Part shown: positions 1-64,000 of the stretch, piece by piece
Position numbering within the stretch: the stretch's first letter is position 1
How the letters are laid out: each line of letters opens with the position of its first letter
Source of the DNA: Chthonomonadales bacterium
GTDB lineage: Bacteria > Armatimonadota > Chthonomonadetes > Chthonomonadales > CAJBBX01
Direction of reading: 5' to 3'
Length of the DNA: 64,000 nt
Assembly (NCBI GenBank): GCA_012517255.1
Contig: JAAYVH010000159.1
Span: 2,793-66,792, forward strand
The notes under the pieces: model-generated
Database searches by the model: none
What the model saw: the letters and a program-made list of their open reading frames with translations, nothing else
Told to the model about the DNA's origin: nothing
Position numbers and translations under genes: made by a program

Positions 1-491
1 ACGGCACCGTGTATGTGGCCGCGACCGATGCCGAGGCTGGCGAGAAGGCTGCCGCTGCCATCAGGGCGATCACGTCGGAAGTGCCCGTGGGCGCTGAGTT
101 CACCGGCAAGGTCACCCGGATCATGGGCATGGGCGCGTTTGTCGAGTTCGCCCCCGGCAAGGAAGGCCTCGTGCATACCTCGCGCCTGTCTGACAAGCCC
201 ATACGCCGCCCGGATGACGTGGTCAAGATCGGTGACGAGCTTCGGGTGCGCGTGGTGGAAGTGGATCCGCAGGGGCGCGTCAATCTGAGCGCCGTCGGAC
301 TGGACAAGCCATTCGATGCCAACGATGTCAAGCCCATCACGCAGGACAGGGGCGGCAGACCGGGCGGACCGCCTCGGGGCGACCGTCGCGAGCATCCGAG
401 AAACCCGGATCGGGGTTTCCAGAAGCCCCCGAAACCTGAGACAGAAGACGGCGATGACATGCCCCGAGCGCGCTTCCGACCGCGCCGCTGA
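1..491 (+). CDS. pnp: polyribonucleotide nucleotidyltransferase (PNPase), C-terminal fragment; 5' end lies outside the window
   Basis: The frame is open from the window edge to TGA at 489-491. The translation contains a canonical S1 RNA-binding domain (GAEFTGKVTRIMGMGAFVEFAPGKEGLVHTSRLSDKPIRRPDDVVKIGDELRVRVVEVDPQGRVNLS) followed by a basic Pro/Arg/Gly tail, as at the C-terminus of PNPase. Confidence 0.85.
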   Translation, partial: GTVYVAATDAEAGEKAAAAIRAITSEVPVGAEFTGKVTRIMGMGAFVEFAPGKEGLVHTSRLSDKPIRRPDDVVKIGDELRVRVVEVDPQGRVNLSAVGLDKPFDANDVKPITQDRGGRPGGPPRGDRREHPRNPDRGFQKPPKPETEDGDDMPRARFRPRR

Positions 492-528
492 CGCTCCCGC
501 CGCCAGCCTTATGCTACAATAGGCTAAC

Positions 529-604
529 GCGCTCGTAGCTCAGTGGATAGAGCTTCTGACTTCGGATCAGAAGGTCGGGGGTTCGAATCCCTCCGAGCGC
601 GCCA
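529..604 (+). tRNA. tRNA-Arg (anticodon UCG)
   Basis: Manual cloverleaf. Acceptor stem GCGCTCG/CGAGCGC is 7 bp and perfect. D-arm GCTC-AGTGGATA-GAGC. Anticodon arm TCTGA-CTTCGGA-TCAGA with anticodon TCG at 562-564. Variable loop AGGTC. T-arm GGGGG-TTCGAAT-CCCTC. Discriminator G, and CCA is encoded at 602-604. Confidence 0.9.
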
Positions 605-646
605 GGCCGGGATCGCGCTGAAACGGAGCCTGTGACCTAACCGTAG

Positions 647-683
647 AGAGCCCTCTTCGCAAGAGCGGAGAGGGCTTCTTTCG
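647..683 (+). terminator. rho-independent terminator candidate downstream of tRNA-Arg
   Basis: An 8-bp GC-rich stem AGCCCTCT (649-656) / AGAGGGCT (669-676) with additional inner CGC/GCG pairs is followed by TTCTTT. Confidence 0.5.
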
Positions 684-788
684 TATCAGGCCCTCTGAAA
701 GACAGCCGATGAAGAGGCGGACCGACCATTCATCGTCTGCGAAGCAGGATTCCGGGAGGGAGCGACAGTAGGTGTATGAGCGGGAGGA

Positions 789-1961
789 GTGGCGACGGCG
801 ATGGCATCATGGGCGCTCTGCGCAGGGCTTCTGGCCCTTGCGCTTGCGGGTGAGACCGACCGAAGGGTCACCGAGTTCAACTATGTGATCGGCACGCAGA
901 CGTTCGGGGTGAAGTACCAGTTCACCAGGGACACCTCGCTGGTCGAAACGGCCAGGGCGATCCTCGAGATGGGCTCCAACGTGCTCAAGATCAGCATGGA
1001 GAAGGACTACCGGAAGCAGTACCCGGATTTGCCGGCGGACCCGAAGATCCGCTCGCTTGCCGATCTCGCTCGGCTGGAACCGTCGTACCGCACCGTCCTC
1101 GGGATGCCCTTCAGCCACATCCTCCTGTGGACCTACCCGTTCGATGCCGGCTGGTGGGCCGATGGTCTCTCGGATGACGAGCGCGAGAAGACCTATCGCC
1201 AGCACTACGATCTGACGGCCTACCTTCTCCGGACGTTCAACGGATCGGGCAAGACGTTCTATCTGGGCCACTGGGAGGGGGACTGGCACCTTCACCCGGG
1301 CTACGACCCGTCGAAGGATCCCTCCGACGTCATGATCCGAGGCATGGCTGAATGGCTGAACGCCCGCCAGAAGGCCATCGAGGACGCCCGGCGCGATGTA
1401 CCCCACCGCAACGTTGCGGTGTATGGCTACACAGAGGTGAACCTCGTGCAGAAGGCCATGAAAGGCGGCAAGACGCTGACGAACGATGTCCTGCCTCTGA
1501 CGTCGGTGGACTTCGTGTCGTACTCGAGCTACGATTCCCTCACGAACGATCCGGCAACGGTCGGGGATCGGCTGAAGGCGGCGCTGCAGCACATCGAGAA
1601 CAGACTGCCTCCCAAACGTGGCATCGAGGGCAAGCGTGTGTTCATCGGCGAGTACGGCTTCCCGAAGCAGTACCACACGCCGGAGAATCAGGAGAAGCTC
1701 AGCCGGGCTGTGTGCCGCGCAGCGCTCGAATGGGGCTGCCGGTTCGCGCTCTACTGGGAGATGTATTGCAACGAGAAGATCGAAGGGGTCCATCGCGGCT
1801 TCTGGCTCATTGATGACCGGGGCGAGAAGCAACCGGTCTACCACATGCACGCGCGGTACTATCGCGAGGCCAGAGCGCGTGTTGCGGCGTTCCTCAGGGA
1901 GAACGGGCGGCTTCCGACGGAGGGTGAGTTTCGCGCCATCGGGGCCGAGCTTCTCCGTTAG
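789..1961 (+). CDS. secreted glycoside-hydrolase-like protein (clan GH-A TIM-barrel-like), family not assigned
   Basis: N-terminal signal peptide (MATAMASWALCAGLLALALAGE). Candidate acid/base and nucleophile Glu motifs sit in the usual order (YLGHWEGDW ... VFIGEYGFP), followed by ALYWEMYCNE. GTG start at 789, with an alternative ATG at 801. Confidence 0.5.
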   Translation: MATAMASWALCAGLLALALAGETDRRVTEFNYVIGTQTFGVKYQFTRDTSLVETARAILEMGSNVLKISMEKDYRKQYPDLPADPKIRSLADLARLEPSYRTVLGMPFSHILLWTYPFDAGWWADGLSDDEREKTYRQHYDLTAYLLRTFNGSGKTFYLGHWEGDWHLHPGYDPSKDPSDVMIRGMAEWLNARQKAIEDARRDVPHRNVAVYGYTEVNLVQKAMKGGKTLTNDVLPLTSVDFVSYSSYDSLTNDPATVGDRLKAALQHIENRLPPKRGIEGKRVFIGEYGFPKQYHTPENQEKLSRAVCRAALEWGCRFALYWEMYCNEKIEGVHRGFWLIDDRGEKQPVYHMHARYYREARARVAAFLRENGRLPTEGEFRAIGAELLR

Positions 1962-1971
1962 GGCCTCGACG

Positions 1972-3045
1972 TCATCGAGCAGGCGGTGCCCCGTTGCGAA
2001 GGTGACGGTAGACGGCGAAACCCATGAGGATCAGCGTCAATGGCACGACGAAGGCGCCCATGACCAGGCTCATCACGGGCAGATGATCGTGCCCTGAAGC
2101 ATCCAGGACAAGGTAGATCACGTAGGCCGCGTAGTAGCCGACCATGAAGACGCCTTCGGTTCGGCAAATCCGAGCGCCGGTGAGGAACACCGGCATGCAC
2201 GCCAGGGACGCTGCCACCATCACAGGGACATCGAAGTGCAGCGCGCCCGGATGAATCGCCATGCCCCCGGAAGCCGACACGCTGGACACGCCGAGCACGC
2301 TCAGCACGTTGAACGTGTTGCTGCCCACGACGTTCCCGATCGCGATGTCACGCTGCCCCCGTGCCGCGGCGATCAGTGAGGCGGCGATCTCCGGCAAGCT
2401 CGTGCCGACCGCCACCACCGTCAGGCCGATGATCAGCTCGCTGAGACCCAGGAGGCGCGCGAGGGCCACGGCTCCCTCAACCATCCACCTCGCGCCGAGG
2501 ACGAGGAGCGCGAGACCGATGACGGCTTCCGCCGCTCCGCGGCCCAATCCCGGGCGGGATCCGACGGTCGGCGAGGTCGCCGGCTCCGAGGCCATGCGGG
2601 CGCCCCGGGCCGCACGGATGGAGTGGAGGACATACGCAAGGGCGGCCATGAGGAGCGCAGCGCCTTCGAAGCGGATGATCGCGCCATCCCATGCAACCAC
2701 GACGACCGCCAGGGCAGAAGCGACCATGACCGGCACATCCCGGCGGAGGAGGCCGCTTGTGATCGCTAGAGGGGCAAGGATGGCAGAGGCGCCGAGGACG
2801 AGGAGAATGTTGGCGATGTTGCTGCCCACGACGTTGCCGAACGCGATGTCGCCCTTGCCCTGGGCGGCCGCTGCCACGCTGGCAGCCATTTCGGGCGCGC
2901 TCGTGCCGAAAGCCACCACCGTCAGGCCGATCAGCAGCGGTGACATGCGGGCTGCCGCCGCGATCCTGCTCGAGCCGCGAACCAGCAGGTCGCCGCCGAT
3001 CGCCAGCAGCGCAACACCCAGGACGGTCAGACCCACGTCACCCAT
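1972..3045 (-). CDS. Ca2+/cation antiporter, CaCA (YrbG-like) family
   Basis: Two alpha-repeat motifs are present (GTSAPE...GNVVGSNIANILLVLG and GTSLPE...GNVVGSNTFNVLSVLG) in a polytopic hydrophobic protein. The ORF track extends to 3138, but MGDVGLTVLGVALLAIGG (ATG at 3045) is the likely start. Confidence 0.85.
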   Translation of the reverse strand: MGDVGLTVLGVALLAIGGDLLVRGSSRIAAAARMSPLLIGLTVVAFGTSAPEMAASVAAAAQGKGDIAFGNVVGSNIANILLVLGASAILAPLAITSGLLRRDVPVMVASALAVVVVAWDGAIIRFEGAALLMAALAYVLHSIRAARGARMASEPATSPTVGSRPGLGRGAAEAVIGLALLVLGARWMVEGAVALARLLGLSELIIGLTVVAVGTSLPEIAASLIAAARGQRDIAIGNVVGSNTFNVLSVLGVSSVSASGGMAIHPGALHFDVPVMVAASLACMPVFLTGARICRTEGVFMVGYYAAYVIYLVLDASGHDHLPVMSLVMGAFVVPLTLILMGFAVYRHLRNGAPPAR

Positions 3046-3300
3046 TTCCGTAGCGCAACTCCCGTCGCCGTCTGAAGATACCGGAGTGATCCGGATCGCA
3101 CACTGCTGTAGCCCATGCCGGCGAGACGTCGAATCCACGGGTTGGCGGATCGCGCTCTCGATGCGGCGGGACGTCCAAGCTCAGATGCCGCGTGCGGAAA
3201 CAGCGCCTGCTCGACGACGGCACGGCAGGTATGCCCCGAGCGGCTCTCGAAACTACATACGGCACGTTCGGACATCTCATTGCGACAGTCGGAGGTAACG

Positions 3301-4395
3301 ATGCGATACGCTGTCATCATGGCCGGCGGCTCGGGCACGCGCCTGTGGCCCATGAGCCGGCGAAACACGCCCAAGCAGCTCATTCCGTTTCTGGATGGCC
3401 GCAGCCTCTTGCAGATGGCGTGGGAGCGGCTCATCGGTCTCATTGAGCCGGACGGCATCTGCGTCTGTGCTGCCGAGGCGCATCGAGAGCCCATCATGGT
3501 GGCTCTGCCCGAGCTCCGGTCCCATCGCTTCATCGGCGAGCCGATGGGACGGGATACGCTTAATGCCATCGGGCTGAGCGCCGTCGTGCTCTATCGTGAA
3601 GATCCTGACGCCGTCTTCGCGGCGGTCACGTCGGACCATATCATCGGGCCTCCGGAAGCGTTCCGCGAGTATCTGGATCGGGGCTTTGCGGCCGTCGAGG
3701 ACGATCCATGCGCGGTGGCAACGTTCGGGATTCGGCCGACGGCGGCGTCAACCGGGTTCGGCTACCTTGAGATCGGAGAGCCCGTCGGCGGGGGGCTGCG
3801 AACGGTGGTTCGCTTCCATGAGAAGCCTGAACTGCCGCGCGCGCAGGAGTTCTTCGAGGCCGGACCCGACCGGTTCCTGTGGAACAGCGGCATGTTCGTG
3901 TGGCGTGCCTCGACTCTGCTCGATTGCATCCGACGTTACGAGCCAGAGGTGCACTCGGGTCTCCTGCGGATTGCCGACGCTTGGGACTCCCCATCGCGCG
4001 ACGCGGTATTGCGTGAGACCTATCCGACCCTGCGCAAGATCAGCGTGGACTTTGCGGTCATGCAGCCCGCCGCGCAGGATCCGGCCGTTCGCGTGGTCGC
4101 GGTGCCGATGCGCCTGGAGTGGATGGATGTGGGCAACTGGTCTAGCTTCGCGCAGACGTGCCCGGCGGACGAAGCCGGCAATCGTCTGCATGCGGGACGC
4201 GCAATCCTGCAGGGCTGCCGCGAGACGCTCGTCGCATCCACCGATCCCGGCCATCTGATCGCCGCCATAGGATGCGAGGGCATGGTTATCGTGCACACGC
4301 CTGACGCAACGCTGATCTGCCCGGCGGATCGCGTCGAGGATGTGAAGACCATCGCCGGCAAGGTCCAGGAACGCTTCGGACACGAGGCGGTCTGA
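3301..4395 (+). CDS. manC: mannose-1-phosphate guanylyltransferase (GDP-mannose pyrophosphorylase)
   Basis: The N-terminus MRYAVIMAGGSGTRLWPMSRRNTPKQL is the nucleotidyltransferase signature of ManC. GGAGG lies 6 nt upstream of ATG 3301. The ORF-track start at 3115 is an upstream extension. Confidence 0.85.
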   Translation: MRYAVIMAGGSGTRLWPMSRRNTPKQLIPFLDGRSLLQMAWERLIGLIEPDGICVCAAEAHREPIMVALPELRSHRFIGEPMGRDTLNAIGLSAVVLYREDPDAVFAAVTSDHIIGPPEAFREYLDRGFAAVEDDPCAVATFGIRPTAASTGFGYLEIGEPVGGGLRTVVRFHEKPELPRAQEFFEAGPDRFLWNSGMFVWRASTLLDCIRRYEPEVHSGLLRIADAWDSPSRDAVLRETYPTLRKISVDFAVMQPAAQDPAVRVVAVPMRLEWMDVGNWSSFAQTCPADEAGNRLHAGRAILQGCRETLVASTDPGHLIAAIGCEGMVIVHTPDATLICPADRVEDVKTIAGKVQERFGHEAV

Positions 4396-4467
4396 AGCCC
4401 GTGAGCGGCGCCCGGGGTCGGTTCGGCTGTCACGGGTGCACCCTCAGGGCTTACAGGGAGGCGGCGC

Positions 4468-5241
4468 ATGAGAGTGTGCGGTGCGCAGATGGCGGTAACG
4501 CGCGATGTATCGGCCAATGTCGCGGCTCTTCTGCGCGCGATCGAGTATGCGGCTCAGGTACGGGCCGACGTGCTCCTGACGCCAGAGGGTTCGCTGAGCG
4601 GCTATGCTGCGCGGTTTCCGAGCCATCAGGTCGAGCAGGGCCTTGCACGGGTAACCGCGGCGGCAGCCGAGGCGCGCATCGCGCTGGCCCTCGGGACGTG
4701 CTTCGTCGAACCCGACGACGGACGGATATACAACGAGGTTCGGTTCTACGACCGGTGCGGCGCATTCCTGGGGTTCCATACCAAGACGCTTCTGTGCGGC
4801 ACGATCTTCGAACCCCATGAGGGCGAGATCAACGAGTTCGCAACGAGGCCCCTGCGCACGTTCGATCTGAATGGCGTAACCGTCGGCGCTCTTATCTGCA
4901 ACGACCTCTGGGCCAATCCCGGCTGCACTCCGATGGACGACCCGCACCTGACGCATCGTCTGGCGATGATGGGCGCGCGCATCATCTTCCATGCTGTCAA
5001 CGGAGGGCGGGACGGAGGCGAATGGTCGCAGATCGCATGGCGCTATCACGAGTCCAATCTGCAGATGCGCGCCCAGGCCTCGCGCCTGTGGATCGTGACG
5101 GTGGATAGCGCGCATCCGATCACCATGCCGTGTTCGGCGCCGTCGGGGGTAGTCGGGCCCGATGGGCGGTGGGTGGCGCGCGCGGAGCCTCAGGGGGAAC
5201 ACATGTTCGTCGCGGACATTCCGGTTGAGGTCCGACCGTGA
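4468..5241 (+). CDS. carbon-nitrogen hydrolase (nitrilase superfamily amidase)
   Basis: The Glu-Lys-Cys triad is present in the expected order and context: LLTPEGSLSGY, FHTKTLL, ALICNDLW. GGGAGG lies upstream of ATG 4468. Confidence 0.8.
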   Translation: MRVCGAQMAVTRDVSANVAALLRAIEYAAQVRADVLLTPEGSLSGYAARFPSHQVEQGLARVTAAAAEARIALALGTCFVEPDDGRIYNEVRFYDRCGAFLGFHTKTLLCGTIFEPHEGEINEFATRPLRTFDLNGVTVGALICNDLWANPGCTPMDDPHLTHRLAMMGARIIFHAVNGGRDGGEWSQIAWRYHESNLQMRAQASRLWIVTVDSAHPITMPCSAPSGVVGPDGRWVARAEPQGEHMFVADIPVEVRP

Positions 5242-7571
5242 CCGGAGGCATGACACGCGCGGGAATCGTTGCGACCGCAGCATTCGGCTTGCTGATGGTC
5301 GGCGCGGCGATGCCGCAGGATACGTCCGTCCGATTCGACGAGATCGTGTTCGCGGCGCGGGCGCCCATGGGGCCCCATTGGTACGAGAACTTCGGCTTCT
5401 ACAGCAACGAGCCGGAGAAGCCTGCGTTCACGAAGGGCGGCATGCTCTGTGTCGTCCGTCCGTCAACGGGGACCTTACGCGTCCTCCTCCATGACCCGAT
5501 CGGCGGCGTGCGCGATCCGCAGGTGAGCTACGACGGGCAGAAGATACTGTTCGCCTATCGCAAGGGGTCCGAACCCGCGTTCCATCTCTACGAGATCAAC
5601 GTGGATGGGTCGGGGCTGAAGCAGCTCACCGACGGCCCTGACGACGACATCGAGCCCTGCTACCTCCCCGATGGCGGCATTGTCTTCGTTTCATCGCGGT
5701 GCCATCGGTTCGTGAACTGCTGGTACACCCGCGTGGCGACGCTCTATCGGTGCGACGCGGACGGGTCGAACATTCGCATGCTGTCGCCAAGCATCGAGCA
5801 CGACAACACGCCGTGGGTCATGCCCGACGGGCGCATCCTCTACATGCGCTGGGAGTATGTGGATCGAAGCCAGGTCCACTATCATCATCTCTGGACCATG
5901 AACCCCGACGGCACCAACCAGACGATCTTCTATGGCAACCTGAACCCCGGCACGGCCATGCTCGATGCCAAGCCCATCCCCGGCAGCCGCAGGGTTGTGG
6001 CGTCCTTTTCCCCCGACCACGGTCTGCCGGAGCACATGGGCTTTGTGACCGTGGTGGATGCCGACAGGGGACCGGATGACCTGTCGGCTGCTCGCCGGGT
6101 TTCGCGGACGCCATGGTACAAGGATCCGTACCCGATCGGGAACGGGCTGTACCTCGCGGCGTTTCAGAAACGAATCGTTCGCCTCGACGATGATGGCGCC
6201 GAAACGACGCTCTACACCCTCCCGGGCGAATATGGCGCGATGGAATGCCAGGAGCCGCGGCCCATCGCGCCACGGCAGCGGGAGCCAGTCATCAGCTCGC
6301 GCGTGGACCTCGGTCGTGCCACGGGCACGCTCGCGCTGGAGGACATCCATACCGGGCGCAACATGGCGGGCGTCCGGCGCGGCGAGATCAAAGACATCCT
6401 GGTCTTCGAGCAGCTTCCCAAGCCCGCGAACTTCTCCGGCGGCATGGAACCGCTGTCCATCGGCGGCACCTTCACTCTCGCCCGCTGCCTCGGCACATTT
6501 CCCGTCGAAGCCGACGGTTCCGCGTATGTCGAGATCCCGGCCATGAAGCCGCTGTTCTTCGTCGCGCGTGACGCCGACGGCATGGCGGTCAAGCGCATGC
6601 AGAGCTGGATATCGGTTCAGCCCGGCGAACGGCTGAGCTGCGTGGGATGCCATGAGCAGCGCGTCAAGGCCCCCGCCAGCGCTCGCAATCCGATGGCCCT
6701 TCGTCGTGCGCCGAGCCGGATACAGCAGCTTGAGGGCTTGCCGGACGTGCCGGACTTCCCACGCGACATCCAGCCGATTCTGGATCGGCACTGCGTGGCC
6801 TGTCATTCACCCGCCAACATGCAGGCGCGAGTGGACCTATCGGGCGACCACACGCCGTTCTACTCCATGGCCTATGAGACGATCATCGGCAGACGGCTGA
6901 TCTCCGACGGGCGCAATCTGCCGCGCAGCAACTATGCCCCGCGGGCGATCGGCTCATCGGCAAGCAGGCTGCTCAAGCTCATGGATGGCTCCCACCACGG
7001 CGCAATGCCGACGCCGCGCGAGTTCCAGACCGTCCGCCTGTGGATCGAGGCGGGAGCAACCTACCCGGGCACCTACGCAGCGCTGGGTTCGGGCATGTAC
7101 GGCGTGGCCCTGCCGGTCGACCGCATGTTCACCCGATGCGGCCCGTGCCATGCGCGTCCTGACCCGAACGCGAATCCTCCCAACCAGACGCTCTTTTTCG
7201 GCCCGGGATCCCATGTCTGGCCGGGCGTGCTGTGCAACCTCACGCGACCGGAGCTCTCACGGCTGACGCTGGCTCCGCTGCGCAAAGAAGCCGGCGGGTG
7301 GGGTCTCTGCGGCGAAGGCGGGTTCCGCGATCGAGAGGACCCGCTCTTCCGTTCGATCCTGGCAGCGATACGGCAGGCGTCCGATGCCCTTCAGCGCGGG
7401 AAACGCTTTGACATGGCGGGCTTCCGGCCCAACGCTCATTACGTCCGAGAGATGCAGCGCTTCGGCATCCTCCCCGCTGGGATGCCGCCGGATGCCCCGC
7501 TCGATCCCTACAGGGCGGATCGAGCCTACTGGGACAGCTTCGCATACAGGCCCTCTGCCGCTCGCGACTGA
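5238..7571 (+). CDS. secreted PD40/TolB-like beta-propeller haem-c protein, hydrazine-synthase-alpha-related architecture (function unknown)
   Basis: Signal peptide, then propeller-like repeats (VSYDGQKILFAY, NVDGSGLKQLTDGPDDDIEPCYLPDGGIVFVS, NPDGTNQTIFYG). Three CXXCH motifs follow (CVGCH aa 468-472, CVACH 519-523, CGPCH 634-638). IQPILDRHCVACHS resembles planctomycete-type cytochrome c motifs. The GTG start overlaps the upstream stop (GTGA); an alternative ATG is at 5250. Confidence 0.6.
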   Translation: MTGGMTRAGIVATAAFGLLMVGAAMPQDTSVRFDEIVFAARAPMGPHWYENFGFYSNEPEKPAFTKGGMLCVVRPSTGTLRVLLHDPIGGVRDPQVSYDGQKILFAYRKGSEPAFHLYEINVDGSGLKQLTDGPDDDIEPCYLPDGGIVFVSSRCHRFVNCWYTRVATLYRCDADGSNIRMLSPSIEHDNTPWVMPDGRILYMRWEYVDRSQVHYHHLWTMNPDGTNQTIFYGNLNPGTAMLDAKPIPGSRRVVASFSPDHGLPEHMGFVTVVDADRGPDDLSAARRVSRTPWYKDPYPIGNGLYLAAFQKRIVRLDDDGAETTLYTLPGEYGAMECQEPRPIAPRQREPVISSRVDLGRATGTLALEDIHTGRNMAGVRRGEIKDILVFEQLPKPANFSGGMEPLSIGGTFTLARCLGTFPVEADGSAYVEIPAMKPLFFVARDADGMAVKRMQSWISVQPGERLSCVGCHEQRVKAPASARNPMALRRAPSRIQQLEGLPDVPDFPRDIQPILDRHCVACHSPANMQARVDLSGDHTPFYSMAYETIIGRRLISDGRNLPRSNYAPRAIGSSASRLLKLMDGSHHGAMPTPREFQTVRLWIEAGATYPGTYAALGSGMYGVALPVDRMFTRCGPCHARPDPNANPPNQTLFFGPGSHVWPGVLCNLTRPELSRLTLAPLRKEAGGWGLCGEGGFRDREDPLFRSILAAIRQASDALQRGKRFDMAGFRPNAHYVREMQRFGILPAGMPPDAPLDPYRADRAYWDSFAYRPSAARD

Positions 7572-7730
7572 CGCATCCGGGCGACAGCCATTTGCGACGT
7601 TGCAGGAAGATCGGGAGGAGAGCGCGCCGCGGAGCGCGAATAGTCACCCGGCACGTCTGTTGTTGTCGGGGGCAAGGCTCCTGACAACATGAGGCCGTGA
7701 GCCAAACCCGCCCTGCAGGAGGAAACCGCT

Positions 7731-9479
7731 ATGCGCGAGCGCCACAGTCCGAGGGGATTGCCCCGGTGTCAGGCCTTTCGGCCCCCTCTGGCGTATGCCC
7801 TCGTGAGTGCCCTTCTGGTGGCGATCGCCGTCGGAGCTTCCGCGCAGGAGATCTCCCGCGAGGATATGGACGCCTGCATGGCCTGTCACGCTGCCCCGAT
7901 GGGTGATGCCGCCGCGGTGAATCGGGACGCCCTGAAGATATCGCCCCACAAGGACCTGGCGTGCCAGGATTGCCACACTTCGATGACGGCGGCGCCGCAC
8001 ACGAAAGAGATGCTGGCCCAGAGGGCATCGTGCGGAACCTGCCATCCGGAGCCGCTCTCGGCGTACATGGACAGTGTGCACTCGCGGCCCGACAAAGTCG
8101 AGGGCGACCATCCGACGTGCCGATCGTGCCATGGACGCGGCGGCGATCCTCATGCCGTGGTCAAGCAAGCGTGGACGCGCCGGCAGACGACGGGCCTGTG
8201 CGCACGATGCCACAGCGAGAAGGCGCGCATGGCGCGCTACGGCGTGGATCCGGATGCTTCGCGCTCGTATAGCGACAGCTTCCATGGCAAGGCGCTCCTG
8301 CGGTTCAACCTCGTGAAGGCCGCAGGATGCGTAGACTGCCATAAGCAGCACGACGTCAAGTCGCCCGGCGACCCGACGGCGCCCACCAATCGTGCGAACG
8401 TTGCCGCGGTGTGCGGTCAGGACGGTTGCCACCCGGGAGCGAAGATGAACTTCGCCATGTCGGGGGCCAATCACCTGAAACTGAAACTCAAGGCCGTGCC
8501 TCTGCTCCGCCTCGAGGAGCTCTTTTTCCAGTGGCTCACCGCCGGCACTATGCTGTTCCTTATCGGCGGCATCGCGCTGGACCTGCGCACGCGGGTGTTC
8601 ACCAGGAAGCAGGTGCCCGCAGCGAGCCGCGTCGTGGCCGCGATCATCGCCGCCAGCTTCCTCGCGCTGGTCGCCTCGCTGGCCATGGCGGTGGCAGGCT
8701 TCGGACGACCGCGGTGGGTCGGGATCGCCGCCGTAATCCTCATGGCGCTTGCCGGCGTGGTCTGGGCAGCGGTTGGCCGTCGGGCGAAGCCATCATCGGG
8801 TCCTGAGAAGGAGTATCCGCGTCTGGACCTCGTGCACCGGCTGCAGCACATCCTGTTGTTTGTCAGCTTCATCGCGCTTGCCGTAACGGGGCTTCCCCTC
8901 CGATTCGCGCACCATCCCTGGCTCGTGGCGATGTATCAGGCCATGGGAGGCATTGGCGTCGCTCGCGGCATCCACCGCGTTGCGGCCGTCATGATGATCG
9001 CGGCCTGGATCTGGCACACCATCGACCTGCTCATACGCTGGAAGCGGGCGGGGTTCCGGTTCTCATCATGGAGCATGTTCCCGACGATGAAGGACGTCCG
9101 CGACTTTGTGCAGCTCAGCCGCTACTATCTGGGACTGTCGTCGGAGCCGCCGAAGTTCGACCGGTTCGAGTTTCGCCAGAAGTTCGACTACTTCGCGGTC
9201 TACTGGGGCATGCCCATTATGGTGTTCTCGGGGCTTGTGCTGTGGTTCCCGATCTTCTTCGGCAACATGCTCCCTGAGACAGGAGTGTCGGCGGCCTACA
9301 TTGCCCACAGCGATGAGGCCATCCTGGCGGTGCTGGCCATTGCCGTCTGGCATTTCTATAACGTCCACTTCAACCCGGGCGATTTCCCGATGAGCTTCGC
9401 ATGGCTCACCGGAAAGAAGACGCGAAGCCAGATGGAGCACGAGCACCCGCTGGAGTTGGAGCGGATCGAGCGGGGCTAG
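7731..9479 (+). CDS. membrane multihaem cytochrome c fused to an FdnI/HydC-like di-haem cytochrome b domain (CbcL-like quinol-linked electron-transfer protein)
   Basis: AGGAGG at 7717-7722 and a signal/anchor sequence. Six CXXCH motifs (Cys at aa 49, 78, 101, 130, 157, 200) plus one CX4CH (aa 228-234) and about 8 spare His residues. About 7 hydrophobic helices follow, the last four carrying His in HRLQHILLF, GIHRVAAV..WHT, YIAHSDEA and WHFYNVH. Confidence 0.75.
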   Translation: MRERHSPRGLPRCQAFRPPLAYALVSALLVAIAVGASAQEISREDMDACMACHAAPMGDAAAVNRDALKISPHKDLACQDCHTSMTAAPHTKEMLAQRASCGTCHPEPLSAYMDSVHSRPDKVEGDHPTCRSCHGRGGDPHAVVKQAWTRRQTTGLCARCHSEKARMARYGVDPDASRSYSDSFHGKALLRFNLVKAAGCVDCHKQHDVKSPGDPTAPTNRANVAAVCGQDGCHPGAKMNFAMSGANHLKLKLKAVPLLRLEELFFQWLTAGTMLFLIGGIALDLRTRVFTRKQVPAASRVVAAIIAASFLALVASLAMAVAGFGRPRWVGIAAVILMALAGVVWAAVGRRAKPSSGPEKEYPRLDLVHRLQHILLFVSFIALAVTGLPLRFAHHPWLVAMYQAMGGIGVARGIHRVAAVMMIAAWIWHTIDLLIRWKRAGFRFSSWSMFPTMKDVRDFVQLSRYYLGLSSEPPKFDRFEFRQKFDYFAVYWGMPIMVFSGLVLWFPIFFGNMLPETGVSAAYIAHSDEAILAVLAIAVWHFYNVHFNPGDFPMSFAWLTGKKTRSQMEHEHPLELERIERG

Positions 9480-9509
9480 CGCTGCCGCACGGGCTGCCCT
9501 CGGGTTCGC

Positions 9510-12443
9510 CTATGTGTCCGACTGGCGGGCGGCTGGTCCGGAGCGTGTTAGCACGCCGAGAGGACTGGCGGTCCTGGTAGCCGTGCCTTCCCCGATCGTG
9601 AACCGGAAGGTGGCTCCCTTGCCGGGGGAGCCCTCAGCCCAGACGCGGCCGCCGTGCATTTCGACAGCGCGCCGAACGAATGCCAGGCTGAATCCCGTGC
9701 CCTCGATCTCGTCGGATGCTCGATATCGCCGGAAGACATCAAAGAGGGTGTGGGCATACTCCTGATCGAAGCCGACGCCGTTATCGCGGACGAAATAGGC
9801 TCCGTCTTCGTAGCCTATGTGGATCATGGCCATGGTCGCCCCGGCGGTTGCTTGCAGCGCGTTCTTGATCAGGTTCTGGAAGACCAACTGCAGCAGGCCG
9901 GGATCGGCGTCACATGGGGGCAGATCGTCCACCGTGATCGCGGCGGCATGGGGGAAGTCCGCGCGGAGGCTGCGAATGGCCTCGTGCGCGAGGTGCGTCG
10001 GGACGACCCTCCTCCGCCGGAGTTCCGATCTGCGGAGCCTGCCAAGGGCGACAAGCGCTTCGATGAGCGCCCCCATGCGCCTGGCGGCCATGCGCACGCG
10101 CTCTAGGTCCCGTCGGCCTTCAGCGGGCAGCAGCTCGCCATATTGCTCCATCACGGCGCATGTGAAGCCATGGGCTGCCCGGACAGGCGCCTTGAGATCG
10201 TGGCTCAAGGTGTACATGAAGGCAGCCATCTCCTCGCTCATCTGGACCAGCTCGGCGGTCCGTGCTTCCACCTTCTGTTCGAGATCGTGTCGGGCTTCTT
10301 CGAGTTGGGCCAGGAGGCGCGCCTTCTGGACGGCTACGGCAGACTGCTCGGCGAAGGAGAACAGGGCACGGACATCCTCGTCGGTAATCAGCCTGTTGGT
10401 GAGAAGGTTGTCCACCGCAATGGCTCCGAGGATGACGTCGCCCGCTCGCATCGGCACTACGGCGTGCGAGCGGACCCCGCGCATCGTCTCGGGAGTGTGC
10501 TCCGGCTGGAGAGCCGATCGGTTCTCGATGAGCGAGTACTCGATCTCGCCCCGGAGCACGCGGTGCAACGGTACGGGGCTCTCGTCGTCGAGCGGCAGCG
10601 ATCGCTCACCGAGATCTTCGAGGCGCCCCTGACGGTCGGTCCCCCAGGTACCCGTGATCATGCGCGTCTCATGGTCGTAGAGCCACACGCCTGCGCGATC
10701 GAACATGCCGCAATCCACGATGGCATTGCGCACCATGCGCATCATTACCCGCAGATCGGTCTGGGCGGCGCTCGCGGCGGCGACGCGGCCCAGCGCCTCC
10801 AGCGAAGACACTCGTTGCCGAAGTTCGGAGGCCATGCGAGCTGCGCGTACCGCAGCGGCAGCCTGTTCGGCGAACGGAAGAAGAAGCTGGATGTCGTCAT
10901 CTGAAATGGGGCGGTCAGACAGCGCGTTATCCACCGAGATGCAGCCGACAATCTGATCGCCTACTCGCATGGGCACGACCGCGTGCCAGCGCACCCCCTG
11001 CATCCACGGAGGGGTCAGCTCAGCTCCCAGCGCCTCGCGGTTCTCAAGCAGCGAATAGGGAATCCGCCCCGACACCACGAGATCGGACGGCATGCCCCTA
11101 TCGGGGTCTACGGTCTGCACGTTGCTCGAGATGTCCTCGAGGTTGCCTTGACGGTCGGTGCCCCAGGTACCCGTCAGCGTGTTGGCGCCGGGGTCGTAGA
11201 TGAACACCCCGGCACGATCGAACAGGCCCGAACCGACGATACCGTCTCGCACCAGTCGCATCATATCGCTCAGCTCGCTGTTGGCCGTTATTGCAGAGGC
11301 GATACGGCCCAGATGCTGAAGCTGCGATACACGCTCGCGCAACTGCCGCTGAAGGCGCGAGTTGTGGACGGCAAGGGCGGCATACTCCGCGAACGGCAGG
11401 AGAGCCGCCACGTCGTCTTCGTTGATCGGGGTGTCTGTGAGCAGATTGTCGCCGACAAGGACCCCGACGATCTCGCTGCCCACGCGCATCGGCAGCACGC
11501 AATGGTGCTTCACCCCGAACATGGGATCGTCGGGCGAGAGGCCATACCGCTCGGTGTGGTTCGTCTCAAGCGCATAGGGCATCTGTCCGACAAGGACCTG
11601 CCCTATGGGATCGTCGGGCCGGTCCGTCACCTGCAGCTCGCTGTCGTGCAGGCTCTGAGGCTGACCATCGCGACCGGTACCCCAGACCCCCTTGAACTTG
11701 CCTGAGCCGGGATCACGCAAGTAGATGCCGACACGGTCGAGCCGGCCCACCTCGATCACAGCGTCGCGTATTAGCCGCAGTACCTGATCGAGCTCAGCCT
11801 CCGAGACGATGATCTCGCCAAGGCGGGTGAGACGTCGCGCAATGTCCTGATGGCGCTCGCGCAGAGTTCTGACGCGCGCAGCCAGCAGCGCCACCGCGAT
11901 CCGGGGGACCCCTGCCTCCAGCAATGCGAGATCGTCGCCGGTGAGGGCGCGACGTGTCAGCAGATTGTCGGCCCAGAGGACGCCGATCAGCTCGTCGGCC
12001 AGCCTGATGGCTGCAATCAGGCACTCCTGTGAGCCATGCAGCGGATCATCGGTCGGGACCGCGAGCAAGGCGGACGCATCGGCGATGAGCGGGGACTCGC
12101 TCCCTTCGCCGACCACGGCGTAGGCCGGATGATGGCAGGTCTTTGCCGCCGCCCGGACATCGCCGGCAAGGTCGTAGGGCTGGCCCTGGTGATCCACGCC
12201 CGACCGATCCCACAGAAGGTCTGCGCGCTTGTCATACAGGAGGATACCGACGCGATCGAAGCCTCCCGCCGCCTGGAAAGCATCGCGCGTCATGCTGAGC
12301 ACGTTCCCTAGAGGCACGCCTGAGCCGACGGCTACGCTGATATGCGCCAGTTGCCGCTCTAGTTCGCCAACCCTGCGTGTTCGTTGTGGTGGTCCGCTGC
12401 CCGGGATCTCGTCGTTGGGGGGCATGGCCGGAAGATACCTCAC
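9510..12443 (-). CDS. cytoplasmic sensor histidine kinase with four tandem GAF domains
   Basis: A GAF-like unit recurs four times (FDRVGILLYD, LDRVGIYLRD, FDRAGVFIYD, FDRAGVWLYD, each followed by ..VPMR.G....G....DN.L). Next come a coiled coil, the HisKA H-box FMYTLSHDLKAPVRA, and HATPase motifs (NLIKNALQAT, RDNGVGF, GTGFSLAFVRRAVEMHGGRVW). No TM segment and no receiver domain. Confidence 0.85.
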   Translation of the reverse strand: MRYLPAMPPNDEIPGSGPPQRTRRVGELERQLAHISVAVGSGVPLGNVLSMTRDAFQAAGGFDRVGILLYDKRADLLWDRSGVDHQGQPYDLAGDVRAAAKTCHHPAYAVVGEGSESPLIADASALLAVPTDDPLHGSQECLIAAIRLADELIGVLWADNLLTRRALTGDDLALLEAGVPRIAVALLAARVRTLRERHQDIARRLTRLGEIIVSEAELDQVLRLIRDAVIEVGRLDRVGIYLRDPGSGKFKGVWGTGRDGQPQSLHDSELQVTDRPDDPIGQVLVGQMPYALETNHTERYGLSPDDPMFGVKHHCVLPMRVGSEIVGVLVGDNLLTDTPINEDDVAALLPFAEYAALAVHNSRLQRQLRERVSQLQHLGRIASAITANSELSDMMRLVRDGIVGSGLFDRAGVFIYDPGANTLTGTWGTDRQGNLEDISSNVQTVDPDRGMPSDLVVSGRIPYSLLENREALGAELTPPWMQGVRWHAVVPMRVGDQIVGCISVDNALSDRPISDDDIQLLLPFAEQAAAAVRAARMASELRQRVSSLEALGRVAAASAAQTDLRVMMRMVRNAIVDCGMFDRAGVWLYDHETRMITGTWGTDRQGRLEDLGERSLPLDDESPVPLHRVLRGEIEYSLIENRSALQPEHTPETMRGVRSHAVVPMRAGDVILGAIAVDNLLTNRLITDEDVRALFSFAEQSAVAVQKARLLAQLEEARHDLEQKVEARTAELVQMSEEMAAFMYTLSHDLKAPVRAAHGFTCAVMEQYGELLPAEGRRDLERVRMAARRMGALIEALVALGRLRRSELRRRRVVPTHLAHEAIRSLRADFPHAAAITVDDLPPCDADPGLLQLVFQNLIKNALQATAGATMAMIHIGYEDGAYFVRDNGVGFDQEYAHTLFDVFRRYRASDEIEGTGFSLAFVRRAVEMHGGRVWAEGSPGKGATFRFTIGEGTATRTASPLGVLTRSGPAARQSDT

Positions 12444-12559
12444 TGGGATTGTGCCCGCTCGGACGACGGAGCGTCAATGCCATGACCGCGAGATTCGCGC
12501 GCCCTGCGGTCAGCAAGAAGGACAACCGCGTGTCGGCGTACAACCTACTTCCAGAGGTT

Positions 12560-15500
12560 ATGCCCATGACATCGCTGCGGCCGTTCATGCTGATTTTGCT
12601 CGCGTTAGCTGCACTCTGGCCAACCCGCGAGCCGCGCGGCGATCTGGACGCCGCCGGTCAGGAGCGCCAGCTCGACGCGTTAGTAACGTTGGACCGCTGG
12701 GCTCTGAGCGGTCCGCCCATCGCTGACAGTCTCGGGCGCAGTGCGCTGGCCGTCAGCGTGAAAGACCCGCCAAACGGACAGAGCGCCTCGATCGAGCTTA
12801 CCGCCGATTTCGCCCAACCCGATCGAAGGTGGGTCTCTGTTGACTATGAGGGCCCGCCGATCCCGGGCCGCTGTCGCGAGATCTCCATGATGGCGTGGAC
12901 CGACAGTCCGGGCGTCAGGCTCGAGATGGTCCTGGAGGATTCCGCGGGCGGATGGTTCACCCGTGAGCTGTCGCTTCCGAGCGCGGCAGCGTGGCATCGC
13001 CTGCGCGCGGAGGTCGGTTCGGGACGGGATTGGAGGCCGTGGCTTCGTCGCGGCGAGGCTGCCAGACCGATCGAACAGCCGGTGGCTCTGCGTCGGGTAC
13101 GGCTGCTCAGGCCCGAGAGCAACGCGCATGCGACGGTCGTCTGTCGCCTCGCCGACCTGCGCGCACAGAGCGATCAGTCTGGCTTCGACATGCTGGAGGC
13201 GCAGGTCTCAAGCGGAAGGGCCGGCAACGTCTTTGTCAGCGGCGAAACCCCATCGCTGCAGGTTCGCATGGTCAACCGCGCCGACAGACCCGTGCGCATT
13301 GCGCTCCGTCTGACATACGCGGCCTTCGATGCCGAGGTCGGCTCTGCCCAGGGGCCGCCGCCGATCACAATGACCCGCAGGGCAGCGCGTGTGGACCTCG
13401 GATCCGTCGCCGTTGCGCCCGGGGAAACGTACACGCGCCGCGTCCGGTGTCCCACCTCGATCTACGGGGTCCACCGTGTTGTCCTAAGCGCCGCAGATGG
13501 CGCACGGGAGCGGCGCTGGCATGGAAGCTTCGCCTATGTTCGCGCGTCAGAGCCTGGCAGGAGGAGCGCCTCCCGTCGGAGGCCGCCATGGAGCGCCGGG
13601 AGCCGTTTCGGCATCTGCGGAAACATCGGAGGGTTCAGGGACGACCTCGAGGCTGTGGCCAAACGGCTCAATGGGATTGCGGGAGCCGGATGGTCGAGAG
13701 TGGGTCTGGCATGGCAGCAGGTCAACGGAGCCCCGAGAGTGTGGGCGTGGGATCCGCCGGCGCTGGCAGAGGGCCCGGTAGGCGCCGCGCTTCGCTCGGC
13801 AAGAACGCCGCTGCGCGCGCCTCACGATGCATCCCAGAGCTGTCCCGATGAGGTCACCCTGGCGTTCTGGGCGCGCATCTCTGGCCCGAACGGCCTCGAT
13901 CAGGTCGCCGTGCGCAAGTGGGGACCGGGCGATCGCCGGAACTATGGAGCTTATTTCGACCGAGAGACCGGGGCGTTCACCTTCTCGGCGGGCTACGAGA
14001 ATCGGCGCGGCGTCATCGCCAACATCAGCGCAGGGGTCAGCGCCTATGATGGCCAGTGGCACCACTACGCCGCCACCTATTCGCGCCACATTCGCTCGGT
14101 CTGCCTCTACGTAGACGGGACGCTGTTGACTGCGGCCAACCATGATGGCGGACGGCTGCGCACAACTACAGCAGATCTTATGCTGGCACAGGACTTCGCG
14201 GGCGATCTCGACGAGGTCATGGTCTATCGCCGTGCGCTCGGACCTGCCGACATAGCGGCGCTCGTGCGCAAGGCAGATCCGCCCAGGGACGGCCTCGTCG
14301 CCTGGTACGCATTCAATGACCCCGCTCGGATCGGCCGGAATACCGCCGGCAACGCCCCCAGCGTGACCGACCTTGTGCGGGACGAGCCGGATGGCGTGAA
14401 GTTGGCTCGCGAAGCCGCATCCGAGGGAATGGCTACGCTGGCCATCCTTGGCTTTCCGCCTGCCTGGGCGTCATCGCAGCCCGATGCCGCGCGTTTCTGG
14501 CTGCATGAACCAGAGGACAACGCATGGACGGGCTATGTCCAGCAGGTCACGCGGCAGTACAAGGATCTGATAGCGCACTGGGAGATCTGGAACGAGCCCA
14601 ACACCGACGCATTCTGGCAGCCCAGGCCGGATCCCGAGCGGTACCTTCGCACCCTCAAGTCGGCCTATGGCGCGGCGAAGCGGGGCAATCCTCGATGCAC
14701 GGTGCTGATGCCTGGCCTGAGGGGACCGTCGGGCAAGAGGTCGCCGGAAGCCCGTGCTTACCTCGACCGTCTGCTGGGCCTTGGCGCGGCACGCTATTGC
14801 GATGCGATATCGGTGCATCCCTATCGTGACGGATCGCCGGAAGAGACCGATCTCGTCGGCGATCTCAAATGGATCGCGCAACGATCTGCTGTTAGCGGCG
14901 CCAGGCGCCCCCTCTGGCTCACCGAGATGGGCTGGCCAACGCACACCCCCGACGGAGTGACTCCGCGCACGCAAGCCGCGTATCTTGCGCGAGCCTATCT
15001 CCTCGCCGCCTCAACGGGGCTCGTCGAGCGCATGTTCTGGTACAGGCTGCATGATTCCGGCCCCGATCGAACCTACGCCGACGACAACTACGGCCTCTGC
15101 GAAGAGGACATGACCCCAAAACCGGCGTTCTTCGCCCACCGAACCATGGCAGTGCTCCTCGGCGACGCGCGTCCAGACGGCGAGTTAAGCGTGGGAGGCG
15201 GCGTGAGAGCTCTCTGCTTCCGCTCTCCCCAAGAAAGGTTCGCCGCCATCTGGCATCCGTCGGGCAGGACATGGGTCGCTGTCCATGTCGGCAAACAGCG
15301 CGTAACCATGACCGACCTCATGGGAAACAGCGCCTCTGTCGCGAGCCCTCACGGCGTGTTGCTTCTTGAAGCCGACGACATGCCGAAGTTCGTGCGAGGA
15401 CTATCAGCGACAGTCAAGGCTCAGAGCGGACTCATCGCCACGGTCGGCCCGCTTCCGGCATTGACGTCGCAAGGCCCGGATGCGGTGTCGCGCCAGAGCC

Positions 15501-15775
15501 CGCCCAGCGATGTGCGCGTGCGGATCCGCAACCCGTATCCGGCGCCCGTTGCGGCGGCGGTCACAGCAACGTGCGGACGCGGAGTTGAGATCATGAGCCC
15601 CGCAACGAAGCTGTCCATCGCTGCCAGCGGAGTTGCGGAGTTCCGGCTCAGGGTCCGCGCGGCCCGTGGGGCGGAGCCCGGGCAGGTCCCGCTCACGATC
15701 TCGGCGCGACTGCCGGGAGGGACCGTAACCATGCACATCGAACTGACGGTGCGATCGGCAGGCCCACGGTCATGA
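12560..15775 (+). CDS. secreted multidomain LamG (concanavalin-A-like) + clan GH-A glycoside hydrolase protein
   Basis: Signal peptide MPMTSLRPFMLILLALAALW. LamG-like block (GQWHHYAATY...LYVDG...GDLDEVMVYRRAL). GH-A catalytic motifs HWEIWNEPN (acid/base) and LWLTEMGWPT (nucleophile). The ORF track starts at 12377, which would overlap the divergent kinase gene. Confidence 0.6.
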   Translation: MPMTSLRPFMLILLALAALWPTREPRGDLDAAGQERQLDALVTLDRWALSGPPIADSLGRSALAVSVKDPPNGQSASIELTADFAQPDRRWVSVDYEGPPIPGRCREISMMAWTDSPGVRLEMVLEDSAGGWFTRELSLPSAAAWHRLRAEVGSGRDWRPWLRRGEAARPIEQPVALRRVRLLRPESNAHATVVCRLADLRAQSDQSGFDMLEAQVSSGRAGNVFVSGETPSLQVRMVNRADRPVRIALRLTYAAFDAEVGSAQGPPPITMTRRAARVDLGSVAVAPGETYTRRVRCPTSIYGVHRVVLSAADGARERRWHGSFAYVRASEPGRRSASRRRPPWSAGSRFGICGNIGGFRDDLEAVAKRLNGIAGAGWSRVGLAWQQVNGAPRVWAWDPPALAEGPVGAALRSARTPLRAPHDASQSCPDEVTLAFWARISGPNGLDQVAVRKWGPGDRRNYGAYFDRETGAFTFSAGYENRRGVIANISAGVSAYDGQWHHYAATYSRHIRSVCLYVDGTLLTAANHDGGRLRTTTADLMLAQDFAGDLDEVMVYRRALGPADIAALVRKADPPRDGLVAWYAFNDPARIGRNTAGNAPSVTDLVRDEPDGVKLAREAASEGMATLAILGFPPAWASSQPDAARFWLHEPEDNAWTGYVQQVTRQYKDLIAHWEIWNEPNTDAFWQPRPDPERYLRTLKSAYGAAKRGNPRCTVLMPGLRGPSGKRSPEARAYLDRLLGLGAARYCDAISVHPYRDGSPEETDLVGDLKWIAQRSAVSGARRPLWLTEMGWPTHTPDGVTPRTQAAYLARAYLLAASTGLVERMFWYRLHDSGPDRTYADDNYGLCEEDMTPKPAFFAHRTMAVLLGDARPDGELSVGGGVRALCFRSPQERFAAIWHPSGRTWVAVHVGKQRVTMTDLMGNSASVASPHGVLLLEADDMPKFVRGLSATVKAQSGLIATVGPLPALTSQGPDAVSRQSPPSDVRVRIRNPYPAPVAAAVTATCGRGVEIMSPATKLSIAASGVAEFRLRVRAARGAEPGQVPLTISARLPGGTVTMHIELTVRSAGPRS

Positions 15776-15827
15776 CGGACGCCGCGGAGCATGCGTGCCG
15801 AACAACCAGAGGACAGGGGGCAGCGCC

Positions 15828-16847
15828 ATGCTGAAAGCGATCATCACCGGCGCGCGGAGCGCCGAGCTCGCCGAGTGTCCGACGCCCAAGCCAGTCGCCG
15901 ACTGGGCGCTGGTCAAGACGCTGGTGACCCCCATGTGTACCGAGTACAAGATGTACCTCGGCGGGGGTCGTCACGAGTTCCTCGGGCATGAAGCCGCAGG
16001 CGAGGTGGTCGAAGTGGCTCAGCCCTGCGGCGTCAAGCCAGGCGATCGGGTTGTGGTGATGCCGCAGTATCCGTGCGGCCGATGCGACCTGTGTCTGTCG
16101 GGCGAGTACATTCATTGCCAGGCCTGCTTCGACTTCGACGCATTCACCGGTTCGCCCGAGGGGAAGGCGACCTACGCGCAGTACCTGCTCAAGCCTGCAT
16201 GGCTGCTTCCGAGGGCGCCTGACGATCTCACCATCGAGCAGGCTTCGCTGGCTCTCTGCGCGTTGGGACCGTCCTTCGGCGCGTTCGATCTGATGCGGCT
16301 CGACGCCCTCGATACAACGCTTATCACCGGGCTTGGGCCGGTAGGACTGGGCGCGGTGGTGAATGCCCGGCGTCGCGGCGCGCGGGTGATCGGCGTCGAG
16401 AGCCATCCGTGGCGTGTGGAGCGGGCCCTGGCGCTGGGCGCTGAGCGCGTGCTGGATCCGCGTGATCCGGACTGTGTCCGGCAGGCAATGGCGCTGACCG
16501 GAGGCGCGGGCGTGGATGCCGCGCTGGATTGCAGCGGCGTTCCAGCCGCCCATCGGCTGTGCATCGAGGCGGCTCGCCGCAAAGGCCGCGTGGCGTTTGT
16601 GGGCGAGTGCTCGGAGCCGACGACGTTGCGCGTCTCGAACGACCTCATCCGCAAAGGTCTGACGATCGTCGGTTCATGGCACTACAACCGCGCGCGCGTC
16701 TCGGCTGTCTTCGACGTCATTCGCGCCATGCCACGGGAGATCGAGCTGCTCGTCAGCCATACGCTGCCCATGTCGCGCATCGGCGAGGCATTCGAGATAT
16801 CGGCTTCCCACGATTGCGCGAAGATCCTGCTGCATCCGTGGGAGTGA
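15828..16847 (+). CDS. zinc-dependent medium-chain alcohol/polyol dehydrogenase
   Basis: GHEAAGEVVEV catalytic-zinc motif, structural-zinc Cys cluster CGRCDLCLSGEYIHC, and Rossmann motif ITGLGPVGLG. Confidence 0.8.
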   Translation: MLKAIITGARSAELAECPTPKPVADWALVKTLVTPMCTEYKMYLGGGRHEFLGHEAAGEVVEVAQPCGVKPGDRVVVMPQYPCGRCDLCLSGEYIHCQACFDFDAFTGSPEGKATYAQYLLKPAWLLPRAPDDLTIEQASLALCALGPSFGAFDLMRLDALDTTLITGLGPVGLGAVVNARRRGARVIGVESHPWRVERALALGAERVLDPRDPDCVRQAMALTGGAGVDAALDCSGVPAAHRLCIEAARRKGRVAFVGECSEPTTLRVSNDLIRKGLTIVGSWHYNRARVSAVFDVIRAMPREIELLVSHTLPMSRIGEAFEISASHDCAKILLHPWE

Positions 16848-16851
16848 GACT

Positions 16852-16869
16852 ACCGGCCTGAGGGCCGGT
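16852..16869. terminator. hairpin between convergent genes (possible bidirectional terminator)
   Basis: ACCGGCC-TGAG-GGCCGGT forms a perfect 7-bp GC-rich stem 5 nt after the dehydrogenase stop. There is no clear U-tract on either side. Confidence 0.35.
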
Positions 16870-16902
16870 CGCCGACGCCAGGCCCATGGTGCGGCTCTTC
16901 GT

Positions 16903-17703
16903 TCAGTACTTCACCGGGCCTGCCGCAGCCTGGTCCTCGCCGACGCACTCGCGAACGGCCTGATGGGCGGCGCTGAGCATGAACCCGAGCTCGCTGCTGA
17001 CGGCGATGAACCGAAATCCTTCGGCTATGCGCCGATTGGCCTGCTCCGGGGTGCCCACATGGATGCCCGGTGCGATCCCGTGCCTCGCGGCCGTCTCGCG
17101 CAGCACGCGCAGCGCCTCCACGAACTCCGGCTCGTCCACCTCCATGGCGGGTGTCCGGCCCATGGATGCCAGCAGGTCGTTGGGGCCGATGAACATGCCG
17201 TCGAGGCCAGGCACGGAGAAGATCGCGTCGCAGTTCTCGACGGCGAGGTAATGCTCGGCCTGCACGATTACCAGTATCTCGTCGTTGGCGCGGTGGAAGT
17301 ACTCGGTGCCGTTGGTGGCGAAGTTCAGCACATGGCTGCCGCCGCCGACGCTGCGTCGGCCTGCGGGCGGGTACTTGCAGATGGCCACCGCCTCTTCGGC
17401 CTCCTCGCGCGAGTTGCACATGGGGAAGACGATGCCGAACGCCCCGGCGTCGAGCGCGCGCTTGGCGTTCTCCAGACTGATCGAGGGCACGCGGGCCAGA
17501 GGCACGCAGCCTGCGTCGGCAACCGCGCCGAAGATGGTCGCTGCCGTTTCCCAATCGGCGGGGCTGTGCTCGATGTCGAGAGTCAGCCACCGGAATCCCG
17601 ATCGGGCCATGAATCGCGCCGCTAGCGGGCTCGCAAGGGAGAGCCACGTGCCGACTTGCGGAACGCCGGCCTTCAGTTGATGCTTGACCGTATTGGATCG
17701 CAT
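16903..17703 (-). CDS. HpcH/HpaI-family 2-keto-3-deoxy-acid aldolase
   Basis: The N-terminus QLKAGVPQVGTWLSLASPLAARFMARSGFRWLTLDIEHSP and the later VIVQAEH / FIGPNDL motifs are characteristic of HpcH/HpaI aldolases. Confidence 0.85.
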   Translation of the reverse strand: MRSNTVKHQLKAGVPQVGTWLSLASPLAARFMARSGFRWLTLDIEHSPADWETAATIFGAVADAGCVPLARVPSISLENAKRALDAGAFGIVFPMCNSREEAEEAVAICKYPPAGRRSVGGGSHVLNFATNGTEYFHRANDEILVIVQAEHYLAVENCDAIFSVPGLDGMFIGPNDLLASMGRTPAMEVDEPEFVEALRVLRETAARHGIAPGIHVGTPEQANRRIAEGFRFIAVSSELGFMLSAAHQAVRECVGEDQAAAGPVKY

Positions 17704-17715
17704 GACGCAGGACTC

Positions 17716-18720
17716 CTAGGGACGTGATGGACGGGCACAGCGCAGCGCCGCCGAGTCATAGACCTCGGGATTCAGCGTGGCCGCGGGTGCGGTTCCTCGC
17801 ATGAGCTCCAGGACCTGATAGGCGGCCTTGTTGCACATGCGGCTGGCGGCTTCGCGGGCATTGAACGCATTGTGCGCGGTGAGGATGAGCCGGGGAGCCC
17901 TGCGGAGTGGATCATCCACAGGGAGCGGCTCGTGCACGGTGACATCCAGGGCCGCGCCGGCAATCGTCTCCGTTTCGAGCGCTTCGATCAGCGCGCCCTC
18001 ATCAACGAGTGCTCCGCGCGAGGTGTTGATGAAGAACGCCGACGGCTTCATCGAGGAAAACTGGGCTCGTGCGAACATGCGGGCCGTCTTAGGAGTCGAC
18101 GGCGCATGCACCGAGACGAAGTCGGCCTCGGCGAGGAGTTCGTTGAGGTCCGACACCATGACGACTTCGGTATGATCGGAGGCCGAATAGGCCGGATCAC
18201 AGGCCAGGATCCGCATGTCGAAGCCGGACATGCGCCGGGCGACGGCTCGCCCGATCTGCCCGTAACCCACCAGACCCAGTGTCTTTCCGGTGACGAGCGT
18301 GCCCGACAGTTCGCCCCATCCGCCAGCGTGTACGAGGGCGTCCAGCTCGCCCATGCGGCGGGCGCACATGAGGATGAGACCGACGGTGAAGTCCGCCACA
18401 GCATCCACCATGGCTCCCGGCGTGTTGGTGCATACGACGCCCGCACGAGTGGCGGCGGCCACATCCACGGCATCGTAGCCGACGCCGCATCGGGCCACGA
18501 TCTTGAGCGACGGGCATGCGGAGAAGACCTCTTCATTGTAGGTCTCTGAAGATGCCAGCGACGCATCGCATCCGTCGAGCAGCGCGATAAGTTCCTTGGG
18601 CGAGTACTTAATGAACACATCAGGCCTGACCACCTCGCATCCGGCCTCTTCGAGCGCGCGTATGCCGTCTTGCGCGTGGGCCCAGAATGCCCGGGATGTT
18701 GCCAGCACCTTCCAGCTCAT
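17716..18720 (-). CDS. D-isomer-specific 2-hydroxyacid dehydrogenase (phosphoglycerate-dehydrogenase-like)
   Basis: NAD-binding motif GLVGYGQIGRAVARR. The catalytic region (NTSRGALVDE ... LDVTVHEPL ... LTAHNA) is typical of the family. Confidence 0.85.
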   Translation of the reverse strand: MSWKVLATSRAFWAHAQDGIRALEEAGCEVVRPDVFIKYSPKELIALLDGCDASLASSETYNEEVFSACPSLKIVARCGVGYDAVDVAAATRAGVVCTNTPGAMVDAVADFTVGLILMCARRMGELDALVHAGGWGELSGTLVTGKTLGLVGYGQIGRAVARRMSGFDMRILACDPAYSASDHTEVVMVSDLNELLAEADFVSVHAPSTPKTARMFARAQFSSMKPSAFFINTSRGALVDEGALIEALETETIAGAALDVTVHEPLPVDDPLRRAPRLILTAHNAFNAREAASRMCNKAAYQVLELMRGTAPAATLNPEVYDSAALRCARPSRP

Positions 18721-18839
18721 ACGGTCTTACCTCCGACGATAGCCATGGCCGGTCTCAGCATCGTGCGCCGCCGTCCCGGCGGCAGAGCTTCGGCCAATCG
18801 GGTACCGGCGACACGCCGGCGCTAACACGCGGGATGTCG

Positions 18840-19889
18840 TCAGGCCGCCGCTGTCCACTGTTCCCAATCGCCTGCATAGATCACTTCCTCTTCCAGCGCG
18901 ACTCCGAACCGTTCCATGACGCGGCGCTTGACCTCCTCGGCAAGGTTCCGCACGTCGGAGGCGGTGGCCTGCCCGGTGTTCACGATGAAGTTGCCGTGCC
19001 GAGGGCTTATCTGCGCGTCGCCGCAGCGCAAGCCACGGCAGCCGCACGCCTGGCTGAGGTAGCCCGCAGGCACCACCCCTGCCTTCCGGAGGTCGTCAGG
19101 CAGGTCAGGCACGCGTTGCGCCAGCTCGGCATCGTAGACGTTCTTGAAGAAGCTGCCCGCCGAGGGAGCCCACGGCTGCCGCCATATGCGGTTGTGCTGA
19201 TAGCGGCGAGCCTCTGACCGGATCGTGTCGGCGCAACCGGGCTCAAGGCCAAGTTCCACGGCGACGAGGCAACCGGCCGGAGCGCCGCTGTGCCGCAGGC
19301 GACTGTCCCGGTAGCCAAACTGCATCCATTCCGGGCCGACCCAGCCGGTCTCGCCGGCGTGGGTGACGAGGACACGCCGGACGAGCGGCCCGATGCTGTG
19401 CCGATAGGCGCCTGCATTGGAAACGAGAGCTCCGCCCACCGAGCCGGGGATGCCTATGGCAAAGGCGAGCCCCGCGAGGCCTGCTTCCAGCGCCTTGAGC
19501 GACAGCAGGATCAGGCCGTGACCGGCAGCCGCATACGTCACCGGGCCGATGCTGCATGCCTGCGCGGCGTTGTGGATGACAATGCCCCTGATGCCGCGAT
19601 CGCTGATGCAGAGGTTGCTCCCGCCGGCGAGAACGAAGCAGGAAACTCCGATCCGCTGGGCAGCCGCGGCCGCCGTTGCCAGCTCATGCTCGGTCTCGAC
19701 CCGCAGATAGCGCTCCGCCGGGCCTCCCACGCGCAGCGTGGTCAGCGGTCTCAGACTCACATCTTCCCGGACGCGTTCGGCGAGTTCCGGTCCGATCGCC
19801 TCCAGCCAGCCCCTAATCAACGATGGATCGGACGGCGGCAATGATGGCATCCTCGCCGGGGATGGCAGCCTGCTCGAGTTCCCTGGCAT
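18840..19889 (-). CDS. murB: UDP-N-acetylenolpyruvoylglucosamine reductase
   Basis: LTTLRVGGPAERYL, LAGGSNL, GIPGSVGGA and the C-terminal SAGSFFKN motifs are present. An alternative ATG at 19850 would shorten the overlap with pdhB. Confidence 0.85.
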   Translation of the reverse strand: MPGNSSRLPSPARMPSLPPSDPSLIRGWLEAIGPELAERVREDVSLRPLTTLRVGGPAERYLRVETEHELATAAAAAQRIGVSCFVLAGGSNLCISDRGIRGIVIHNAAQACSIGPVTYAAAGHGLILLSLKALEAGLAGLAFAIGIPGSVGGALVSNAGAYRHSIGPLVRRVLVTHAGETGWVGPEWMQFGYRDSRLRHSGAPAGCLVAVELGLEPGCADTIRSEARRYQHNRIWRQPWAPSAGSFFKNVYDAELAQRVPDLPDDLRKAGVVPAGYLSQACGCRGLRCGDAQISPRHGNFIVNTGQATASDVRNLAEEVKRRVMERFGVALEEEVIYAGDWEQWTAAA

Positions 19890-20790
19890 AGGGCATGGGG
19901 ACGTCGGCGCCTCCTACGCGACGGATGGGAGCGTCGAGCTCGTCGAACGCCTCGTCGGCCAGACGCGCCGCCACCTCGGCAGCAAAGCCGACGTTGAGCC
20001 ACTCCTCCTGAACGACGACGACTCGATGGGTGCGCGCCACCGAAGCGATGATCGTCTCCATGTCGAGGGGAACGAGCGTGCGCAGATCCACGACTTCACA
20101 GGACACGCCGGACGCTTCGAGCTTCTCGGCGGCCTTGAGGCACTTGCCCACCATAAGCGAGTAGGCGACGAGGGTCACATCCGTACCCTCACGGCGTATC
20201 TCGGCTCGACCGAACGGCACGGTGAAGTCCGGATCGTCGGGAACCTCGCCTCGCTGAGCGTACAGCCCTGCGTGCTCCATGAAGATGACCGGGCTGTTGT
20301 CGCGAATGGCGGTCTTCAAGAGACCCTTGGCGTCGGCCGGCGTGAACGGCAGCACAACCTTGAACCCGGGAGTGTGGGCATACCACGATTCGAGGCTCTG
20401 GGAGTGCTGAGCAGACAGTTGGTTGCCCGTTCCGGCAGGCCCGCGAAACACGGCCGGACATGTCACTCTCCCGCTCGACATGTAGGTGATCTTGGCGGCG
20501 TGGTTCACGAGCTGGTCCATAGCCGACAGAGCGAACGACCAGGTCATGAACTCGGCGATGGGCCGCAGTCCCGCCATGGCGGCGCCGGTTGCCAGGCCTG
20601 CGATGGCTATCTCGGAAATCGGCGTATCCACAACCCGCATGGGCCCGAACCGAGACAGCAGTCCTTCGGTGACACGGAATGTGCCCTGATACTGGCCGAC
20701 CTCTTCGCCGCAGACGAAGACCGTGGGGTCGCGCTCCATCTCCTCAGTCATGGCGAGGCGCAACGCCTCGGAGTATCGCATCAATGGCAT
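19813..20790 (-). CDS. pdhB: pyruvate/2-oxoacid dehydrogenase E1 component, beta subunit
   Basis: The protein starts MPLMRYSEALRLAMTEEMERDPTVFVCGEEVG 8 nt downstream of the pdhA stop. It looks like a typical transketolase-like beta subunit throughout. The ORF-track start at 20943 is an upstream extension. Confidence 0.9.
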   Translation of the reverse strand: MPLMRYSEALRLAMTEEMERDPTVFVCGEEVGQYQGTFRVTEGLLSRFGPMRVVDTPISEIAIAGLATGAAMAGLRPIAEFMTWSFALSAMDQLVNHAAKITYMSSGRVTCPAVFRGPAGTGNQLSAQHSQSLESWYAHTPGFKVVLPFTPADAKGLLKTAIRDNSPVIFMEHAGLYAQRGEVPDDPDFTVPFGRAEIRREGTDVTLVAYSLMVGKCLKAAEKLEASGVSCEVVDLRTLVPLDMETIIASVARTHRVVVVQEEWLNVGFAAEVAARLADEAFDELDAPIRRVGGADVPMPYARELEQAAIPGEDAIIAAVRSIVD

Positions 20791-20797
20791 GGCCGCA

Positions 20798-21808
20798 TCA
20801 TCCTTCCGCGTACACGTGTTCGTAAAGGGACTCCAATGGCGGAGGCGGGCTCTCTTCGGCGAATCGGATCGCGTCCTCGATCGTGGCGCGGATTTCGGAC
20901 TCCATAGCCTCATCGTCGGCGTCGGTGAGCGCCCCGTGCGCAACCAGCAGGTTGCGGAGCTTGATCAGGGGATCGTGCTCTTTCCACGCAGCGATCTCAT
21001 CTTCGGTTCGATAGAAGCGCTGCTGCTGGGCATTGTCGGCGACGCCATGGCCCACGAAGCGGTAGGTGCGCATCTCGAGGAACTGCGCCCGTACCTCCTC
21101 TCGAGCCCGGGCAATGGCGCGTCCGGCAGCATCGCGCACGGCCAGGATGTCCATACCGTCCACGGTCTCAGCGTCGATGCCGTGGGCCTGCGCCTTCAAG
21201 ACCATCTCCGGTTGGCCGGTCGAGCGCTCGACCGAGGTGCCCATGGCGTAGCCGTTGTTCTCCAGGATGTAGACGATGGGCAGTCCATAGAGCCCTGCCA
21301 TGTTGAGCGCCTCATGCACGCCCCCCTGGTTCATGGCGCCGTCGCCGAAGTAGCAGAGGCAGACGTTCTTGTCGCCGCGGTACTTGATCGCGAAGCCGAC
21401 ACCCACGGATACGGGCACCGGTCCGCCCACGATGCCGTCGCCTCCCAGGAAGCCGTTGGCGGGATCAATGAGGTGCATGGAGCCGCCCTTGCCGCCGGCG
21501 CATCCTGTGGCTTTCCCCATGAGCTCCGCCATGATCGCTCGCGGAGATGTGCCGCAGGCGATGGCGTGGGCGTGATCCCGATAGGTGCACAGCACGTAGT
21601 CGCCCTTGATGAGCTGAGGTATCACCCCCGCGACGAGAGCTTCCTGACCGTCGTACCGGTGCAGGTAGCCCCCGATCTTGCCTTCCCGGTACTTGCGGTA
21701 CAGGCTCTCCTCAAAGCGGCGCATCAGCAGCATGAGCCGATAGGTGGCAAGAAGGTCGGCGTCTCCCTGATCGGAGGCAGCGCTGGCTGCGACAGACTGT
21801 ATGGACAT
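20798..21808 (-). CDS. pdhA: pyruvate/2-oxoacid dehydrogenase E1 component, alpha subunit
   Basis: LMRRFEE, YRDH and the TPP-binding motif GDGAMNQG...ENNGYAMGT are present. Confidence 0.9.
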   Translation of the reverse strand: MSIQSVAASAASDQGDADLLATYRLMLLMRRFEESLYRKYREGKIGGYLHRYDGQEALVAGVIPQLIKGDYVLCTYRDHAHAIACGTSPRAIMAELMGKATGCAGGKGGSMHLIDPANGFLGGDGIVGGPVPVSVGVGFAIKYRGDKNVCLCYFGDGAMNQGGVHEALNMAGLYGLPIVYILENNGYAMGTSVERSTGQPEMVLKAQAHGIDAETVDGMDILAVRDAAGRAIARAREEVRAQFLEMRTYRFVGHGVADNAQQQRFYRTEDEIAAWKEHDPLIKLRNLLVAHGALTDADDEAMESEIRATIEDAIRFAEESPPPPLESLYEHVYAEG

Positions 21809-21826
21809 GATGAACGATATCTCCTC

Positions 21827-24800
21827 TTACGCCTTCGCTCCCGGAGGTCGAGCCGCGCCGTCTCTGAGGGCGTTGTCCAGCACCTTCAGGATATCCTCGA
21901 CCTCGGCGACGACGTTCGGACCGCTCAGCCGCAGCACGACGGAATCGGCGGTGAAGCGCGTGTCCTTGAACATGTGGGTCAGCAGGTTGAGCGCGCGCGC
22001 CGTGAGTCGGACTCCGGGCGCAAACTTGAGCCAGACGTTTCGGTTTTCGTGACGCACCGACGAAATCCCTGCTTGCTTGGCCAGAAGCCGGATTCGCAGG
22101 ACCTCCAGAGCGTTCCATACGGGTCGCGGAGGGTCGCCGTAACGGTCATGAAACTCGTCGAGCAGCTCCTCGACATCTTTGAGCGATGTCACGCCCGACA
22201 TGCGCTTGTAGAAGAAGATGCGCTCGGCCTCGTTGGGAATGTAGTCCACCGGTATGTGCGCCGTCAGCGGAAGGTCGGCCTCGGGCAGCGTCTCGTCCGT
22301 GTATTCGACCCCACGCGTTTCGGCCACGGCCTGAGCCAGCAGGCGGCAATACATGTCGAAGCCTACCGAGCTCATGGCGCCCGATTGCTCGGAGCCGAGC
22401 AGGTTGCCGGCGCCCCGTATTTCGAGGTCCCGCATGGCGATCTGATAGCCCGATCCCAACGCGGTGAACTCGCGAATGGCGAACAGCCGCTGCTCGGACT
22501 CCTCGGTCAGGAGCCTCCCTTTGGGCACGAGCAGATACGCATAGGCCTGCCGACTGGATCGGCCCACACGGCCCCGCAACTGATAGAGCTGGGCGAGCCC
22601 CATGCGGTCGGCGTTCTCCACGATGATGGTGTTTACGTTGGGAATGTCGAGCCCGTTCTCGATGATGGTGGTGCAGACGAGAACGTCGCACTCCTGCAGA
22701 TAGAAGCGGTGCATGACGCGTTCGAGTTCGTCCTCGGACATCTGTCCGTGTCCGATGCTCAGGCGCGCGTCGGGAACGAGCCTCTGCACCCGCATGGCGA
22801 CTTGCTCGATGGTCTCCACGCGGTTGTGCACATAGTAGACCTGGCCGCCGCGCGCCAGCTCGCGCGAAATGGCGTCACGCACCAGATCGTCGTCATACTC
22901 CCGCACATGGGTCACGATGGGCAGTCGGCCCCCCGGCGGGTCCTCGATCACGCTGAGTTCACGCAGACCCGAGAGCGCCATGGAGAGGGTGCGGGGAATG
23001 GGCGTTGCGGTGAGCGTCAGCACGTCGACGGATCTGCGCAGTTGCTTGAGACGCTCCTTCTGTGCCACTCCGAACCGCTGTTCCTCGTCAATGATCACCA
23101 TGCCGAGGCTCTTGAACTCGACATCCCTGGACAGCAGGCGGTGGGTGCCGATGACGATGTCCGTCGCGCCGGCCTTAAGGTTGCCGATGGTCTGCTTCTG
23201 CTCGGCCCGCGAGCGAAATCGGCTGAGCAGTTCGACTCGGATCGGATAGGCGGCCAGTCGCTCGGTAAAGGTCGTGTGATGCTGCGCTGCCAGCACCGTC
23301 GTGGGGCAGAGGACGGCCACCTGTTTGCCGCTCTCGACGACCTTGAACGCCGCTCGGATAGCGACCTCGGTCTTTCCGAACCCAACATCGCCGCAGATCA
23401 GCCGGTCGGCAGGCTTGTTCTGGCTCAGGTCGGCCTTCACGTCCGCGATGGCGCGAAGCTGGCCGGGCGTCTCTTCGTAGGGGAAGGCCTCCTCCATCTC
23501 CGCTTGCCAGGGGGAGTCGTCGCCGTACACGGGCCTGTCGGCGGCCTCGCGCGCGGCGTAGAGCTCAACCAGCTCCCGAGCCAGGTCGCGCGCCTGCTCT
23601 TTGACCCGGCGCGTGGTGCGCTGCCAGTCCGTACCCAGCATGCGGTTGACCGTCGGTCGGGCGCCCTCTGCTCCGACGTAGCGCTGCACGCGGTCAATCT
23701 GGTCTGCCGGAACGTAGAGCCGATCTGGTCCCGCGTACTGGATGAAGATGTAGTCCTTCTCGGCGCCGTCTATGGTCCGCTTGACGAGACCCCGATAGAT
23801 GCCGATGCCGTACGCAACGTGCACGACGTAATCGCCTTCGCGCAGATCGAGCAGCGTCGAGATCGGTATGCCGCCCGTGGCGCCGCGGCGGGCCGTGACC
23901 GGCCGTGCCGTTCCGTAGAGCTCATGGTCGGTGATGATGTAGAGGCGCGCCTCGTCGAACTTCACGCCCTGCCGCAGGCGTCCTTCGAGCACCACCATGC
24001 CTCCGGCATGAGCGGACCCAGCGCCATCCGCGCTCGGTTCGGCGAGCGGCACTCCAAGCTCGGCGAGAACCTCGCGCGTCCGCTGAGGCTGACCGGTGAC
24101 GGTCGCGCAGAATGCGCCCTGCTCCAGCCAGCGCGTCACCTCGTCCTTGAGGAAGTCCGTGCGGCTTCGGAACGATTCCATCGCCGCCGAATGGACGCTC
24201 AGCGTTGCCGTTGCCGGCGCTCGCTGCCATGCAGCGCCCAGAGGGCTGAACTGAACGGCGGCGGGCATCGCGGCGAGGCGATCCAGCGAGGTCTCGTCGA
24301 GGTCGGCAAGGCCCGCCTCGGACGGCAGAATCGCGGTTCCCTGATCGGCAAGGCGCTCATCGGCCTGCGCGCGGTCTTCCAGCATGCGCGTCCAGTGCGC
24401 TTCCATCTGGGCTGGATCATCGAGCACCACCAGAGGCGCAGGCGCGGCGTCGTCGCCTGTAACGCCGGTCCAGCCGTGGATCAGATAGTCCAGAGCGCAG
24501 ATCGGCTCGGGCACGAGGAACGGCAGATACTCGCCCACATGGTCGAAGTAGTCGCCGGCCGTGAGCATGGCAAGATCGCCGCCGACTCGGTCGTCGAGCG
24601 TCTCCGCGGCATCCTTCTGGCCGGCTGCCATGAGTGCGCGGCGTCGGAGGTCCCAGGCCGATCGGATCAGGGGCTCGGCTCGCGCGCCGAGCTCTGGAGT
24701 CAGGATTACGGGATGGACCGGCAGGATGCGAGCGCGCTCCAGATGGCCGGTGGATCGCTGGGTGCCGGCGTCGAATGTCCGCACGCTCTCGATCTCGTCG

Positions 24801-25447
24801 CCGAGCCACTCCACGCGCATCGGGGCCTGCTCGCCGGCGCCGAAGACATCCACGATGCCGCCTCGCCGCGCGAACTGACCGGGCGCTGTGACCGTCGTCG
24901 TGCGCGCGTAGCCCAGTCTGACGAGCCTCCGGGCCAGTTCGCCGATATCCGTCCGCGAACCCACGGTCAGCTCGATGGCGGCGTTCATGGTCTCGGCCGG
25001 AGGTCCGACCCGCTGAAGAACGCTCTCAGGCGTCGCGACCACAATGGCGGGGATCGGCGATGCCAGCGCCGCCAGCGCCCCCATCCGCTCGCTCAGGGCG
25101 ACGTGGTCCACGGTACTGCGCAGCACGGGGTCACGATCCTGGGCGGGGAGGGCATAGACGCGATCCGGGTCGGCGGCGAGCTGGCGTAGATCGTCGCACA
25201 GACGGTCCACCTGATCCTGCTGATAGGTCACGACGAGCGTGGGACCGGGCTGACGCAGCGCAATGGCAGCTGCGACGAGGCTCCGGGCAACGCCGGCGAG
25301 GCCGTCTATTCTGAGTCGCCCTCCCCTGCACTGCAGGGACTGGATCTGCGAGGTTAGTTCGGGGACACGGTCAACGTGCCGAGCAAGCTGATGGAGGCCC
25401 ATTCTGTTGGAAGGCCCGCGAATGGCCGTCGCGGGAAGCGACGGCAT
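21827..25447 (-). CDS. mfd: transcription-repair coupling factor
   Basis: 1206 aa. UvrB-homology N-terminus, then a CarD-like block (GDYVVHVAYGIGIY), superfamily-2 helicase motifs (GDVGFGKTEVA, DEEQRFG, TATPIPRT) and a TRG region. Confidence 0.95.
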   Translation of the reverse strand: MPSLPATAIRGPSNRMGLHQLARHVDRVPELTSQIQSLQCRGGRLRIDGLAGVARSLVAAAIALRQPGPTLVVTYQQDQVDRLCDDLRQLAADPDRVYALPAQDRDPVLRSTVDHVALSERMGALAALASPIPAIVVATPESVLQRVGPPAETMNAAIELTVGSRTDIGELARRLVRLGYARTTTVTAPGQFARRGGIVDVFGAGEQAPMRVEWLGDEIESVRTFDAGTQRSTGHLERARILPVHPVILTPELGARAEPLIRSAWDLRRRALMAAGQKDAAETLDDRVGGDLAMLTAGDYFDHVGEYLPFLVPEPICALDYLIHGWTGVTGDDAAPAPLVVLDDPAQMEAHWTRMLEDRAQADERLADQGTAILPSEAGLADLDETSLDRLAAMPAAVQFSPLGAAWQRAPATATLSVHSAAMESFRSRTDFLKDEVTRWLEQGAFCATVTGQPQRTREVLAELGVPLAEPSADGAGSAHAGGMVVLEGRLRQGVKFDEARLYIITDHELYGTARPVTARRGATGGIPISTLLDLREGDYVVHVAYGIGIYRGLVKRTIDGAEKDYIFIQYAGPDRLYVPADQIDRVQRYVGAEGARPTVNRMLGTDWQRTTRRVKEQARDLARELVELYAAREAADRPVYGDDSPWQAEMEEAFPYEETPGQLRAIADVKADLSQNKPADRLICGDVGFGKTEVAIRAAFKVVESGKQVAVLCPTTVLAAQHHTTFTERLAAYPIRVELLSRFRSRAEQKQTIGNLKAGATDIVIGTHRLLSRDVEFKSLGMVIIDEEQRFGVAQKERLKQLRRSVDVLTLTATPIPRTLSMALSGLRELSVIEDPPGGRLPIVTHVREYDDDLVRDAISRELARGGQVYYVHNRVETIEQVAMRVQRLVPDARLSIGHGQMSEDELERVMHRFYLQECDVLVCTTIIENGLDIPNVNTIIVENADRMGLAQLYQLRGRVGRSSRQAYAYLLVPKGRLLTEESEQRLFAIREFTALGSGYQIAMRDLEIRGAGNLLGSEQSGAMSSVGFDMYCRLLAQAVAETRGVEYTDETLPEADLPLTAHIPVDYIPNEAERIFFYKRMSGVTSLKDVEELLDEFHDRYGDPPRPVWNALEVLRIRLLAKQAGISSVRHENRNVWLKFAPGVRLTARALNLLTHMFKDTRFTADSVVLRLSGPNVVAEVEDILKVLDNALRDGAARPPGAKA

Positions 25448-25480
25448 TATACCAGCGCGGACCTATCGGGCGGGCGCTCC

Positions 25481-25846
25481 CTATCGCTCGGAGGGCGGGG
25501 CGCCGACGCCATCCCCCATGAGGCGAGACTGGCCCTTTTTGACGAAGCCGCTCTCGCGGAGGATGCGGAGCTTGCCCTCATCGGTCTCGGCGAGTTCGGC
25601 CTGCTTGCGCAGCGTCTCTTTCTCGCGCTGTTTGATGAGGGCAACGCGCTCGATGCGACGATTGCCGCGTTCGACGACGGCGGCCTGGCGAAACGGTTCA
25701 GCGATCAGCGGATACGCCCGGTAGCCGACGACGCTCAGTGCAAGGAGCCCCGTCATCCAGAGCAACACCCGCACGGCCCGCGGGACGCTTTGTGAGCCTG
25801 CTCGGTTGTCAACGCGAGCGCGGCCATCCTTGCCGCTTCGCTTCAT
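25481..25846 (-). CDS. septum formation initiator (FtsB/DivIC-like) small bitopic protein
   Basis: One TM helix (VLLWMTGLLALSVVGY) followed by a charged coiled-coil segment. It lies directly downstream of eno, a common eno-ftsB arrangement. Confidence 0.55.
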   Translation of the reverse strand: MKRSGKDGRARVDNRAGSQSVPRAVRVLLWMTGLLALSVVGYRAYPLIAEPFRQAAVVERGNRRIERVALIKQREKETLRKQAELAETDEGKLRILRESGFVKKGQSRLMGDGVGAPPSER

Positions 25847-25887
25847 CGCTGCACCTCCTCTGCGACTACAGAGGCGTCTGCCAATGG

Positions 25888-28207
<2,320 letters not shown>

Positions 28208-28208
28208 G

Positions 28209-29090
28209 ATGGACCGCCCCGTCGGCATCATCTGCCGCAACGTAGTCTCCATGCGCTGCCGGCCCGACGCGCTGTCGGAATCGGTCAGCCAGGCGCTCTG
28301 GGGCGAGCGCGTCGCGTTGATGGCCGACTCCCGCGGATTCGCGCTCATCGAGACGCCGGATGGGTACCGCGGGTGGGTGATCGCCGATGCTGTCTGCCCC
28401 GCTCTCTCCCTGACAGGCCGCAGCAGCACGCGTTTGCGAGATACCGGCGCCGAACCGGCGGCCCATGCGTCCGGCCTCTGGGGGACAGACGAACAAGAGC
28501 GGGTGATCGGCGAGCTTCTGGCGCCGCTGCGGACTCAGCCTCGATCCGACGCCCGTCCTATCACGCTGCTAACGATCGGTGCGCGAGTGACCATGGCTGC
28601 CGGCTCCGATGATGACGGGTATGCGCCCATCGCATTGCCCGGAGGCGGCATCGGCTTCGTCGAGACGAGCGCCATCAGGGAGCCGCCATCCGCCCGAATC
28701 GCCTCCCGAGAGGAGCTGGCTCACGAGGCCTTCCGCTTCATGGGCATTCCCTACCTCTGGGGCGGACGCTCGACGTTCGGCATGGACTGTTCGGGCTTCG
28801 TCCAGATGGTCTACGGGCTCCACGGCACGATCCTACCGCGGGACGCCTACCTGCAGGCGGCCTGGACTGGCGCGGAGCCCGTGGAACGCAACGGCTTGAG
28901 CCCGGGCGATCTCGTGTTCTTCGGCGGCGACGATCCAAGGGGGAGGGGCATCACGCACGTTGGAATGGCGCTCGATCCTCCGGACTTCATCCATGCAGCG
29001 GGCGGAACCGGCGTAACGATCAGTTCGCTGGAGGATCTGCCCTACAGCGCGATCTACCGTTGTGCCGTGCGCCCACGCCTCACGGCATGA
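28209..29090 (+). CDS. NlpC/P60 (C40) peptidoglycan endopeptidase with N-terminal SH3b-like region
   Basis: Catalytic core GIPYLWGGRSTFGMDCSGFVQMVYG ... GDLVFFGG ... ITHVGMAL ... FIHA, giving a Cys-His-His arrangement. Confidence 0.85.
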   Translation: MDRPVGIICRNVVSMRCRPDALSESVSQALWGERVALMADSRGFALIETPDGYRGWVIADAVCPALSLTGRSSTRLRDTGAEPAAHASGLWGTDEQERVIGELLAPLRTQPRSDARPITLLTIGARVTMAAGSDDDGYAPIALPGGGIGFVETSAIREPPSARIASREELAHEAFRFMGIPYLWGGRSTFGMDCSGFVQMVYGLHGTILPRDAYLQAAWTGAEPVERNGLSPGDLVFFGGDDPRGRGITHVGMALDPPDFIHAAGGTGVTISSLEDLPYSAIYRCAVRPRLTA

Positions 29091-29109
29091 CCGCGGGTTA
29101 CGGCATTCC

Positions 29110-32100
29110 TCAGAATCGCAGGCCGATGTCGGCGTCGAGCGATCGGACGTGGTAGCTGTAGTCGGCGGTGCCTGCTGTCGTCCTGGACTGGTACTTCTGG
29201 TCGCGCCATCCGATCTGAAACTGCGTGTTGTTGCCGAGATCGAAGACGAACCCGAAGCTGAGCGTGCGCTGGATGGACGCAAGGTAGCCGGTGCTGTCCG
29301 CGCTGTCGAACTGCAGGAAGAGATTGCTGGACCACCACACCGGGTACTCCAGCCTCAGCCCATAGGCTGACAGGTTGGTGCCCCCGCTGCCAAAGTAGCC
29401 GCCGTAGCCGCCTCCATAGTAGCCGCCATACGACCCGCCGGTCTGCCCGCCCGTGGTATCGCCGGAGGTGGCGGAGGCCTTGGTGGAGGATCGCATCATG
29501 TTGTAGTTCATGGAGGCCGTCAGCTTGCCCCAGGGCCTGGAGGTAGCGTTGAGGTAGAGGCCGGAGGTAGACGTTCCGCCCTCGCTGCCGATGTAGGCCA
29601 CGCTCTGCGTCAGGATGCCACCGACGATGCTCAGGCGCTCGCCCGGATTGTAGTTGGCGCTCAGCGACAGGCTGTCGCGCTTGCTGTTGAACAGATAGTC
29701 GCCGACGCTCGATCCATTGCTCCAGTTGACATCGAAGCTCAGCGTGGGCAACGGCTGGTAGTTGGCGGTCACGTTCAGTCCGCGCGAGTTGCCGCCGAAG
29801 CTGGCAGAGCCCAGACCGTAGCCGCCGATCCCGAGCCCGCCGCTGTAGTTGCCGTAGGTGCCCAGTCCGCCGTTGACCCCGCCTCCATAGTAGCCGCTGA
29901 AGTTGCCTCCCGGATAGCCTATGGTGCCGATCTGACGCGTCGTCGACGCAGGAGCGGCAGCGCCGTTTCCGCCGGTGTAGTCGGTGTATCCGCTGAACAG
30001 CGAGTAGCCGCCCGAGGTCTGGTTCTGGTAGCCGATGGTGAGCGTGAGGTTTCGCAGCGGCTGTGCCCTCGCGTTGAGGGTGATGTCCTGTGCGTTGTTG
30101 TTGCGGCCGTCTGCGCTCTTGATCGAGCTGTTCGTCAGAATCGTGTCGAAAGAGAGCCGCTCGCCAACGCTCCAGCGAGCGCCGATGCGCGCATTGAGCG
30201 AATCGCTTCCATAGGCAGCGATCTGCGGCTCGGCGGTCCCGCCGGTGGTGTAGCGGGCGGCCGTGGAAGCGTGCTGCCGACCCAGCGAGAAGTCGAGGCT
30301 GAACTGCCCGAGGGTCTGTTGGTAGGCCAGCGTGTCCGTTTCATGCACGCTGTTGCCGCCGAGCCCCATGCGCGTACCCATCTCATTGCGTGTGTAGCTC
30401 AGCGTGCCGCCGCGGGGCATCTGCCAGTTAGCCCGCAGCGTTGTCATGCTGAAGTCGTCTATGCCGGCGGCCGGGGCGATGCCCGACGAGCCGACGGACG
30501 TGCTGTAGCTGTAGGCGGGACGTTTGGTCCGCTCGACGGTTGCGTTGATCTTGAGCTTCGGGCTCGCCTCATAGTCGGCCGACAGCGACACGCCCCGATC
30601 GTTACGTCGGAAGCCCGGGCTCTGGATGGCGGTGAAGTTCGCGCCGATGTTTTTCAGCGTCCAGTTCAGGCGCAGCTTGTCGCCGGGTAGGCGCATGTCG
30701 CTGCGAATCTGCCAGGCGTTGCTGCCCGCTCCCTGGCCCGTGAGACTGAGCGAGCTCTGAGCCATTTCCGCGGTGATGGTGCCCAGTTTGCCCAAGGACG
30801 TTGTGACGTCCAGCCCCAGCACCGAGCGATCGCCGGACGTCCCGTCGCCGGATGCTGGCCGATAGACGATCCGGATGATCTGCGTGCTGGGTATGGCCAT
30901 CTTGAAGTACACGCGGTTGGGCAGCAGCGGGTCGAGGACATAGTCGGTGCCGTAGGCTTGAGGCAGGCCCGACACAGTGACTGTCATCGGATAGACGGGC
31001 ACGCAGCCCGTGATCTTTCCCTCTTCGTCCCGGATGAGCGTCACCTCGACAGGTAGTTCGAGGACATACGGCGCCGTCGCGCTGTTGTAGCCGTAGAACT
31101 GCTCCGTCTTGGTGGCTGTGCGGTTGGCAGATCGATTCTCGGTCTGGGTGAGATACGTGACGCCCAGTCGGGCGGGCTTCAGGGCTGTCACGTCGGCGCG
31201 CCAGCCCGTGAGAAGACCGGGCGACTGATTGTAGCCGTACGTTTCGAAGGTGACCGCGATGGTGTCGAGCTCATGCACGATCAGCCCGTTGAGGAAGTTC
31301 AGCTCGCCGGTGTAGGGGTCCATCGTGTAGTCCTGCCCGAGGATCATGTCGCGGTTGTTGACCCGGACGCGGGCGCTGCCGTCCACCACCTGACCGGCGA
31401 AGACGTAGTAGGGTCCCGAGCGGTTCGCGCCGTTGATCACGATGGTGCGGGTCTGGGCCTTCTCCTGACTGTACAGCGTGCTCACCTTGACGCCGGGCGC
31501 CACATTGGCCGACATCGTGACGCCGGTGAGCGAGCGGCTGAAGTCCACCAGCGAGTTGCCCGTGACGCCCGCCTGAATGTCGCCAGCTTCGATGCTGAAT
31601 CCCCGCGAGGCGTAGCTGAGCTTGATCCGGTTGTCGTAGGGGTTGCCGTAGACGTTATCGGTGTAGCGCGTCTCGAACGATACGAGACCGAGGACTTTGC
31701 CCGATATGGTCACGTCGGTGTCCGTGTAGCCGCCGCCCATCGAGCGCCGCCCGTAGTACGTGGAGTTGTCGTAGGAGTCCCTGCTCCCCGAGATGGCCTC
31801 GGCATGATACCGGAGGTTGTGCTGGCCGGTGATCTTGAGGTCCGAGCGGGTGACAGTGCCCAGGTTCCGCAGCCATCGCTGGACGCCGTTCAGAAAGCCG
31901 AACGGGTTCCGCAGAGAGGTGTGCGACGAGCCAAGGCCACTCGCACCCGCATCCGGCCTGGGCGGCCCGGAGACTGCCGCACCGGTTCTCTGCCCCGACG
32001 AGGTCGGCAGAGCGTTCAGGGCGTCCCACAGGGTCTCATCCGCCGAGGCGACGCCGGGGAATGCCGCTATGGCAAGGACGTACGCGAGCCGAACCATGCG

Positions 32101-32184
32101 CTGCGTCAGCAATCGGGATCCGGCGCGGCGTCGTGCCGGTTGTTCGTGCGACCTTCGCGCTGTAGCGCTGCTCCTGCCGATCAT
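29110..32184 (-). CDS. very large outer-membrane beta-barrel protein, unassigned family
   Basis: Signal peptide ...MVRLAYVLAIAAFPGVASADE. There are dozens of amphipathic beta-strand-like segments (LSLSANYNPGERLSIVG, LNVTANYQPLPTLSFDVNWS, ITLNARAQPLRNLTLTIGYQN) and Gly/Tyr/Ser/Asn-rich loops. The C-terminus ends in a canonical beta-signal, LDADIGLRF. Candidate starts are ATG 32184 (GGAGGAG just upstream) or ATG 32097. The ORF-track start at 32385 overlaps csaB. Confidence 0.6.
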   Translation of the reverse strand: MIGRSSATARRSHEQPARRRAGSRLLTQRMVRLAYVLAIAAFPGVASADETLWDALNALPTSSGQRTGAAVSGPPRPDAGASGLGSSHTSLRNPFGFLNGVQRWLRNLGTVTRSDLKITGQHNLRYHAEAISGSRDSYDNSTYYGRRSMGGGYTDTDVTISGKVLGLVSFETRYTDNVYGNPYDNRIKLSYASRGFSIEAGDIQAGVTGNSLVDFSRSLTGVTMSANVAPGVKVSTLYSQEKAQTRTIVINGANRSGPYYVFAGQVVDGSARVRVNNRDMILGQDYTMDPYTGELNFLNGLIVHELDTIAVTFETYGYNQSPGLLTGWRADVTALKPARLGVTYLTQTENRSANRTATKTEQFYGYNSATAPYVLELPVEVTLIRDEEGKITGCVPVYPMTVTVSGLPQAYGTDYVLDPLLPNRVYFKMAIPSTQIIRIVYRPASGDGTSGDRSVLGLDVTTSLGKLGTITAEMAQSSLSLTGQGAGSNAWQIRSDMRLPGDKLRLNWTLKNIGANFTAIQSPGFRRNDRGVSLSADYEASPKLKINATVERTKRPAYSYSTSVGSSGIAPAAGIDDFSMTTLRANWQMPRGGTLSYTRNEMGTRMGLGGNSVHETDTLAYQQTLGQFSLDFSLGRQHASTAARYTTGGTAEPQIAAYGSDSLNARIGARWSVGERLSFDTILTNSSIKSADGRNNNAQDITLNARAQPLRNLTLTIGYQNQTSGGYSLFSGYTDYTGGNGAAAPASTTRQIGTIGYPGGNFSGYYGGGVNGGLGTYGNYSGGLGIGGYGLGSASFGGNSRGLNVTANYQPLPTLSFDVNWSNGSSVGDYLFNSKRDSLSLSANYNPGERLSIVGGILTQSVAYIGSEGGTSTSGLYLNATSRPWGKLTASMNYNMMRSSTKASATSGDTTGGQTGGSYGGYYGGGYGGYFGSGGTNLSAYGLRLEYPVWWSSNLFLQFDSADSTGYLASIQRTLSFGFVFDLGNNTQFQIGWRDQKYQSRTTAGTADYSYHVRSLDADIGLRF

Positions 32185-32230
32185 ACTCCTCCGTGCCGCG
32201 GCTCGATGCCTGCGGACGTACGCCGGAACA

Positions 32231-33349
32231 TCAGGCGCTGACTCCCAGATGCCGAACGACGCGCTCTGCGTTGGCGTAGGCCTCCGTGCGCAGCCGCTCG
32301 ACTGCAGCCGATAGCCTCTCGCGGGAGGCGGCATCCGCCATGGCCCGCTCAACGGCATCCGCCACCAGTTCCGACCTTGCTTCATTCAATCCTGTAACGT
32401 AATCTGACTGCCCCAGCGTTTCCATAAACGCATGCACTTTTGGATCATAGGCGATTCCCACGAGGGCCGCTCCGCCCATTGCGCCGAAGATGAGGGCATG
32501 GAGGCGCATGGCCACCACCGACTCCATTGCCGCGCACGCGGTGATGTTCCCTGCGAAGTTCTCCGACAGTACGGAGGCTCCCACGGGGCAGGGATCGCAC
32601 AGCGGCCGATCCTGGACTGCCTGCATGGGCATGAGCGCGACGCCATAGCCGCGAGCCATCAGGCTGCGTGCCAACGATGAGACGAGGGATGCCACGTCGG
32701 CGTTCGCCCATGGTCGGGGCGCAAGACCCACCACGGGTCGCGACACGTCGGCTCCTGCTCGGCGCAGCAGGCTCAGGCCCTCCTCGCGCGATGGCTGTTC
32801 CAGTGCGAAGGCCGGATCCGAGGTGACATGGATGTCGTCTCGTGCGACGCCGATCTGCACAAGAAGGTCCCTGGAGCGCTCGTCTCGGACCGAGACATAC
32901 GCCGCCGGACCGATGACGCGCCGGACCAACCATCGGGAAGTCCTCCGCCGCAACGGGCCGATGCCCTGAGCGTAGACCACCACCGGCTTCCCCAGGCGGT
33001 GGGCCATGCGCAGGATCCACGCGTAATAGACCACGGATCGTAGGCTCGTAGCATCCTGAAAGAGACTGCCGCCGCCCGAAATGAGCGCACTCGCATCGTG
33101 GATCGCGCGCCGGACCTGCCTCATGTCCATGCGGGGGACCGCGCCCACTCCATGATCCTGTTCGGTAGCCTGAGGATCGGCGCTGAGGGCCGTAAAGGCT
33201 GATCGCTCGACGCCCGCCTGCGCGAATGCCCGCAGCATGCCGGCGAGAACTGCCTCGTCGCCGGCGTTCCCGAAGCCGTAGTAACCTGAAACTACCAGCC
33301 GCACGAACGCATCAGCCCGTCGACGACGGCGAGGGCTCGGCGCGGCCAC
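32231..33349 (-). CDS. csaB: polysaccharide pyruvyl transferase CsaB
   Basis: N-terminus VVSGYYGFGNAGDEAVLAGML, then GGGSLFQDATS and the conserved C-terminal MRLHALIF block. A GTG at 33304 would remove the overlap with the upstream gene. Confidence 0.8.
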   Translation of the reverse strand: MAAPSPRRRRRADAFVRLVVSGYYGFGNAGDEAVLAGMLRAFAQAGVERSAFTALSADPQATEQDHGVGAVPRMDMRQVRRAIHDASALISGGGSLFQDATSLRSVVYYAWILRMAHRLGKPVVVYAQGIGPLRRRTSRWLVRRVIGPAAYVSVRDERSRDLLVQIGVARDDIHVTSDPAFALEQPSREEGLSLLRRAGADVSRPVVGLAPRPWANADVASLVSSLARSLMARGYGVALMPMQAVQDRPLCDPCPVGASVLSENFAGNITACAAMESVVAMRLHALIFGAMGGAALVGIAYDPKVHAFMETLGQSDYVTGLNEARSELVADAVERAMADAASRERLSAAVERLRTEAYANAERVVRHLGVSA

Positions 33350-35303
33350 GAGCCAGGCGCGCCACTATCGCAAGCGCCATGGCGCCCAATGCCGCGCCCA
33401 GCGCCAGCCCGACTGCCACCCGCATGGCCGAAAGCACGAGCGGCGTGTGGATGTGGCAGAACGTATTGAGGACCGAGACCTGCCCGATGGCAGCGATGAC
33501 GGCAAGCGGAGCGGCCCACCGCCGCCGCCCCATGGCCGCCAGACCGATGGCCAGAATCCACGCCGGATGGCCCAGCAGAAACTCCTTGGTGCGCGGCCGA
33601 ATGGGAAGCGCGGCATCGAGCAGTGCGCGGGCTCGCAGCTCCATGCCGGACACGCCCACCCCGGGCTCGTTGCCCGTCCTCGCGACCGCCAGCATGAGCG
33701 CCACCAGAATGATCAGCCCGAGGGCCATGGCCCAGACAAGGACCGGTTGCCCGAGGAATGCCTGCGCGCGACTCGCCATGCGAGCCCTGACCTTGTCCAG
33801 AGCCTCACCGGGATCGGGCAGCCCCGTGACCAGCAAGATCGCGATGATAGCGATCGGCAGGGCATGCGCCGCTTTGATGCCGAGGAACTGCGTGGTCCTG
33901 AGCATGAACGGACGGGAGGCCAGCAATCCCACGACGGTGGCTATGCCGAGCGATGTCACCAGCGTCGCTTCGATCAGCGAGCGTACAGCATGCAGAAGGG
34001 GTTGGCGCCGTTCCGTCGCGTCTTCCGAGTGGATCATCCGGACGAGCGGCAGACAGGCGAGCGTCGGCGCAGCGATCGCCGCCAACAGGGCCACCACGCG
34101 CCGCCCGGACTCTCCGGCGCACGCGGCTGCGGCGCAAACCAGCGGCGCCAGGAGCGCCCACCACAGCCATCGCCGTCCGGCGCACGGGAGCACGCTCAGC
34201 GCAAGCCAGGCTGCCAGCGAGCCTGCGGCCATGCCGGCGAGGCCAAAGGCCCATACCGGAGCGCCCGTCGCTTCAAACGGCTTCGGATCCCCTGGCCGGA
34301 TCAGGCCGCCCCGCTCCATGCCCTTCACGATCCGGCCGATGTACCGGACGTTGCGCTCCACCGAATCCGAACCCGCGAACGTGACGAGGCGAACGTAGAT
34401 CATCCTGATGTTCCGCTCTCGCGCCGCTCGGACGAAACGGTCCACGGCATCGTCCTCGCTCAGCGTGCCCATTTCGCCTTCGGATATGCTGTGCACCCGG
34501 ACGTACCGAGAGTCCAGGGCGCGCGCGAGACGGTCATCCCCCTTCTGCTTGCCGAACTCCACCTGGCCCCACAGAACGCCGGCGCTCTCGAGTGCCTCGG
34601 CAGCCTCCTTCGCAGCGCCATAGTGTCCGAGCACCTCGGTGCCGGTGCATATCACGGTGTCCGCGCCTGAGGCCCGGATCGCCGACAGAACCTGCGTCAC
34701 GGTCATGCGCGTTGCGCCCGCGAAGTTGGATATCCGAGCAACACATGTGAGCCCGGCGGATCGAACCGTCGCCACGGCGTCAGGCGGCAAGCCGACGCCG
34801 ACGGTGCGAACTGCAGGATAGGAGGCGAGGAACCGCACGTAGCCAGCCGCCTGTTCGGCGGATCCGGACCGCGGCGCGGCTGCCCATAGGAGCACAGTCG
34901 GAATGTCGGACGGTGTCGTCTCGTGGGCGACCGTCATGCCGCGCATCCTGAGATTGGCTGATACCCGCTCGAAGGTGGCGGCGTCGCGCAACTGCAGCAC
35001 CGTCATGGCGCCGGAGGCGCTCACATCGGCGCGGCCCGTGTCCACGAGGTCCTGCACCGTGTCTTCCGTGACGGCTACCCCCGTGACGCCGACTCGTTTC
35101 AGGTGGAACAGCGTGTCGGCTATGGGCACGCCCGATGCAGTCGCCAAGCGCGCGGCCTCCGCAAAGTCCACCACCACCGCGACGCGGCGATTGCGCTGTT
35201 CCACCCGATACCGAAGACTCGCGGCAAACAGCGCAGCCGCAACGCCAACCGCGAGCATTACAACGAGCGACACGCGCCATGGGGCGCGGGACTCAGAAGT
35301 CAT
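33312..35303 (-). CDS. polytopic membrane protein with N-terminal extracytoplasmic domain (DUF5693-like; secondary cell-wall polymer biogenesis candidate)
   Basis: One N-terminal TM helix, a ~330-aa soluble domain (VAVVVDFAEA...GVTGVAVTEDT...), then about 9 or more TM helices. Its position directly upstream of csaB matches my recollection of the DUF5693 family. This has not been checked with an HMM. Confidence 0.5.
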   Translation of the reverse strand: MTSESRAPWRVSLVVMLAVGVAAALFAASLRYRVEQRNRRVAVVVDFAEAARLATASGVPIADTLFHLKRVGVTGVAVTEDTVQDLVDTGRADVSASGAMTVLQLRDAATFERVSANLRMRGMTVAHETTPSDIPTVLLWAAAPRSGSAEQAAGYVRFLASYPAVRTVGVGLPPDAVATVRSAGLTCVARISNFAGATRMTVTQVLSAIRASGADTVICTGTEVLGHYGAAKEAAEALESAGVLWGQVEFGKQKGDDRLARALDSRYVRVHSISEGEMGTLSEDDAVDRFVRAARERNIRMIYVRLVTFAGSDSVERNVRYIGRIVKGMERGGLIRPGDPKPFEATGAPVWAFGLAGMAAGSLAAWLALSVLPCAGRRWLWWALLAPLVCAAAACAGESGRRVVALLAAIAAPTLACLPLVRMIHSEDATERRQPLLHAVRSLIEATLVTSLGIATVVGLLASRPFMLRTTQFLGIKAAHALPIAIIAILLVTGLPDPGEALDKVRARMASRAQAFLGQPVLVWAMALGLIILVALMLAVARTGNEPGVGVSGMELRARALLDAALPIRPRTKEFLLGHPAWILAIGLAAMGRRRWAAPLAVIAAIGQVSVLNTFCHIHTPLVLSAMRVAVGLALGAALGAMALAIVARLARGRAEPSPSSTG

Positions 35304-36033
35304 CGTAATATCGGCCTCTCGAGCGTCGGGTCAGATTGCGGCCTCCCAGCATTGTCACCAGCAGCAGACCGCATACGAAGCCTCCCGCATGGGCGGCGTA
35401 GGCGACGCCTCCGCCGCGCAGCTCGCCGCCGCCGAACCAGTTCACGTTGAGGAACTGGATGACGGCCCAGAAGCCGATGACGATCACCGCGGGAACCTCC
35501 ATAAGCGTGCTGAAGAACATCACCGGCACGAGCGCCAGCACGCGGGCATGCGGAAACAGAATGAGATAGGCCCCCATGACGCCGGCCACGGCTCCGCTGG
35601 CGCCGACCGTGGGTATGTCGGACTGAGGCCCTGTGACGATATGGGCGGCTGCCGCCCCGACGCCGCACACGAGGTAGAAGACGATGAAGCCCAGGTGCCC
35701 CAGCGTGTCCTCAACGTTGTTGCCGAAGATCCACAGGTAGAGCATGTTGCCCAGAATGTGGAGCCAGTTGGCATGGAGGAACATGGACGTGAACACCGTG
35801 AGCCATGCCATGCCGAGGTCTGAGGTGATCTCGGAAGGCACCATGGCGTAGTGATCGGCGAAGCCGCCGATCTGGCGCTGGTAGACCATGATCCCATCCG
35901 GCGTCAGCGCGCGAACGATCTCAACCCGACGCGACAGGATGTCCAGCACGAAGACGCCGACATTCACGCAGATGAGCATGAGCGTGACCGCCGGAAAGCG
36001 ACGCGTCGGATTGCTGTCGCGAAGAGGAATCAT
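35293..36033 (-). CDS. rhomboid-family intramembrane serine protease
   Basis: HANWLHILGNMLYLWIFG, GASGAVAGVMGAYL (catalytic Ser) and HAGGFVCG (catalytic His) are present. The ORF-track start at 36090 is an extension. Confidence 0.85.
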   Translation of the reverse strand: MIPLRDSNPTRRFPAVTLMLICVNVGVFVLDILSRRVEIVRALTPDGIMVYQRQIGGFADHYAMVPSEITSDLGMAWLTVFTSMFLHANWLHILGNMLYLWIFGNNVEDTLGHLGFIVFYLVCGVGAAAAHIVTGPQSDIPTVGASGAVAGVMGAYLILFPHARVLALVPVMFFSTLMEVPAVIVIGFWAVIQFLNVNWFGGGELRGGGVAYAAHAGGFVCGLLLVTMLGGRNLTRRSRGRYYDDF

Positions 36034-36113
36034 GATGGTTGCTCGCGGGCATTCTGACACACATGCTCGCCCGTGAGCAACCGCGCGCATAGTGAGACGA
36101 TTGGCGGCTCGTT

Positions 36114-36373
36114 GGGGCGAATCAAGCGCCGAACGGAGCCGCGATGAAGACGGACGCGGTACGACGCGGTTGGTTCGCCCAGTTCAAGCCGTGACGGCCG
36201 CCGCCAATCGGAACGAGGGCGTACCAGCCGGTTCTGGGCTCGGGCCGTGTGTTCGCGACATCGGCGCCCCGGCTGACACGCCCCTACGCACCGTCGGCAG
36301 CCCGTAGGGGCGAATCAACCGCCGAACGGAGCCGCGATGAAGACGGACGCGATACGACGCGGTTGGTTCGCCC
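36114..36373. repeat. structured REP-like repeat, about 1.4 copies (same family as 51894-52093 and 52333-52531)
   Basis: Module a is a long hairpin, GGGCGAATCAAGCGC (36115-36129) pairing with GCGGTTGGTTCGCCC (36166-36180). Module b contains GGGCGTACCAGCCGGTT. Module c ends CGCCCCTACG (36279-36288), which pairs with CGTAGGGGCG (36303-36312) at the start of a second module a (36307-36373). Confidence 0.8.
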
Positions 36374-36389
36374 GCGCAACGGTACGACC

Positions 36390-39300
36390 CTACAGGATGT
36401 TCAGCGTTCCCTCTCCGTAACCGGGCTCGAGCCACGCGTCGCCATAGAACTCGCACCGGATCGTGTGGGCGCCGATCGGATCTACGGCAGGGTACGAATG
36501 CCGCGCAACACCCGAGCCGTCTGTCAGCACCGAGACGATCACCGTGCCGTCGAGTTTGAAATCCACGGGCTTGCTGGTCTGGGGCTGGTAGTCCTTGAGG
36601 CGCCGGAAGTAGGCGTAGAACGGAGCATTGTCGCCTTGCTTCACCGACTTGCTCAGCACCCAGATGTAGACGAGCGCCTTCTGGACCGTCAGCTTCGCGG
36701 TCACCGAGGAGGCCAGGAAGCCGCCGTCGCCCGCCCATTCGGCGCGGATCGTGCGAATGCCTGCGCCGTTCCCGTCCGGTATCGTGTAGGGGACCTGCGC
36801 GCGCCCGGTGTAGATGGTGGTGTCCGTTCCCACGACGGTGCCGTCCACCTTGATGGTGACAAGCTTGCCGGGCACCGGCGTGTTATCGAGCTTCCAGAGC
36901 CACGCCCGGAGCACCTGATAGGAGGTGATGCGCCCGGTGCGATCAATGCTGGACATCTTCGTGGGCACGGTCTGTGCCGTCAGAGTCGCGTTGGCGCTGG
37001 AGCTGTTGTAGGTCACGTCGCCCGCGAACTCCGTCGTGATGGTACGCGTGGCAGGCCCATCGGTGATGATCCAGTCCAGCGAGGAATCGCCGCCGTCGTT
37101 GGTGGTCGCGGTGCCGACCTGTGTGCCGTCGATTCTGTACCGTATCGTCTTGCCGGACAGCAACTGATTGTCTGTGAGACGCTTGAGGTCGAACTGCCGC
37201 AGGATGGTCAGCGTGGTGATGATGCCGCTCCGGTCGATGGTGTACTGGGTCGTGTTGGCCTTCGTGACCGTCAGCGTTCCGGATCCTGAGGACGAAGCGT
37301 ACTCGCTGTCGCTGGTGTAGGAGGCGCTGATCGTGCGACTGGCCGCACCGTCGGGCACGGCGTAGCTCGCCTGCGCCACTCCCGAAGCGTCCGTCGTTCC
37401 CGATCCGGCAGCGGAGCCGTCCACGGTGAACTGCACGGTCTTGCCCGCAATGGGGGCGCCGTTGCTCTGTCTGGTTAGCGTGGCCGCGAGCGTCACGCTC
37501 TCACCGGGTGCGCCGGAGGCCGGAGCAACCGCCAGACTGGTCGGTATCTTGGACAGCGTGAAATCGGCGTTGCTGGTGTCCGTTGCCGGACCGGAGGCGC
37601 TGCTCACTTTCACGCGGTAGTCTGTGCCGGCGGGCAGGTTGGTGGCGATGTCCCAGGAGAACGAGCCGGCGCCGCCGGAGCCGACGGGGGCCGACGCCGC
37701 CAGCGTCTTCTGGAGCACGCCGCCCTTGAACAGCTCGATCTTAACATCGGCGCCCGGCGAGCCGGTGTAGGTCCATGTGATGTCGCGGGTGTCGCCGAGC
37801 TGCCAGTTCTCTCCGCCGTTCGGCGAGGTCACGGTAATCGAAGCCGAGGCGCTGTACGTCAGCGCCCACGCGCCGGAGCCCGACACTCTCTTGATGACAA
37901 TGTAGGCGGTTCCGCTCGCGGCGGGCGTGTGGACGATGCTCTCGTCGGTCCCTGCTGACGCCGACGTGCTGGACGCCAGGATAATCGGATTGCCGTAGGC
38001 GTCGGGCGTGCCGGAATAGAGATAGAGATCGTAGTCTGCGCCTGGCGGCACGTCGAGCGACAGCGTGATCTGATCGCCCGATGTCAGACTGGTCTTGCGG
38101 GCCCAGGCCCTGCGATCGAACGCCGTTCCGGTCGTGGTCCCGTTGATGGTGTCGCCCGGCGACATGACCTGATAGGCGGCTTCCACAGCCGCATCCGTGT
38201 TGAGAAGGCCATAGCCCTCATACATGTCCTTGGGTGTGGCGGCTCGGCCCAGGGTGGGGTTGTTCGTTCCGCCCTCTCGGTTGGCGTTGGTCTCGGTTGC
38301 GGTGGCGCAGAGGAGCATCTTGACAAGACGCGGATGGGCGTCTCCGGTGAAGCTCCACGTCAACCCGCCGGCTTCCAGCGCCTGAATCACCAACGCCGCC
38401 GCTCCCGCTGCGAAAGGCGACGATGACGAGGTGCCCCGCTTGTTGGTGTAGTCGTTGGCATAGACATCGGCGAAAGTGTTGCTGCCGGCGTCCGATTGGT
38501 TGGAGTCCGGCGCGAGGATGTGCGAGTTGTACTTCGAGCCGCCCGGCGGAGCCAGATCCGGCTTGTAGTCGGTGTTCCATTCCTGCGTGAAGTTGCCGGT
38601 CGAGCTGTAGTCGGTCAGCACATTGGCGTCGCTGGATGCGGCGGTAGTGATCGCCATCTGGGCTCGAGCGGGATCGGTCATGACGCCGGTCGGGCCTGCG
38701 TTGCCTGCCGAGGTAACCACGATGAGCCCGTTGCCGACGGTGCTGTTGACCTTGTTGCGGATGCCGGAGTGAGCCGAGGCGGTGCTCAGGCTGATGTTGA
38801 CCACCTTGATGCCGTAGGTCGAAGCGTAGGCAACGCACTCGTCGAGGGCGTAACCGATGGTGGTGGTATCCCCTCCTCCTCCGTCATTAGCGTAGACTTT
38901 GTGGCCCACCCAGTAGCACCCGGGCGCGACGCCGCTCAATGCCGGGAAGCCGTCGCCGACACCGGCATAGGTCACGCTCGCCGCGGTGGCATAGCGCGTG
39001 ACCGTCGAGCCCGACACCTTGGTCAGGTAGGTCGAGTAATGCCGGTTGGACTGCGCGGTGAAGCTCGCCGTCACGGTGCGGGGCGATGTCCCGGTGGAGG
39101 TGGGGGTACCGAGCGTGTAGGAATAGGCATTGTCATCGCCATACACGTAACCCAGCGTCGCCTGGCCTCCGCCGAGGAATGTGGCGGTCATGCTCAGGGT
39201 TGCGCTGCCCGCGGGCAGATGGAGCGGCCAGGGCTGGAAGCTGCCGGCCGACACGCTCGAGAGGTCCCCATAGTCGGTGATGCGCAGGGTGGTAGGTGAA

Positions 39301-40052
39301 ACGCCTGCGACCGATCCGGTTCCGAGCGCCACTCCCGCCGCATGGGTGCCGTGGCCTCCGTAGTCCACCGGGGTCGGCGAGAAGTCGAACCAGTCGTTCC
39401 AGTAGCGCATCCTGCCGGCAAGGTCCGGATGCGTGCCGTCCACGCCCGTGTCTATGATGGCGATGGAGGTGTTGCTCCCTCCTGTGAACCCCGACGGCGA
39501 TCCAGCGAAACCGGACGCCCACACGGGCCTCACGCGGCCCGTGCGCGTGGATTCGTCCATATTCGGGTGCATGGGACGATCCTGCAGCACCGCCAGGAAG
39601 GACGGGCCGAGCATAGCGGGCAGACGTGCAGCAGCCTCCAGAGGGATGGTGCCGCCCCATCCGTAGCTCACGTGCCGGAAGATGTAGCGGACGCGGCCGC
39701 CGAGAGAAGTGAACGCGTCGAGGTCCGCCTGCGTGATCGGCTGGCAGAACAGCAACTCCACTCCGGTGGGCTCGCCCAACTCCATCTGGATCCGGGCACG
39801 GGCGGCCGCGTCAGGCTCCGCCGCGATCCGCGCACGAATGGCGGCGATACGCTCGGCGATCAGGTCATCCACATGGTCCAGATCCGTATCGAGATCGGAC
39901 GGGTAGGTGATGCTCGGGGGAATCGCCGGGATGGGGGGCGGAACCGGATTGGCGAGGTAAGGAAGATCGGCTGAGGCACGCACACCGACGGCGACAATGG
40001 CTGCAGCCAGCGCGGCCCATGTCGCCCAGGCGGTTCTGAATCCGGCACTCAT
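36390..40052 (-). CDS. secreted subtilisin-like (S8) serine protease with C-terminal array of Ig-like domains
   Basis: Signal peptide MSAGFRTAWATWAALAAAIVAVGVRASA with GGAGGTG upstream. Asp/His/Ser triad motifs IAIIDTGVDGTHPDL, GHGTHAAGVALG, GTSSSSPFAAGAAAL. The C-terminus carries four ~95-aa repeats of the type TVQFTVDGSAAGSGTTDASGVAQASYAVPDG. Confidence 0.85.
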   Translation of the reverse strand: MSAGFRTAWATWAALAAAIVAVGVRASADLPYLANPVPPPIPAIPPSITYPSDLDTDLDHVDDLIAERIAAIRARIAAEPDAAARARIQMELGEPTGVELLFCQPITQADLDAFTSLGGRVRYIFRHVSYGWGGTIPLEAAARLPAMLGPSFLAVLQDRPMHPNMDESTRTGRVRPVWASGFAGSPSGFTGGSNTSIAIIDTGVDGTHPDLAGRMRYWNDWFDFSPTPVDYGGHGTHAAGVALGTGSVAGVSPTTLRITDYGDLSSVSAGSFQPWPLHLPAGSATLSMTATFLGGGQATLGYVYGDDNAYSYTLGTPTSTGTSPRTVTASFTAQSNRHYSTYLTKVSGSTVTRYATAASVTYAGVGDGFPALSGVAPGCYWVGHKVYANDGGGGDTTTIGYALDECVAYASTYGIKVVNISLSTASAHSGIRNKVNSTVGNGLIVVTSAGNAGPTGVMTDPARAQMAITTAASSDANVLTDYSSTGNFTQEWNTDYKPDLAPPGGSKYNSHILAPDSNQSDAGSNTFADVYANDYTNKRGTSSSSPFAAGAAALVIQALEAGGLTWSFTGDAHPRLVKMLLCATATETNANREGGTNNPTLGRAATPKDMYEGYGLLNTDAAVEAAYQVMSPGDTINGTTTGTAFDRRAWARKTSLTSGDQITLSLDVPPGADYDLYLYSGTPDAYGNPIILASSTSASAGTDESIVHTPAASGTAYIVIKRVSGSGAWALTYSASASITVTSPNGGENWQLGDTRDITWTYTGSPGADVKIELFKGGVLQKTLAASAPVGSGGAGSFSWDIATNLPAGTDYRVKVSSASGPATDTSNADFTLSKIPTSLAVAPASGAPGESVTLAATLTRQSNGAPIAGKTVQFTVDGSAAGSGTTDASGVAQASYAVPDGAASRTISASYTSDSEYASSSGSGTLTVTKANTTQYTIDRSGIITTLTILRQFDLKRLTDNQLLSGKTIRYRIDGTQVGTATTNDGGDSSLDWIITDGPATRTITTEFAGDVTYNSSSANATLTAQTVPTKMSSIDRTGRITSYQVLRAWLWKLDNTPVPGKLVTIKVDGTVVGTDTTIYTGRAQVPYTIPDGNGAGIRTIRAEWAGDGGFLASSVTAKLTVQKALVYIWVLSKSVKQGDNAPFYAYFRRLKDYQPQTSKPVDFKLDGTVIVSVLTDGSGVARHSYPAVDPIGAHTIRCEFYGDAWLEPGYGEGTLNIL

Positions 40053-40216
40053 GGAGCACCTCCGCGTAACATTGCGCTGGACGACCGCACGGCCTGAGCC
40101 GCGTGCGCGGTGGTCGCGACGGCCGTCGCTCACCCTCTATGATACAGCGGGTCGGCGGGATGTGCACGTCGGATGGGGCGACCAGTCGGCTGTAGGACTA
40201 CGCCCCTTGCAGCGGA

Positions 40217-41839
40217 TCAGGTCCCGCGCTGAAGCACCGTGTCGTGGGCCTGTTCAGGATCAGGATCGGGATGGTCTGTGTTGTAGTGGAGCCCGCGCGA
40301 CTCGGTGCGCGAAAGAGCAGACCGAACGACAAGGCGCGCAACGTCGGCCATGTTGCGGAGCTCGTAGATATCGGCGTCTCGCCGAGACGCGCGCAAGAGG
40401 TCGCGCGTCTCCTTCTGGAAACGCCGTATCTGCGAGTCGGCGGTGATCAGCAGACGGTCATTGCGCACGATCCCGACGTAGTCATTCATCACGGCCTGGA
40501 GGTGCTTGCGCGCTGCTCCCATGACGGCGGGCGGCGGGGCTTCCTCGCCGGCGTCGAGGCCCGACCCGCGCACGCTCACATCGCCGGGTTCGACGGGCGG
40601 CATGCCCTCGGGCAGGCCGGATGCCGACGCGTCCTCCATCGCCGCAAGAGCAGCGCGATGACCGAAGACCATTGCCTCGAGCAGCGAGTTGGAGGCCAGC
40701 CGATTGGCTCCGTGGACGCCCGTGCACGCAACCTCGCCGGCAGCGAACAGGCCAGGCAGCGTCGTGCGCCCTTCGAGATCCGTCTGGACGCCTCCGCACA
40801 TGTAGTGAGCGGCTGGGACCACGGGGATGGGATCGGCGGCAATGTCCAGGCCCAGCTCCATGCAGCGGGCATGGATGGTCGGGAACCGATGACGGATGAA
40901 GTCGTCGCCGAGATGGGTGATATCCAGGTAGACGCACGGCTCGCCTCGCCGCAACCGCTCAGCATGGATGGCGCGCGCGACCACGTCGCGAGGAGCCAGA
41001 TCCCCCATCGGGTGGTAGCGGTGCATGAAGGTCTCGCCATCGGCGGTGCGAAGAATGCCGCCCTCGCCGCGGACGGCTTCGGAGATCAGAAACGAGCGGC
41101 CGTGGGGATGATAGAGCGTGGTGGGATGGAACTGGATGAACTCCATGTTGGCCACGGCAGCCCCTGCGCGCCATGCCATGGCGACGCCGTCGCCTGTGGC
41201 GATGTCGGGGTTGGTGGTGTGCAGGTAGATACGACCGCAACCGCCGCTGGCCAGCACGACGGCGCGAGCGAGGAACAGGTGAAGATCGCCGGTGTTGGCG
41301 TCCAGCGCAAAGACGCCGACGCAGGTCCGGCGTCCATCCACTTCGGCGAGGGCCAGGTCTATGACGAGGCAGTGCTCGACAATGCGCAGGCGGGGCAAGT
41401 CCCTCACGGCGGCGAGCAGGGCCCGCTCGCATTCCCACCCCGTCCGATCAACGGCATGCACGATTCGATTGCGCGAATGGCCGCCTTCACGACCGAGGGC
41501 GAGATGCTCCACCCCCGAGGCATCCCGTTCGGTGCTGAAGCGCGCGCCAAGGGCTATGAGATCACGAATCCGCTCCGGTCCTTCCGCAACCAGAGTGCGG
41601 ACGGCGTCTTCGTGGCAGAGCCCCGCGCCCGCGCGGATCGTGTCGCCGGCATGCTCTTCCAGCGTGTCATCGTCGGAGACCACGCCTGCTATGCCGCCCT
41701 GAGCGTAGTTGGTGTTGGATTCGGCGCGATCCTTCTTGGTCAGGATCAGGGTGTCGAAGTGTCGGGCAGTCTGGTTGACAAACGTCAGGCCGGCTATGCC
41801 GCTGCCCACGACGACAAAGTCCACGGTGTCGGTGGGCAC
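40217..41839 (-). CDS. nadB: L-aspartate oxidase
   Basis: FAD dinucleotide-binding N-terminus DFVVVGSGIAGL, with flavoprotein motifs throughout (NTNYAQGGIA, HPTT, RLASNSLLE). GTG start. Confidence 0.9.
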   Translation of the reverse strand: MPTDTVDFVVVGSGIAGLTFVNQTARHFDTLILTKKDRAESNTNYAQGGIAGVVSDDDTLEEHAGDTIRAGAGLCHEDAVRTLVAEGPERIRDLIALGARFSTERDASGVEHLALGREGGHSRNRIVHAVDRTGWECERALLAAVRDLPRLRIVEHCLVIDLALAEVDGRRTCVGVFALDANTGDLHLFLARAVVLASGGCGRIYLHTTNPDIATGDGVAMAWRAGAAVANMEFIQFHPTTLYHPHGRSFLISEAVRGEGGILRTADGETFMHRYHPMGDLAPRDVVARAIHAERLRRGEPCVYLDITHLGDDFIRHRFPTIHARCMELGLDIAADPIPVVPAAHYMCGGVQTDLEGRTTLPGLFAAGEVACTGVHGANRLASNSLLEAMVFGHRAALAAMEDASASGLPEGMPPVEPGDVSVRGSGLDAGEEAPPPAVMGAARKHLQAVMNDYVGIVRNDRLLITADSQIRRFQKETRDLLRASRRDADIYELRNMADVARLVVRSALSRTESRGLHYNTDHPDPDPEQAHDTVLQRGT

Positions 41840-41944
41840 TGTCGAAAGATCAATGGATCGTACGCTCGTACTCCTGCTCCCTCTGGGAGGGTCTTCCCCT
41901 TACCCCCATATGGCGGCTATCGGTCCGTCGCCTCCGTCGCTATC

Positions 41945-42634
41945 CTAGACCTCGTAGTTCTCGACGTTTGAGTAGTCGGGCGTCGTCACGTCCTCGCCGT
42001 CGAGAGACGCCAGGTGGTAGGAGAGGACAGCCAGCTCCTGCACAAACGACACATTGCGGACCATCACCCCCGGCGGCACGCGGAGCGTTGCCGGCGCGAA
42101 GTTCAGAATGGCGCGCACTCCGGCGGCGATAAGCGCATCGGCTGCTCCCTGCGCAGCCTGACGGGGCACCGCGATGATACCGATGCCGGCCCTCATTTCG
42201 CGGTTAACCTCGGTCAGCGTGGCCACGTCGAGGATCTGCATGTCCCACAGTCGCCGACCGATCTTGGCATAGTTGTTGTCGAAGACCGCCACCAACCGAA
42301 GACGCTGCTCTTTGAGGCCCGGGTACCCGACCAGCGCCGCGCCAAGGTTGCCTGCGCCCACGAGGAGCACGCGCTGCTCTCTGTCCATGCGCAGGATGCG
42401 CGCGATGGACTCGCGAAGGTGCGACACCTCATATCCGACGCCAGGCTTGCCGAACTCGCCGAAATACGAGAGGTCCTTGCGGAACTGAGCGGCCGGTATG
42501 CCTGTGTGGGTCTCGAGCGACGCCGACGAGATCGTCGTGATGCGCTCCTGTTCAAGGTCCAGCAAGTGCCGATGATAGGTGGCAAGCCGCTCGAGCGCGG
42601 CTATCGGTACTCTCTGGCCTGTCGTTGGCGGCAT
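41945..42634 (-). CDS. rex: redox-sensing transcriptional repressor Rex
   Basis: Winged-helix N-terminus IPIAALERLATYHRHL, then Rossmann motif VLLVGAGNLGAAL. The length (229 aa from ATG 42634) is typical. Confidence 0.85.
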   Translation of the reverse strand: MPPTTGQRVPIAALERLATYHRHLLDLEQERITTISSASLETHTGIPAAQFRKDLSYFGEFGKPGVGYEVSHLRESIARILRMDREQRVLLVGAGNLGAALVGYPGLKEQRLRLVAVFDNNYAKIGRRLWDMQILDVATLTEVNREMRAGIGIIAVPRQAAQGAADALIAAGVRAILNFAPATLRVPPGVMVRNVSFVQELAVLSYHLASLDGEDVTTPDYSNVENYEV

Positions 42635-42794
42635 GTACTTCCCCTCACACTTGTGCAAGCGGTCACGCGAACACACGGATTATACCGCTGTATGCTGTCC
42701 TGCGACCGATCGGGTCTGCGCGTCGGCAGGAATCCGGCGCTCCGTGAAGCATACTAAGGGTAAGCATCGGGCGATACGCCCAAGGAGAGCCACC

Positions 42795-43589
42795 ATGGAT
42801 CTGCGCATCATCATGCTGCTTACCATCGCAGCCGTCTCAGTCTCAGCGAGCTATGCGGCTCCGCCCAAGAAGAAGCTGCTGCTCGTCTCGCATACGGCGG
42901 GGTTCCGCCATGAAGAAGGCATCGCCGCCGGCGAGAAGACGCTGCTCGAGCTCGGGCGGATTAGCGGCGAGTTCACCCTCGAAATGTGCCGCAACGGCGA
43001 GGACGTGAAGCGAATGCTCACGCCTGAGTACCTGAATGCCAACAAGTTCGACGGCGTGATCTTCAACAACACCACGGGTGACATCGGGGTACCTGACCTC
43101 AAGGCGTTTCTCGAATGGCTCAAGGGCGGCAAAGCCTTCATCGGCATGCACGCCGCGACGGATACCTATCATGGCAATGCCGACTACCTCGACCTGATCG
43201 GCGATGAGTTCCTTACCCACGGGGCGCAGTGCACGATCGAACCGCTCGTGCAGGACCCCAAGCACCCCGCCACCGCGCAGTGGGAGAAGGGCACCAGAAT
43301 CCTCGAGGAAGTCTACATCTTCAAGCACAACGACCGCTCGAAGGTGCGCGTGTTGCTCTATCTCGACAAGAACCCCGATGACGGCAGGCCCGGAGCCAAT
43401 CAGCCCGGCGACAACCTGCTGGCGTGGTGCAAGGCCTACGGCAAGGGGAAGGTGTTCTACACGGCGTTCGGTCATCGGGCCGACGTGTGGGGCAACGAGG
43501 TCGTGCGCCGGCACATGCTGGGCGGCATTCGCTGGGCGCTCGGCCTGGCCAAAGGTGAGTCGAAGCCGGGGCCGCTGCTGAAGCAGTAG
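42795..43589 (+). CDS. ThuA-like (trehalose-utilisation domain) secreted protein
   Basis: Signal peptide MDLRIIMLLTIAAVSVSASYA. The motifs LLLVSHTAGFRHE, FIGMHAATDTY and VFYTAFGHRADVW are typical of ThuA-domain proteins. Confidence 0.75.
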   Translation: MDLRIIMLLTIAAVSVSASYAAPPKKKLLLVSHTAGFRHEEGIAAGEKTLLELGRISGEFTLEMCRNGEDVKRMLTPEYLNANKFDGVIFNNTTGDIGVPDLKAFLEWLKGGKAFIGMHAATDTYHGNADYLDLIGDEFLTHGAQCTIEPLVQDPKHPATAQWEKGTRILEEVYIFKHNDRSKVRVLLYLDKNPDDGRPGANQPGDNLLAWCKAYGKGKVFYTAFGHRADVWGNEVVRRHMLGGIRWALGLAKGESKPGPLLKQ

Positions 43590-43665
43590 GAACCGCGGGC
43601 TGCGGTGGGCCCGCCGATCAGGGCCGGTCCACCGCACGCCGCTGGTTGTTGAGAAGGGGGAGTGC

Positions 43666-44928
43666 ATGGCGGAAGTACGCATGCCCAAGATGGGCGACGG
43701 CATGGAGGAGGGCACCATCCTCCGCTGGCTCAAGCGCGACGGCGATACGGTGGCGGTCGAGGAGCCCATTGCCGAGATTGAGACGGACAAGGCGAACGTC
43801 GAGATACCGGCGGAAGAGGCGGGGGTTCTGGCCCGCATCGTCGTGCCGGAGGGCGAGACCGTTCCCGTGGGAGCCGTGATCGCCTACATCGGCGCTGTCG
43901 AAGGGGAAGTGGACAGGTCGGAACCTGCGGCTTCGGCAAGCGCCACTGCCGCTAAGGCCGAACCGGTGCCCGTCATTGTCCGTGAAGGCCCGTCGCCCGG
44001 CGGCGCTCCCCAGGACCTCCCTCGAGAGCCTGCGCTGCGCGTTCGAGCTTCTCCGCTCGCCAAGAGCGTCGCGCGACGTCTCGGCGTAGACATCACGCAG
44101 GTTCGCGGCACCGGCGGCGGCGTTGGTCGCGTCGTGGCTCGGGATGTGCTGGCATTCCATGAAGCGAGCGCCCCTCGCCCCACAGCCCCTGTACCGCCAC
44201 CTGCGCCGCCGCGGCCCCAGCCTGCGTTCGTCGCGAAGCCGTCTTCCGACATCGAGATCACGAAGATGCGCCGGGCCATCGCACGCCGGACGGTCCAGAG
44301 CAAGCAGACGATCCCCCATTTCTACCTGGTCACGCCTGTTGACATGGAGCGTGCGCTCGATACGCTCACCCAACTGAACGCGCGGTATCCCGACGGAAAG
44401 GTCACCGTCAATGACCTCGTGGTCAAGGCCTGCGCCGTCGCGCTGGTGAAGTTCTCCGATGTCAACGTGTCCTTCACGCCGGAAGAGCGCATACGCAAGC
44501 ACGGCTCGGTGAACATCGGCATCGCCGTCGGCACCGAGGATGGGCTTCGGATACCCGTGGTGACCGACTGTGAGCAGCGAGATTTGCGGGATATCTCCGC
44601 CGAGGCCAAGAAGCTCATCGCTCGCACACGATCAGGGGCAATCACGCCTCAGGAGATGTCGGGAGCGACGTTCACGGTGAGCAACCTGGGCATGTTCGGC
44701 ATCGAGGAGTTCGCGGCCATCATCAGCCCTCCGGAGTCTGCCATTCTGGCCGTTGGAGCGGTCGCTCCCGAGGTCTTGGTGGACGAACGGGGCGGCTTTG
44801 TCGCTCGGCGCCGCATGCGCATCACCCTTTCGTGCGACCATCGGACCGTGGATGGCTTGCTCGGCGCGCAGTTCCTGCAGGAGGTGCGCCGCCTGCTGGA
44901 AAACCCGGTGGAACTGCTGACAGGCTAG
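43666..44928 (+). CDS. pdhC: dihydrolipoamide acyltransferase (E2) of a 2-oxoacid dehydrogenase complex
   Basis: Lipoyl domain (MPKMGDGMEEGTILRW ... IETDKANVEI), peripheral-subunit-binding domain (ASPLAKSVARRLGVDITQVRGTG) and catalytic motif DHRTVDG. Confidence 0.9.
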   Translation: MAEVRMPKMGDGMEEGTILRWLKRDGDTVAVEEPIAEIETDKANVEIPAEEAGVLARIVVPEGETVPVGAVIAYIGAVEGEVDRSEPAASASATAAKAEPVPVIVREGPSPGGAPQDLPREPALRVRASPLAKSVARRLGVDITQVRGTGGGVGRVVARDVLAFHEASAPRPTAPVPPPAPPRPQPAFVAKPSSDIEITKMRRAIARRTVQSKQTIPHFYLVTPVDMERALDTLTQLNARYPDGKVTVNDLVVKACAVALVKFSDVNVSFTPEERIRKHGSVNIGIAVGTEDGLRIPVVTDCEQRDLRDISAEAKKLIARTRSGAITPQEMSGATFTVSNLGMFGIEEFAAIISPPESAILAVGAVAPEVLVDERGGFVARRRMRITLSCDHRTVDGLLGAQFLQEVRRLLENPVELLTG

Positions 44929-44962
44929 AATCGGTCACGCCGGCACACTCGGTGCGTCGAGG

Positions 44963-45016
44963 TATACTGCGGAATGTCGGACCCTGTCGGTTCGTCCGAC
45001 GTGAGTCCAGACTCAC
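44963..45016 (+). promoter_or_regulatory. candidate -10 box plus palindromic operator-like site upstream of 45044
   Basis: TATACT lies at 44963-44968. A 7-bp hairpin GTCGGAC (44976-44982) / GTCCGAC (44994-45000) follows. A 16-bp palindrome GTGAGTC-CA-GACTCAC lies at 45001-45016, 27 nt before the ATG. Confidence 0.25.
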
Positions 45017-45043
45017 ACCTTGCCCTCGGAGGCGTCGTCAGCC

Positions 45044-45424
45044 ATGAAGGCAGCGCTCACATGCTCCTGCGGCCAGCGCATATTCGCTCGTGACGTGATG
45101 CAGCAGACCCGGATGTCGCGTCCGTGCGGCCACCGCTTTGTCTATCTGCGCTACCGCTGCTCGAACTGCAAGCGGCTGAACGAGTGCTTCATTCCCGAAG
45201 AGGAGTGGGACTTCCGCATCCTCAACGATCCCTCAGGCGAAGCCTCCGACGACGAGCGCCGACGCTTCGAAGCCATGGGGCCCATCACCGCCGACGAAGT
45301 CCAGCGTGTGCGCTCGCGCCTCGTGACGCTCCGTCGGCTCCCCACTGCCGCCACGGGCACGGCCATGGCTGCCGATGACGACGGCGAGGTTTCCTCCGAG
45401 CATCCTCAGCACCCGAGCTCCTGA
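45044..45424 (+). CDS. hypothetical small zinc-ribbon-like protein
   Basis: Cys/His pairs are spaced as in zinc ribbons (CSCGQ ... CGH ... CSNCK). The tail is acidic and low-complexity. GGAGG lies upstream. Confidence 0.4.
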   Translation: MKAALTCSCGQRIFARDVMQQTRMSRPCGHRFVYLRYRCSNCKRLNECFIPEEEWDFRILNDPSGEASDDERRRFEAMGPITADEVQRVRSRLVTLRRLPTAATGTAMAADDDGEVSSEHPQHPSS

Positions 45425-45531
45425 GCAGCTCGACGTTGGGCTTTGGGTGACGTATCCCACCTGCGCGGCAGACGGGCTGACTGATGTGACGGGTAGCTGA
45501 ACCCGATGGGCCGAACGGGTAGAGCGTCGGC

Positions 45532-46671
45532 CTACTGCCAGTCGGCGTAGGCGGCGGTGCGCAGGGCGGATTTCCAGGGCTGAACGTCGGGCCAGGGAAC
45601 GAACACCCCGCCGATACCGGCCTCGACGGCATCCGCCGCCCAGGGAAGGCGCGAGGGCTCCATGGCGACATAGAGAGGCACCGCAATGGATCGCGCTGCG
45701 TCGAGCATCTCCTCGAGCCACGGGCTGAGCAGCGTGCCCGGGCGGGATGCCTGCGGCTTGATCTCGACGACGAGACGCTCGATGCTGCTCTCCGCGACCC
45801 AGGCCGGCTCCTCGATGCCTTCGCGAGTCCAGCCGGCGACGCGAACGGGCCCGGTTTCCAGGCCGTCGGCGACGAGCGTCTCAGTGGCGGCCTCGAGACT
45901 CTCACGGAACCTGTGCACGGCGGCGCCGCGCGGACCGATCGGCGTTGCCACGGTGATGTCGCCCCATGCGCCCGCGCGGATCAGTGCCTCTTCGCAGCAG
46001 CCTTCGGGGTGTACCCTGAAGAGCAGCGGCTTGCCGTGCGCGGCAGGCGTGAGGTCACCGATCAGGCCTGCATCGCATCCGGCCTCGACGATGATCAGAT
46101 CGGGTCCCGATGCGACGGCTTCCTCGATGGGATAGGACGGCCCGTCGGCGCTTTCGATTCCCTGACTGACCATGCCGCCGACGAGGATCAGCCTGCCGTC
46201 GGGAGTGCGCACGGTCTCGTGGGCATAGTCCACGAAGTAGCGGCGCGAGGGCATGAGACCCGTCAGGCGCGCCTGGAATGCCGAGACAGCCCGATCGGTG
46301 GGATCAACGAGCACTTCGCCGCGCGCGCCGTCCACGAGGACGAGTTCGCCGTCGCGAATCGTCTGAACCCCGGTGCCGAGATCGGCGACGCACGGAGGGG
46401 GCGTCCGCCCGCGGATGGCCAGGCTGCGCACCGGACTCGCCGAGACGACGGCCACTCCGCATCCGGGCACGTCTTCGGCGTTCAGGGGATCGGAGCCGCC
46501 GACGAGCACGAGCACGAGATCCTGCTCATCGGCGGGCGAATGCTGCGCGGTCCAGAAGGGCGCATCCGGTGAGCTTCGATGCAGATCGGCCAGATCGTCG
46601 CGCGAGCGTATCATCCGGGCACGCCCCATGGCCCGCCCGGGCGCCACGCACCTGCCACGAAGCCTTCGCAT
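45532..46671 (-). CDS. PEP-utilising-enzyme-like protein (PtsI-like mobile domain + TIM-barrel-like C-terminus) lacking the phospho-His motif
   Basis: IRDGELVLVDGARGEVLVDPTD resembles the end of the PEP-utiliser mobile domain. The position of the GGxTSH motif reads VVSASPVRS, so there is no His. The C-terminal half aligns only loosely by eye. Confidence 0.35.
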   Translation of the reverse strand: MRRLRGRCVAPGRAMGRARMIRSRDDLADLHRSSPDAPFWTAQHSPADEQDLVLVLVGGSDPLNAEDVPGCGVAVVSASPVRSLAIRGRTPPPCVADLGTGVQTIRDGELVLVDGARGEVLVDPTDRAVSAFQARLTGLMPSRRYFVDYAHETVRTPDGRLILVGGMVSQGIESADGPSYPIEEAVASGPDLIIVEAGCDAGLIGDLTPAAHGKPLLFRVHPEGCCEEALIRAGAWGDITVATPIGPRGAAVHRFRESLEAATETLVADGLETGPVRVAGWTREGIEEPAWVAESSIERLVVEIKPQASRPGTLLSPWLEEMLDAARSIAVPLYVAMEPSRLPWAADAVEAGIGGVFVPWPDVQPWKSALRTAAYADWQ

Positions 46672-46702
46672 GACGATTCGCCGGAGCGCCCTGTCGCTCC
46701 GC

Positions 46703-47152
46703 CTACTGGGGGCGCATCGCCGGCGCCGGCTTGGGGGGCGGCTGGGGAGCCGGCGGCTCCTCGGCGGCCTCTTGTTCGAGCTGCGACAGCCCGACGTCGC
46801 CAGGCTTGCGATTCTTGAACCAATCGCCGGTCACATCCAGCGCGCCCGCGGGCAGTTTGCCGGTCTTGGGCGGCTCAGGGGGCGCCGTGGGATTGACCGG
46901 TCGCTTGCCGGTCGCGGTCTCGACGCCGCCCTTCTTGGCGGACGTCTGGTTCTTGAGACTCTCCATCATCTTGGCTCGCGACGCGGCCTCTTGCTCCATC
47001 CGCTGTTTCATCGCCGCTTCGCGGGCGGCATTCTCCTGAGCCGTGGGGGTCTTGGGCGGGTCGGGCTTGCCGGCTCGCTCCACCACCCACGACATCACTC
47101 CGAGGATTACGATCAGCAATCCCAGAGTCAGATAGGTCATCAGTCTGGACAT
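46703..47152 (-). CDS. hypothetical single-pass membrane protein with Pro/Ala/Glu-rich tail
   Basis: N-terminal TM helix (TYLTLGLLIVILGVMSWVV) followed by low-complexity charged and proline-rich sequence. It lies 31 nt upstream of and co-directional with 45532-46671. Confidence 0.4.
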   Translation of the reverse strand: MSRLMTYLTLGLLIVILGVMSWVVERAGKPDPPKTPTAQENAAREAAMKQRMEQEAASRAKMMESLKNQTSAKKGGVETATGKRPVNPTAPPEPPKTGKLPAGALDVTGDWFKNRKPGDVGLSQLEQEAAEEPPAPQPPPKPAPAMRPQ

Positions 47153-47336
47153 CCGATGCGAACCTCCCTGCTACATTGGACGCATAGTGACGCTTCCTAT
47201 GTTACCGGATTCTAGCCTGCCCATGTTCCGTACGGCCGTGCGAGCGATTGCCCGGCGATGCACCGTTCAGGTACGATGACCGTCGCATCTGCCCCGCGGC
47301 GTACCACGCTGCGCAGGCGGCTCTCGGAGGATCCCC

Positions 47337-48728
47337 ATGAACGTCATTCTTGTGTCGCTCGACACCTTGCGCGCCGACAGGCTCGGCTGCTACGGGCATT
47401 TCCGGCCCACCACCCCGCATCTGGACAGGCTCGCGGCCCAGGGCACGCTGTTTATGGAGCATTTCAGCCCGCACATCCCGACCTATCCGGGACACACGAC
47501 GATGCTAACGGGGCGCGATGTCTATGCCCATCATGTGACGGGACAGTCGGCTGCCTTCGAGCCGCCGGCAGACATGCCCATGCTTGCCGAACGCCTGAAA
47601 GACGCCGGCTACTGGACGGCGGCCGCCGACAATCTGGGCAAGTGGTTCACGCGCGGCTTCGACATGGTGGAGACCTATGCGTGGGATACGAGCCTCAAAC
47701 GGGAATGGCGCAAGGGCGAAGCGGTCCTCGAAGCGTCGCTCAGGGCCCTGAATGTCGCTGCGGATCAGGCGCAGCCGTTCTTTCTCTTCCTGCATTTCTG
47801 GGATCCTCACACTCCGTATCTACCTCCGGCCCCGTTCGATCGGATGTTCTTCGAGGGCGACGAACGGGACCCGACCAACCGGTCCATGGATGCGGTGTGG
47901 GCCTTCGAGCCCTTCAAGTGGTACTTCCACGAATGGATGCCCGGCGTGACGGACATCGAGTTTCCCAAGGCACAGTACGATGCCGAGATCGCGTATATGG
48001 ATGCATGTCTCGGTCATGTGCTCACCCGGCTCGAGGAACTTGACCTGGTGGACGACACGCTGCTCGTGATAACGACCGATCACGGCGAAGAGCTCGATGA
48101 GCATGGTTGCTGGTTCGATCACCACGGTCTCTATGACACCAACACCCGGATACCCCTGATCTTGCGTCTGCCCGGCGCCGTTCCGGCTGGACGCCGCGTC
48201 CACGGCCTGACTCGCTCTCTTGATCTCGTGCCGACGATCCTCGACTATGCGGGCGTCGCCGCGGAACCTCTCGATGGCATCAGCATGCGGCCCTTGATCG
48301 AGGCGGACGGCCCTGGCGTGTCGCGGGGGACCTGCGACGCGATCCACATGACCGAAAACACGTGGATGAAGAAGCGCGCGGTGCGCACGCATGCATGGAA
48401 ACTCATTCGCGCCCTGGAGCCCGACGCGCACGGCTTCCCTGAGGTCGAGCTCTACAACCTGAGCGAGGACCCTGAGGAGCAGCGCAACGTGGCGGATGCC
48501 ATGCCTGAGCAGGTGGCGGCCCTGACGGCGATCATGGAGGACCACGTGCGCCGGCGCGTCGAGACCACAGGCCGCCCCGATCCGCTGCCCCTGCAGCCCG
48601 TGCCGCTCAAGCGCGTCGGCAAGATGCAGGACTCTGTGCCTGACAAGGCGGGAGCCGCGGTTGGTGACGAGAAACTCCGCGACGGCGATTTCATCGGCTA
48701 TGTTCGCGACGACCAGGAGCGCGGGTGA
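47337..48728 (+). CDS. alkaline-phosphatase-superfamily hydrolase (sulfatase/phosphodiesterase-like)
   Basis: N-terminal metal-site motif VILVSLDTLRADRLGCYG. The nucleophile block reads PTYPGHTTMLTGRDVYAHH (Thr, NPP-like) instead of the C/S-x-P-x-R of formylglycine sulfatases. GGAGG lies upstream. Confidence 0.75.
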   Translation: MNVILVSLDTLRADRLGCYGHFRPTTPHLDRLAAQGTLFMEHFSPHIPTYPGHTTMLTGRDVYAHHVTGQSAAFEPPADMPMLAERLKDAGYWTAAADNLGKWFTRGFDMVETYAWDTSLKREWRKGEAVLEASLRALNVAADQAQPFFLFLHFWDPHTPYLPPAPFDRMFFEGDERDPTNRSMDAVWAFEPFKWYFHEWMPGVTDIEFPKAQYDAEIAYMDACLGHVLTRLEELDLVDDTLLVITTDHGEELDEHGCWFDHHGLYDTNTRIPLILRLPGAVPAGRRVHGLTRSLDLVPTILDYAGVAAEPLDGISMRPLIEADGPGVSRGTCDAIHMTENTWMKKRAVRTHAWKLIRALEPDAHGFPEVELYNLSEDPEEQRNVADAMPEQVAALTAIMEDHVRRRVETTGRPDPLPLQPVPLKRVGKMQDSVPDKAGAAVGDEKLRDGDFIGYVRDDQERG

Positions 48729-48730
48729 TC

Positions 48731-49549
48731 ATGTCGGACCTTCAGGCTCTCATACTGGGGTTTCTGCAGGGCTTCACGGAGTGGCTGCCCATCAGCAGCA
48801 CGGCCCACCTTGCCGTGGCGCTGCATCTGTTCGGCCTGAGCGAAAGCCAGGGCATGGGCGCCGCATTCACGGCTGTTAGCCAGCTCGGCTCCGTGCTGGC
48901 GGCGGTGGTCTATTTCCGCAAGGACATTGCGGACGTGCTCTTGCGGCCGGCGGGCTCGTCGGCCGAGCCGGACAGGGCCGACCGTCGGCTGCTGATGCCG
49001 GTCATCATCGGGACCATCCCGGTGGTGGTGTGCGGCGTACTGCTGAAGGACGCCATCGAGGGACCGTTCCGCGCTCTCCATGTGATTGCGGGCAGCATGA
49101 TCAGCTTCGGCATCATCCTTGCCGTTGTCGAGAAGAAGGCCAAGCGAACGCGCAGGTTGGGAAGCATCGGCGTGTGGGACGGGCTTGCCATCGGGATCGG
49201 TCAGGCCTTCTCGCTAATGCCGGGCGCTTCGCGCTCAGGCACCACCATCACCGCAGCGCTTGCCTGCGGTCTCGAGCGGGCCACGGCCGCCCGCTTCTCG
49301 TTCCTGCTGAGCCTGCCGGCCATCACCGGCGCCGGCCTCTATGAGCTTGTCAAACACCGCGAGGCCATCGTCGCGGCCCAGATGACCCGGCCCATCATTC
49401 TGGCCACCATCATGGCGTTCATCGTGGGCTGGGCGACCATAGACTTCCTCATCAAGTTCCTGCGACGACACCCGACGTATGTGTTCGTCTGGTACAGGGT
49501 TGTGGTCGGCGTCATCATCATGGCGCTGGTTATGGGGGGACTGCTGTAG
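48731..49549 (+). CDS. uppP: undecaprenyl-diphosphate phosphatase
   Basis: MSDLQALILGFLQGFTEWLPISSTAHL and PGASRSGTTI are the UppP/BacA signatures. An alternative GTG at 48725 overlaps the upstream stop. Confidence 0.9.
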   Translation: MSDLQALILGFLQGFTEWLPISSTAHLAVALHLFGLSESQGMGAAFTAVSQLGSVLAAVVYFRKDIADVLLRPAGSSAEPDRADRRLLMPVIIGTIPVVVCGVLLKDAIEGPFRALHVIAGSMISFGIILAVVEKKAKRTRRLGSIGVWDGLAIGIGQAFSLMPGASRSGTTITAALACGLERATAARFSFLLSLPAITGAGLYELVKHREAIVAAQMTRPIILATIMAFIVGWATIDFLIKFLRRHPTYVFVWYRVVVGVIIMALVMGGLL

Positions 49550-49569
49550 TTCGGGACATCCGTGGCCGT

Positions 49570-50718
49570 CTATGAGGCGTCTGACGCTCGGTTTCGCGCT
49601 TCTGCGGCAAGTCTTTCGAGATAGGCCTTATCTTCGGGGTCGTCGGCAGACGCCAGGAACGCCTGAAGCCTGGCCTGTGCGTCCGGCGTGAGCCCTTCGC
49701 TCCGCAGCAGCCATGCAATGGCCCGGAGCTGCGCTTTGCGGCGCGTTCTCTCATCCGAGGCGCTCGCAGCCACGGCGTCATAGGCGGCAAGCGTAAGCCC
49801 GGAGTCGGCTCCCTGCGAGACGGCTGAAGCCAGGGCCATGGCCTGCTCGTCGGTCAGCAGGCGCAACGGGTTCAGATCCGCGACGATGCCGTACAGTCGC
49901 ACGGCCGCGTCGGTCTGGCCCGCGCCCATGGCGTGGGCGATCTGCTCGGCGGCGACGGACGCGGCTCGCTCGCGGTCGCCTGTGTCCCTGAGCGCTTCGA
50001 TCCATCGCACGACGGCTTCGCGGTTCGTCGGATCCGATCGGACCACCGACTCCCACTTCTCGGCTGCGGCGAACGGCGAGACGCCGTCCGCTTCGTCATG
50101 AATCGCCTTGCGGCGGTAGTCGCGCTGAGCGGTCGCCACCATGCCGGAGGCATGCGCCCAGCCGATGCCCAGCAGGAAGCCCGCTATATGCGCCCAGTGA
50201 GCCGCCGATGGCGCGATCGCGCCGCCCGTCTGCGCCGAGTGGGCGGCGATGGACACCATCTCGCCGCAGGCTGTGATCGCTATCAGCGGAACGACGGGCA
50301 CGCGGATGCGCGTTCCGCCGATGCACAACCTCGAGCGATAGAAGCATGCCGCGAACACTCCCAGCACCCACGCGACCGGGCCAGACGCTCCGATCACCAT
50401 GATGTCTCGTTCGCGCACGGGCCCGTAGATGACCGCGCCAGCTTCACAGAGCCCGGTCAATGCCGCCGCCGCGACGAACAGGAGGGCAAACCGCCAGCGA
50501 CCCATGGCGCGTTCGACTGCGCTCCCGAACACGAAGAGCAAGAGCATGTTCACCGAAAGATGGAGCAGGTGTTCGTGGAGCAGCCAGTAGGTGAAGGGGG
50601 TGTGCCACCGGATCGAGTCCGGGGCGAGACCGAGCGCCGCGAACCAGCGGACGGGAATGTCGGGGCCCGTGCGCCATGTGACGACGGCCACGAGCCCGAA
50701 CGCGGCCATGTTCGCCAT
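49570..50718 (-). CDS. rhomboid-family protease with C-terminal helical-repeat (TPR-like) domain
   Basis: HLSVNMLLLFVFGSAVE, GASGPVAWVLG and HIAGFLLGIG form the membrane core. A ~180-aa alpha-helical soluble tail follows. Confidence 0.7.
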   Translation of the reverse strand: MANMAAFGLVAVVTWRTGPDIPVRWFAALGLAPDSIRWHTPFTYWLLHEHLLHLSVNMLLLFVFGSAVERAMGRWRFALLFVAAAALTGLCEAGAVIYGPVRERDIMVIGASGPVAWVLGVFAACFYRSRLCIGGTRIRVPVVPLIAITACGEMVSIAAHSAQTGGAIAPSAAHWAHIAGFLLGIGWAHASGMVATAQRDYRRKAIHDEADGVSPFAAAEKWESVVRSDPTNREAVVRWIEALRDTGDRERAASVAAEQIAHAMGAGQTDAAVRLYGIVADLNPLRLLTDEQAMALASAVSQGADSGLTLAAYDAVAASASDERTRRKAQLRAIAWLLRSEGLTPDAQARLQAFLASADDPEDKAYLERLAAEARNRASDAS

Positions 50719-50828
50719 GACGAGGACAAGCGTTACAATCGGGGCTGCCGGCGCCGCGTCCTCGCCGACATAGGGAACGTAGAGCCCGGCACCCGGCGCC
50801 GAAGCGCCCGAACGGCTACTGGAAGAGC

Positions 50829-51578
50829 CTACCGATCCGCCTCCATCTCCTCGTCGGGGATGTCGAAGTTCGCATGAACGGCCTGGATGTCGTCGTGCTC
50901 TTCGAGGAGGTCCATCAGCTTCAGCACCTGCTGGGCTTCCTTCCCCTCGACGCGAACCGTCGTGGTCGGTATGCGCGTAACATCCGACGAGACCACCTTC
51001 AGCCCCGCCTCGCGCAGCGCGTCGGCAACGCCTGCCAGATCTCCCGGCGATGTGTAGACCTCAAAGCCGTCGTCGGTCGTCTGCACATCGTCGGCGCCCG
51101 CTTCGAGCGCGGCGGTTAGCACGGCGTCTTCCTCAACGCCGTCCCGCTCGATGGTGATCAGACCCACCGGCGGACCGAACAGATAGCTCACCGCGCCGCT
51201 CTCGGCGAGTCGCCCATTGTTCTTGTTCAGGATGCTGCGCACGTCGGCCACCGTGCGGTTGCGGTTGTCGGTGGCGCAGAAGATCATCATGGCCACGCCG
51301 CCGGGCGCGTAGGCCTCATACATCAGCTCTTCGATGGCGGCGCCTTCGACCTCGCCGGTGCCGCGCTGGATGGCGTTCTTGATCTTGTCCTGCGGCATGG
51401 AGGCTTCGCGCGCCTTCTGGATTGCCAATCGGAGCCGAATGTTGGCGTCGGGATTGCCGCCGCCCTGCTTGGCGGCGATGATGATCTCGCGCGCGAGTTT
51501 GGTGAAGCGAGCGCCGCGTTCGGCGTCTTGCTTCCCCTTCCTCAATCGGATGTTATGCCATTTCGAGTGCCCGGACAC
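50829..51578 (-). CDS. yebC: YebC/PmpR-family transcriptional regulator
   Basis: The N-terminus MSGHSKWHNIRLRKGKQDAERG is diagnostic. Length 249 aa. Confidence 0.9.
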   Translation of the reverse strand: MSGHSKWHNIRLRKGKQDAERGARFTKLAREIIIAAKQGGGNPDANIRLRLAIQKAREASMPQDKIKNAIQRGTGEVEGAAIEELMYEAYAPGGVAMMIFCATDNRNRTVADVRSILNKNNGRLAESGAVSYLFGPPVGLITIERDGVEEDAVLTAALEAGADDVQTTDDGFEVYTSPGDLAGVADALREAGLKVVSSDVTRIPTTTVRVEGKEAQQVLKLMDLLEEHDDIQAVHANFDIPDEEMEADR

Positions 51579-51780
51579 CGCAGCTACCTCCCCTGCCGCA
51601 AACTAACCACAACCGACGGCCATTGTATCACATCTGAAGCGGTCGGGGGAGGCTCCGCGCTGCGACGGCGACGCTGAGCATCCGTCGCATCTCGCGACGC
51701 CAATGGGCCGATCGGCGCAGACAGCTCGGGATCGCACCGTCGGCGGTCCGGCCGATACGCCGTTACAGGGTGCGTGCGCA

Positions 51781-51832
51781 GCCCGCCGGTGATTGAGCCG
51801 GCGCGAAGCGCCGTGTCGAAATCAAGGCGGGC
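51781..51832. repeat. 52-bp hairpin element X, copy 1
   Basis: GCCCGCC-N38-GGCGGGC with an inner GGCGC-GAA-GCGCC stem-loop. It is the exact reverse complement of 52545-52596, checked base by base (52/52). Confidence 0.9.
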
Positions 51833-51893
51833 GATGTTCATCCCTATGGCGGTCGTTCGGCCCGCAGTGTCTACGACCGCGCGCCGCACAATG

Positions 51894-52093
51894 CCCGTAG
51901 GGACGAATCAATCGCCGAGCGGAACCCGCCGAGAAGAGGGACGCGGCAGCGCGCGGTTGGTTCGCCCATGTAACGCGTGAGGCGTAGGCCAGCCGGTGAA
52001 CGCCGCCATTTGTCGGAACAAGGGCGTACCAGCCGGTTGCGGCCTCAGATCACGTGATCGCCCCGTCGGTCGTCCGGCTGATACGCCCCTACG
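51894..52093. repeat. structured REP-like repeat, full copy B1
   Basis: A 200-bp unit with modules a, b and c. By eye it is about 88% identical to B2 and clearly related to 36114-36288. Confidence 0.85.
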
Positions 52094-52175
52094 ACATCCG
52101 CGCGAGCCGCGACGCGGTGTGGGGCGCGCTGCGACGCGCCCCAACCATTGCCGCCGCTTCTCGCGACGCCCACAC

Positions 52176-52291
52176 GTCATTGCGAGCGAAGCGAAGCAAT
52201 CCCGAAGGCATTTGCTCGTCCCGTATGGCGACGCCTATCTGCCCATCGGCGCGTCGACCGTTCGGGATCGCGTCGCTGCGCTCGCGATGAC
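52176..52291. repeat. inverted-repeat (foldback) element nested between B1 and B2
   Basis: The 31-nt arms GTCATTGCGAGCGAAGCGAAGCAATCCCGAA (52176-52206) and TTCGGGATCGCGTCGCTGCGCTCGCGATGAC (52261-52291) are complementary at 27/31 positions, around a 54-nt loop. Confidence 0.75.
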
Positions 52292-52332
52292 GTGACGGGT
52301 CGTCGTTCGCCATGGAGAGCGCACTCCGGCAG

Positions 52333-52531
52333 CCCGTAGGGGCGAATCAACCGCCGACCGGGACCGCCGAGAAGAGGGACGCGGCAGCGCGCGGTTGGTT
52401 CGCCCATGTAACGTGTGATGCGTAGGCCAGCCGGTGAACGCCGCCATTTGTCGAAACAAGGGCGTACCAGCCGGTTGTGGCCTCGCATTATGTGATTGCA
52501 CCATCAGCCGTCCGGCTGATACGCCGCTACG
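52333..52531. repeat. structured REP-like repeat, full copy B2
   Basis: Direct repeat of B1, 439 bp downstream, with the same a/b/c module order. Confidence 0.85.
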
Positions 52532-52544
52532 TGGCGCGTGCGTT

Positions 52545-52596
52545 GCCCGCCTTGATTTCGACACGGCGCTTCGCGCCGGCTCAATCACCGGCGGGC
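52545..52596. repeat. 52-bp hairpin element X, copy 2 (inverted relative to copy 1)
   Basis: Exact reverse complement of 51781-51832. It contains the stop codon (52581-52583) and the last 4 codons of the GyrI-like gene. Confidence 0.9.
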
Positions 52597-53081
52597 TCGA
52601 TCTTCATCCAGACGTGCTCGACGAACGGCGGCTTTGGCTCGTTCTCATAGCTCATGGCGAAGCATGCGTCTCCCTCGACGTAGCCGTGCTCGGTTGCCCA
52701 TCGCTCGAGCATCGTGACGGCATCACCCACGCCCATGGCGGCCTCTTCCTCGGTGTCGCCTGTCGAGGTGACCGTGACATACTGTCCTTCCGAGAACCGC
52801 GTTGTGGCCACGTCGGCGGGAACGGCGGCGATGTCAGAGACCTCGACGCCCACAAAGCAGGCCCGGACGTCTGCTCCTGCGTCCGGATGGTCACGCCTCG
52901 GGCGATAGAGAAAGCCAAGGATCGTGTCGCCCACGCGGTTCGTGATGGTATCTCTGCACCGTAGGAACCCGGTGTAGGCAGCCGACCACGCGGGACCCTC
53001 GTCGTCTCCCTCGAACGTTGCGTAACAGCCTGCCACATGGTACGGCCCGGCATGGACGACGGTCGGCTCGCTGAGTCTCAT
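52581..53081 (-). CDS. GyrI-like small-molecule-binding domain protein
   Basis: About 166 aa from ATG 53081 (MRLSEPTVVHAGPYHVAGCYATFEGDD...). There are two similar beta-alpha-beta-beta halves and a tail ...GDACFAMSYENEPKPPFVEHVWMKIEP, typical of GyrI-like/AraC-effector-binding domains. The ORF-track start at 53183 overlaps the upstream gene. Confidence 0.55.
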   Translation of the reverse strand: MRLSEPTVVHAGPYHVAGCYATFEGDDEGPAWSAAYTGFLRCRDTITNRVGDTILGFLYRPRRDHPDAGADVRACFVGVEVSDIAAVPADVATTRFSEGQYVTVTSTGDTEEEAAMGVGDAVTMLERWATEHGYVEGDACFAMSYENEPKPPFVEHVWMKIEPAGD

Positions 53082-53121
53082 GGCCGTTGCAGCCCTCATT
53101 TCTCTGGTACACGGCCTGACG

Positions 53122-53661
53122 CTAAGGCTTCCGGGTCTCTCCCGATTTGCCCGCCATAGCCTCCTTGAGAGGCTTCCCGTCAATGGTAGGGTTCGACTTA
53201 ACGGTCTCTATCTGCAGCAGGCGCCAGCCCTGCGCAGTCTTCTGCCACGTGTCCCGGGTGACGCCCTGGTCGGCCATCTTCACCGTTTTGCCCTTCTGCG
53301 GCTCGATGACGCCGCTGAAGGCATAGCGGTTGACCACGATCGCATCCTTGCCCTTGATGGCCAGCTTGGCGATCTGCATCTTGACGGACTTCATCTCCTT
53401 GAGCATGGCGAACTGCATCCCGATCTGCATCTTCACTTTGTCAGCCGGAACCGTCTCGTCGCCCGATTTGCCGGTGAAGCCCGGAGCGGTCAGGGCCATG
53501 ACAGCGTTGACGTCCCGCTTCAGGAACGCTTGCTCCATCTTGCGGTACATTGGCTCCAGCGCCTTGCGGACGGCCCGCTCATTGCCCTGCGCCCACGACG
53601 CCGATGCCATGGCCGCGATCAACGCCACAACGAACACACGGTACGCGCCTCTCACTCTCAT
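53122..53661 (-). CDS. secreted NTF2-like (SnoaL/DUF4440-like) protein
   Basis: Signal peptide (VFVVALIAAMASASWAQG), then YRKMEQAFLKRDVNAVMALTAPGF and a C-terminal ...DTWQKTAQGWRLL pattern typical of DUF4440/SnoaL-like domains. Confidence 0.5.
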   Translation of the reverse strand: MRVRGAYRVFVVALIAAMASASWAQGNERAVRKALEPMYRKMEQAFLKRDVNAVMALTAPGFTGKSGDETVPADKVKMQIGMQFAMLKEMKSVKMQIAKLAIKGKDAIVVNRYAFSGVIEPQKGKTVKMADQGVTRDTWQKTAQGWRLLQIETVKSNPTIDGKPLKEAMAGKSGETRKP

Positions 53662-53771
53662 TCCTCCTTAGGGCCGAATGACCTCAGTATGCACCATACG
53701 GACCGCGGGATAACGCGTCCGATGGTGTGGCAGCTCCACCCATCTCGCACGCGATATCCGTCTGCCCGCGA

Positions 53772-56699
53772 TCACTCCCCTTTCCACACGGCGACCCAGT
53801 CGAGCGCCACCGAGGTGGAGCCGGGCCAGAGCAGGCGTGTTTCGAGGTCTCCCCCGGGATGGTCGAACGTGACGGCCACATGGCGATAGATTCCCACGGG
53901 CATGTCGGCGGGCGAAACCCGGACCGAGCCAATCACCCGAGCGCCGGAACCGGTGCAGGCATCGAGCGTGAGCGGCTCTCCGGCGGCCTCGCTCGTGCGC
54001 TTCAGCCGGAATACCGCGACATATCTGCCAGGAGGCGTCGGGGCATACGGACCGAATACGACGTAGCCCGGTTTGGCGTTGTCGGGCTCGATGAGCCATG
54101 AACTGACGCCGGAGCCTGCCGTGTCCGGCGCCGCTCTGCCGCCGCTGTGAGCCAGCGCCTCAGCCTCATAGCTTCGCACGAACCGCATCGTGCCCGGATC
54201 AGGCACAGGACCTATCCAGTCGGATGCTCCGATGAGCCGAACAGGCACCTGCACCATGCGCTGCCCTAGCGATGAATCGACAGTCAACGACACTCTGTCG
54301 GAAGCGGCAAGACCCGCAATCCGCACCGGCGCCTGGTCGCCGGGCTCAAGCGCGACACGAGCCGGGGTCACCTCGGCATCGGTTAGTCCCCCAACCGATG
54401 AGACCACGAGCGTGTCGGCGCGCTTGCCTACGTTGTGGAGGATTACCTCCGCTGCCACTCGGCGGCCTTCGATCGCGGCGACCGAGTTCGGAAGGCGCAC
54501 CAGGATCTGCTTCGCCGCCAGGTGTTCGCGGTACAGATGGGCCATATGGTCGGGCCGCACGGCCACATAGCGCGGACCCAGCGCCTTCATGACCTCCGGA
54601 TAGATGCTCATGTCCGCGCCCCAGTTCCAGATGAACGCGTGGAGGAAGGCCGGTCGCTCGGAAGGCGTGATCGCGCGGATCTCCTCGACCATCCGCTGAA
54701 TGCGCTTCTCCCGTGTGTCCTCTTCGACCCAGCCGGTGACTGCGTGGAATACCCCCACGTTGGCGCCCACGGGATAGGTCGCTTCGCCGTAGTCCGAGAC
54801 GCGCCGACCGTAGTCGGGGAAGATGGCTTCGAGGTTCGGTATGCGCTCAGCATACCGGGCGATCAGGTCCGGCCTCGTGGCGTTCATGATCCAGATGCTG
54901 CGCAGGCCCGACTCGCGCATGTACTGCGCCGTCTGATCGAGAAAGCCGTCAAAGACGCTGCGCCTGTCGGTTTCTCGATAGCGAGCCCCGTACGAGTCGG
55001 GATAGGTATAGCCGATGCCGGACACCGCGCCCAGAAAGGCGTCGTTGGCTGTGGCTGTCTCGTAGTAGTAGCTCATCACGTCGGGCATAAGCAGCCACGC
55101 AGCCGGCGAGATGGTCCATCCCATGGGGACCTTGCCGCGCGCGCGATCTGCCCAGCGCTGAGGGAAGTTCGACACGGTGAGCACGGGGAGATTGTCGCCG
55201 TCCGACATGATGAAACTAACGTAGACCCTGGTCGGGTCGAGCCGCGGTTTGGGCGGCGTGCGCGGACGCAGCGCGCCGGTTCGTATGCCCGAGTGAACGC
55301 TCAGGTTCGAGCAGTTGACCGATCCGACCAGATACTTGCCGAACTCGGCGAAAAGGGTTACTCCCGGCCCCTCGCCCATTCCCACGTCCTTGGCGGCCCA
55401 CGGATAGCTCATGACGGGCGCGTTGGCCGGCATGCGCGCGAGGATCCGTTCGGCGACTTCCGCTTCGGCGGTTGGATCCGCATAGGGCCGGGCGCCGTCA
55501 ATGGGACCCGATATCCAGAAGATGAACGCGCGATGCTGAGTCAGGTAGTCCCTCAGGCCGAGAGGGCCTGGATACGAGCAGGCCGCCAGCGCCGGGTTCA
55601 GCTTCGACCCAAGCGTATCGAGCGCCCACTGATAGGCATCGGCGCTTCGGCTCCATCGGCCGCGAAGATCGGCAAGGACCGGCAGCTTCAGGATCGCCGC
55701 GAGCCGGGGCGAGACCACGACTCCGTTCTCGACGGCAGCAATCATATTGGCGATGTTCTTGGTGGCAGGCAGACGAGGATCGGTGACCACCATGCCGCGC
55801 ACCAGCTTGGCGTTACGCTGCAAGAGCGTACGCCACGACGGACAGCGCACGGTGTCGGTGATCCAGCCCTTGCGGCGCATCCAGTTGAGCCACGTGGCAT
55901 CGCTCTCGTTGAAGAGCAGGTAGACCGTGGGTCGCGTTCGATTGATGATCCCTTGCAGCACGAGGGCGCAGAGCTGAGCGTCCGGCGGCTCGCGCATGAT
56001 GTCGCAGACGGTCAGTCGCCGAACGGGCGGCTTCGAACGAGGGAGTGGGTCTCCGATGCGCTTGGCGGCGGCATCCAGGCTCAGGTTGGAGGGGAGGCCG
56101 CTCGGCACAGCGGGTTTAGCTCGCGGCTCCGCGGGAAGCGGTCCGGCGTTCTCCACGCGGTAGAGGTCCACGGTATCCAGGCGCAGCCCAGCGTAACCAT
56201 GCCAGTGCAGTCGTATCTCAAGCTTGCCCCCCGGGCAGTTGAAGGCGATCGGCACCTGCGCATAGCGGCCATGTTCCATGTCCGTGCCGACGAGATGGTG
56301 CACGGCGCACACCGTCTTGCCGAAGCCCACCGCAGCGTCCAGATCCGCCACGGGGTCCTCGCCGGCATCATCCATGAGGCGCATGCGGACGAAGGCGACG
56401 TACACCCCTGCCGGAACGTCGCGATAGGGACCGTAGAGGACAGGCTTGCCCGGGAAGGCGACGCCGATGCGCGCTTCCCACACATCCTTCGACCGGGCGG
56501 CAGCGTCACGCGCTGGCCGACCCGATAGGTGCTGTGCGCCCTTTACTGCATCCCATCGAGCCGCTAGGGCATAGGCCCCAGACGGCAGCGCTCCCGGCGC
56601 CCTGACCTCGCGGTAGATGGTATCCGGCAGTCCGGAAGGCGCCTGCCCCTGACCGGCCAGGATGGCAGCGCCGAAAGCGAGGATTGCCAAGCCGCCCAT
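53772..56699 (-). CDS. GxGYxYP-family putative glycoside hydrolase with flanking beta-sandwich-like modules
   Basis: Signal peptide. The family-defining motif is present in GAVSGIGYTYPDSY. About 100-aa modules related to each other sit at both termini. Confidence 0.7.
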   Translation of the reverse strand: MGGLAILAFGAAILAGQGQAPSGLPDTIYREVRAPGALPSGAYALAARWDAVKGAQHLSGRPARDAAARSKDVWEARIGVAFPGKPVLYGPYRDVPAGVYVAFVRMRLMDDAGEDPVADLDAAVGFGKTVCAVHHLVGTDMEHGRYAQVPIAFNCPGGKLEIRLHWHGYAGLRLDTVDLYRVENAGPLPAEPRAKPAVPSGLPSNLSLDAAAKRIGDPLPRSKPPVRRLTVCDIMREPPDAQLCALVLQGIINRTRPTVYLLFNESDATWLNWMRRKGWITDTVRCPSWRTLLQRNAKLVRGMVVTDPRLPATKNIANMIAAVENGVVVSPRLAAILKLPVLADLRGRWSRSADAYQWALDTLGSKLNPALAACSYPGPLGLRDYLTQHRAFIFWISGPIDGARPYADPTAEAEVAERILARMPANAPVMSYPWAAKDVGMGEGPGVTLFAEFGKYLVGSVNCSNLSVHSGIRTGALRPRTPPKPRLDPTRVYVSFIMSDGDNLPVLTVSNFPQRWADRARGKVPMGWTISPAAWLLMPDVMSYYYETATANDAFLGAVSGIGYTYPDSYGARYRETDRRSVFDGFLDQTAQYMRESGLRSIWIMNATRPDLIARYAERIPNLEAIFPDYGRRVSDYGEATYPVGANVGVFHAVTGWVEEDTREKRIQRMVEEIRAITPSERPAFLHAFIWNWGADMSIYPEVMKALGPRYVAVRPDHMAHLYREHLAAKQILVRLPNSVAAIEGRRVAAEVILHNVGKRADTLVVSSVGGLTDAEVTPARVALEPGDQAPVRIAGLAASDRVSLTVDSSLGQRMVQVPVRLIGASDWIGPVPDPGTMRFVRSYEAEALAHSGGRAAPDTAGSGVSSWLIEPDNAKPGYVVFGPYAPTPPGRYVAVFRLKRTSEAAGEPLTLDACTGSGARVIGSVRVSPADMPVGIYRHVAVTFDHPGGDLETRLLWPGSTSVALDWVAVWKGE

Positions 56700-56894
56700 G
56701 CGGGACCTCCTGCAAGGAATGAATGACGCAGATGAAGTTCAGCGTACCCGCCGTGCCGTCCTGCGCGCCCGTGAGCCCGCTGTCTGACCGCTTCGGCGGC
56801 GTCTGTCAGGAGATGCCGAAGGCTCGGCCCATCACGGCCAAGAATCGGCTGTCAAAACATGAAACGACCGTGGCAAACAACCGTCTAATGTTGC

Positions 56895-57287
56895 GTGAGG
56901 AGTGATGCAAGCATGTTCGGTCGAGATCAATCCAGAACCCTATACAGAGCCGCGGCGCGTCGCGTGTGGGAACGCTACCGCCCGAGCCTGCTCGATATGC
57001 CTGTCGGTATCAGCTTGCTGCGCGACCGGGAGGTAGGCCTGACGTACAAGCTGAGAGCCGTGACGACGGCGCTAGCGGTGGCGGTGGGCGTATTCGGTCT
57101 GCAATGGCTGCTCGCCTGGACCGCCGGCATCCATCGGCCCGTTGTCGCTCCGGCTGTTGAGCTCGCACTGGCAGCAGCAGTGCTCGCGCTTGCAGTGCCG
57201 CTGGCGATCGTGCGCGTGGTGGAGCCAGAGCACGTGGTGCGGGTGCGCCTCCGCAAGTATCGCGTGATTCCGCTCAAGCGTCCGTAG
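56895..57287 (+). CDS. hypothetical small membrane protein
   Basis: Two hydrophobic helices (TTALAVAVGVFGLQWLLAW, LALAAAVLALAVPLAIV). No recognisable motif. An alternative ATG is at 56913. Confidence 0.3.
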   Translation: MRSDASMFGRDQSRTLYRAAARRVWERYRPSLLDMPVGISLLRDREVGLTYKLRAVTTALAVAVGVFGLQWLLAWTAGIHRPVVAPAVELALAAAVLALAVPLAIVRVVEPEHVVRVRLRKYRVIPLKRP

Positions 57288-57352
57288 GCGTCTGGCTAAC
57301 TGTCGGAACGAAGCGCCCGGCCCATCAGGTCGGGCGCTTTGCGTTGCGGCTC

Positions 57353-58078
57353 TCAGTACTTGTCGGAGCCCTTCTCCGGCAGGGGCATGATCCAGATGTT
57401 GCGATACTCCACCTTGTTGCCGTGATCCTGCAGGACGATGGGACCGGTCTTGCTCGGCTGGCGTTCGCGAGGCGATTGAATGCCCGTCGGGCCTTCCATT
57501 TCCGTGTTGTTCTGGATCACGATGCCGTTGAGCATGACGGTAACGCGAGGCTTCTGCACCACGGCGTTGTCGTCGCCAAGGCGCGGCGCGCGGAAGACAA
57601 TGTCGTAGGTCTGCCATTGCATGGGAGGCTTGCAGGCGTTGACGAGCGCCGCAGCCTGACCGTAGACCGCCCCGCAGTCTCCCTGGCCCGGCGTCTCGAT
57701 GCCGAAGGAGTCGAGCACCTGTATCTCATAGCGGCCATGGAGACCGATACCGCTGTTTCCTTTGCCCTGGCCCGTGGCGTTGGGCATGTCGGGAGTGCGA
57801 AACTCAATGTGTAACTGGAAGTCGCCGAACTCCTGCTTCGTGGCAATGTCGCCGCCTCCCACGATCATTGCGCCATCCTCAATGCGCCAGGCGGCGGGCT
57901 GGTCGGTGCCGCGCCGTACCCAGTTGGTTGCCATTTCGTCCGGCTGGCCGGCAAACAGGACGACAACGCCGGGGAACTTGGGAGGCGGGATGGGCGCCTG
58001 GTCGGCTTGCGCAACGATGGACGGGTGCGGCAGTCCCAGCGCGACTATGGGCATCAGGGACATCCAGCATACGGTCAT
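57353..58078 (-). CDS. DUF1080-family protein (3-keto-disaccharide hydrolase-like, concanavalin-like fold)
   Basis: Signal peptide MTVCWMSLMPIVALG. The motifs WRIEDGAMIVGGGDIATKQEFGDFQLHIEFR, NSGIGLHGRYEIQVLDS and GPIVLQDHGNKVEYRNIWI are typical. Confidence 0.8.
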   Translation of the reverse strand: MTVCWMSLMPIVALGLPHPSIVAQADQAPIPPPKFPGVVVLFAGQPDEMATNWVRRGTDQPAAWRIEDGAMIVGGGDIATKQEFGDFQLHIEFRTPDMPNATGQGKGNSGIGLHGRYEIQVLDSFGIETPGQGDCGAVYGQAAALVNACKPPMQWQTYDIVFRAPRLGDDNAVVQKPRVTVMLNGIVIQNNTEMEGPTGIQSPRERQPSKTGPIVLQDHGNKVEYRNIWIMPLPEKGSDKY

Positions 58079-58229
58079 GGTTCTTTCTCCTTTGGATCGG
58101 ATACGTTTCCAGTATGGCACGCGCCACAGGAGCAGGGAAGTGCGCCGCGCAGGGAGAAGTGGTCTGAGACATGCCGCGTCCGTGCGGTAGGGAGGATGGA
58201 TCACAACCATGGAGCGTCAGGAGGCCCGG

Positions 58230-59741
58230 ATGAGCCGGCGAGATTTGATCAAGGGTGTGGCTGCGGCAGGAGCAGCCGCGTGTCCGGGCGTGGCCCCGGC
58301 AGATGCTTCGGGCGCGCCGGGCGGTCTGCCTCGATGCAGGCCCGAGGAGGCCGGCGTCGCCTCTGCTGGCCTTCTGGGGTTCCTCGATGCTGTGGAGCAG
58401 AAGGTCGGCGGTCTGCACAGCTTCATGCTGGTTCGGCAGGGCAAGGTGGCTGCCGAAGGCTACTGGAAACCCTATGGGCCGCGCTATCCGCATATGCTCT
58501 TCTCGCTCAGCAAGAGCTTCACCTCGACGGCAATAGGGCAGGCCATCGGCGACAGCCTGCTGAGCCTCGATGACACCGTGCTGTCGTTCTTCCCGGATCG
58601 AGCCCCGGTCAATCCCGACGCCAACCTGCGGGCCATGCGCATTCGGCATCTGCTCACCATGACCACGGGACATGATCAGGACACGATCGACCGCACCACC
58701 CGGGCGACAGAGGGCGACTGGGTGCGCGCCTTCCTCTCGATTCCCGTCGAGCACGCTCCCGGCTCGAAGTTCGTCTACAACAGCGGCGCGACCTACATGC
58801 TGTCGGCCATCCTCCAGAAGATCACGGGCAAGCGCCTTCTCGACTACCTCCGGCCGCGCCTCTTCGGACCCCTCGGCATTACCGGCATGACCTGGCAGAC
58901 GTGTCCCAAAGGGATCAACACCGGCGGATGGGGCCTGAGCGTCAAGACCGAAGACATCGCCCGCTTCGGACTACTCTATCTGCACAAGGGCGTCTGGCGG
59001 GGCAGAAGGCTCGTGCCCGAAGCCTGGGTCACCGCCGCGACTTCCAAGCAGGTCCCCAACGGCGACGATCCCAACAGCGATTGGGCGCAGGGCTATGGCT
59101 ATCAGTTCTGGCGCTGCCGCCACAACGCCTATCGCGGCGACGGCGCGTTCGGCCAGTACTGCATCGTCATGCCGGAGCATGACGCCGTGATGGCCATCAC
59201 CAGCGGCGTAGCGGACATGCAGGCCGTGCTCAACGCCATCTGGGACAACCTGCTGCACCGTATGGGCAGCCCTGCGCTGCCAGGCCCCGATGAGAAGACG
59301 CTGGCCGAACGTCTGAAAACGCTGGAGGTGGCGTCGCCTGACGGAGCATCGCTCGCGCCCGATACCACGCGCGTGGATGGCAGAACCTATCGGCTCGAGC
59401 AGAACGACCGCAAGATCGTTGCCGCATCGTTCAGTGTCAAGGCCGGGCGTGTCACGATGACCCTGACGAATGACCGTGGCGAGCATCCGCTTGTGTGCGG
59501 CATGGCCGACTGGGTGCGCGGAACGACGGCGCTCGAAGGAGAGCCGCCCGCGAAGATCGCGACCCGCGGCGCATGGACGTCGGATGACACTCTGATGATG
59601 AAGGTCTGCTTCTACGAGACGCCGTTCGAGCGCACCATCACGGTGAAGTTCTCCGGCGAGGACGTGACGATCACGTGGAAGGACAACGTCGGCTTCGGCC
59701 CGACCGAGGGCCCCACGCTGAAGGGCAAGGCCGTCGCATGA
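58230..59741 (+). CDS. Tat-exported serine hydrolase of the beta-lactamase/transpeptidase-like family
   Basis: AGGAGG at 58219-58224, twin-arginine signal MSRRDLIKGVAAAGAAA, and SxxK nucleophile motif FSLSKSFT. Confidence 0.8.
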   Translation: MSRRDLIKGVAAAGAAACPGVAPADASGAPGGLPRCRPEEAGVASAGLLGFLDAVEQKVGGLHSFMLVRQGKVAAEGYWKPYGPRYPHMLFSLSKSFTSTAIGQAIGDSLLSLDDTVLSFFPDRAPVNPDANLRAMRIRHLLTMTTGHDQDTIDRTTRATEGDWVRAFLSIPVEHAPGSKFVYNSGATYMLSAILQKITGKRLLDYLRPRLFGPLGITGMTWQTCPKGINTGGWGLSVKTEDIARFGLLYLHKGVWRGRRLVPEAWVTAATSKQVPNGDDPNSDWAQGYGYQFWRCRHNAYRGDGAFGQYCIVMPEHDAVMAITSGVADMQAVLNAIWDNLLHRMGSPALPGPDEKTLAERLKTLEVASPDGASLAPDTTRVDGRTYRLEQNDRKIVAASFSVKAGRVTMTLTNDRGEHPLVCGMADWVRGTTALEGEPPAKIATRGAWTSDDTLMMKVCFYETPFERTITVKFSGEDVTITWKDNVGFGPTEGPTLKGKAVA

Positions 59742-59766
59742 GACGGGTCGAGGCGCGGCGGTGGCC

Positions 59767-60867
59767 ATGATGTCCGTGGTGGCGCTCGCAGGGGCCGTCC
59801 TCGCCATGACGTGGTCCGGGGACGCGGGTCCTCGGGTGGTCAGGGTCGAGAACGCCGGTCTCCTCTTTACAGACAATCAGGCTGGCGTGAGCGGCGTGGA
59901 CGCGGGGTACTCGGTGCTGATGGACAAGGATACGCTCTGGCTCTTCGGCGACGTGTTCCTGCTGCACCCCACCGACCCCGAAAAGCGCTATGTCGGCGGC
60001 GTCAGCAACGCCGCGCTCCTGACCTCTGCACGGACAGCCTCCGGCCTGCGGCGCTACCGGTTCGTGACCGATCCGGCCACCGGGCTCGCCCGGCAGGTCA
60101 TCCCGAATCTCCCCGGCGAGGGGAACGAGACGCGACTGTGGCCTGCCGGCGGGTGGTATGACGCTCGGGCACGGAGGGTCTATCTATACTGGGCGCGTAT
60201 TCGCACGACGGGCGGCGGCGGGCCCTTCGACTTCAGGCTCGAGGGCCATGGGCTGGCTGCAGCCGATGCGTCAGAGCCAGATAGGATCCGCTTCGAGCGG
60301 CTGAAGTCAGAGCATGGCGATGAACTGTGGTGGCCCAATGCTGACGGCAAACCGGTCTTCGGCGCCGCCGTGGTGAGAGGACCCGAGGCGCGCCCGCGCT
60401 ATCTGTACGTCGTGGGCGTCGAGGAACGCCAGGGAAAGAAGATCGGCAAGCTGGCGCGAGTTGCCCCCGAGAGTGTCGCGAAGTCCGGGGCCTACGAGTA
60501 CTTCAGCGGCAGTCCCGATCATCCAACGTGGAGCGCCGATCCATCTCAGTCGGCAGACATAGCCGGGCTCGCCGACTTCCCAAGCGAGCTCTCGGTAGCC
60601 TACAACCGATACCTCGGCGGGTATCTGGCGGTGCACTCCGTGGGAATCGCCGACCGTATCCGGCTGAGCCTTGCCGACAACCCGTGGGGACCCTACCGAC
60701 AGATCGCCGAGATCGGCGCGCCCCATCGGGCCTTCGAGAAGGCGTTCTGCTACGCCGGCAAGGAGCACCCCGAACTTGCGGAGCAGGGCGGCAGGGTCAT
60801 CTACATCACCTACGTGGACAGCCAGCGCTACTGGCTGCAGATGCTCAGAGTCACCTTCGAGCGATAA
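59767..60867 (+). CDS. DUF4185-like secreted protein (beta-propeller glycosidase-like)
   Basis: Signal peptide MMSVVALAGAVLAMTW. DKDTLWLFGDVFL and the later YEYFSG...WS pattern match my recollection of DUF4185. Confidence 0.5.
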   Translation: MMSVVALAGAVLAMTWSGDAGPRVVRVENAGLLFTDNQAGVSGVDAGYSVLMDKDTLWLFGDVFLLHPTDPEKRYVGGVSNAALLTSARTASGLRRYRFVTDPATGLARQVIPNLPGEGNETRLWPAGGWYDARARRVYLYWARIRTTGGGGPFDFRLEGHGLAAADASEPDRIRFERLKSEHGDELWWPNADGKPVFGAAVVRGPEARPRYLYVVGVEERQGKKIGKLARVAPESVAKSGAYEYFSGSPDHPTWSADPSQSADIAGLADFPSELSVAYNRYLGGYLAVHSVGIADRIRLSLADNPWGPYRQIAEIGAPHRAFEKAFCYAGKEHPELAEQGGRVIYITYVDSQRYWLQMLRVTFER

Positions 60868-60907
60868 TCCTCGAGGGCTGTCGCTGCTATCAAGAATCAC
60901 CATACAG

Positions 60908-60924
60908 TGGGTAAACTTTACCCA
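60908..60924. promoter_or_regulatory. AT-rich 17-bp palindrome abutting the ATPase start codon
   Basis: TGGGTAAA-C-TTTACCCA has perfect 8-bp arms. Its last base is the A of ATG 60924. No Shine-Dalgarno sequence is visible upstream. Confidence 0.3.
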
Positions 60925-62174
60925 TGTACCGGAGACTCCTGGCATCCCGGATCAGAGAGGCGCTCGACGACACGCCCGTTGTCATGCTCATCGGCGCACG
61001 TCAGACCGGCAAGACGACGCTCGTCCGCGACATGGGGCTGTACCGAAATCTCGACGATCCTCTGACACTTGCCTCCGCGAGCAGCGACCCCGTGGGGTTC
61101 CTCGCGTCGCTGGTCCACCTGAACCGAGCGCCGATCGTGCTGGATGAGGTCCAACACGTGCCGGAGCTGTTCCCTGCGATCAAGATGATCGTGGATGCCG
61201 ACCGCACGCCTGGCCGGTTCGTGCTGACCGGATCCGCTCAGGTGCTCCTCTTGCCAGGGGTTTCCGAGTCGCTAGCCGGGCGGATGGAGGTTCTACGGCT
61301 GTGGCCCCTCAGTCAGGCTGAGATTGCGGGCTCAGGGGTCAACCTCGTAGATGCGCTCGGAGGCGATTCGTTCGAGCCCCTCCCGCCGGGACCCGAAGCG
61401 CGTGTCGGTTTCGAGGACATCCTGCTCCGCGCCCTGATCGGCGGTTATCCGGATCCGGTCGCGCGCACGTCCTCCCGAAGGCGTGGCGCCTGGTTCGACG
61501 CCTACGTTACGACCATGCTGCAGCGAGACATCCAGGCCCTGGCGAGCATCGGATCCATCAGCGCGATGGCGCAGTTGCTGGCCATGCTCGCATCACTCAC
61601 CGCTACCGCCGTCAACGTGGCGAGCGTCAGCCGCGATCTCGGTGTCCCATACACCACCCTCCAGCGCTACCTGGCGCTATTGCAGATGACCATGCTTGTC
61701 GAGGCGATACCTGCATGGTCATCGAGCGCGGCCCACCAGTCGGCTCGGGCGCCGAAGCTCGTCCTCACCGACAGCGGACTGGCGGCACGGCTTGCGCGGA
61801 TCGGTATATCCGGTTCGGCCCGCGATACTGTCGTGGCGGGGCGACTGATCGAGACGTTCGTGATCACCGAGATTCTCAAGCTTGTGGGAACCAGCGACAC
61901 CCAGCCTCACGTGTTCCACTGGAGATCCCATCGTAGACGGGAGGTCGATGTGGTGCTCGACTACGGAGATCGCATCGTGGGGATCGAGATCAAGTCCTCG
62001 GGGTCTGCCCGCAGCGATGACCTGGCCGGCTTACAGTGCTTGAGAGAGCTCGTGACGCCACGCCCGTTTCGCGGCATCGTCGCGTATGCAGGCGACAGGG
62101 CGGCAGCGTTCGGCCCCGATCTATGGGCAGTGCCGATCGCGTCGCTCTGGGAGCCCGGCCAAACGATCCAGTGA
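60924..62174 (+). CDS. AAA+ ATPase with C-terminal DUF4143-like domain (COG1373-type)
   Basis: Walker A in VVMLIGARQTGKTTLV and Walker B-like IVLDEVQ. The overall length and C-terminal block (EVDVVLDYGDRIVGIEIKSS) are typical of this family. Confidence 0.75.
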   Translation: MYRRLLASRIREALDDTPVVMLIGARQTGKTTLVRDMGLYRNLDDPLTLASASSDPVGFLASLVHLNRAPIVLDEVQHVPELFPAIKMIVDADRTPGRFVLTGSAQVLLLPGVSESLAGRMEVLRLWPLSQAEIAGSGVNLVDALGGDSFEPLPPGPEARVGFEDILLRALIGGYPDPVARTSSRRRGAWFDAYVTTMLQRDIQALASIGSISAMAQLLAMLASLTATAVNVASVSRDLGVPYTTLQRYLALLQMTMLVEAIPAWSSSAAHQSARAPKLVLTDSGLAARLARIGISGSARDTVVAGRLIETFVITEILKLVGTSDTQPHVFHWRSHRRREVDVVLDYGDRIVGIEIKSSGSARSDDLAGLQCLRELVTPRPFRGIVAYAGDRAAAFGPDLWAVPIASLWEPGQTIQ

Positions 62175-62305
62175 CGGACACATCCCTGCGGGCTTCGAGA
62201 CTGACGAGGCCCGCTGCCGCCGACCATCCGCGCGCTGCGCATCATCGGTCCGCAGGAACCCGCCCCGGACCCGCTGAAGAGTCTGCTCATAGGAGGTGCG
62301 ATACG

Positions 62306-63472
62306 ATGCCCATCAAGACCCTCTGCCTGATCGCGCTCACGGTGGCGGCATCTGCCGTACTCGCCCAGGTCCCGCTGGCGCAGAAGAAGCTCATCGAGTA
62401 CGGCTGGGATGTGCCCACGCCGGCGCAAATGCGCGACATGCTGCCCGACATGGAGAAGCGGCCTTTCGATGGCCTGATCTTTCGGCTGGACAAGGGGTTC
62501 AACGCCTTCGAGACCAAGCCGCTGGACCCGAAGCTCTTTGCGGAAGACGAGCGGATACTCCGCGAACTCAAGTTCGGCAAGTTCACGCACAACTTCGTAC
62601 TCATCTGGGGCTCGCCCCATGCCGAGTGGGATTGGTTCGACGACACGCAGTGGAAGGCCGTCGAGCAGAACGCGCGCTTGCTCGTGAAGGTCGGCATGGT
62701 TGCGCGCATCAAGGGCATCTGCTTCGACCCGGAGCCCTACGACTTCGAGCTGTGGAACTATGCCAAACAGCCCCGCGCGAAAGAGCGCTCGTTTGCCCAG
62801 TATCGCACGCAGGTGCGTCTGCGCGGCAAGCAGCTCATGCGGGCATTCGAGAAGGAGATGCCGGGCGCCCTGGTCTTGACCTTCTTCCACGTGAGCCTCA
62901 TCGGCCATCTGGCCGATCTGCCCGAGGATCGCCGCGAGGCTGAGCTGCAGAAGGGCGGATGGGGGCTCATGCCCGACTTCCTGATCGGCATGCTCGAAGG
63001 GGCGAGCGCAAAGGCGCGCTTCATTGACGGCAACGAGATGGCCTACTACTACACGTCGCGCGAGCAGTACTTCCGGGCCTATCACACCATGCGTCAGCGG
63101 GTCCTGCAGATGCTTCCCGCGCGTCTGCGCCAGAAGTACACCCGGCAGGTACAGGCCGGCAACGCCCTCTATGTGGACCAGAACTTCGCTCTCCGGCAGC
63201 CCAATACCGACCAGTACCTGAGCTTCCGCATGACTCCAGAAGAACGGGCGAGGTGGTTTGAGCACAACACCTACTGGGCGCTCTACACGTCCGACGAGTA
63301 CGTCTGGTGCTACAGCGAACGGATGAACTGGTGGAAGAACCAGACGCCGCCGGGGCTGGAAGAGGCCATTGTCAACGCCCGGCGCAAGATCCACGAGGGG
63401 CAGCCCCTCGGGTTCGAGATTGAGCCGCTCGTCGCAGAGGCTGGAAAGAGGCCCATACCTGCCAGGCAGTAG
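62306..63472 (+). CDS. hypothetical secreted protein
   Basis: AGGAGG at 62291-62296 and signal peptide MPIKTLCLIALTVAASAVLAQ. I recognise no motif. The ORF-track start at 62036 overlaps the ATPase gene. Confidence 0.5.
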   Translation: MPIKTLCLIALTVAASAVLAQVPLAQKKLIEYGWDVPTPAQMRDMLPDMEKRPFDGLIFRLDKGFNAFETKPLDPKLFAEDERILRELKFGKFTHNFVLIWGSPHAEWDWFDDTQWKAVEQNARLLVKVGMVARIKGICFDPEPYDFELWNYAKQPRAKERSFAQYRTQVRLRGKQLMRAFEKEMPGALVLTFFHVSLIGHLADLPEDRREAELQKGGWGLMPDFLIGMLEGASAKARFIDGNEMAYYYTSREQYFRAYHTMRQRVLQMLPARLRQKYTRQVQAGNALYVDQNFALRQPNTDQYLSFRMTPEERARWFEHNTYWALYTSDEYVWCYSERMNWWKNQTPPGLEEAIVNARRKIHEGQPLGFEIEPLVAEAGKRPIPARQ

Positions 63473-63550
63473 CGCCGGCGCAAGACCGGCAACCCGGTCC
63501 ATACGCCCCAGAGGAGCCTGGACCGGGAGGCAGACCCGAAGGAGAAGACC

Positions 63551-64000
63551 ATGAACTACCTACCGCTACTCTGCCTGGGCTTGCTGGCGGCGTTGCCGGT
63601 GCTTGCGCTCGCACAGGCGGACCTAACGCATGTCGACGTGTACACCTCCGGTCAGGGCGGCTACGCGTGCTACCGCATCCCGACCATCGAAGTGGCGCCC
63701 GACGGGACGATCCTGGCGTTCGCCGAGGCGCGCAAGTATAACGCCGGCGACCCGGGCATGGACAACAATGAGATTGACCTCGTGTTGAAGCGGAGCGCCG
63801 ACGGCGGGCGGACATGGTCGGCGATGAAGGTGATCGAGCATGCGGGCGAGCGCTGGTCGTCGGCCAACGCCGCGACGGTGGTGGATCGCAAGACGAAGCG
63901 AGTCTGGGTGCTCTACCTGCGCTGCAAGCCGAACCGCGATACCGGCACGTCGCGTCCCGGCACCGACGACACGCAGACGCTCGCGCGCTATAGCGACGAC
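63551..64000 (+). CDS. exo-alpha-sialidase (GH33), N-terminal fragment; 3' end lies outside the window
   Basis: My own translation from ATG 63551 gives signal peptide MNYLPLLCLGLLAALPVLALAQA, the YRIP motif (GGYACYRIPTIEVAPDGTILAF) and an Asp-box (SADGGRTW). The frame stays open to the window end. Confidence 0.85.
   Translation, partial: MNYLPLLCLGLLAALPVLALAQADLTHVDVYTSGQGGYACYRIPTIEVAPDGTILAFAEARKYNAGDPGMDNNEIDLVLKRSADGGRTWSAMKVIEHAGERWSSANAATVVDRKTKRVWVLYLRCKPNRDTGTSRPGTDDTQTLARYSDD

Follow-up and report, generated by a model that had tools for sequence, protein, structure and literature searches.

The 64-kb stretch of DNA analysed here (the window) carries two consecutive cytochrome genes, ORF1 and ORF2, with the following features.

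5238..7571, forward strand: ORF1, 777 aa, GTG start, NLH99704.1; predicted periplasmic tri-haem c 'HzsA-related' protein
5238..5312, forward strand: putative ORF1 signal peptide, about aa 1-25, with a positively charged start, a hydrophobic core and ...VGAA/MPQ, as read from the translation
5334..6272, forward strand: ORF1 TolB/PD40-like beta-propeller, about aa 33-345, all-beta in the AF2 model, with TolB matches by phmmer and Foldseek (about 1e-11)
6381..6656, forward strand: ORF1 HZS_alpha middle domain, aa 382-473, covering the full profile of Pfam PF18582 and ending with the haem-1 motif
6639..6653, forward strand: ORF1 haem-1 motif CVGCH, aa 468-472, aligned with HzsA CSGCH; counterpart of HzsA haem alpha-I
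6792..6806, forward strand: ORF1 haem-2 motif CVACH, aa 519-523, within FPRDIQPILDRHCVACH; counterpart of HzsA haem alpha-II
7137..7151, forward strand: ORF1 haem-3 motif CGPCH, aa 634-638, from the motif scan; extra relative to HzsA
7572..7730, forward strand: intergenic spacer, 159 bp, with the Shine-Dalgarno sequence GGAGGA at 7718-7723 and a hairpin lacking a T-run at 7661-7689
7731..9479, forward strand: ORF2, 582 aa, NLH99705.1; CbcL-type hepta-haem c/FdnI-like di-haem b fusion
7875..8474, forward strand: ORF2 periplasmic multihaem domain, aa 49-248, with six CXXCH and one CGQDGCH, from the motif scan and invariant columns
8499..8783, forward strand: three extra ORF2 transmembrane (TM) helices, aa 257-290, 297-322 and 327-351, seen as long helices in the AF2 model
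8823..9368, forward strand: ORF2 FdnI/HydC-like four-helix di-haem-b domain, aa 365-546, with ligands His373, His415, His526 and His541

The coordinates of both ORFs, the 159-bp gap and the strong Shine-Dalgarno sequence claimed in the first-pass annotation were confirmed from the ORF list, the sequence and the NCBI records. The latter, belonging to a Chthonomonadales MAG, give identical starts and name both products 'hypothetical protein'; ORF2 is a 100% match to GX446_09485. The GGAGGA element is located 7 nt 5′ of the ORF2 ATG at 7731. In the spacer (7572-7730) a simple site scan detected neither promoter-like nor terminator-like sites, Rfam gave no match, and the fold z-score, −0.98, was not significant. 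The start of ORF1 overlaps the stop of an unrelated, cytoplasmic CN_hydrolase gene, and the genes around ORF2 are, by Pfam, this CN_hydrolase, ORF1 and a GAF histidine kinase. According to the motif scan, only ORF1 and ORF2 contain more than one CXXCH in the 64-kb window, and ORF1 is its sole c-type cytochrome gene besides ORF2. Because no other ORF there has more than one CXXCH, the scan for ORFs with at least two such motifs yields no hzsB/hzsC-like gene within the window, and neither hdh nor hao genes are found in it; the earlier statement that the locus is not anammox, being devoid of hzsB/hzsC, hdh and hao, holds within these 64 kb.

The AF2 model of ORF1 (pLDDT 79.7, pTM 0.79) begins with a lone N-terminal helix, aa 3-23, and a signal-peptide cleavage site can be proposed from the translation. 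Invariant residues of the propeller are grouped, in the family alignment, into four clusters: R154-C155-R157-N160-C161-W162, R204-W205-E206-Y207-D209-R210, H216-H217 and H261-E265-H266. The Pfam match to PD40 is weak and just under the cut-off (19.3 against 20.9 bits), whereas that to HZS_alpha (PF18582) exceeds it (72.8 against 26.6 bits, E = 3.5e-20). The three CXXCH motifs reported at aa 468, 519 and 634 are exact in the motif scan, and C468/C471/H472, C519/C522/H523 and C634/C637/H638 are invariant across 26 ORF1-family sequences. The succession of propeller, haem middle domain and haem C-terminal domain first proposed is agreed upon by Pfam HZS_alpha, phmmer against the PDB and Foldseek.

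The reference for HzsA, the hydrazine synthase (HZS) alpha subunit, was the Kuenenia stuttgartiensis protein (PDB 5C2V chain A). This chain is the best PDB match of ORF1 by phmmer (5c2v_A, E = 1.5e-15), in four collinear stretches with the alignment ending at ORF1 aa 551, and it ranks first in the Foldseek search with the AF2 model (E = 9.4e-31, TM 0.61, 763 columns), TolB following at about 1e-11. ORF1 shares with HzsA: (i) the domain order, with an N-terminal propeller, an HZS_alpha haem middle domain and a C-terminal haem domain; (ii) both HzsA haem motifs, which align with haems 1 and 2, the haem-2 region FPRDIQPILDRHCVACH being paired by phmmer with HzsA FRRDIQPILDAKCAMCH; and (iii) the fold, end to end, as judged by Foldseek. 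However, identity is just about 20%, and ORF1 scores 74.5 bits against a cut-off of 800 for the NCBIfam equivalog NF052339. Tyr591, the ligand of the haem alpha-I iron placed four residues after the CXXCH histidine, has no equivalent in ORF1 (C468-V-G-C-H472-E-Q-R-V aligned to C-S-G-C-H587-Y-G-S-Y591), and this +4 position is variable in the ORF1 family consensus. The zinc ligand Cys303, which forms a site with the CXXCH residue His587, is replaced by Leu235 (YGNC(303)DG in HzsA, YGNL(235)NP in ORF1). The third haem occurs in ORF1 only, and is counted as extra because HzsA is described with two (PMC12758564). Finally, neither hzsB/hzsC nor a BC fusion lies beside ORF1 in the window. ORF1 keeps the architecture of HzsA while its catalytic residues are missing, and was therefore rejected as a hydrazine synthase.

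A search with ORF1 gave more than 7,300 matches in Planctomycetota, Verrucomicrobiota and Armatimonadota, with an identity of about 58% over 95% of the length, and 1,692 representatives of 50%-identity clusters match it at E ≤ 1e-30. Hundreds of proteins are 56-60% identical to ORF1, and some of them are named 'HzsA-related protein' by NCBI, as are P0022 and P0046 (58-59% identity over 95% of the length). Judged from its sequence, ORF1 is a full-length member of this family and belongs to a tri-haem orthogroup. The family thus already has a name, and the novelty implied by the first-pass annotation is overstated; to our knowledge, it has no characterised member. Two papers, Hagglund et al. 2025 (PMC12758564) and that of Dalcin Martins et al. 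2023 (PMC10732223), deal with HzsA homologues of this type. The homologues of the former study also lack the catalytic HzsA residues, including Tyr591, the same loss as in ORF1. They possess one or two haem sites, whereas the ORF1 orthogroup has three; Armatimonadota, from which ORF1 comes, are not mentioned there, and the 'few homologs' contrast with the far larger family counted here.

Near the tri-haem ORF1 orthologue, an HzsBC-like fusion is encoded in five of 85 loci (about 6%; L098, L099, L110, L123 and L143), directly adjacent in four of them and about 2 kb off in L110. The fusion matches 5c2v_B (1e-34), 5c2v_C (3e-25) and NCBIfam hydrazine_BC (172-181 bits), and Hagglund et al. 2025 (PMC12758564) report that alpha and beta-gamma genes likewise co-localise in organisms other than anammox bacteria. 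ORF1 might accordingly be the alpha-type subunit of an HZS-like alpha/beta-gamma complex whose HzsB-HzsC-like propeller/di-haem fusion is encoded elsewhere in the genome, ORF2 being irrelevant or merely an upstream electron feeder; the scattering of functionally related genes in Chthonomonas genomes (PMC4959169) favours such a distribution. However, no HzsBC-like gene exists within the 64-kb window, about 94% of the ORF1-orthologue loci have none nearby, and in three of the five positive loci a second alpha-like paralogue, di-haem or incomplete, is also there and could be the real beta-gamma partner. We consider this explanation unlikely.

ORF2 contains CXXCH motifs at aa 49, 78, 101, 130, 157 and 200 and a CX4CH motif at aa 228. 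All seven are invariant in 24 homologues, as are seven further histidines (aa 73, 90, 117, 141, 185, 207 and 248), which are predicted to be enough for bis-His ligation of all seven haems, in line with the free histidines noted at first. Because of their invariance in 26 ORF1 and 24 ORF2 homologues, the predicted haem motifs of both proteins are not chance occurrences. Pfam Cytochrome_C7 and Paired_CXXCH_1 exceed their cut-offs in the haem domain, behind which the AF2 model places 3 + 4 TM helices. The three extra helices would carry the chain from the haem domain in the periplasm across to the cytochrome b domain, which would start on the cytoplasmic side, and their odd number agrees with the N-in topology of FdnI. 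The b domain matches Pfam Ni_hydr_CYTB (E = 8.9e-10, 39.1 bits against a cut-off of 30.1), and its sole significant Foldseek match is 1kqf_C (E = 4e-4, target TM 0.73). His373, His415, His526 and His541 align with the FdnI haem ligands His18, His57, His155 and His169 of that chain and all four are invariant, so the seven helices, the last four with FdnI-type b-haem histidines, and the conservation of these ligands among homologues are borne out.

ORF2 is a CbcL-type protein, in which a multihaem c domain is fused to an FdnI-like cytochrome b. In the original description of CbcL, its b domain was reportedly ascribed to the HydC/FdnI family. CbcL from Geobacter sulfurreducens (GSU0274) is an inner-membrane oxidoreductase between quinol and periplasmic cytochromes, with a role in low-potential extracellular electron transfer. 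Like ORF2, it joins a periplasmic bis-His multihaem c domain and a membrane di-haem b domain in one polypeptide (PMC9129911, PMC13591261), a comparison made by architecture and with the ligation of ORF2 predicted from sequence. CbcL has nine c haems and six TM helices (PMC9129911), whereas ORF2 has seven and seven, and the Chthonomonadales ORF2-type gene stands alone, with no multihaem cytochrome neighbour. With FdnI from E. coli (1KQF chain C), ORF2 shares the four-helix fold and all four haem-b histidine ligands, but its chain also includes a hepta-haem c domain and three extra helices, and no FdnG/FdnH genes are adjacent. A role as the gamma subunit of formate dehydrogenase-N was discarded on this absence and on the TIGR01583 score (E = 3.4e-12, 46.8 bits, under the cut-off of 115.85); where JGI calls ORF2 homologues 'formate dehydrogenase subunit gamma', the name looks to have been carried over at the level of the domain. 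An FdnI-like architecture is presumably also that of kuste2856. [quoted passage not shown] It differs in that beta and gamma subunits are encoded there and none in this window, and in that the ORF1-ORF2 adjacency is not conserved outside one species. Among the best 80 of 228 ORF2 relatives there are no Brocadiia sequences.

Conservation of the pairing was analysed by tblastn from both sides: 80 ORF2-anchored loci, taken from those best 80 of 228 relatives, were searched with ORF1 at a reach of 10 kb, and 86 ORF1-anchored loci, 85 of them non-self and one the same-species contig, were searched with ORF2. No ORF1 relative was found within 10 kb of the ORF2 relatives in the 80 non-self loci (71 with at least 2.5 kb upstream), and no ORF2 relative beside the ORF1 orthologues in the 85 non-self loci (59 with at least 2 kb downstream). 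In both directions the only match was on the same-species contig, and the adjacency was observed in this species only, namely in the window and on two contigs with 99% identity to it. The nearest genomes with both orthologues (74-79% identity) are GCA_964417805.1 and GCA_020722705.1; there the two genes lie on different contigs with unrelated neighbours, and none of the genes flanking either ORF shows synteny with those two genomes. Chthonomonadales ORF2 orthologues are solitary, with no cytochrome gene nearby, and no neighbour family recurs in more than 8 of the 86 ORF1-orthologue loci. Absent synteny is weaker evidence in this order, because Chthonomonas genomes are reported to be non-operonic, with functionally related genes scattered (PMC4959169), and since the two related genomes encode both proteins, genome-level co-occurrence remains compatible with these results.

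The first-pass annotation had taken the two genes as one quinol-linked enzyme module and had counted among its refuting results a failure of the two families to co-occur in other genomes above chance. Such a dedicated two-gene respiratory module would be an HZS-alpha-plus-ETM system without beta/gamma, in which electrons would pass between quinol/quinone and ORF2, then along its seven c haems and, within ORF1, by way of haems 3 and 2 to a catalytic haem 1. It is favoured by the common strand, the 159-bp gap, the strong Shine-Dalgarno sequence and the absence of a terminator-like site; by the lack, in the window, of any cytochrome c gene besides ORF1 and ORF2; by ORF2-family genes adjoining cytochrome partners in other phyla (61 of 81 loci); by the anammox precedent, where an ETM is encoded with HZS; and by the presence of both genes in the two related genomes. 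Against it, the pairing is found in none of the 80 and 85 non-self loci, the nearest orthologues are unlinked, and ORF1 overlaps the CN_hydrolase gene and not ORF2. The taxonomic ranges differ as well, since Planctomycetota and Verrucomicrobiota have thousands of ORF1 orthologues, whereas most of the closest ORF2 homologues come from Armatimonadota. The co-localisation looked for is thus lacking, and we judge the module quite unlikely; the domain identities of ORF1 and ORF2 and the non-anammox character of the locus stand, whereas the dedicated pairing does not.

Therefore, we favour, with a probability of about 0.72, that ORF1 and ORF2 are cytochrome genes of known kinds, independent of each other, which have become neighbours in this Chthonomonadales species only. 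Both families being known and their adjacency restricted to one species, they do not constitute a newly found conserved enzyme system. ORF2 may well serve ORF1, among other partners, in this organism, but it is not inherited together with ORF1 as a dedicated subunit of its enzyme. Taking into account that no terminator was found and that the genes are co-directional and 159 bp apart, their co-transcription in this species appears possible; a functional electron link between them is likewise possible, though unsupported.

There is a small chance, and a very doubtful one, that a recent rearrangement in this lineage set a tri-haem HzsA-related gene upstream of a stand-alone CbcL-like gene, giving rise to a working quinone-coupled periplasmic redox module. 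If so, the wiring of the anammox HZS plus electron transfer module would have been re-invented independently, without beta/gamma, and the locus would be the simplest natural system for finding the substrate of the HzsA-related family, which might, by analogy with HZS, be a small nitrogen-oxygen compound or else a carbohydrate-derived one, as carbohydrate-binding fusions of some members hint.

Least probable of all is that the ORF1 family comprises propeller dehydrogenases or oxidases of carbohydrates or derived compounds with a built-in cytochrome wire, from which electrons would exit via membrane cytochromes such as ORF2. The layout would be comparable to that of fungal PQQ-propeller-cytochrome-CBM pyranose dehydrogenases. 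Some family members bear an N-terminal F5_F8_type_C or NPCBM carbohydrate-binding domain, but six of eight long members scanned have no recognisable carbohydrate module, and neither a cofactor site nor a sugar-binding site was identified in the family. Several loci contain sulfatases, a rhamnosidase, GH10, GFO_IDH_MocA oxidoreductases, and MFS and SBP transporters; however, a sulfatase is present in only 7-8 of 86 loci, and the same holds for GFO_IDH_MocA, each amounting to about 1% of the called ORFs. As both families are very common in PVC genomes, these counts are not taken as enrichment. Scavenging of carbohydrates has been reported for the host lineage (PMC4959169).

Of the two independent cytochromes that we favour, ORF1 is an orphan secreted protein, composed of a six-blade-type propeller, the HZS_alpha haem domain and two further c-haem domains. 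In the working model that seems most likely for it, haem 1, with ordinary ligation by His472, would be located at the interface of the propeller and the middle domain, surrounded by invariant propeller Arg, His, Glu and Cys residues, and would be catalytic or substrate-facing; its connection to a redox partner in the periplasm would run through haems 2 and 3. ORF2 is an inner-membrane protein of CbcL/FdnI type. Electrons would be exchanged with the quinone pool by the two b haems of its four-helix bundle, and its seven bis-His c haems would pass them to or from periplasmic cytochromes.

Hence, the ORF1-ORF2 pair is not to be annotated as a hydrazine-synthase-like respiratory module, and 'formate dehydrogenase gamma subunit' labels of ORF2 homologues are to be taken as domain-level only. 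Because the CbcL-like neighbour is a one-species positional coincidence, the window gives no conserved partner or context making the function of the ORF1 family testable. ORF1 adds an Armatimonadota member to the HzsA-related family, which, with thousands of members in three phyla and invariance at three haem sites and at many positions of the propeller, extends well beyond the picture in the recent literature.

The HzsA-related tri-haem gene (ORF1) and the CbcL-like multihaem-c/cytochrome-b fusion gene (ORF2) are both labelled 'hypothetical protein' by NCBI on a 67.7-kb contig of a Chthonomonadales MAG (Armatimonadota), amid a mix of unrelated housekeeping genes. All the features listed in the first-pass annotation were recovered in their places. 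A motif scan located the CXXCH motifs of ORF1 at aa 468, 519 and 634, and the haem motifs of ORF2 at aa 49-204 (six CXXCH) and aa 228-234 (one CX4CH). The Shine-Dalgarno sequence of ORF2, GGAGGA, lies 7 nt ahead of the ATG, and the spacer between the two genes indeed measures 159 bp. Every other ORF in the 64 kb has one CXXCH at most; one with a single motif, at 40196-41968, was examined as a possible HzsBC-like gene and had no match in the Pfam search. The window is shared with genes for a ManC-like transferase, a CN_hydrolase, a GAF kinase, an alcohol dehydrogenase, MurB, enolase and a subtilase. The features considered here are as follows.

4468-5241: CN_hydrolase (nitrilase-superfamily) gene; its stop overlaps the GTG start of ORF1 by 4 bp (5238-5241)
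5238-7571: ORF1, 777 aa, GTG start, NLH99704.1, GX446_09480
7731-9479: ORF2, 582 aa, ATG start, NLH99705.1, GX446_09485
9510-12443, (-) strand: histidine kinase with multiple GAF domains, downstream of ORF2
12377-15775, (+) strand: Laminin_G_3/glycosyl-hydrolase-like protein, 1132 aa, downstream of ORF2
20723-25189, (+) strand: large ORF, 1488 aa, putative gene with no Pfam match at E<=1e-5
29110-32385, (-) strand: large ORF, 1091 aa, putative gene with no Pfam match at E<=1e-5
33312-35303, (-) strand: full-length DUF5693 protein (Pfam E 1.5e-136)

The 4-bp overlap of the CN_hydrolase gene and ORF1 is a layout typical of translational coupling. CN_hydrolase is cytoplasmic, and the products of the two genes are expected in different compartments; in none of the other ORF1 loci does a CN_hydrolase gene lie beside the ORF1 orthologue. 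At their predicted 5′ ends the GAF kinase and Laminin_G_3 genes, which lie on opposite strands, share 67 bp; one or both start codons are therefore probably misplaced.

The architecture of ORF1 is that of the hydrazine synthase alpha subunit (HzsA), as had been proposed. Residues 382-473 match the full profile of the HZS_alpha middle domain in Pfam (E 3.5e-20; 72.8 bits vs a cut-off of 26.6). Of the other families expected, the PD40 repeat was found below threshold and PSCyt1 was absent at E<=0.01. Among PDB sequences the best match is 5c2v_A, the hydrazine synthase alpha subunit (E 1.5e-15), aligned in four collinear stretches through the propeller, the middle domain and its haem motif, and the second-haem motif FxRDIQPILDxxCxxCH; the TolB proteins that come next are at about E 0.006. 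From 26 homologues an AlphaFold2 model was built (pLDDT 79.7, pTM 0.79), which had the two HzsA chains as its top Foldseek matches (E 9.4e-31, TM 0.61/0.62, 763 columns, 20% identity), about twenty orders of magnitude better than TolB and S9-peptidase propellers. The PDB sequence matches and this lead over other propellers indicate that the HzsA-like architecture is real.

ORF1 is not, however, HzsA itself. On the NCBIfam equivalog model, whose cut-off is 800 bits, it reaches 74.5. The position of the iron ligand Tyr591, +4 from the haem-1 His, is occupied by Val and is variable across the ORF1 family, and the zinc ligand Cys303 (YGNCDG in HzsA) is replaced by Leu235 (YGNLNP in ORF1). Moreover, HzsA is described with two haems, whereas ORF1 has a third haem motif that is invariant in its family. 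The same losses are seen in the non-anammox HzsA homologues studied by Hagglund et al. (2025; PMC12758564), who conclude that these are unable to make hydrazine.

ORF1 falls in a big family that already has a name. In a word-indexed search over 7,300 proteins matched at E<=1e-5, and each of the top 120 covers about 95% of ORF1; identity among these is 74-76% for the three nearest, one of them annotated as Armatimonadetes bacterium, and 56-65% for the others. In an exhaustive search, 1,692 representatives of 50%-identity clusters matched at E<=1e-30 and 7,688 at E<=1e-10. Named matches belong to Planctomycetota, Verrucomicrobiota and Armatimonadota, and NCBI calls several of them 'HzsA-related protein'; no member turned up as the subject of a functional study in literature searches. 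In the 26-sequence alignment all three haem motifs are invariant, as are propeller residues such as RCxRxVNCW 154-162, RWEYVDR 204-210, H216-H217 and H261/E265/H266. To judge from this conservation, the pattern suggests that ORF1 is an enzyme rather than a simple electron carrier.

Many cluster representatives have N-terminal extensions of 200-400 aa. In some members (P0248, P0255 and the protein at 12257-15073 of locus L086) the N-terminal region is an F5_F8_type_C (galactose-binding-like) or NPCBM carbohydrate-binding domain; most other extensions have no Pfam match. A second HzsA-like paralogue, 28-37% identical, is present in 14 of the 86 ORF1 loci (L086, L088, L096, L099, L126 and others), and L126 carries four HzsA-related copies, at 3280-5529, 6681-8603, 10001-12268 and 13226-15343. 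Such clustering suggests that in Planctomycetota and Verrucomicrobiota the family has duplicated locally time and again.

The reading of ORF2 as a multihaem-c protein fused to an FdnI-like cytochrome b is borne out by Pfam, residue-level alignment and Foldseek alike. Residues 365-544 match Ni_hydr_CYTB above the Pfam cut-off, Cytochrome_C7 and Paired_CXXCH_1 are also matched, and the NCBIfam FdnI and decahaem families appear below threshold. His373, His415, His526 and His541 align to the haem-b ligands His18, His57, His155 and His169 of Escherichia coli FdnI. Across 24 homologues there is no variation in the four b-haem His, in the seven c-haem motifs or in seven additional His, which by their number should suffice for bis-His ligation. 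The AlphaFold2 model (pLDDT 71.8) has three long helices followed by a four-helix bundle, and FdnI is its sole significant Foldseek match (E 4e-4, target TM 0.73). The architecture is that of Geobacter CbcL, which contains nine bis-His c haems and a six-helix di-haem-b domain (PMC9129911; PMC13591261). Relatives of ORF2 span many phyla (228 genome loci) and are surrounded by other multihaem cytochromes in 61 of 81 loci; beside the Chthonomonadales orthologues (65-80% identity) no cytochrome was found in the loci examined. Many homologues bear the JGI labels 'formate dehydrogenase subunit gamma' or 'cytochrome b subunit of formate dehydrogenase'. Since the homologues are multihaem fusions and ORF2 has no adjacent FdnG/H, these names look like domain-level carry-over.

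ORF1 and ORF2 are probably coincidental neighbours (we put this at roughly 0.7). The first-pass annotation had joined them in one quinol-linked periplasmic enzyme module, for which co-occurrence in other genomes was expected; this part of it failed, synteny being absent in both directions. The best 80 of the 228 ORF2 loci, with flanks of up to 10 kb (at least 2.5 kb upstream in 71), gave no tblastn match to ORF1 near an ORF2 relative; the only match was a separate, 99%-identical contig of the same species. Around ORF1 orthologues (86 loci, 85 of them non-self, with at least 2 kb downstream in 59) ORF2 likewise matched the same-species contig only. Conserved synteny is thus rejected by the two-way search, and the CN_hydrolase, ManC-like and GAF kinase genes are not syntenic with relatives of either gene. 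Two related genomes hold the orthologues on different contigs. In GCA_964417805.1 the ORF2 orthologue (79%) is on a 42-kb contig amid a cold-shock gene, a cellulase and the ATP synthase operon, and the ORF1 orthologue (76%) adjoins a 124-aa ORF and a sulfatase. The Chthonomonas calidirosea MAG GCA_020722705.1 carries its ORF1 orthologue (74%) on contig 92, with a rhamnosidase on one side and a sulfatase on the other, and its ORF2 orthologue (79%) on contig 30.

That both genes form a dedicated, co-inherited module is unlikely on this evidence, even though they are co-directional, ORF1 is the only cytochrome c gene of the window besides ORF2, and a quinone-linked electron transfer module has been reported within anammox HZS clusters. 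A simple scan, centred on sigma-70 and proteobacteria and perhaps ill suited to this phylum, detected no promoter-like or terminator-like site in the spacer (7572-7730), which would also favour a module. In Chthonomonas, functionally related genes are reported to be dispersed over the genome rather than grouped in operons (PMC4959169); hence, in this order, the absent synteny weighs less against coupling, and adjacency alone weighs less for it. No Rfam family matches the spacer, and its RNA fold is not significant. The spacer contains a hairpin at 7661-7689 (TGTTGTCGGGGGC / GCTCCTGACAACA) lacking a T-run, which could be a protein-binding inverted repeat or chance. Compared with the regions upstream of ORF2 orthologues, it gave a single match of marginal strength, 42 nt long (71%, E 0.007 in a very small search space), in the C. 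calidirosea MAG, and none in the others.

To survey the neighbours of ORF1 orthologues, ORFs were called in the 86 loci with a crude gene caller and clustered; no family so obtained recurred in more than eight. An apparent second cluster is probably an antisense ORF of the ORF1 homologues in GC-rich genomes. An HzsB-HzsC-like propeller/di-haem fusion is found near the tri-haem orthologue in five of 85 loci (L098 1837-3960; L099 12382-14334; L110 8342-10285; L123 5061-7064; L143 383-2329), abutting it in four and about 2 kb off in L110; L099, L110 and L123 also carry a second alpha-like paralogue. The fusion matches 5c2v_B at 1e-34 and 5c2v_C at 3e-25, and reaches 172-181 bits on NCBIfam hydrazine_BC vs a cut-off of 1250. 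Hagglund et al. (PMC12758564) likewise describe alpha/beta-gamma co-localisation. Hence, an HZS-like gene organisation is kept by a minority of the orthogroup, and most members, ORF1 included, are orphans. Sulfatase, glycosidase and GFO_IDH_MocA genes neighbour some orthologues; sulfatase and GFO_IDH_MocA each make up about 1% of the surrounding ORFs, a raw frequency, and were not counted as enrichment or taken as a functional clue.

The alignments and model establish the haem-binding residues and FdnI-like fold of ORF2; we infer its partners and the direction of electron flow, and propose that it is an inner-membrane quinone/quinol:cytochrome c oxidoreductase. ORF1, with the architecture and conservation documented here, would be a secreted tri-haem enzyme. 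Its haem 1, predicted to be His-ligated at the interface of propeller and middle domain, is most likely the reactive centre, and haems 2 and 3 would wire the protein to a periplasmic partner. In the source organism ORF2 may be one of these electron partners. Both proteins belong to known kinds, and the window adds little leverage on the bigger question, which is the function of the entire HzsA-related family.

Follow-up and report, generated by a model that had tools for sequence, protein, structure and literature searches.

The outer membrane (OM) of diderm Terrabacteria is thought to be tethered by SLH-domain barrels that grip a wall polymer pyruvylated by CsaB; a leading model for the origin of monoderms has them arise through loss of this tether. 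Two such SLH-bearing proteins, SlpA and OmpM, tether the OM in this way with β-barrels of 30 and 16 strands, respectively. A CsaB enzyme also belongs to the SCWP locus of P. alvei (orf1-csaB-tagA-tagO), where it pyruvylates a lipid-linked ManNAc-GlcNAc precursor (PMC6030368).

The locus described here lies at positions 29110-36033 of a 64,000-nt stretch of DNA (the window) from a Chthonomonadales (Armatimonadota) metagenome-assembled genome. It joins a CsaB-type pyruvyl transferase to a DUF5693 membrane protein, a rhomboid protease and a giant OM β-barrel. The initial annotation knew of no described system that combines such an SLH-less barrel with a co-expressed rhomboid, and no published description of the combination was found.

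Layout of the cluster

The four genes are co-directional on the minus strand, with overlapping or short junctions throughout, as first annotated and as borne out by the coordinates (Table 1). All four gene assignments are likewise upheld by profile matches and, for the barrel, a structural model.

Table 1. Genes of the cluster, in window coordinates
Feature	Position	Strand	Evidence
Rhomboid intramembrane serine protease	35293..36033	-	PF01694, 111.5 bits; intact motifs
DUF5693 polytopic membrane protein, 663 aa	33312..35303	-	PF18949, 456.8 bits
CsaB-type polysaccharide ketal-pyruvyl transferase	32231..33349	-	TIGR03609, 261.8 bits; PF04230 (PS_pyruv_trans), 126.5 bits
Giant OM β-barrel, ~1,000 aa	29110..32184	-	AF2 model, Foldseek; no Pfam family

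The rhomboid gene ends ...YYDDF-TGA at 35295..35293 and overlaps the DUF5693 ATG at 35303 by 11 nt; its own ATG at 36033 gives a protein of 246 aa, equal in length to its orthologue in locus L001 (the longest open reading frame runs from 36090). DUF5693 terminates with TGA at 33312, and csaB begins either at GTG 33349 (38-nt overlap) or at GTG 33304 (7-nt gap). The latter is the likelier start, because the CsaB profile match begins at approximately residue 17. The csaB TGA at 32231 is followed 46 nt downstream by the barrel ATG 32184, which is preceded by GGAGGAG; an alternative barrel start, ATG 32097, is that of the public gene call (P0001, 995 aa). Judged by this spacing, the four genes constitute a putative operon.

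A DUF5693-CsaB core with variable partners

CsaB exceeds the TIGR03609 equivalog cut-off of 213.1 bits, with profile positions 1-291 of 301 covered. By analogy with the P. alvei enzyme (PMC6030368), it would use PEP to form a 4,6-linked pyruvate ketal on a lipid-linked precursor that contains ManNAc. The DUF5693 match spans profile positions 2-606 of 609. Its AF2 model (pLDDT 92.2, pTM 0.90) comprises an N-terminal transmembrane (TM) helix, a TIM-barrel-like α/β domain (residues ~40-335) and then nine TM helices, with invariant Arg, Lys and His residues close to the membrane surface. The predicted topology would probably place the TIM-barrel-like domain in the periplasm. Searches by fold (best E 4e-3) and by sequence yielded no PDB relative, and no account of DUF5693 was found in the literature searched.

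DUF5693 adjoins csaB in 74 of 86 loci, and in two proteins (P0173 and P0174) the two are fused, with DUF5693 N-terminal and the CsaB domain C-terminal. The pairing occurs in Armatimonadota and Firmicutes, including Halanaerobium, and in examples labelled Margulisiibacteriota and Wallbacteria. In Firmicutes it occurs as secA-prfB-DUF5693-csaB-tagA, and DUF5693-csaB-tagA is found in Halanaerobium salsuginis and Thermosediminibacter oceani. DUF5693 and CsaB form an old two-gene module, the near-universal core of the cluster. Because DUF5693 accompanies CsaB so constantly in both Armatimonadota and Firmicutes, adjacent or fused and next to tagA, it is a concrete candidate for one of the open steps of SCWP assembly, either polymerization or ligation.

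Of the 80 species-level loci that the DUF5693 profile recovered, 12 have the complete four-gene order. Conservation of gene order in related genomes, as initially proposed, is thus confirmed, with barrel identities of 54%, 34%, 28% and 27%; because the same order recurs among unrelated flanking genes, chance alone does not account for it. The proposal that the four genes act as one system fared less well: their order recurs, but they are not an obligate unit, rhomboid and barrel being frequently missing add-ons. The cluster is modular rather than fixed.

In Chthonomonadales, Fimbriimonadales and related lineages the barrel gene directly follows csaB. This holds for six of the seven homologues examined, with different flanks and at identities as low as 27%; the seventh (L088) lies away from csaB in an unrelated context. 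No barrel is present at 37 of the 80 csaB loci recovered with enough downstream sequence. Loci of the Fimbriimonadales type carry, behind the barrel, genes for a CarboxypepD_reg lipoprotein, a ~900-aa secreted protein and a fusion of LptC/LptA type that has OstA and LptD_N domains. Such genes stand directly after csaB in other Armatimonadota, and in other phyla this slot holds unrelated envelope genes (NAGPA/Cu_amine_oxidN1, MurJ, tagA, M50). None of the lipoprotein, ~900-aa and LptC/LptA-like genes occurs within the 64-kb window.

The rhomboid is a frequent addition to DUF5693-csaB in Armatimonadota. Many members of the phylum keep it and have the barrel replaced by the lipoprotein and/or LptC/LptA-like genes; in two close relatives (L089 and L090) the other three genes, including the barrel, are kept and the rhomboid is missing. 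Its HxxxxHxxxN, GASG and AHAGG motifs are present, and all 38 cluster-linked orthologues share, without exception, the catalytic Ser (GxSG, TM4) and His (TM6) and the His and Asn of TM2. With its catalytic dyad intact, the protease is predicted to be active. The window contains a second rhomboid gene, so the operon copy looks specialized.

The giant barrel

With either start, the barrel has a signal peptide of Sec type, which ends ...GVASA|DETLWD. The mature protein thus opens with the motif DETLWDAL, whose family form, [DE]TLWDxL, is approximately seven residues long. The AF2 model (pLDDT 71.5, pTM 0.54) is all-β, with ~34-36 strands, two small inserted β-domains and two Gly/Tyr-rich loops. 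Residues 1-65 are low-complexity and disordered in the model, and only a 17-residue helix (67-83) precedes the first strand. The chain ends ...GLRF, the terminal Phe being at least 90% conserved in the family. The Sec signal peptide, the approximately 36 long strands of the model, antiparallel and amphipathic, and the C-terminal aromatic β-signal are those of a generic OM β-barrel.

The top 50 Foldseek matches in the PDB are all OM barrels, with Deinococcus radiodurans SlpA first (E 8e-13 to 3e-11) and SprA, MtrB and several LptD structures further down. Together with the all-β model and the C-terminal signal, they establish that the giant barrel of the initial annotation is real. TM-scores to SlpA are ~0.3, and the highest query-normalized TM-score, 0.44, is to SprA (8gl6_A). 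No sequence similarity to PDB chains, SlpA included, was detected; matches to EpsL are weak. A Pfam search gave no family for the barrel and no match in 38 of 38 family members, and the family is absent from both Pfam and NCBIfam. It is a large, undescribed family, in which clustering at 50% leaves 1,507 representatives. An N-terminal periplasmic extension with the conserved motif at the mature N-terminus is kept family-wide. Six members carry this motif twice, and linker length ranges from almost nothing to ~200 residues, with Pro/Ala-rich linkers in distant members.

The barrel was initially described as lacking an SLH domain, and PF00395 indeed matches none of the 46 family members tested (38 at E<=1 and eight distant members at E<=0.01). 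That its N-terminus is nonetheless a diverged but genuine SLH domain, which would make this an ordinary OmpM/Slp-type system, would fit both the leading SlpA match and the host's place among the diderm Terrabacteria, a group in which CsaB occurs together with SLH domains. The profile result and the model largely refute this reading, which we consider highly improbable: a disordered segment and a single short helix stand in place of the three helices of an SLH fold, a long coiled coil is likewise missing, and the linker varies greatly in length.

Function of the cluster and comparison with known systems

The reading we favor, tentatively, is that of a DUF5693-CsaB core joined by a rhomboid and by a barrel that serves as SLH-independent OM partner of the pyruvylated polymer. 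In an initial step, for which homology and context give good support, CsaB would use PEP on the cytoplasmic side to add ketal-pyruvate to the lipid-linked precursor of a wall polymer, and DUF5693 would be its membrane partner, handling the lipid-linked intermediate in assembly, polymerization or ligation. The pyruvylated polymer would then pass to peptidoglycan, as in other diderm Terrabacteria. At the OM, the barrel may be the polymer's partner, a pore-forming major OM protein reaching into the periplasm through an N-terminal extension that combines the [DE]TLWDxL motif, present twice in some members, with a flexible linker, a basic patch and the short helix; this would substitute for the SLH-plus-coiled-coil stalk of SlpA/OmpM. 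Most speculatively, the rhomboid in the inner membrane might act on DUF5693 or on a partner with one TM helix, for processing or quality control.

Several lines of evidence count in its favor: CsaB lies above its equivalog cut-off, its adjacency to DUF5693 is near universal and fusions exist; six of seven barrel homologues directly follow csaB among different flanks; the best fold match is SlpA, the SLH-bearing, CsaB-dependent tether of Deinococcus; and the extension and its motif are kept across the whole family. The invariant rhomboid active site and the resemblance of the Halanaerobium and Thermosediminibacter gene order to the P. alvei SCWP locus also favor this reading. A precedent for csaB beside client OM proteins, which counts for it as well, is Ompalpha/Ompbeta of Bipolaricaulota (bioRxiv 10.1101/2021.05.31.446380). 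Against it, the barrel carries no recognizable pyruvylated-glycan-binding module, the motif being so short and the segment that holds it disordered in the model, and the SlpA likeness is one of low TM-scores without sequence similarity to PDB chains. Since Armatimonadetes are reported to have canonical OmpM homologues, the need for a further tether is not evident. The many csaB loci without a barrel, the L088 homologue and the two relatives without a rhomboid also weigh against the favored reading.

The sister-lineage context raises an export reading, which the initial annotation had covered loosely as an "envelope-polymer system". The lipoprotein and LptC/LptA-like genes after the barrel fit a transport machine better than a tether. 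The barrel would then be a gated OM conduit comparable to LptD/E or SprA, through which a pyruvylated glycolipid, a polysaccharide or some other cargo would reach the surface, with DUF5693-CsaB at the inner-membrane end and, in some lineages, a plug-like lipoprotein and an LptC/LptA-like bridge. We regard this as a serious rival, though a less likely one. The strand number, the SprA TM-score, the LptD structures among the matches, the weak EpsL matches and a local match to the SprA model, seen in 26 of the 38 members with E values down to 1.2e-11, speak for it, as do the genes that lie downstream in sister lineages. The failure to find LptD/E in diderm Firmicutes (PMC5007114) makes non-canonical OM translocons in Terrabacteria plausible. 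Those downstream genes are, however, absent from the window, the barrel has neither a β-jellyroll (LptD_N) nor an LptD or OstA_C match, and the cluster lacks Wza, Wzc and other OPX/PCP export genes. The lptC/lptA adjacency could reflect a housekeeping envelope neighborhood, like secA-prfB in Firmicutes. To our knowledge, moreover, the CsaB-type products characterized to date are wall-bound ligands and none is an exported polymer. We consider it quite improbable that barrel, lipoprotein, ~900-aa protein and LptC/LptA-like bridge form a new trans-envelope pathway, either a counterpart of LptD/E or a translocon for CsaB-pyruvylated glycolipid or polymer, with DUF5693 as inner-membrane enzyme or extractor and the rhomboid as its control. 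It is also unlikely, in our judgment, that there is no direct link at all, the barrel being a general porin or OM structural protein, the rhomboid a housekeeping protease and their proximity a product of co-regulation or phylogenetic inertia. The modularity of the cluster, the rhomboid and barrel each being missing at many DUF5693-csaB loci, would agree with this, as would the L088 homologue, the variety of genes that fill the post-csaB slot in other phyla, and a family so large that it suggests paralogues with general roles. However, the barrel stays adjacent in at least three orders and at identities as low as 27%, with overlapping starts and stops in L004 and L087 and with flanking genes that are unrelated, which makes selection on linkage likelier, and the specialized appearance of the operon rhomboid beside a second copy also argues against independence.

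The cluster rhomboid resembles the rhombosortase/GlyGly-CTERM system in being a rhomboid-family intramembrane protease encoded alongside envelope proteins. Rhombosortase (TIGR03902) is its best NCBIfam match, yet at 36.1 bits it falls far under the cut-off of 84. No GlyGly-CTERM substrate was seen, and a search for a C-terminal anchor in the S8 protease adjoining the cluster found none.

SprA/Sov, the 36-strand T9SS translocon of Bacteroidota, is likewise a giant single-chain barrel; the cluster barrel has less than half its length and comes from a different phylum, and no T9SS genes were found within the window. The similarity is local, aligning barrel residues 233-328 (~96 residues, a small β-domain and adjoining strands) with SprA model positions 600-696 and giving 28 bits against the TIGR04189 cut-off of 200. 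A large barrel is also shared with the LptD/LptE and LptC/LptA system, and sister lineages have lipoprotein and LptC/LptA-like genes just downstream. In contrast to LptD, the cluster barrel has no LptD_N jellyroll and no match to the LptD C-terminal family; the absence of any Pfam match in the 38 members speaks against LptD identity, LptD_N/OstA domains being confined to separate downstream genes of sister lineages. The lipoprotein, unlike LptE, is of CarboxypepD_reg type.

The Firmicutes SCWP loci (P. alvei; B. anthracis csaAB) share the CsaB equivalog, and DUF5693-csaB-tagA is ordered like P. alvei orf1-csaB-tagA, a likeness of gene position. In the window, neither tagA nor tagO adjoins csaB, which is accompanied instead by the rhomboid and the giant OM protein. 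With SlpA (D. radiodurans, Thermus thermophilus) and OmpM (Negativicutes, cyanobacteria), the cluster barrel shares a diderm Terrabacteria host, a very large C-terminal OM β-barrel, an N-terminal periplasmic extension and a connection to CsaB, here through gene adjacency. It differs from them in lacking SLH domains and a long coiled-coil stalk and in its strand number, ~34-36 against 30 in SlpA and 16 in OmpM, and it has no sequence similarity to SlpA. A phylum-wide link of csaB to an SLH-less giant barrel would mean either a second, SLH-independent coupling of OM and wall polymer alongside that of SlpA and OmpM, or an unrecognized role of the CsaB product in OM transport.

Layout and conservation of the cluster

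The cluster consists of four consecutive minus-strand genes in the order rhomboid, DUF5693, csaB, and a giant outer-membrane β-barrel gene. The ORF coordinates agree with the co-directional layout and the overlapping or short junctions described in the initial annotation. The rhomboid stop (35293) and the DUF5693 ATG (35303) overlap by 11 nt; csaB may start at GTG 33304, 7 nt past the DUF5693 stop (33312), or at GTG 33349, overlapping that stop. The barrel gene ATG (32184) is preceded by GGAGGAG and lies 46 nt past the csaB stop (32231); an alternative ATG at 32097, 133 nt past that stop, is the start used by the public gene call. Pfam/NCBIfam scans likewise uphold the proposed assignments (Rhomboid, 111.5 bits; DUF5693, 456.8 bits; CsaB TIGR03609, 261.8 bits, cut-off 213.1), and give no family above threshold for the large protein. 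The DUF5693 protein is identical to deposited GX446_09565 from a Chthonomonadales MAG, which places the window in Armatimonadota; G+C is ~65% throughout. A promoter and terminator scan of 28900-36500, uninformative for an organism with unknown promoters, detected no promoter-like sites and, between genes of the minus strand, no convincing terminator.

Features of the window and of compared loci (positions are those of the window unless a locus is named)
Feature	Position	Strand	Remarks
Four consecutive ORFs of the cluster	29110-36090	minus	ORF reading
78-nt direct repeat, two copies	36103-36180 and 36296-36373		94% identical, 193 nt apart
SH3b + NlpC/P60 peptidoglycan endopeptidase gene	28155-29090	plus	convergent with barrel gene
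Enolase gene	25888-27387	minus	1.7 kb beyond barrel gene
777-aa protein with hydrazine-synthase alpha middle domain, then multiheme cytochrome c/cytochrome b561 fusion	5238-9479	plus	HZS_alpha, 72.8 bits
Second rhomboid gene	49570-50718	minus	382 aa, PF01694, 66.7 bits
BacA/UppP undecaprenyl-diphosphatase gene	48725-49549	plus	converges with second rhomboid gene
Extended cluster in Fimbriimonadales-type and other Armatimonadota loci	L004 12652-19036; L087 10559-16975		also L019, L045, L056, L066, L070
Peptidase_M50 (site-2 protease) gene	L006 13106-13858		after csaB

The cluster is real and conserved, but modular. Seven barrel homologs were looked up, six of which lie directly after DUF5693-csaB, in loci L001 (54% identical), L090 (51%), L089 (43%), L003 (34%), L004 (28%), and L087 (27%); the seventh (L088) is located elsewhere. 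The flanks of these six loci are unrelated, L004 and L087 show start-to-stop gene overlaps, and four of the six also contain the rhomboid. A survey from the DUF5693 side, taking one genome per GTDB species, returned at least 589 relatives; local HMMs were then used to map the 80 best loci. csaB adjoins DUF5693 in 74 of 86 loci, the rhomboid is immediately upstream in 38 (nearly all Armatimonadota-labeled or unclassified, two with other bin labels), and the barrel is directly downstream of csaB in 23. The complete set is present in 12 of these best 80 new loci. The expectation of a conserved four-gene order therefore holds in part: the full order recurs in relatives, but the rhomboid or the barrel is often missing. 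Three loci (L031, L054, L064) are Armatimonadota-like or Bacillota-like DUF5693-csaB contigs in bins labeled Janthinobacterium lividum, Betaproteobacteria, and Methanoregulaceae archaeon, and are probably mis-binned.

The convergent endopeptidase gene also occurs in L001 and L089, and not in L003, L004, or L090. Enolase makes PEP, the donor substrate of CsaB; no other locus showed its gene in the vicinity of the cluster, and the proximity is therefore probably coincidence. The 78-nt repeat occupies the 356-nt gap between the stop of an S8 protease gene and the rhomboid start. Its copies have terminal inverted arms (GGGCGAA...TTCGCCC) and fold z-scores of only -1.2 to -1.6, with no third copy in the window and no significant Rfam match; it may represent a mobile or regulatory element upstream of the cluster. 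Elsewhere in the window, the pairing of HZS_alpha with a cytochrome fusion is unexpected in an Armatimonadota MAG.

A giant outer-membrane barrel family without SLH

An N-terminal Sec signal peptide (...GVASA|DETLWD) opens the large protein, whose last residues are ...GLRF. A search identified 55 homologs of ~1,000 aa, none with a Pfam domain; the named ones are all from Armatimonadetes or Chthonomonadales MAGs, except one partial Verrucomicrobia-labeled entry. In a 50%-clustered library the family has 1,507 representatives (E ≤ 1e-3). An AlphaFold2 model built from a 38-sequence alignment (pLDDT 71.5, pTM 0.54) contains ~36 long β-strands, counted from the DSSP string, and two small inserted β-domains (approximately residues 223-278 and 320-420). 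Residues 1-65 are disordered and are followed by a single 17-residue helix (67-83). Two Gly/Tyr-rich low-complexity loops of the GGYGGYYGGG type (residues 699-768 and 875-904) are also disordered; these are longer still in distant family members, and P0284 has an inserted CarboxypepD_reg-like region.

Foldseek comparison with the PDB matched outer-membrane barrels only which, together with the predicted strands, confirms the barrel architecture read from the sequence. The first match is Deinococcus radiodurans SlpA/SDBC (E 8e-13 to 3e-11, TM ~0.3), followed by SprA (TMq 0.44), MtrB, and LptD. A local match to ~96 residues of the SprA model is found in 26 of 38 members, far under the SprA cut-off, and a profile search against PDB sequences gave nothing meaningful at E ≤ 10.

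None of 38 family members matches SLH at E ≤ 1, nor, at E ≤ 0.01, does any of eight distant members whose N-terminal extensions are long. Instead, the N-terminus has four parts. First comes a [DE]TLWDxL motif, which six members carry in duplicate, 1-3 residues past the site of signal-peptide cleavage; a variable Pro/Ala/Ser/Gln-rich linker follows, then a basic patch and an amphipathic helix. This composition, the predicted disorder, and the lack of SLH matches all but rule out a divergent SLH domain, the finding that would have made this an ordinary SLH system, and the barrel is left without a recognizable SLH, as originally proposed. No SLH-bearing protein was found among the larger ORFs scanned in the window. 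The barrels constitute a new family of giant outer-membrane proteins that lack SLH and are genetically tied to a DUF5693-csaB core.

The DUF5693-CsaB core and the rhomboid

In the high-confidence AlphaFold2 model of DUF5693 (pLDDT 92.2), a TIM-barrel-like domain separates an N-terminal TM helix from nine further ones. The protein has no significant relative in the PDB by fold, and by sequence none beyond noise at E ≤ 10. Two Wallbacteria-labeled homologs, P0173 and P0174, are single polypeptides with DUF5693 N-terminal and CsaB C-terminal (P0174: residues 9-595 and 629-914). The P0174 fusion argues for DUF5693 and CsaB being physical partners, and places the DUF5693 C-terminus in the cytoplasm. 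Positive-inside analysis showed no clear preference (Lys+Arg 13.1 versus 11.0); the proposed topology, N-in/C-in with the TIM domain in the periplasm, is drawn from the C-terminal CsaB fusion and from helix parity.

In Halanaerobium salsuginis and Thermosediminibacter oceani (L091, L092) the order is secA-prfB-DUF5693-csaB-tagA, paralleling the secondary cell-wall polymer (SCWP) locus orf1-csaB-tagA-tagO of P. alvei, in which TagA and CsaB build a pyruvylated lipid-linked repeat (PMC6030368). Polymerization and ligation are acknowledged open steps of the SCWP pathway. A protein search for P. alvei orf1 as a DUF5693 relative gave Thermovenabulum, Thermosediminibacter, and Halanaerobium, and no Paenibacillus. 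Given the fusion, the csaB-tagA order, and the P. alvei parallel, DUF5693 most plausibly acts in SCWP assembly as a membrane component. The assignment of the core as an SCWP pyruvylation module is well supported.

The catalytic Ser and His of the rhomboid, and the His and Asn of TM2, are invariant in all 38 cluster-linked orthologs. By score, it does not classify as a rhombosortase. The close relatives L089 and L090 lack the rhomboid and keep the other three genes, and its role is therefore accessory. The upstream S8 protease was rejected as a substrate, having no C-terminal TM anchor and not being a conserved neighbor. In a single case, on the 2-Mb contig L006, whose DUF5693-csaB locus has neither rhomboid nor barrel, csaB is followed by an intramembrane protease of a different kind, Peptidase_M50.

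Possible roles of the barrel

The slot after csaB differs between lineages. In Capsulimonadaceae and Armatimonadales-type loci it holds a CarboxypepD_reg lipoprotein. Separate LptC-like and LptA-like genes directly follow csaB in several Armatimonadota loci, with an ABC-type ORF slightly further downstream in some. Fimbriimonadales-type loci continue past the barrel with a CarboxypepD_reg lipoprotein, a ~900-aa secreted protein with no Pfam match, a ~300-aa protein, and a ~490-aa LptC/LptA-like (OstA, LptD_N) fusion. In L049, L052, and L080 (Bacillota-labeled, Hebobacterum-labeled, and unclassified) the slot is filled by a ~450-aa conserved secreted protein (RLRIVNDxGG...YTASKWV motif), also with no Pfam match.

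We tentatively favor a reading in which the barrel partners the pyruvylated wall polymer at the outer membrane, its N-terminal extension replacing SLH. Three observations point this way: csaB adjoins its client outer-membrane proteins Ompalpha/Ompbeta in Bipolaricaulota (bioRxiv 10.1101/2021.05.31.446380), the best fold matches are to SlpA, and the periplasmic extension is conserved. The resemblances to SprA and LptD, and the lipoprotein and LptC/A neighbors in sister lineages, suggest instead a translocon, which would tie in with diderm Firmicutes apparently lacking LptD/E (PMC5007114). The 64-kb window contains no lipoprotein, ~900-aa protein, or LptC/A-like genes of this kind. We consider a translocon a serious but somewhat less likely alternative. 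Nearly as likely is that the cluster genes are co-located with no mechanistic link.

The literature searched contains no mention of DUF5693 or PF18949, no relevant link of CsaB with a rhomboid, and no description of the barrel, and never combines Armatimonadota, outer membrane, and SLH; the view that the combination is undescribed stands. The cluster belongs with the CsaB-centered envelope systems of diderm Terrabacteria, to which it adds a giant non-SLH barrel and a rhomboid.

Follow-up and report, generated by a model that had tools for sequence, protein, structure and literature searches.

The closest described relatives of the repeat analysed here are the REP and BIME repeats of Enterobacteria and Pseudomonas, which RAYT/TnpA-REP mobilises or processes; these are short imperfect palindromes that occur in many extragenic copies (PMC2817692, PMC3333891). 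REPs are 20–40 bp long and carry a terminal GTAG or CGTC tag, and about 10% of them are located at ORF ends (PMC3733652). They form hairpins on both strands, lack a target-site duplication and sometimes overlap the ends of genes; in BIMEs, REPs of alternating orientation are clustered into mosaics with conserved, junction-specific linker modules. The gene of the cognate RAYT, a Y1 HUH transposase, generally has copies of its repeats on either side. REPINs (Bertels & Rainey, PMC3116915, PMC3337134) are symmetric hairpins of ~100 bp made of two inverted half-units with a variable spacer and unique flanks, in which a ‘master sequence’ dominates the copies and a conserved core is set in less conserved surroundings. 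GI REPINs occur in two arrangements, the rare AA-TT form of which has been attributed to the juxtaposition of two doublets (PMC3337134). Di Nocera et al. (2013) described REP families, namely GTAG-15 of A. variabilis, GTAG-23 of T. roseum and CGTC-1 of H. neapolitanus, that are systematically joined to a second palindrome, with the REP inside the partner, which in some species never occurs alone; no orientation dimorphism was reported (PMC3733652).

Here we analyse X, a 52-nt imperfect palindrome present twice in a 64-kb stretch of DNA (the window) from an uncultured member of the Chthonomonadales (Armatimonadota). Like REPs and BIMEs, X is a short palindrome with many copies, extragenic in the window, clustered with conserved linker modules into mosaics, with a hairpin on both strands, no target-site duplication and an occasional overlap with a gene end. 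The R, B and H modules beside it carry GTAGGGGC heads, like the GTAG-REPs that are associated with RAYT. Unlike REPs, X is 52 nt long, bears neither a GTAG nor a CGTC tag at its termini and resides in the Armatimonadota, and unlike the REPs of BIMEs it has the same two neighbours in either orientation. Its self-alignment admits a reading as a pair of inverted 24-nt half-units separated by a 3-nt loop, which, together with the dominance of one master sequence and the contrast between a conserved core and less conserved surroundings, recalls REPINs; however, the spacer is absent and the flanks are repeated modules. X is also reversed between fixed neighbours, in contrast to the GI REPIN arrangements. 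Similarly to the partners of GTAG-15, GTAG-23 and CGTC-1, X is a second, unrelated palindrome regularly joined to a REP, but it lies beside the REP tail rather than around the REP.

MITEs are 70–300 bp long, have terminal inverted repeats of 15–30 bp and produce a target-site duplication. X shares with them, and with the mosaic repeats of Neisseria (Correia elements, and NIMEs with dRS3), its small non-coding nature, inverted ends, occurrence in both orientations and mosaic intergenic clusters; nevertheless, its arms of 7 bp, the lack of a duplication and its length of 52 bp mean that X is not a MITE. Hairpin-loop micro-inversions in non-coding plastid DNA are seen as polymorphism at orthologous sites, and the flip/flop of parvovirus ITRs and poxvirus telomeres arises from terminal hairpin replication. 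X resembles both in having an asymmetric core bounded by short perfect inverted repeats and two reverse-complement forms between unchanged flanks. In contrast to them, the orientation at the two X sites of the window is fixed across strains, and X is internal, multi-copy and invariant in sequence.

Architecture of the window locus

Both copies of X in the window are intergenic, situated between a YebC-family gene and a GyrI-like gene, with one of them overlapping a stop codon. The 1-kb spacer between these two genes consists entirely of a mosaic of small repeats, and the following features are referred to below:

36103–36288, further B element in the window, plus a partial copy at 36296–36373
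50829–51578, minus strand, YebC/TACO1-family gene, with X copy 1 at 203 bp upstream of the start codon
51730–51780, plus strand, R module with tail (..GTCCGGCCGATACGCCGTTACAGGGTGCGTGCGCA), the 3' end of a GTAG-type REP/B element, left of X copy 1; a fragment without the remaining B
51781–51832, plus strand, X copy 1, 52-nt imperfect palindrome; configuration A (R-tail, X(+), T)
51833–51892, plus strand, T module (GATGTTCATCCCTATGGCGGTCGTTCGGCCCGCAG...), right of X copy 1, beginning with the 11-nt docking motif GATSTTCRTCC
51893–52093, plus strand, B element copy 1, ~200 bp, with GTAGGGGCG-bearing inverted ends (CGTAGGGACGAATCAATCG ... CGGCTGATACGCCCCTACG)
52056–52113, plus strand, R module lacking X, at the 3' end of B copy 1, with a tail (CCTACGACATCCGCGCGAG) that continues into other sequence
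52332–52531, plus strand, B element copy 2, ~90% identical to copy 1, at a spacing of 438 bp
52494–52544, plus strand, R module with tail, which closes B copy 2 on the 3' side and adjoins X copy 2 on the left
52545–52596, minus strand, X copy 2, exact reverse complement of copy 1; configuration B (flank order unchanged, X reversed)
52581–53081, minus strand, GyrI-like domain gene of a Chthonomonadales MAG, 166 aa (NLH99735.1); its last four codons and stop come from X
52599–52609, plus strand, docking-motif look-alike GATCTTCATCC within native GyrI-like coding sequence, 2 nt from X copy 2

With up to three mismatches allowed, the X 52-mer occurs at exactly two places in the window, against 0.00 expected from 100 shuffles. 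An earlier, sequence-only reading of this DNA had identified 52545–52596 as the reverse complement of 51781–51832, and our repeat search of the window bears this out, the inverted repeat (51780–51832 and 52545–52597) being even 53 nt long and 100% complementary, with 712 nt between its halves. In copy 1, the 7-bp arms GCCCGCC (51781–51787) and GGCGGGC (51826–51832) enclose a 38-nt core. The collinearity of the flanks described in that reading also holds: those on the left have the same orientation and are identical at 27 of 34 positions (~79%), and those on the right share the motif GATSTTCRTCC, offset by 2 nt at copy 2, so that relative to collinear homologous flanks the reversal is confined to the stretch bounded by the arms. 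On the left, the collinearity results from a shared R module (GTCCGGCYGATACGCC..GYGCGTGCG), whose 3' end forms both flanks and which is present in three copies, at 51746, 52072 and 52510; the one within 52056–52113 lacks X and shows R to be independent of it. Only repeat modules, and no gene, make up the 712 bp from one X copy to the other.

The X hairpin has a minimum free energy of −34.5 kcal/mol on the plus strand and −32.1 kcal/mol on the minus strand (z of about −3.9 to −4.0), and none of 200 shuffled sequences was as stable. We considered several known categories for such a structure. A terminator scan returned nothing at X, where the hairpin is followed by GATGTTC or TGCGTGC and not by a U/T tract, and X is accordingly not an intrinsic (Rho-independent) terminator. 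Readings of X as an attC site, a dif site, a CRISPR or an operator site were discarded from the sequence pattern alone. Rfam searches of the whole window at the gathering threshold, and of the region at E-values up to 1, gave no relevant match. The pair of X copies also does not represent the terminal inverted repeats of an 816-bp composite transposon, as R and T modules are found both outside and inside the pair and there is no target-site duplication.

The X family and its two orientations

The two window copies are ordinary members of an X family in this uncultured Chthonomonadales lineage. A 20-mer from X matched 44 loci in the JGI metagenome collection, ~40 of them from metagenome Ga0067045 and many at contig ends; this metagenome holds the same species, with contigs matching the window at 99.1% over 12.2 kb (L038) and 98.8% over 4.9 kb (L050). 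The sequence-only reading had proposed a search for further copies, with a record of their orientation relative to the flanks. A blastn-short search of the window and the metagenome loci (299 kb of sequence, in which copy-number and orientation statistics refer to contigs retrieved via X itself, many of them ending at X) returned 50 full copies, all at least 96% identical, and no diverged copies. Both flanks were readable in 32 distinct copies, and some of the copies at contig ends are possibly one genomic copy counted twice.

Searched against species-representative genomes, among which the source species is absent, the 20-mer gave three chance matches (Rothia, Kineosporia), with the rest of X missing. 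Two contigs of related species (L055 and L056; 33 kb; NadB 85% and 74% identical) lack X as well as the B, T, H and 56-bp modules. For the NadB of the window, the best-matching named relatives are from Chthonomonadales/Armatimonadota, at 63–66% identity.

Conservation changes abruptly at the edges of X. The mean major-allele frequency per column is 0.993–0.996 in X as against 0.86–0.89 in the adjoining R and T columns, with the drop at the arms, and the same invariance (~99.5%) holds for the 32 X positions outside the search seed. X is therefore younger or more constrained than its surroundings. A rare X variant, C44, is common to neighbouring copies that have different flanks (L021). While the sequence-only reading had taken the perfect identity of the two window copies as the mark of a recent or recurrent event at this site, X is nearly invariant across ~50 copies, and the identity is thus a property of the family. 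That reading had also named an observation that would speak against it, a common terminator-like hairpin in random orientation with unrelated flanks; X does prove to be a common hairpin and to occur either way round, but the sequences beside it are related modules, not unrelated DNA.

For comparison, all copies were written as X(+) before their flanks were classed into two mirror configurations. Configuration A consists of an R-tail, S or another partner ending in ..A, followed by X and by GATGTTCGTCC.. (the T module), and configuration B reads ..GGACGAACATC, X, T.., followed by R-tail(−), S(−) or another partner. Among 49 classified copies, 24 belong to configuration A and 25 to configuration B; restricted to copies with at least 15 nt of both flanks and with the window orthologues removed, the count is 16 A to 16 B. 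None of the 49 shows an R-X-R(−) or a T(−)-X-T junction. The asymmetric core bounded by a short perfect inverted repeat is thus reversed between unchanged flanks at dozens of sites, and the reversal at the window locus is a general property of the family.

We next compared the flanks between the two classes. The left partner of X is in most cases an R-tail, but it varies (S and others also occur), and R and S are each found in both configurations. Similarity of the T-side flanks is not associated with orientation (p = 0.29), and similarity of the R-side flanks is weakly associated (difference 0.017, p = 0.007), indicating that some X copies spread together with their flanks. The T variants CGTCCCG and CGTCCGG are each found with both orientations, which requires more than one flip or installation event; a third, CATCCCT, is found in configuration A only. 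Both R-tail variants (ACAGGG and ACGTGG) are present in both classes, and no substitution in X is diagnostic of class A or B. Tandem X copies 101–109 bp apart (L027, L054) are direct, that is, in the same orientation, and two paralogous composites (L021:1-470 and L053:11230-11730) show the same orientation pattern at both ends.

On the T side, X is followed by the motif GATSTTCRTCC: 34 of 39 copies agree with it in at least 9 of its 11 positions. On the opposite side, X is bordered by A in 45 of 48 copies. Only two matches to the motif exist in the 64-kb window, both beside X, against 0.17 expected. The bases abutting X are A...G in configuration A and C...T in configuration B, and since they differ on the two sides there is no target-site duplication. 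Some R modules adjoin X and others do not. In this sample, in which X-bearing loci are over-represented, X accompanies each of the 25 T modules found, and no R-tail directly joined to GATGTTC without X was found. Empty docking sites (sought as the T core, the GATGTTCGTCC motif and the X-less R-tail) were not detected in the repeats, apart from one weakly similar X-less ‘Q’ module; the difference between the Q paralogues of the window and L049 is a sequence replacement, not a clean insertion. At some sites, such as L054:1477, X and T lie together inside another module, here one of 56 bp, which is not a simple insertion of X alone, and presence/absence polymorphism of X itself was not observed among these loci.

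The surrounding modules form arrays of the type B - R-tail - X - T - B, among them the tandem units of 109 nt in L027. The 56-bp module is present in an ENA assembly of the locus (L001) and absent from the window; other modules of the mosaic have therefore been mobile recently.

Fixed orientation and the end of the GyrI-like gene

The junctions of both copies are identical in five datasets, compared as consensus assemblies only: the window MAG, ERZ928041/ERR1876141, SRR21707648, DRR358088 (copy 1 only) and Ga0067045. The two window sites are the only ones at which orientation could be compared between orthologues, and both are fixed in all five. The junction sequences are common to the ENA assembly (L001), the JGI contigs (L038, L050) and Logan contigs (L002, L004, L006, L007); the latter, assembled at short k, break inside X at both copies yet keep the diagnostic junctions. 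Such breaks are what one would expect if contigs had been mis-joined through the 52-bp repeat. However, the junctions of GAACATC with GCCCGCCGGTGATT and of GAACATC with GCCCGCCTTGATTT require k-mers that span an arm and unique flank, which an assembler cannot invent, and they recur in independent assemblies made with different software from different samples. The configuration is consequently not an assembly artefact, an explanation whose probability we regard as negligible.

X copy 2 provides the codons for PAGD and the stop codon (52581–52583) of the GyrI-like gene, whose product ends in ...KIEPAGD. This was correctly recognised in the sequence-only reading, as was the consequence of a flip: reversing the 38-bp core of copy 2 in silico changes the tail to the identical predicted sequence, ...KIEPALISTRRFAPAQSPAGNARAT*. 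The reverse complement of 52599–52609 encodes W-M-K-I, and WMKIE aligns with the YMKIE/YIKIE end of homologues that are 55–67% identical, in which this motif is followed by 0–4 variable residues for a total of 164–166 aa. All three members of the 90% protein cluster have 166 aa, and no flipped or long-tailed variant was found in this cluster or among 194 homologues. The overlap of X with the stop codon is incidental, X only supplying the PAGD-stop. As the docking-motif look-alike is native to the GyrI-like gene and conserved in homologues, X, alone or with an R/B partner, probably arrived here by target choice. X would have docked on the look-alike at the extreme end of the gene, with PAGD-stop replacing a short variable tail.

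These observations bear on a programmed switch, in which a site-specific recombinase would invert the 38-bp core or the 712-bp segment and thereby toggle the GyrI-like tail or the expression of YebC. Perfect 52/53-bp inverted repeats around a 712-bp segment, and a core flip that would alter a protein tail, make such a switch an attractive idea, and the sequence-only reading had put both inversions forward as candidates. Inversion of the 712-bp segment would yield, in silico, R-X-R(−) and T(−)-X-T junctions, and these are absent from the 49 classified copies and from all five datasets; the segment itself holds repeat modules without a gene, and no sigma-70-like promoter was found in 51300–53300. 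The Pfam content of the called genes ~10 kb on each side includes no recombinase, integrase or invertase, enzymes for which that reading had suggested looking nearby or further away. The switch of the GyrI-like tail likewise fails on a single orientation in every dataset, on cluster members that are all 166 aa, on homologues without a long-tailed variant and on a tail region that is naturally short and variable in homologues; moreover, the same dimorphism is present at dozens of unrelated sites. To our knowledge, a 38-bp core is too short for looping by known invertases. With its junctions fixed and no recombinase, promoter or alternative tail in evidence, a programmed switch is not supported, and we consider it highly improbable. 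The tempting reading of this locus as an invertible switch with an alternative tail is hence removed, and the GyrI-like gene simply ends in a repeat.

Origin of the two orientations

We propose that X forms the palindromic core module in a REP/BIME-like family of mosaic repeats, dispersed between genes and restricted to one lineage, and that it is installed either way round at a docking site, a reading to which we assign a probability of about 0.5. Since X lies either way round between the same neighbouring modules, the locus belongs to the biology of mosaic repeats of the junk-DNA type, not to that of gene switches. Of the three events put forward in the sequence-only reading, a small mobile hairpin inserted in both orientations fits best, recombination across the 712 bp is not supported, and inversion of the core by way of the hairpin is weighed below. 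X would be a non-autonomous selfish DNA, installed without target-site duplication at a preferred ..A^GATSTTCRTCC by an enzyme encoded elsewhere; the GTAG heads of the neighbouring modules make an HUH/RAYT-like single-strand transposase the obvious candidate (PMC3733652, PMC3333891). In a tblastn search of the 299 kb for RAYT/IS200-like transposases, the best match had E = 0.45, the queries being approximate sequences of IS608 TnpA and the E. coli RAYT, which makes this a weak test. The 7-nt arms at the two ends of X are the same on either strand, and the hairpins of the two strands are nearly equivalent, such that either strand might be installable, giving flip and flop forms. Installation accounts for an X that is invariant (young, or copied from a master) between older flanks, and likewise for the 1:1 ratio, the missing duplication, the variety of left partners and the presence of a native motif in the GyrI-like gene; it also fits the absence of a T-side association (p = 0.29) and the rare X variants common to neighbours with different flanks. 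Its weak points are the lack of any observed empty site and a number of junctions that cannot be read as simple insertions.

The two other accounts of the dimorphism rank below installation. X may at first have had one orientation in all copies, with the 38-bp core then flipped repeatedly in place until the two forms reached a 1:1 equilibrium. Such flips would have come about by template switching during replication, or else by recA-independent recombination of the 7-bp arms in an extruded hairpin, in the manner of the plastid micro-inversions. Template switching at quasi-palindromes is an established bacterial mechanism (PMC5941160), the perfect 7-bp inverted repeat bounds the reversed segment exactly between collinear flanks, and the hairpin is strong on both strands. 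The 16:16 count is the ratio expected at equilibrium, T was never found without X, and the occurrence of CGTCCCG and CGTCCGG with both orientations calls for multiple flips or installations. Point mutations should nonetheless be present in copies whose age suffices for an equilibrium by rare inversions, whereas X is ~99.5% invariant and its flanks are 11–14% variable, and flipping in place would thus have to be accompanied by strong selection at each of the 52 positions, whichever the orientation. The family also shows none of the by-products of template switching: no X copy is partly ‘corrected’ or chimeric, and the central GGCGC-GAA-GCGCC loop is never TTC on its own. Both window sites keep the same orientation in five datasets, and the native look-alike at the GyrI-like gene would be left unexplained. 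We regard in-situ inversion as a serious but less probable alternative.

Alternatively, a single ancient inversion could have made a ‘flop’ master, after which flip and flop composites were amplified together with their flanks as two stable sub-families without further flipping. This is consistent with R-side flanks that are slightly more alike within an orientation class (difference 0.017, p = 0.007), with the restriction of CATCCCT to configuration A, with the shared orientation of the tandem copies 101–109 bp apart (L027, L054), and with the composites L021:1-470 and L053:11230-11730, which keep their pattern at both ends. Against it, T-side flanks are unassociated with orientation (p = 0.29), the two common T variants, both R-tail variants and the left partners R and S are each found in both classes, and X has no class-diagnostic substitution; it would also leave unexplained why X is far more conserved than the flanks with which it supposedly travelled. 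We consider two stable sub-families unlikely.

A more specific form of installation, which we put forward as speculative and rather improbable, is that X is a self-contained 52-nt ‘cassette’, excised and re-installed as a single strand at fixed ..A^GATSTTCRTCC sites, with continued exchange homogenising the copies while the docking sites decay. If so, X would represent a type of site-specific miniature mobile element that has not been described for REP/RAYT systems, and no repeat system would have been characterised earlier in Armatimonadota.

These results record a mosaic repeat system of the REP/BIME type in a phylum that has hardly been studied. Two of its properties are unusual. The core palindrome shows next to no variation as its neighbours drift, and there is a clean 1:1 orientation dimorphism between collinear neighbours, together with an 11-nt docking motif. 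Should the dimorphism reflect either-strand installation of a symmetric hairpin, the family would provide a natural test of strand and target choice by a single-strand transposase; should it reflect in-situ inversion, it would be a bacterial counterpart of the plastid hairpin inversions. At a practical level, the 52-bp X repeats fragment short-k metagenome assemblies of this lineage.

Arrangement of neighbouring X copies

We compared pairs of X, the 52-nt palindromic repeat, within the window (51781/52545) and in the metagenome loci L053 (11250/11663), L021 (6/397/1705), L042 (371/806) and L054 (1001/1376). Neighbours lying 300–1300 bp apart were mutually inverted in 6/7 pairs, despite collinear flanks, an excess that is not significant (p about 0.06); these pairs suggest a local pairing of copies. 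Tandem copies approximately 100 bp apart are in direct orientation, and X together with a linker of 49–57 nt forms tandem arrays with periods of 109 and 101 nt (L027 32–192; L054 1376–1528; L048 85–196). In L048, X contains an internal triplication of its 3' 30 nt.

Other repeats at the locus

The dispersed repeats in the window include the following:
51893–52093, B element, approximately 200 bp
52332–52531, B element
36103–36288, B element
36296–36373, partial B element
52174–52293, inverted doublet of approximately 120 bp (ACGTCATTGCGAGCGAAGCGAAGCAATCCC ... GGGATCGCGTCGCTGCGCTCGCGATGACGT), a widespread palindromic repeat type

B, which is also frequent in the metagenome loci, has inverted, GTAG-bearing ends (CGTAGGGGCGAATCAACCG ... 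CGGCTGATACGCCCCTACG), and its interior can be drawn as a long hairpin (GGGCGTACCAGCCGG...CCGGCTGATACGCCC, approximately 70 nt); it looks like a REPIN/MITE-like unit. On either strand, the doublet matched an Rfam model of a plant miRNA hairpin weakly and below threshold, a result that reflects no more than a long hairpin. A module without X, termed Q (CATTTGCTCGTCCCGTATGGCGACGCC...), is located at window 52213–52235, and its paralogue in L049 (72–95) reads X|GATGTTCGTCCCGTATGGCGACGCC. The window Q module is the closest approach to an unoccupied X site; compared with it, the sequence upstream in L049 is replaced rather than simply interrupted.

Differences between assemblies of the locus

Over 2 kb, the window and L001, an ENA contig from the same locus, show 15 differences, 14 of which are concentrated in window 52047–52138, in the loop of the B/R hairpin (R being the 3' end of B) and in the next small hairpin. 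The L001 version of this segment also occurs in L038, a contig of metagenome Ga0067045, and the cluster has the appearance of a gene conversion in which another B copy supplied the replacing sequence, not of point mutation. Additionally, L001 carries at 9337–9392 a 56-bp module (TTCGGACGCGGCGTGGCCGCGGTGGGTGTTTCAGAAAGCGTAGAGAGCTTTCTTAGGAG) that is missing at window 52184–52187, inserted within a hairpin (CATTGCGAG^CGAAGCGAAGCAATCC) with GAG at each junction. Further copies were found in L031, L033, L042 and L054; this module is therefore recently mobile, with another repeat as its target.

Short-k Logan assemblies of the locus from different runs broke inside X in 4/4 cases. In this Chthonomonadales lineage, metagenome assemblies are broken up by the repeat family. 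The contigs end at the following window positions:
51798–51805, ends of L002, L004 and L006 within X
52570, end of L007 within X
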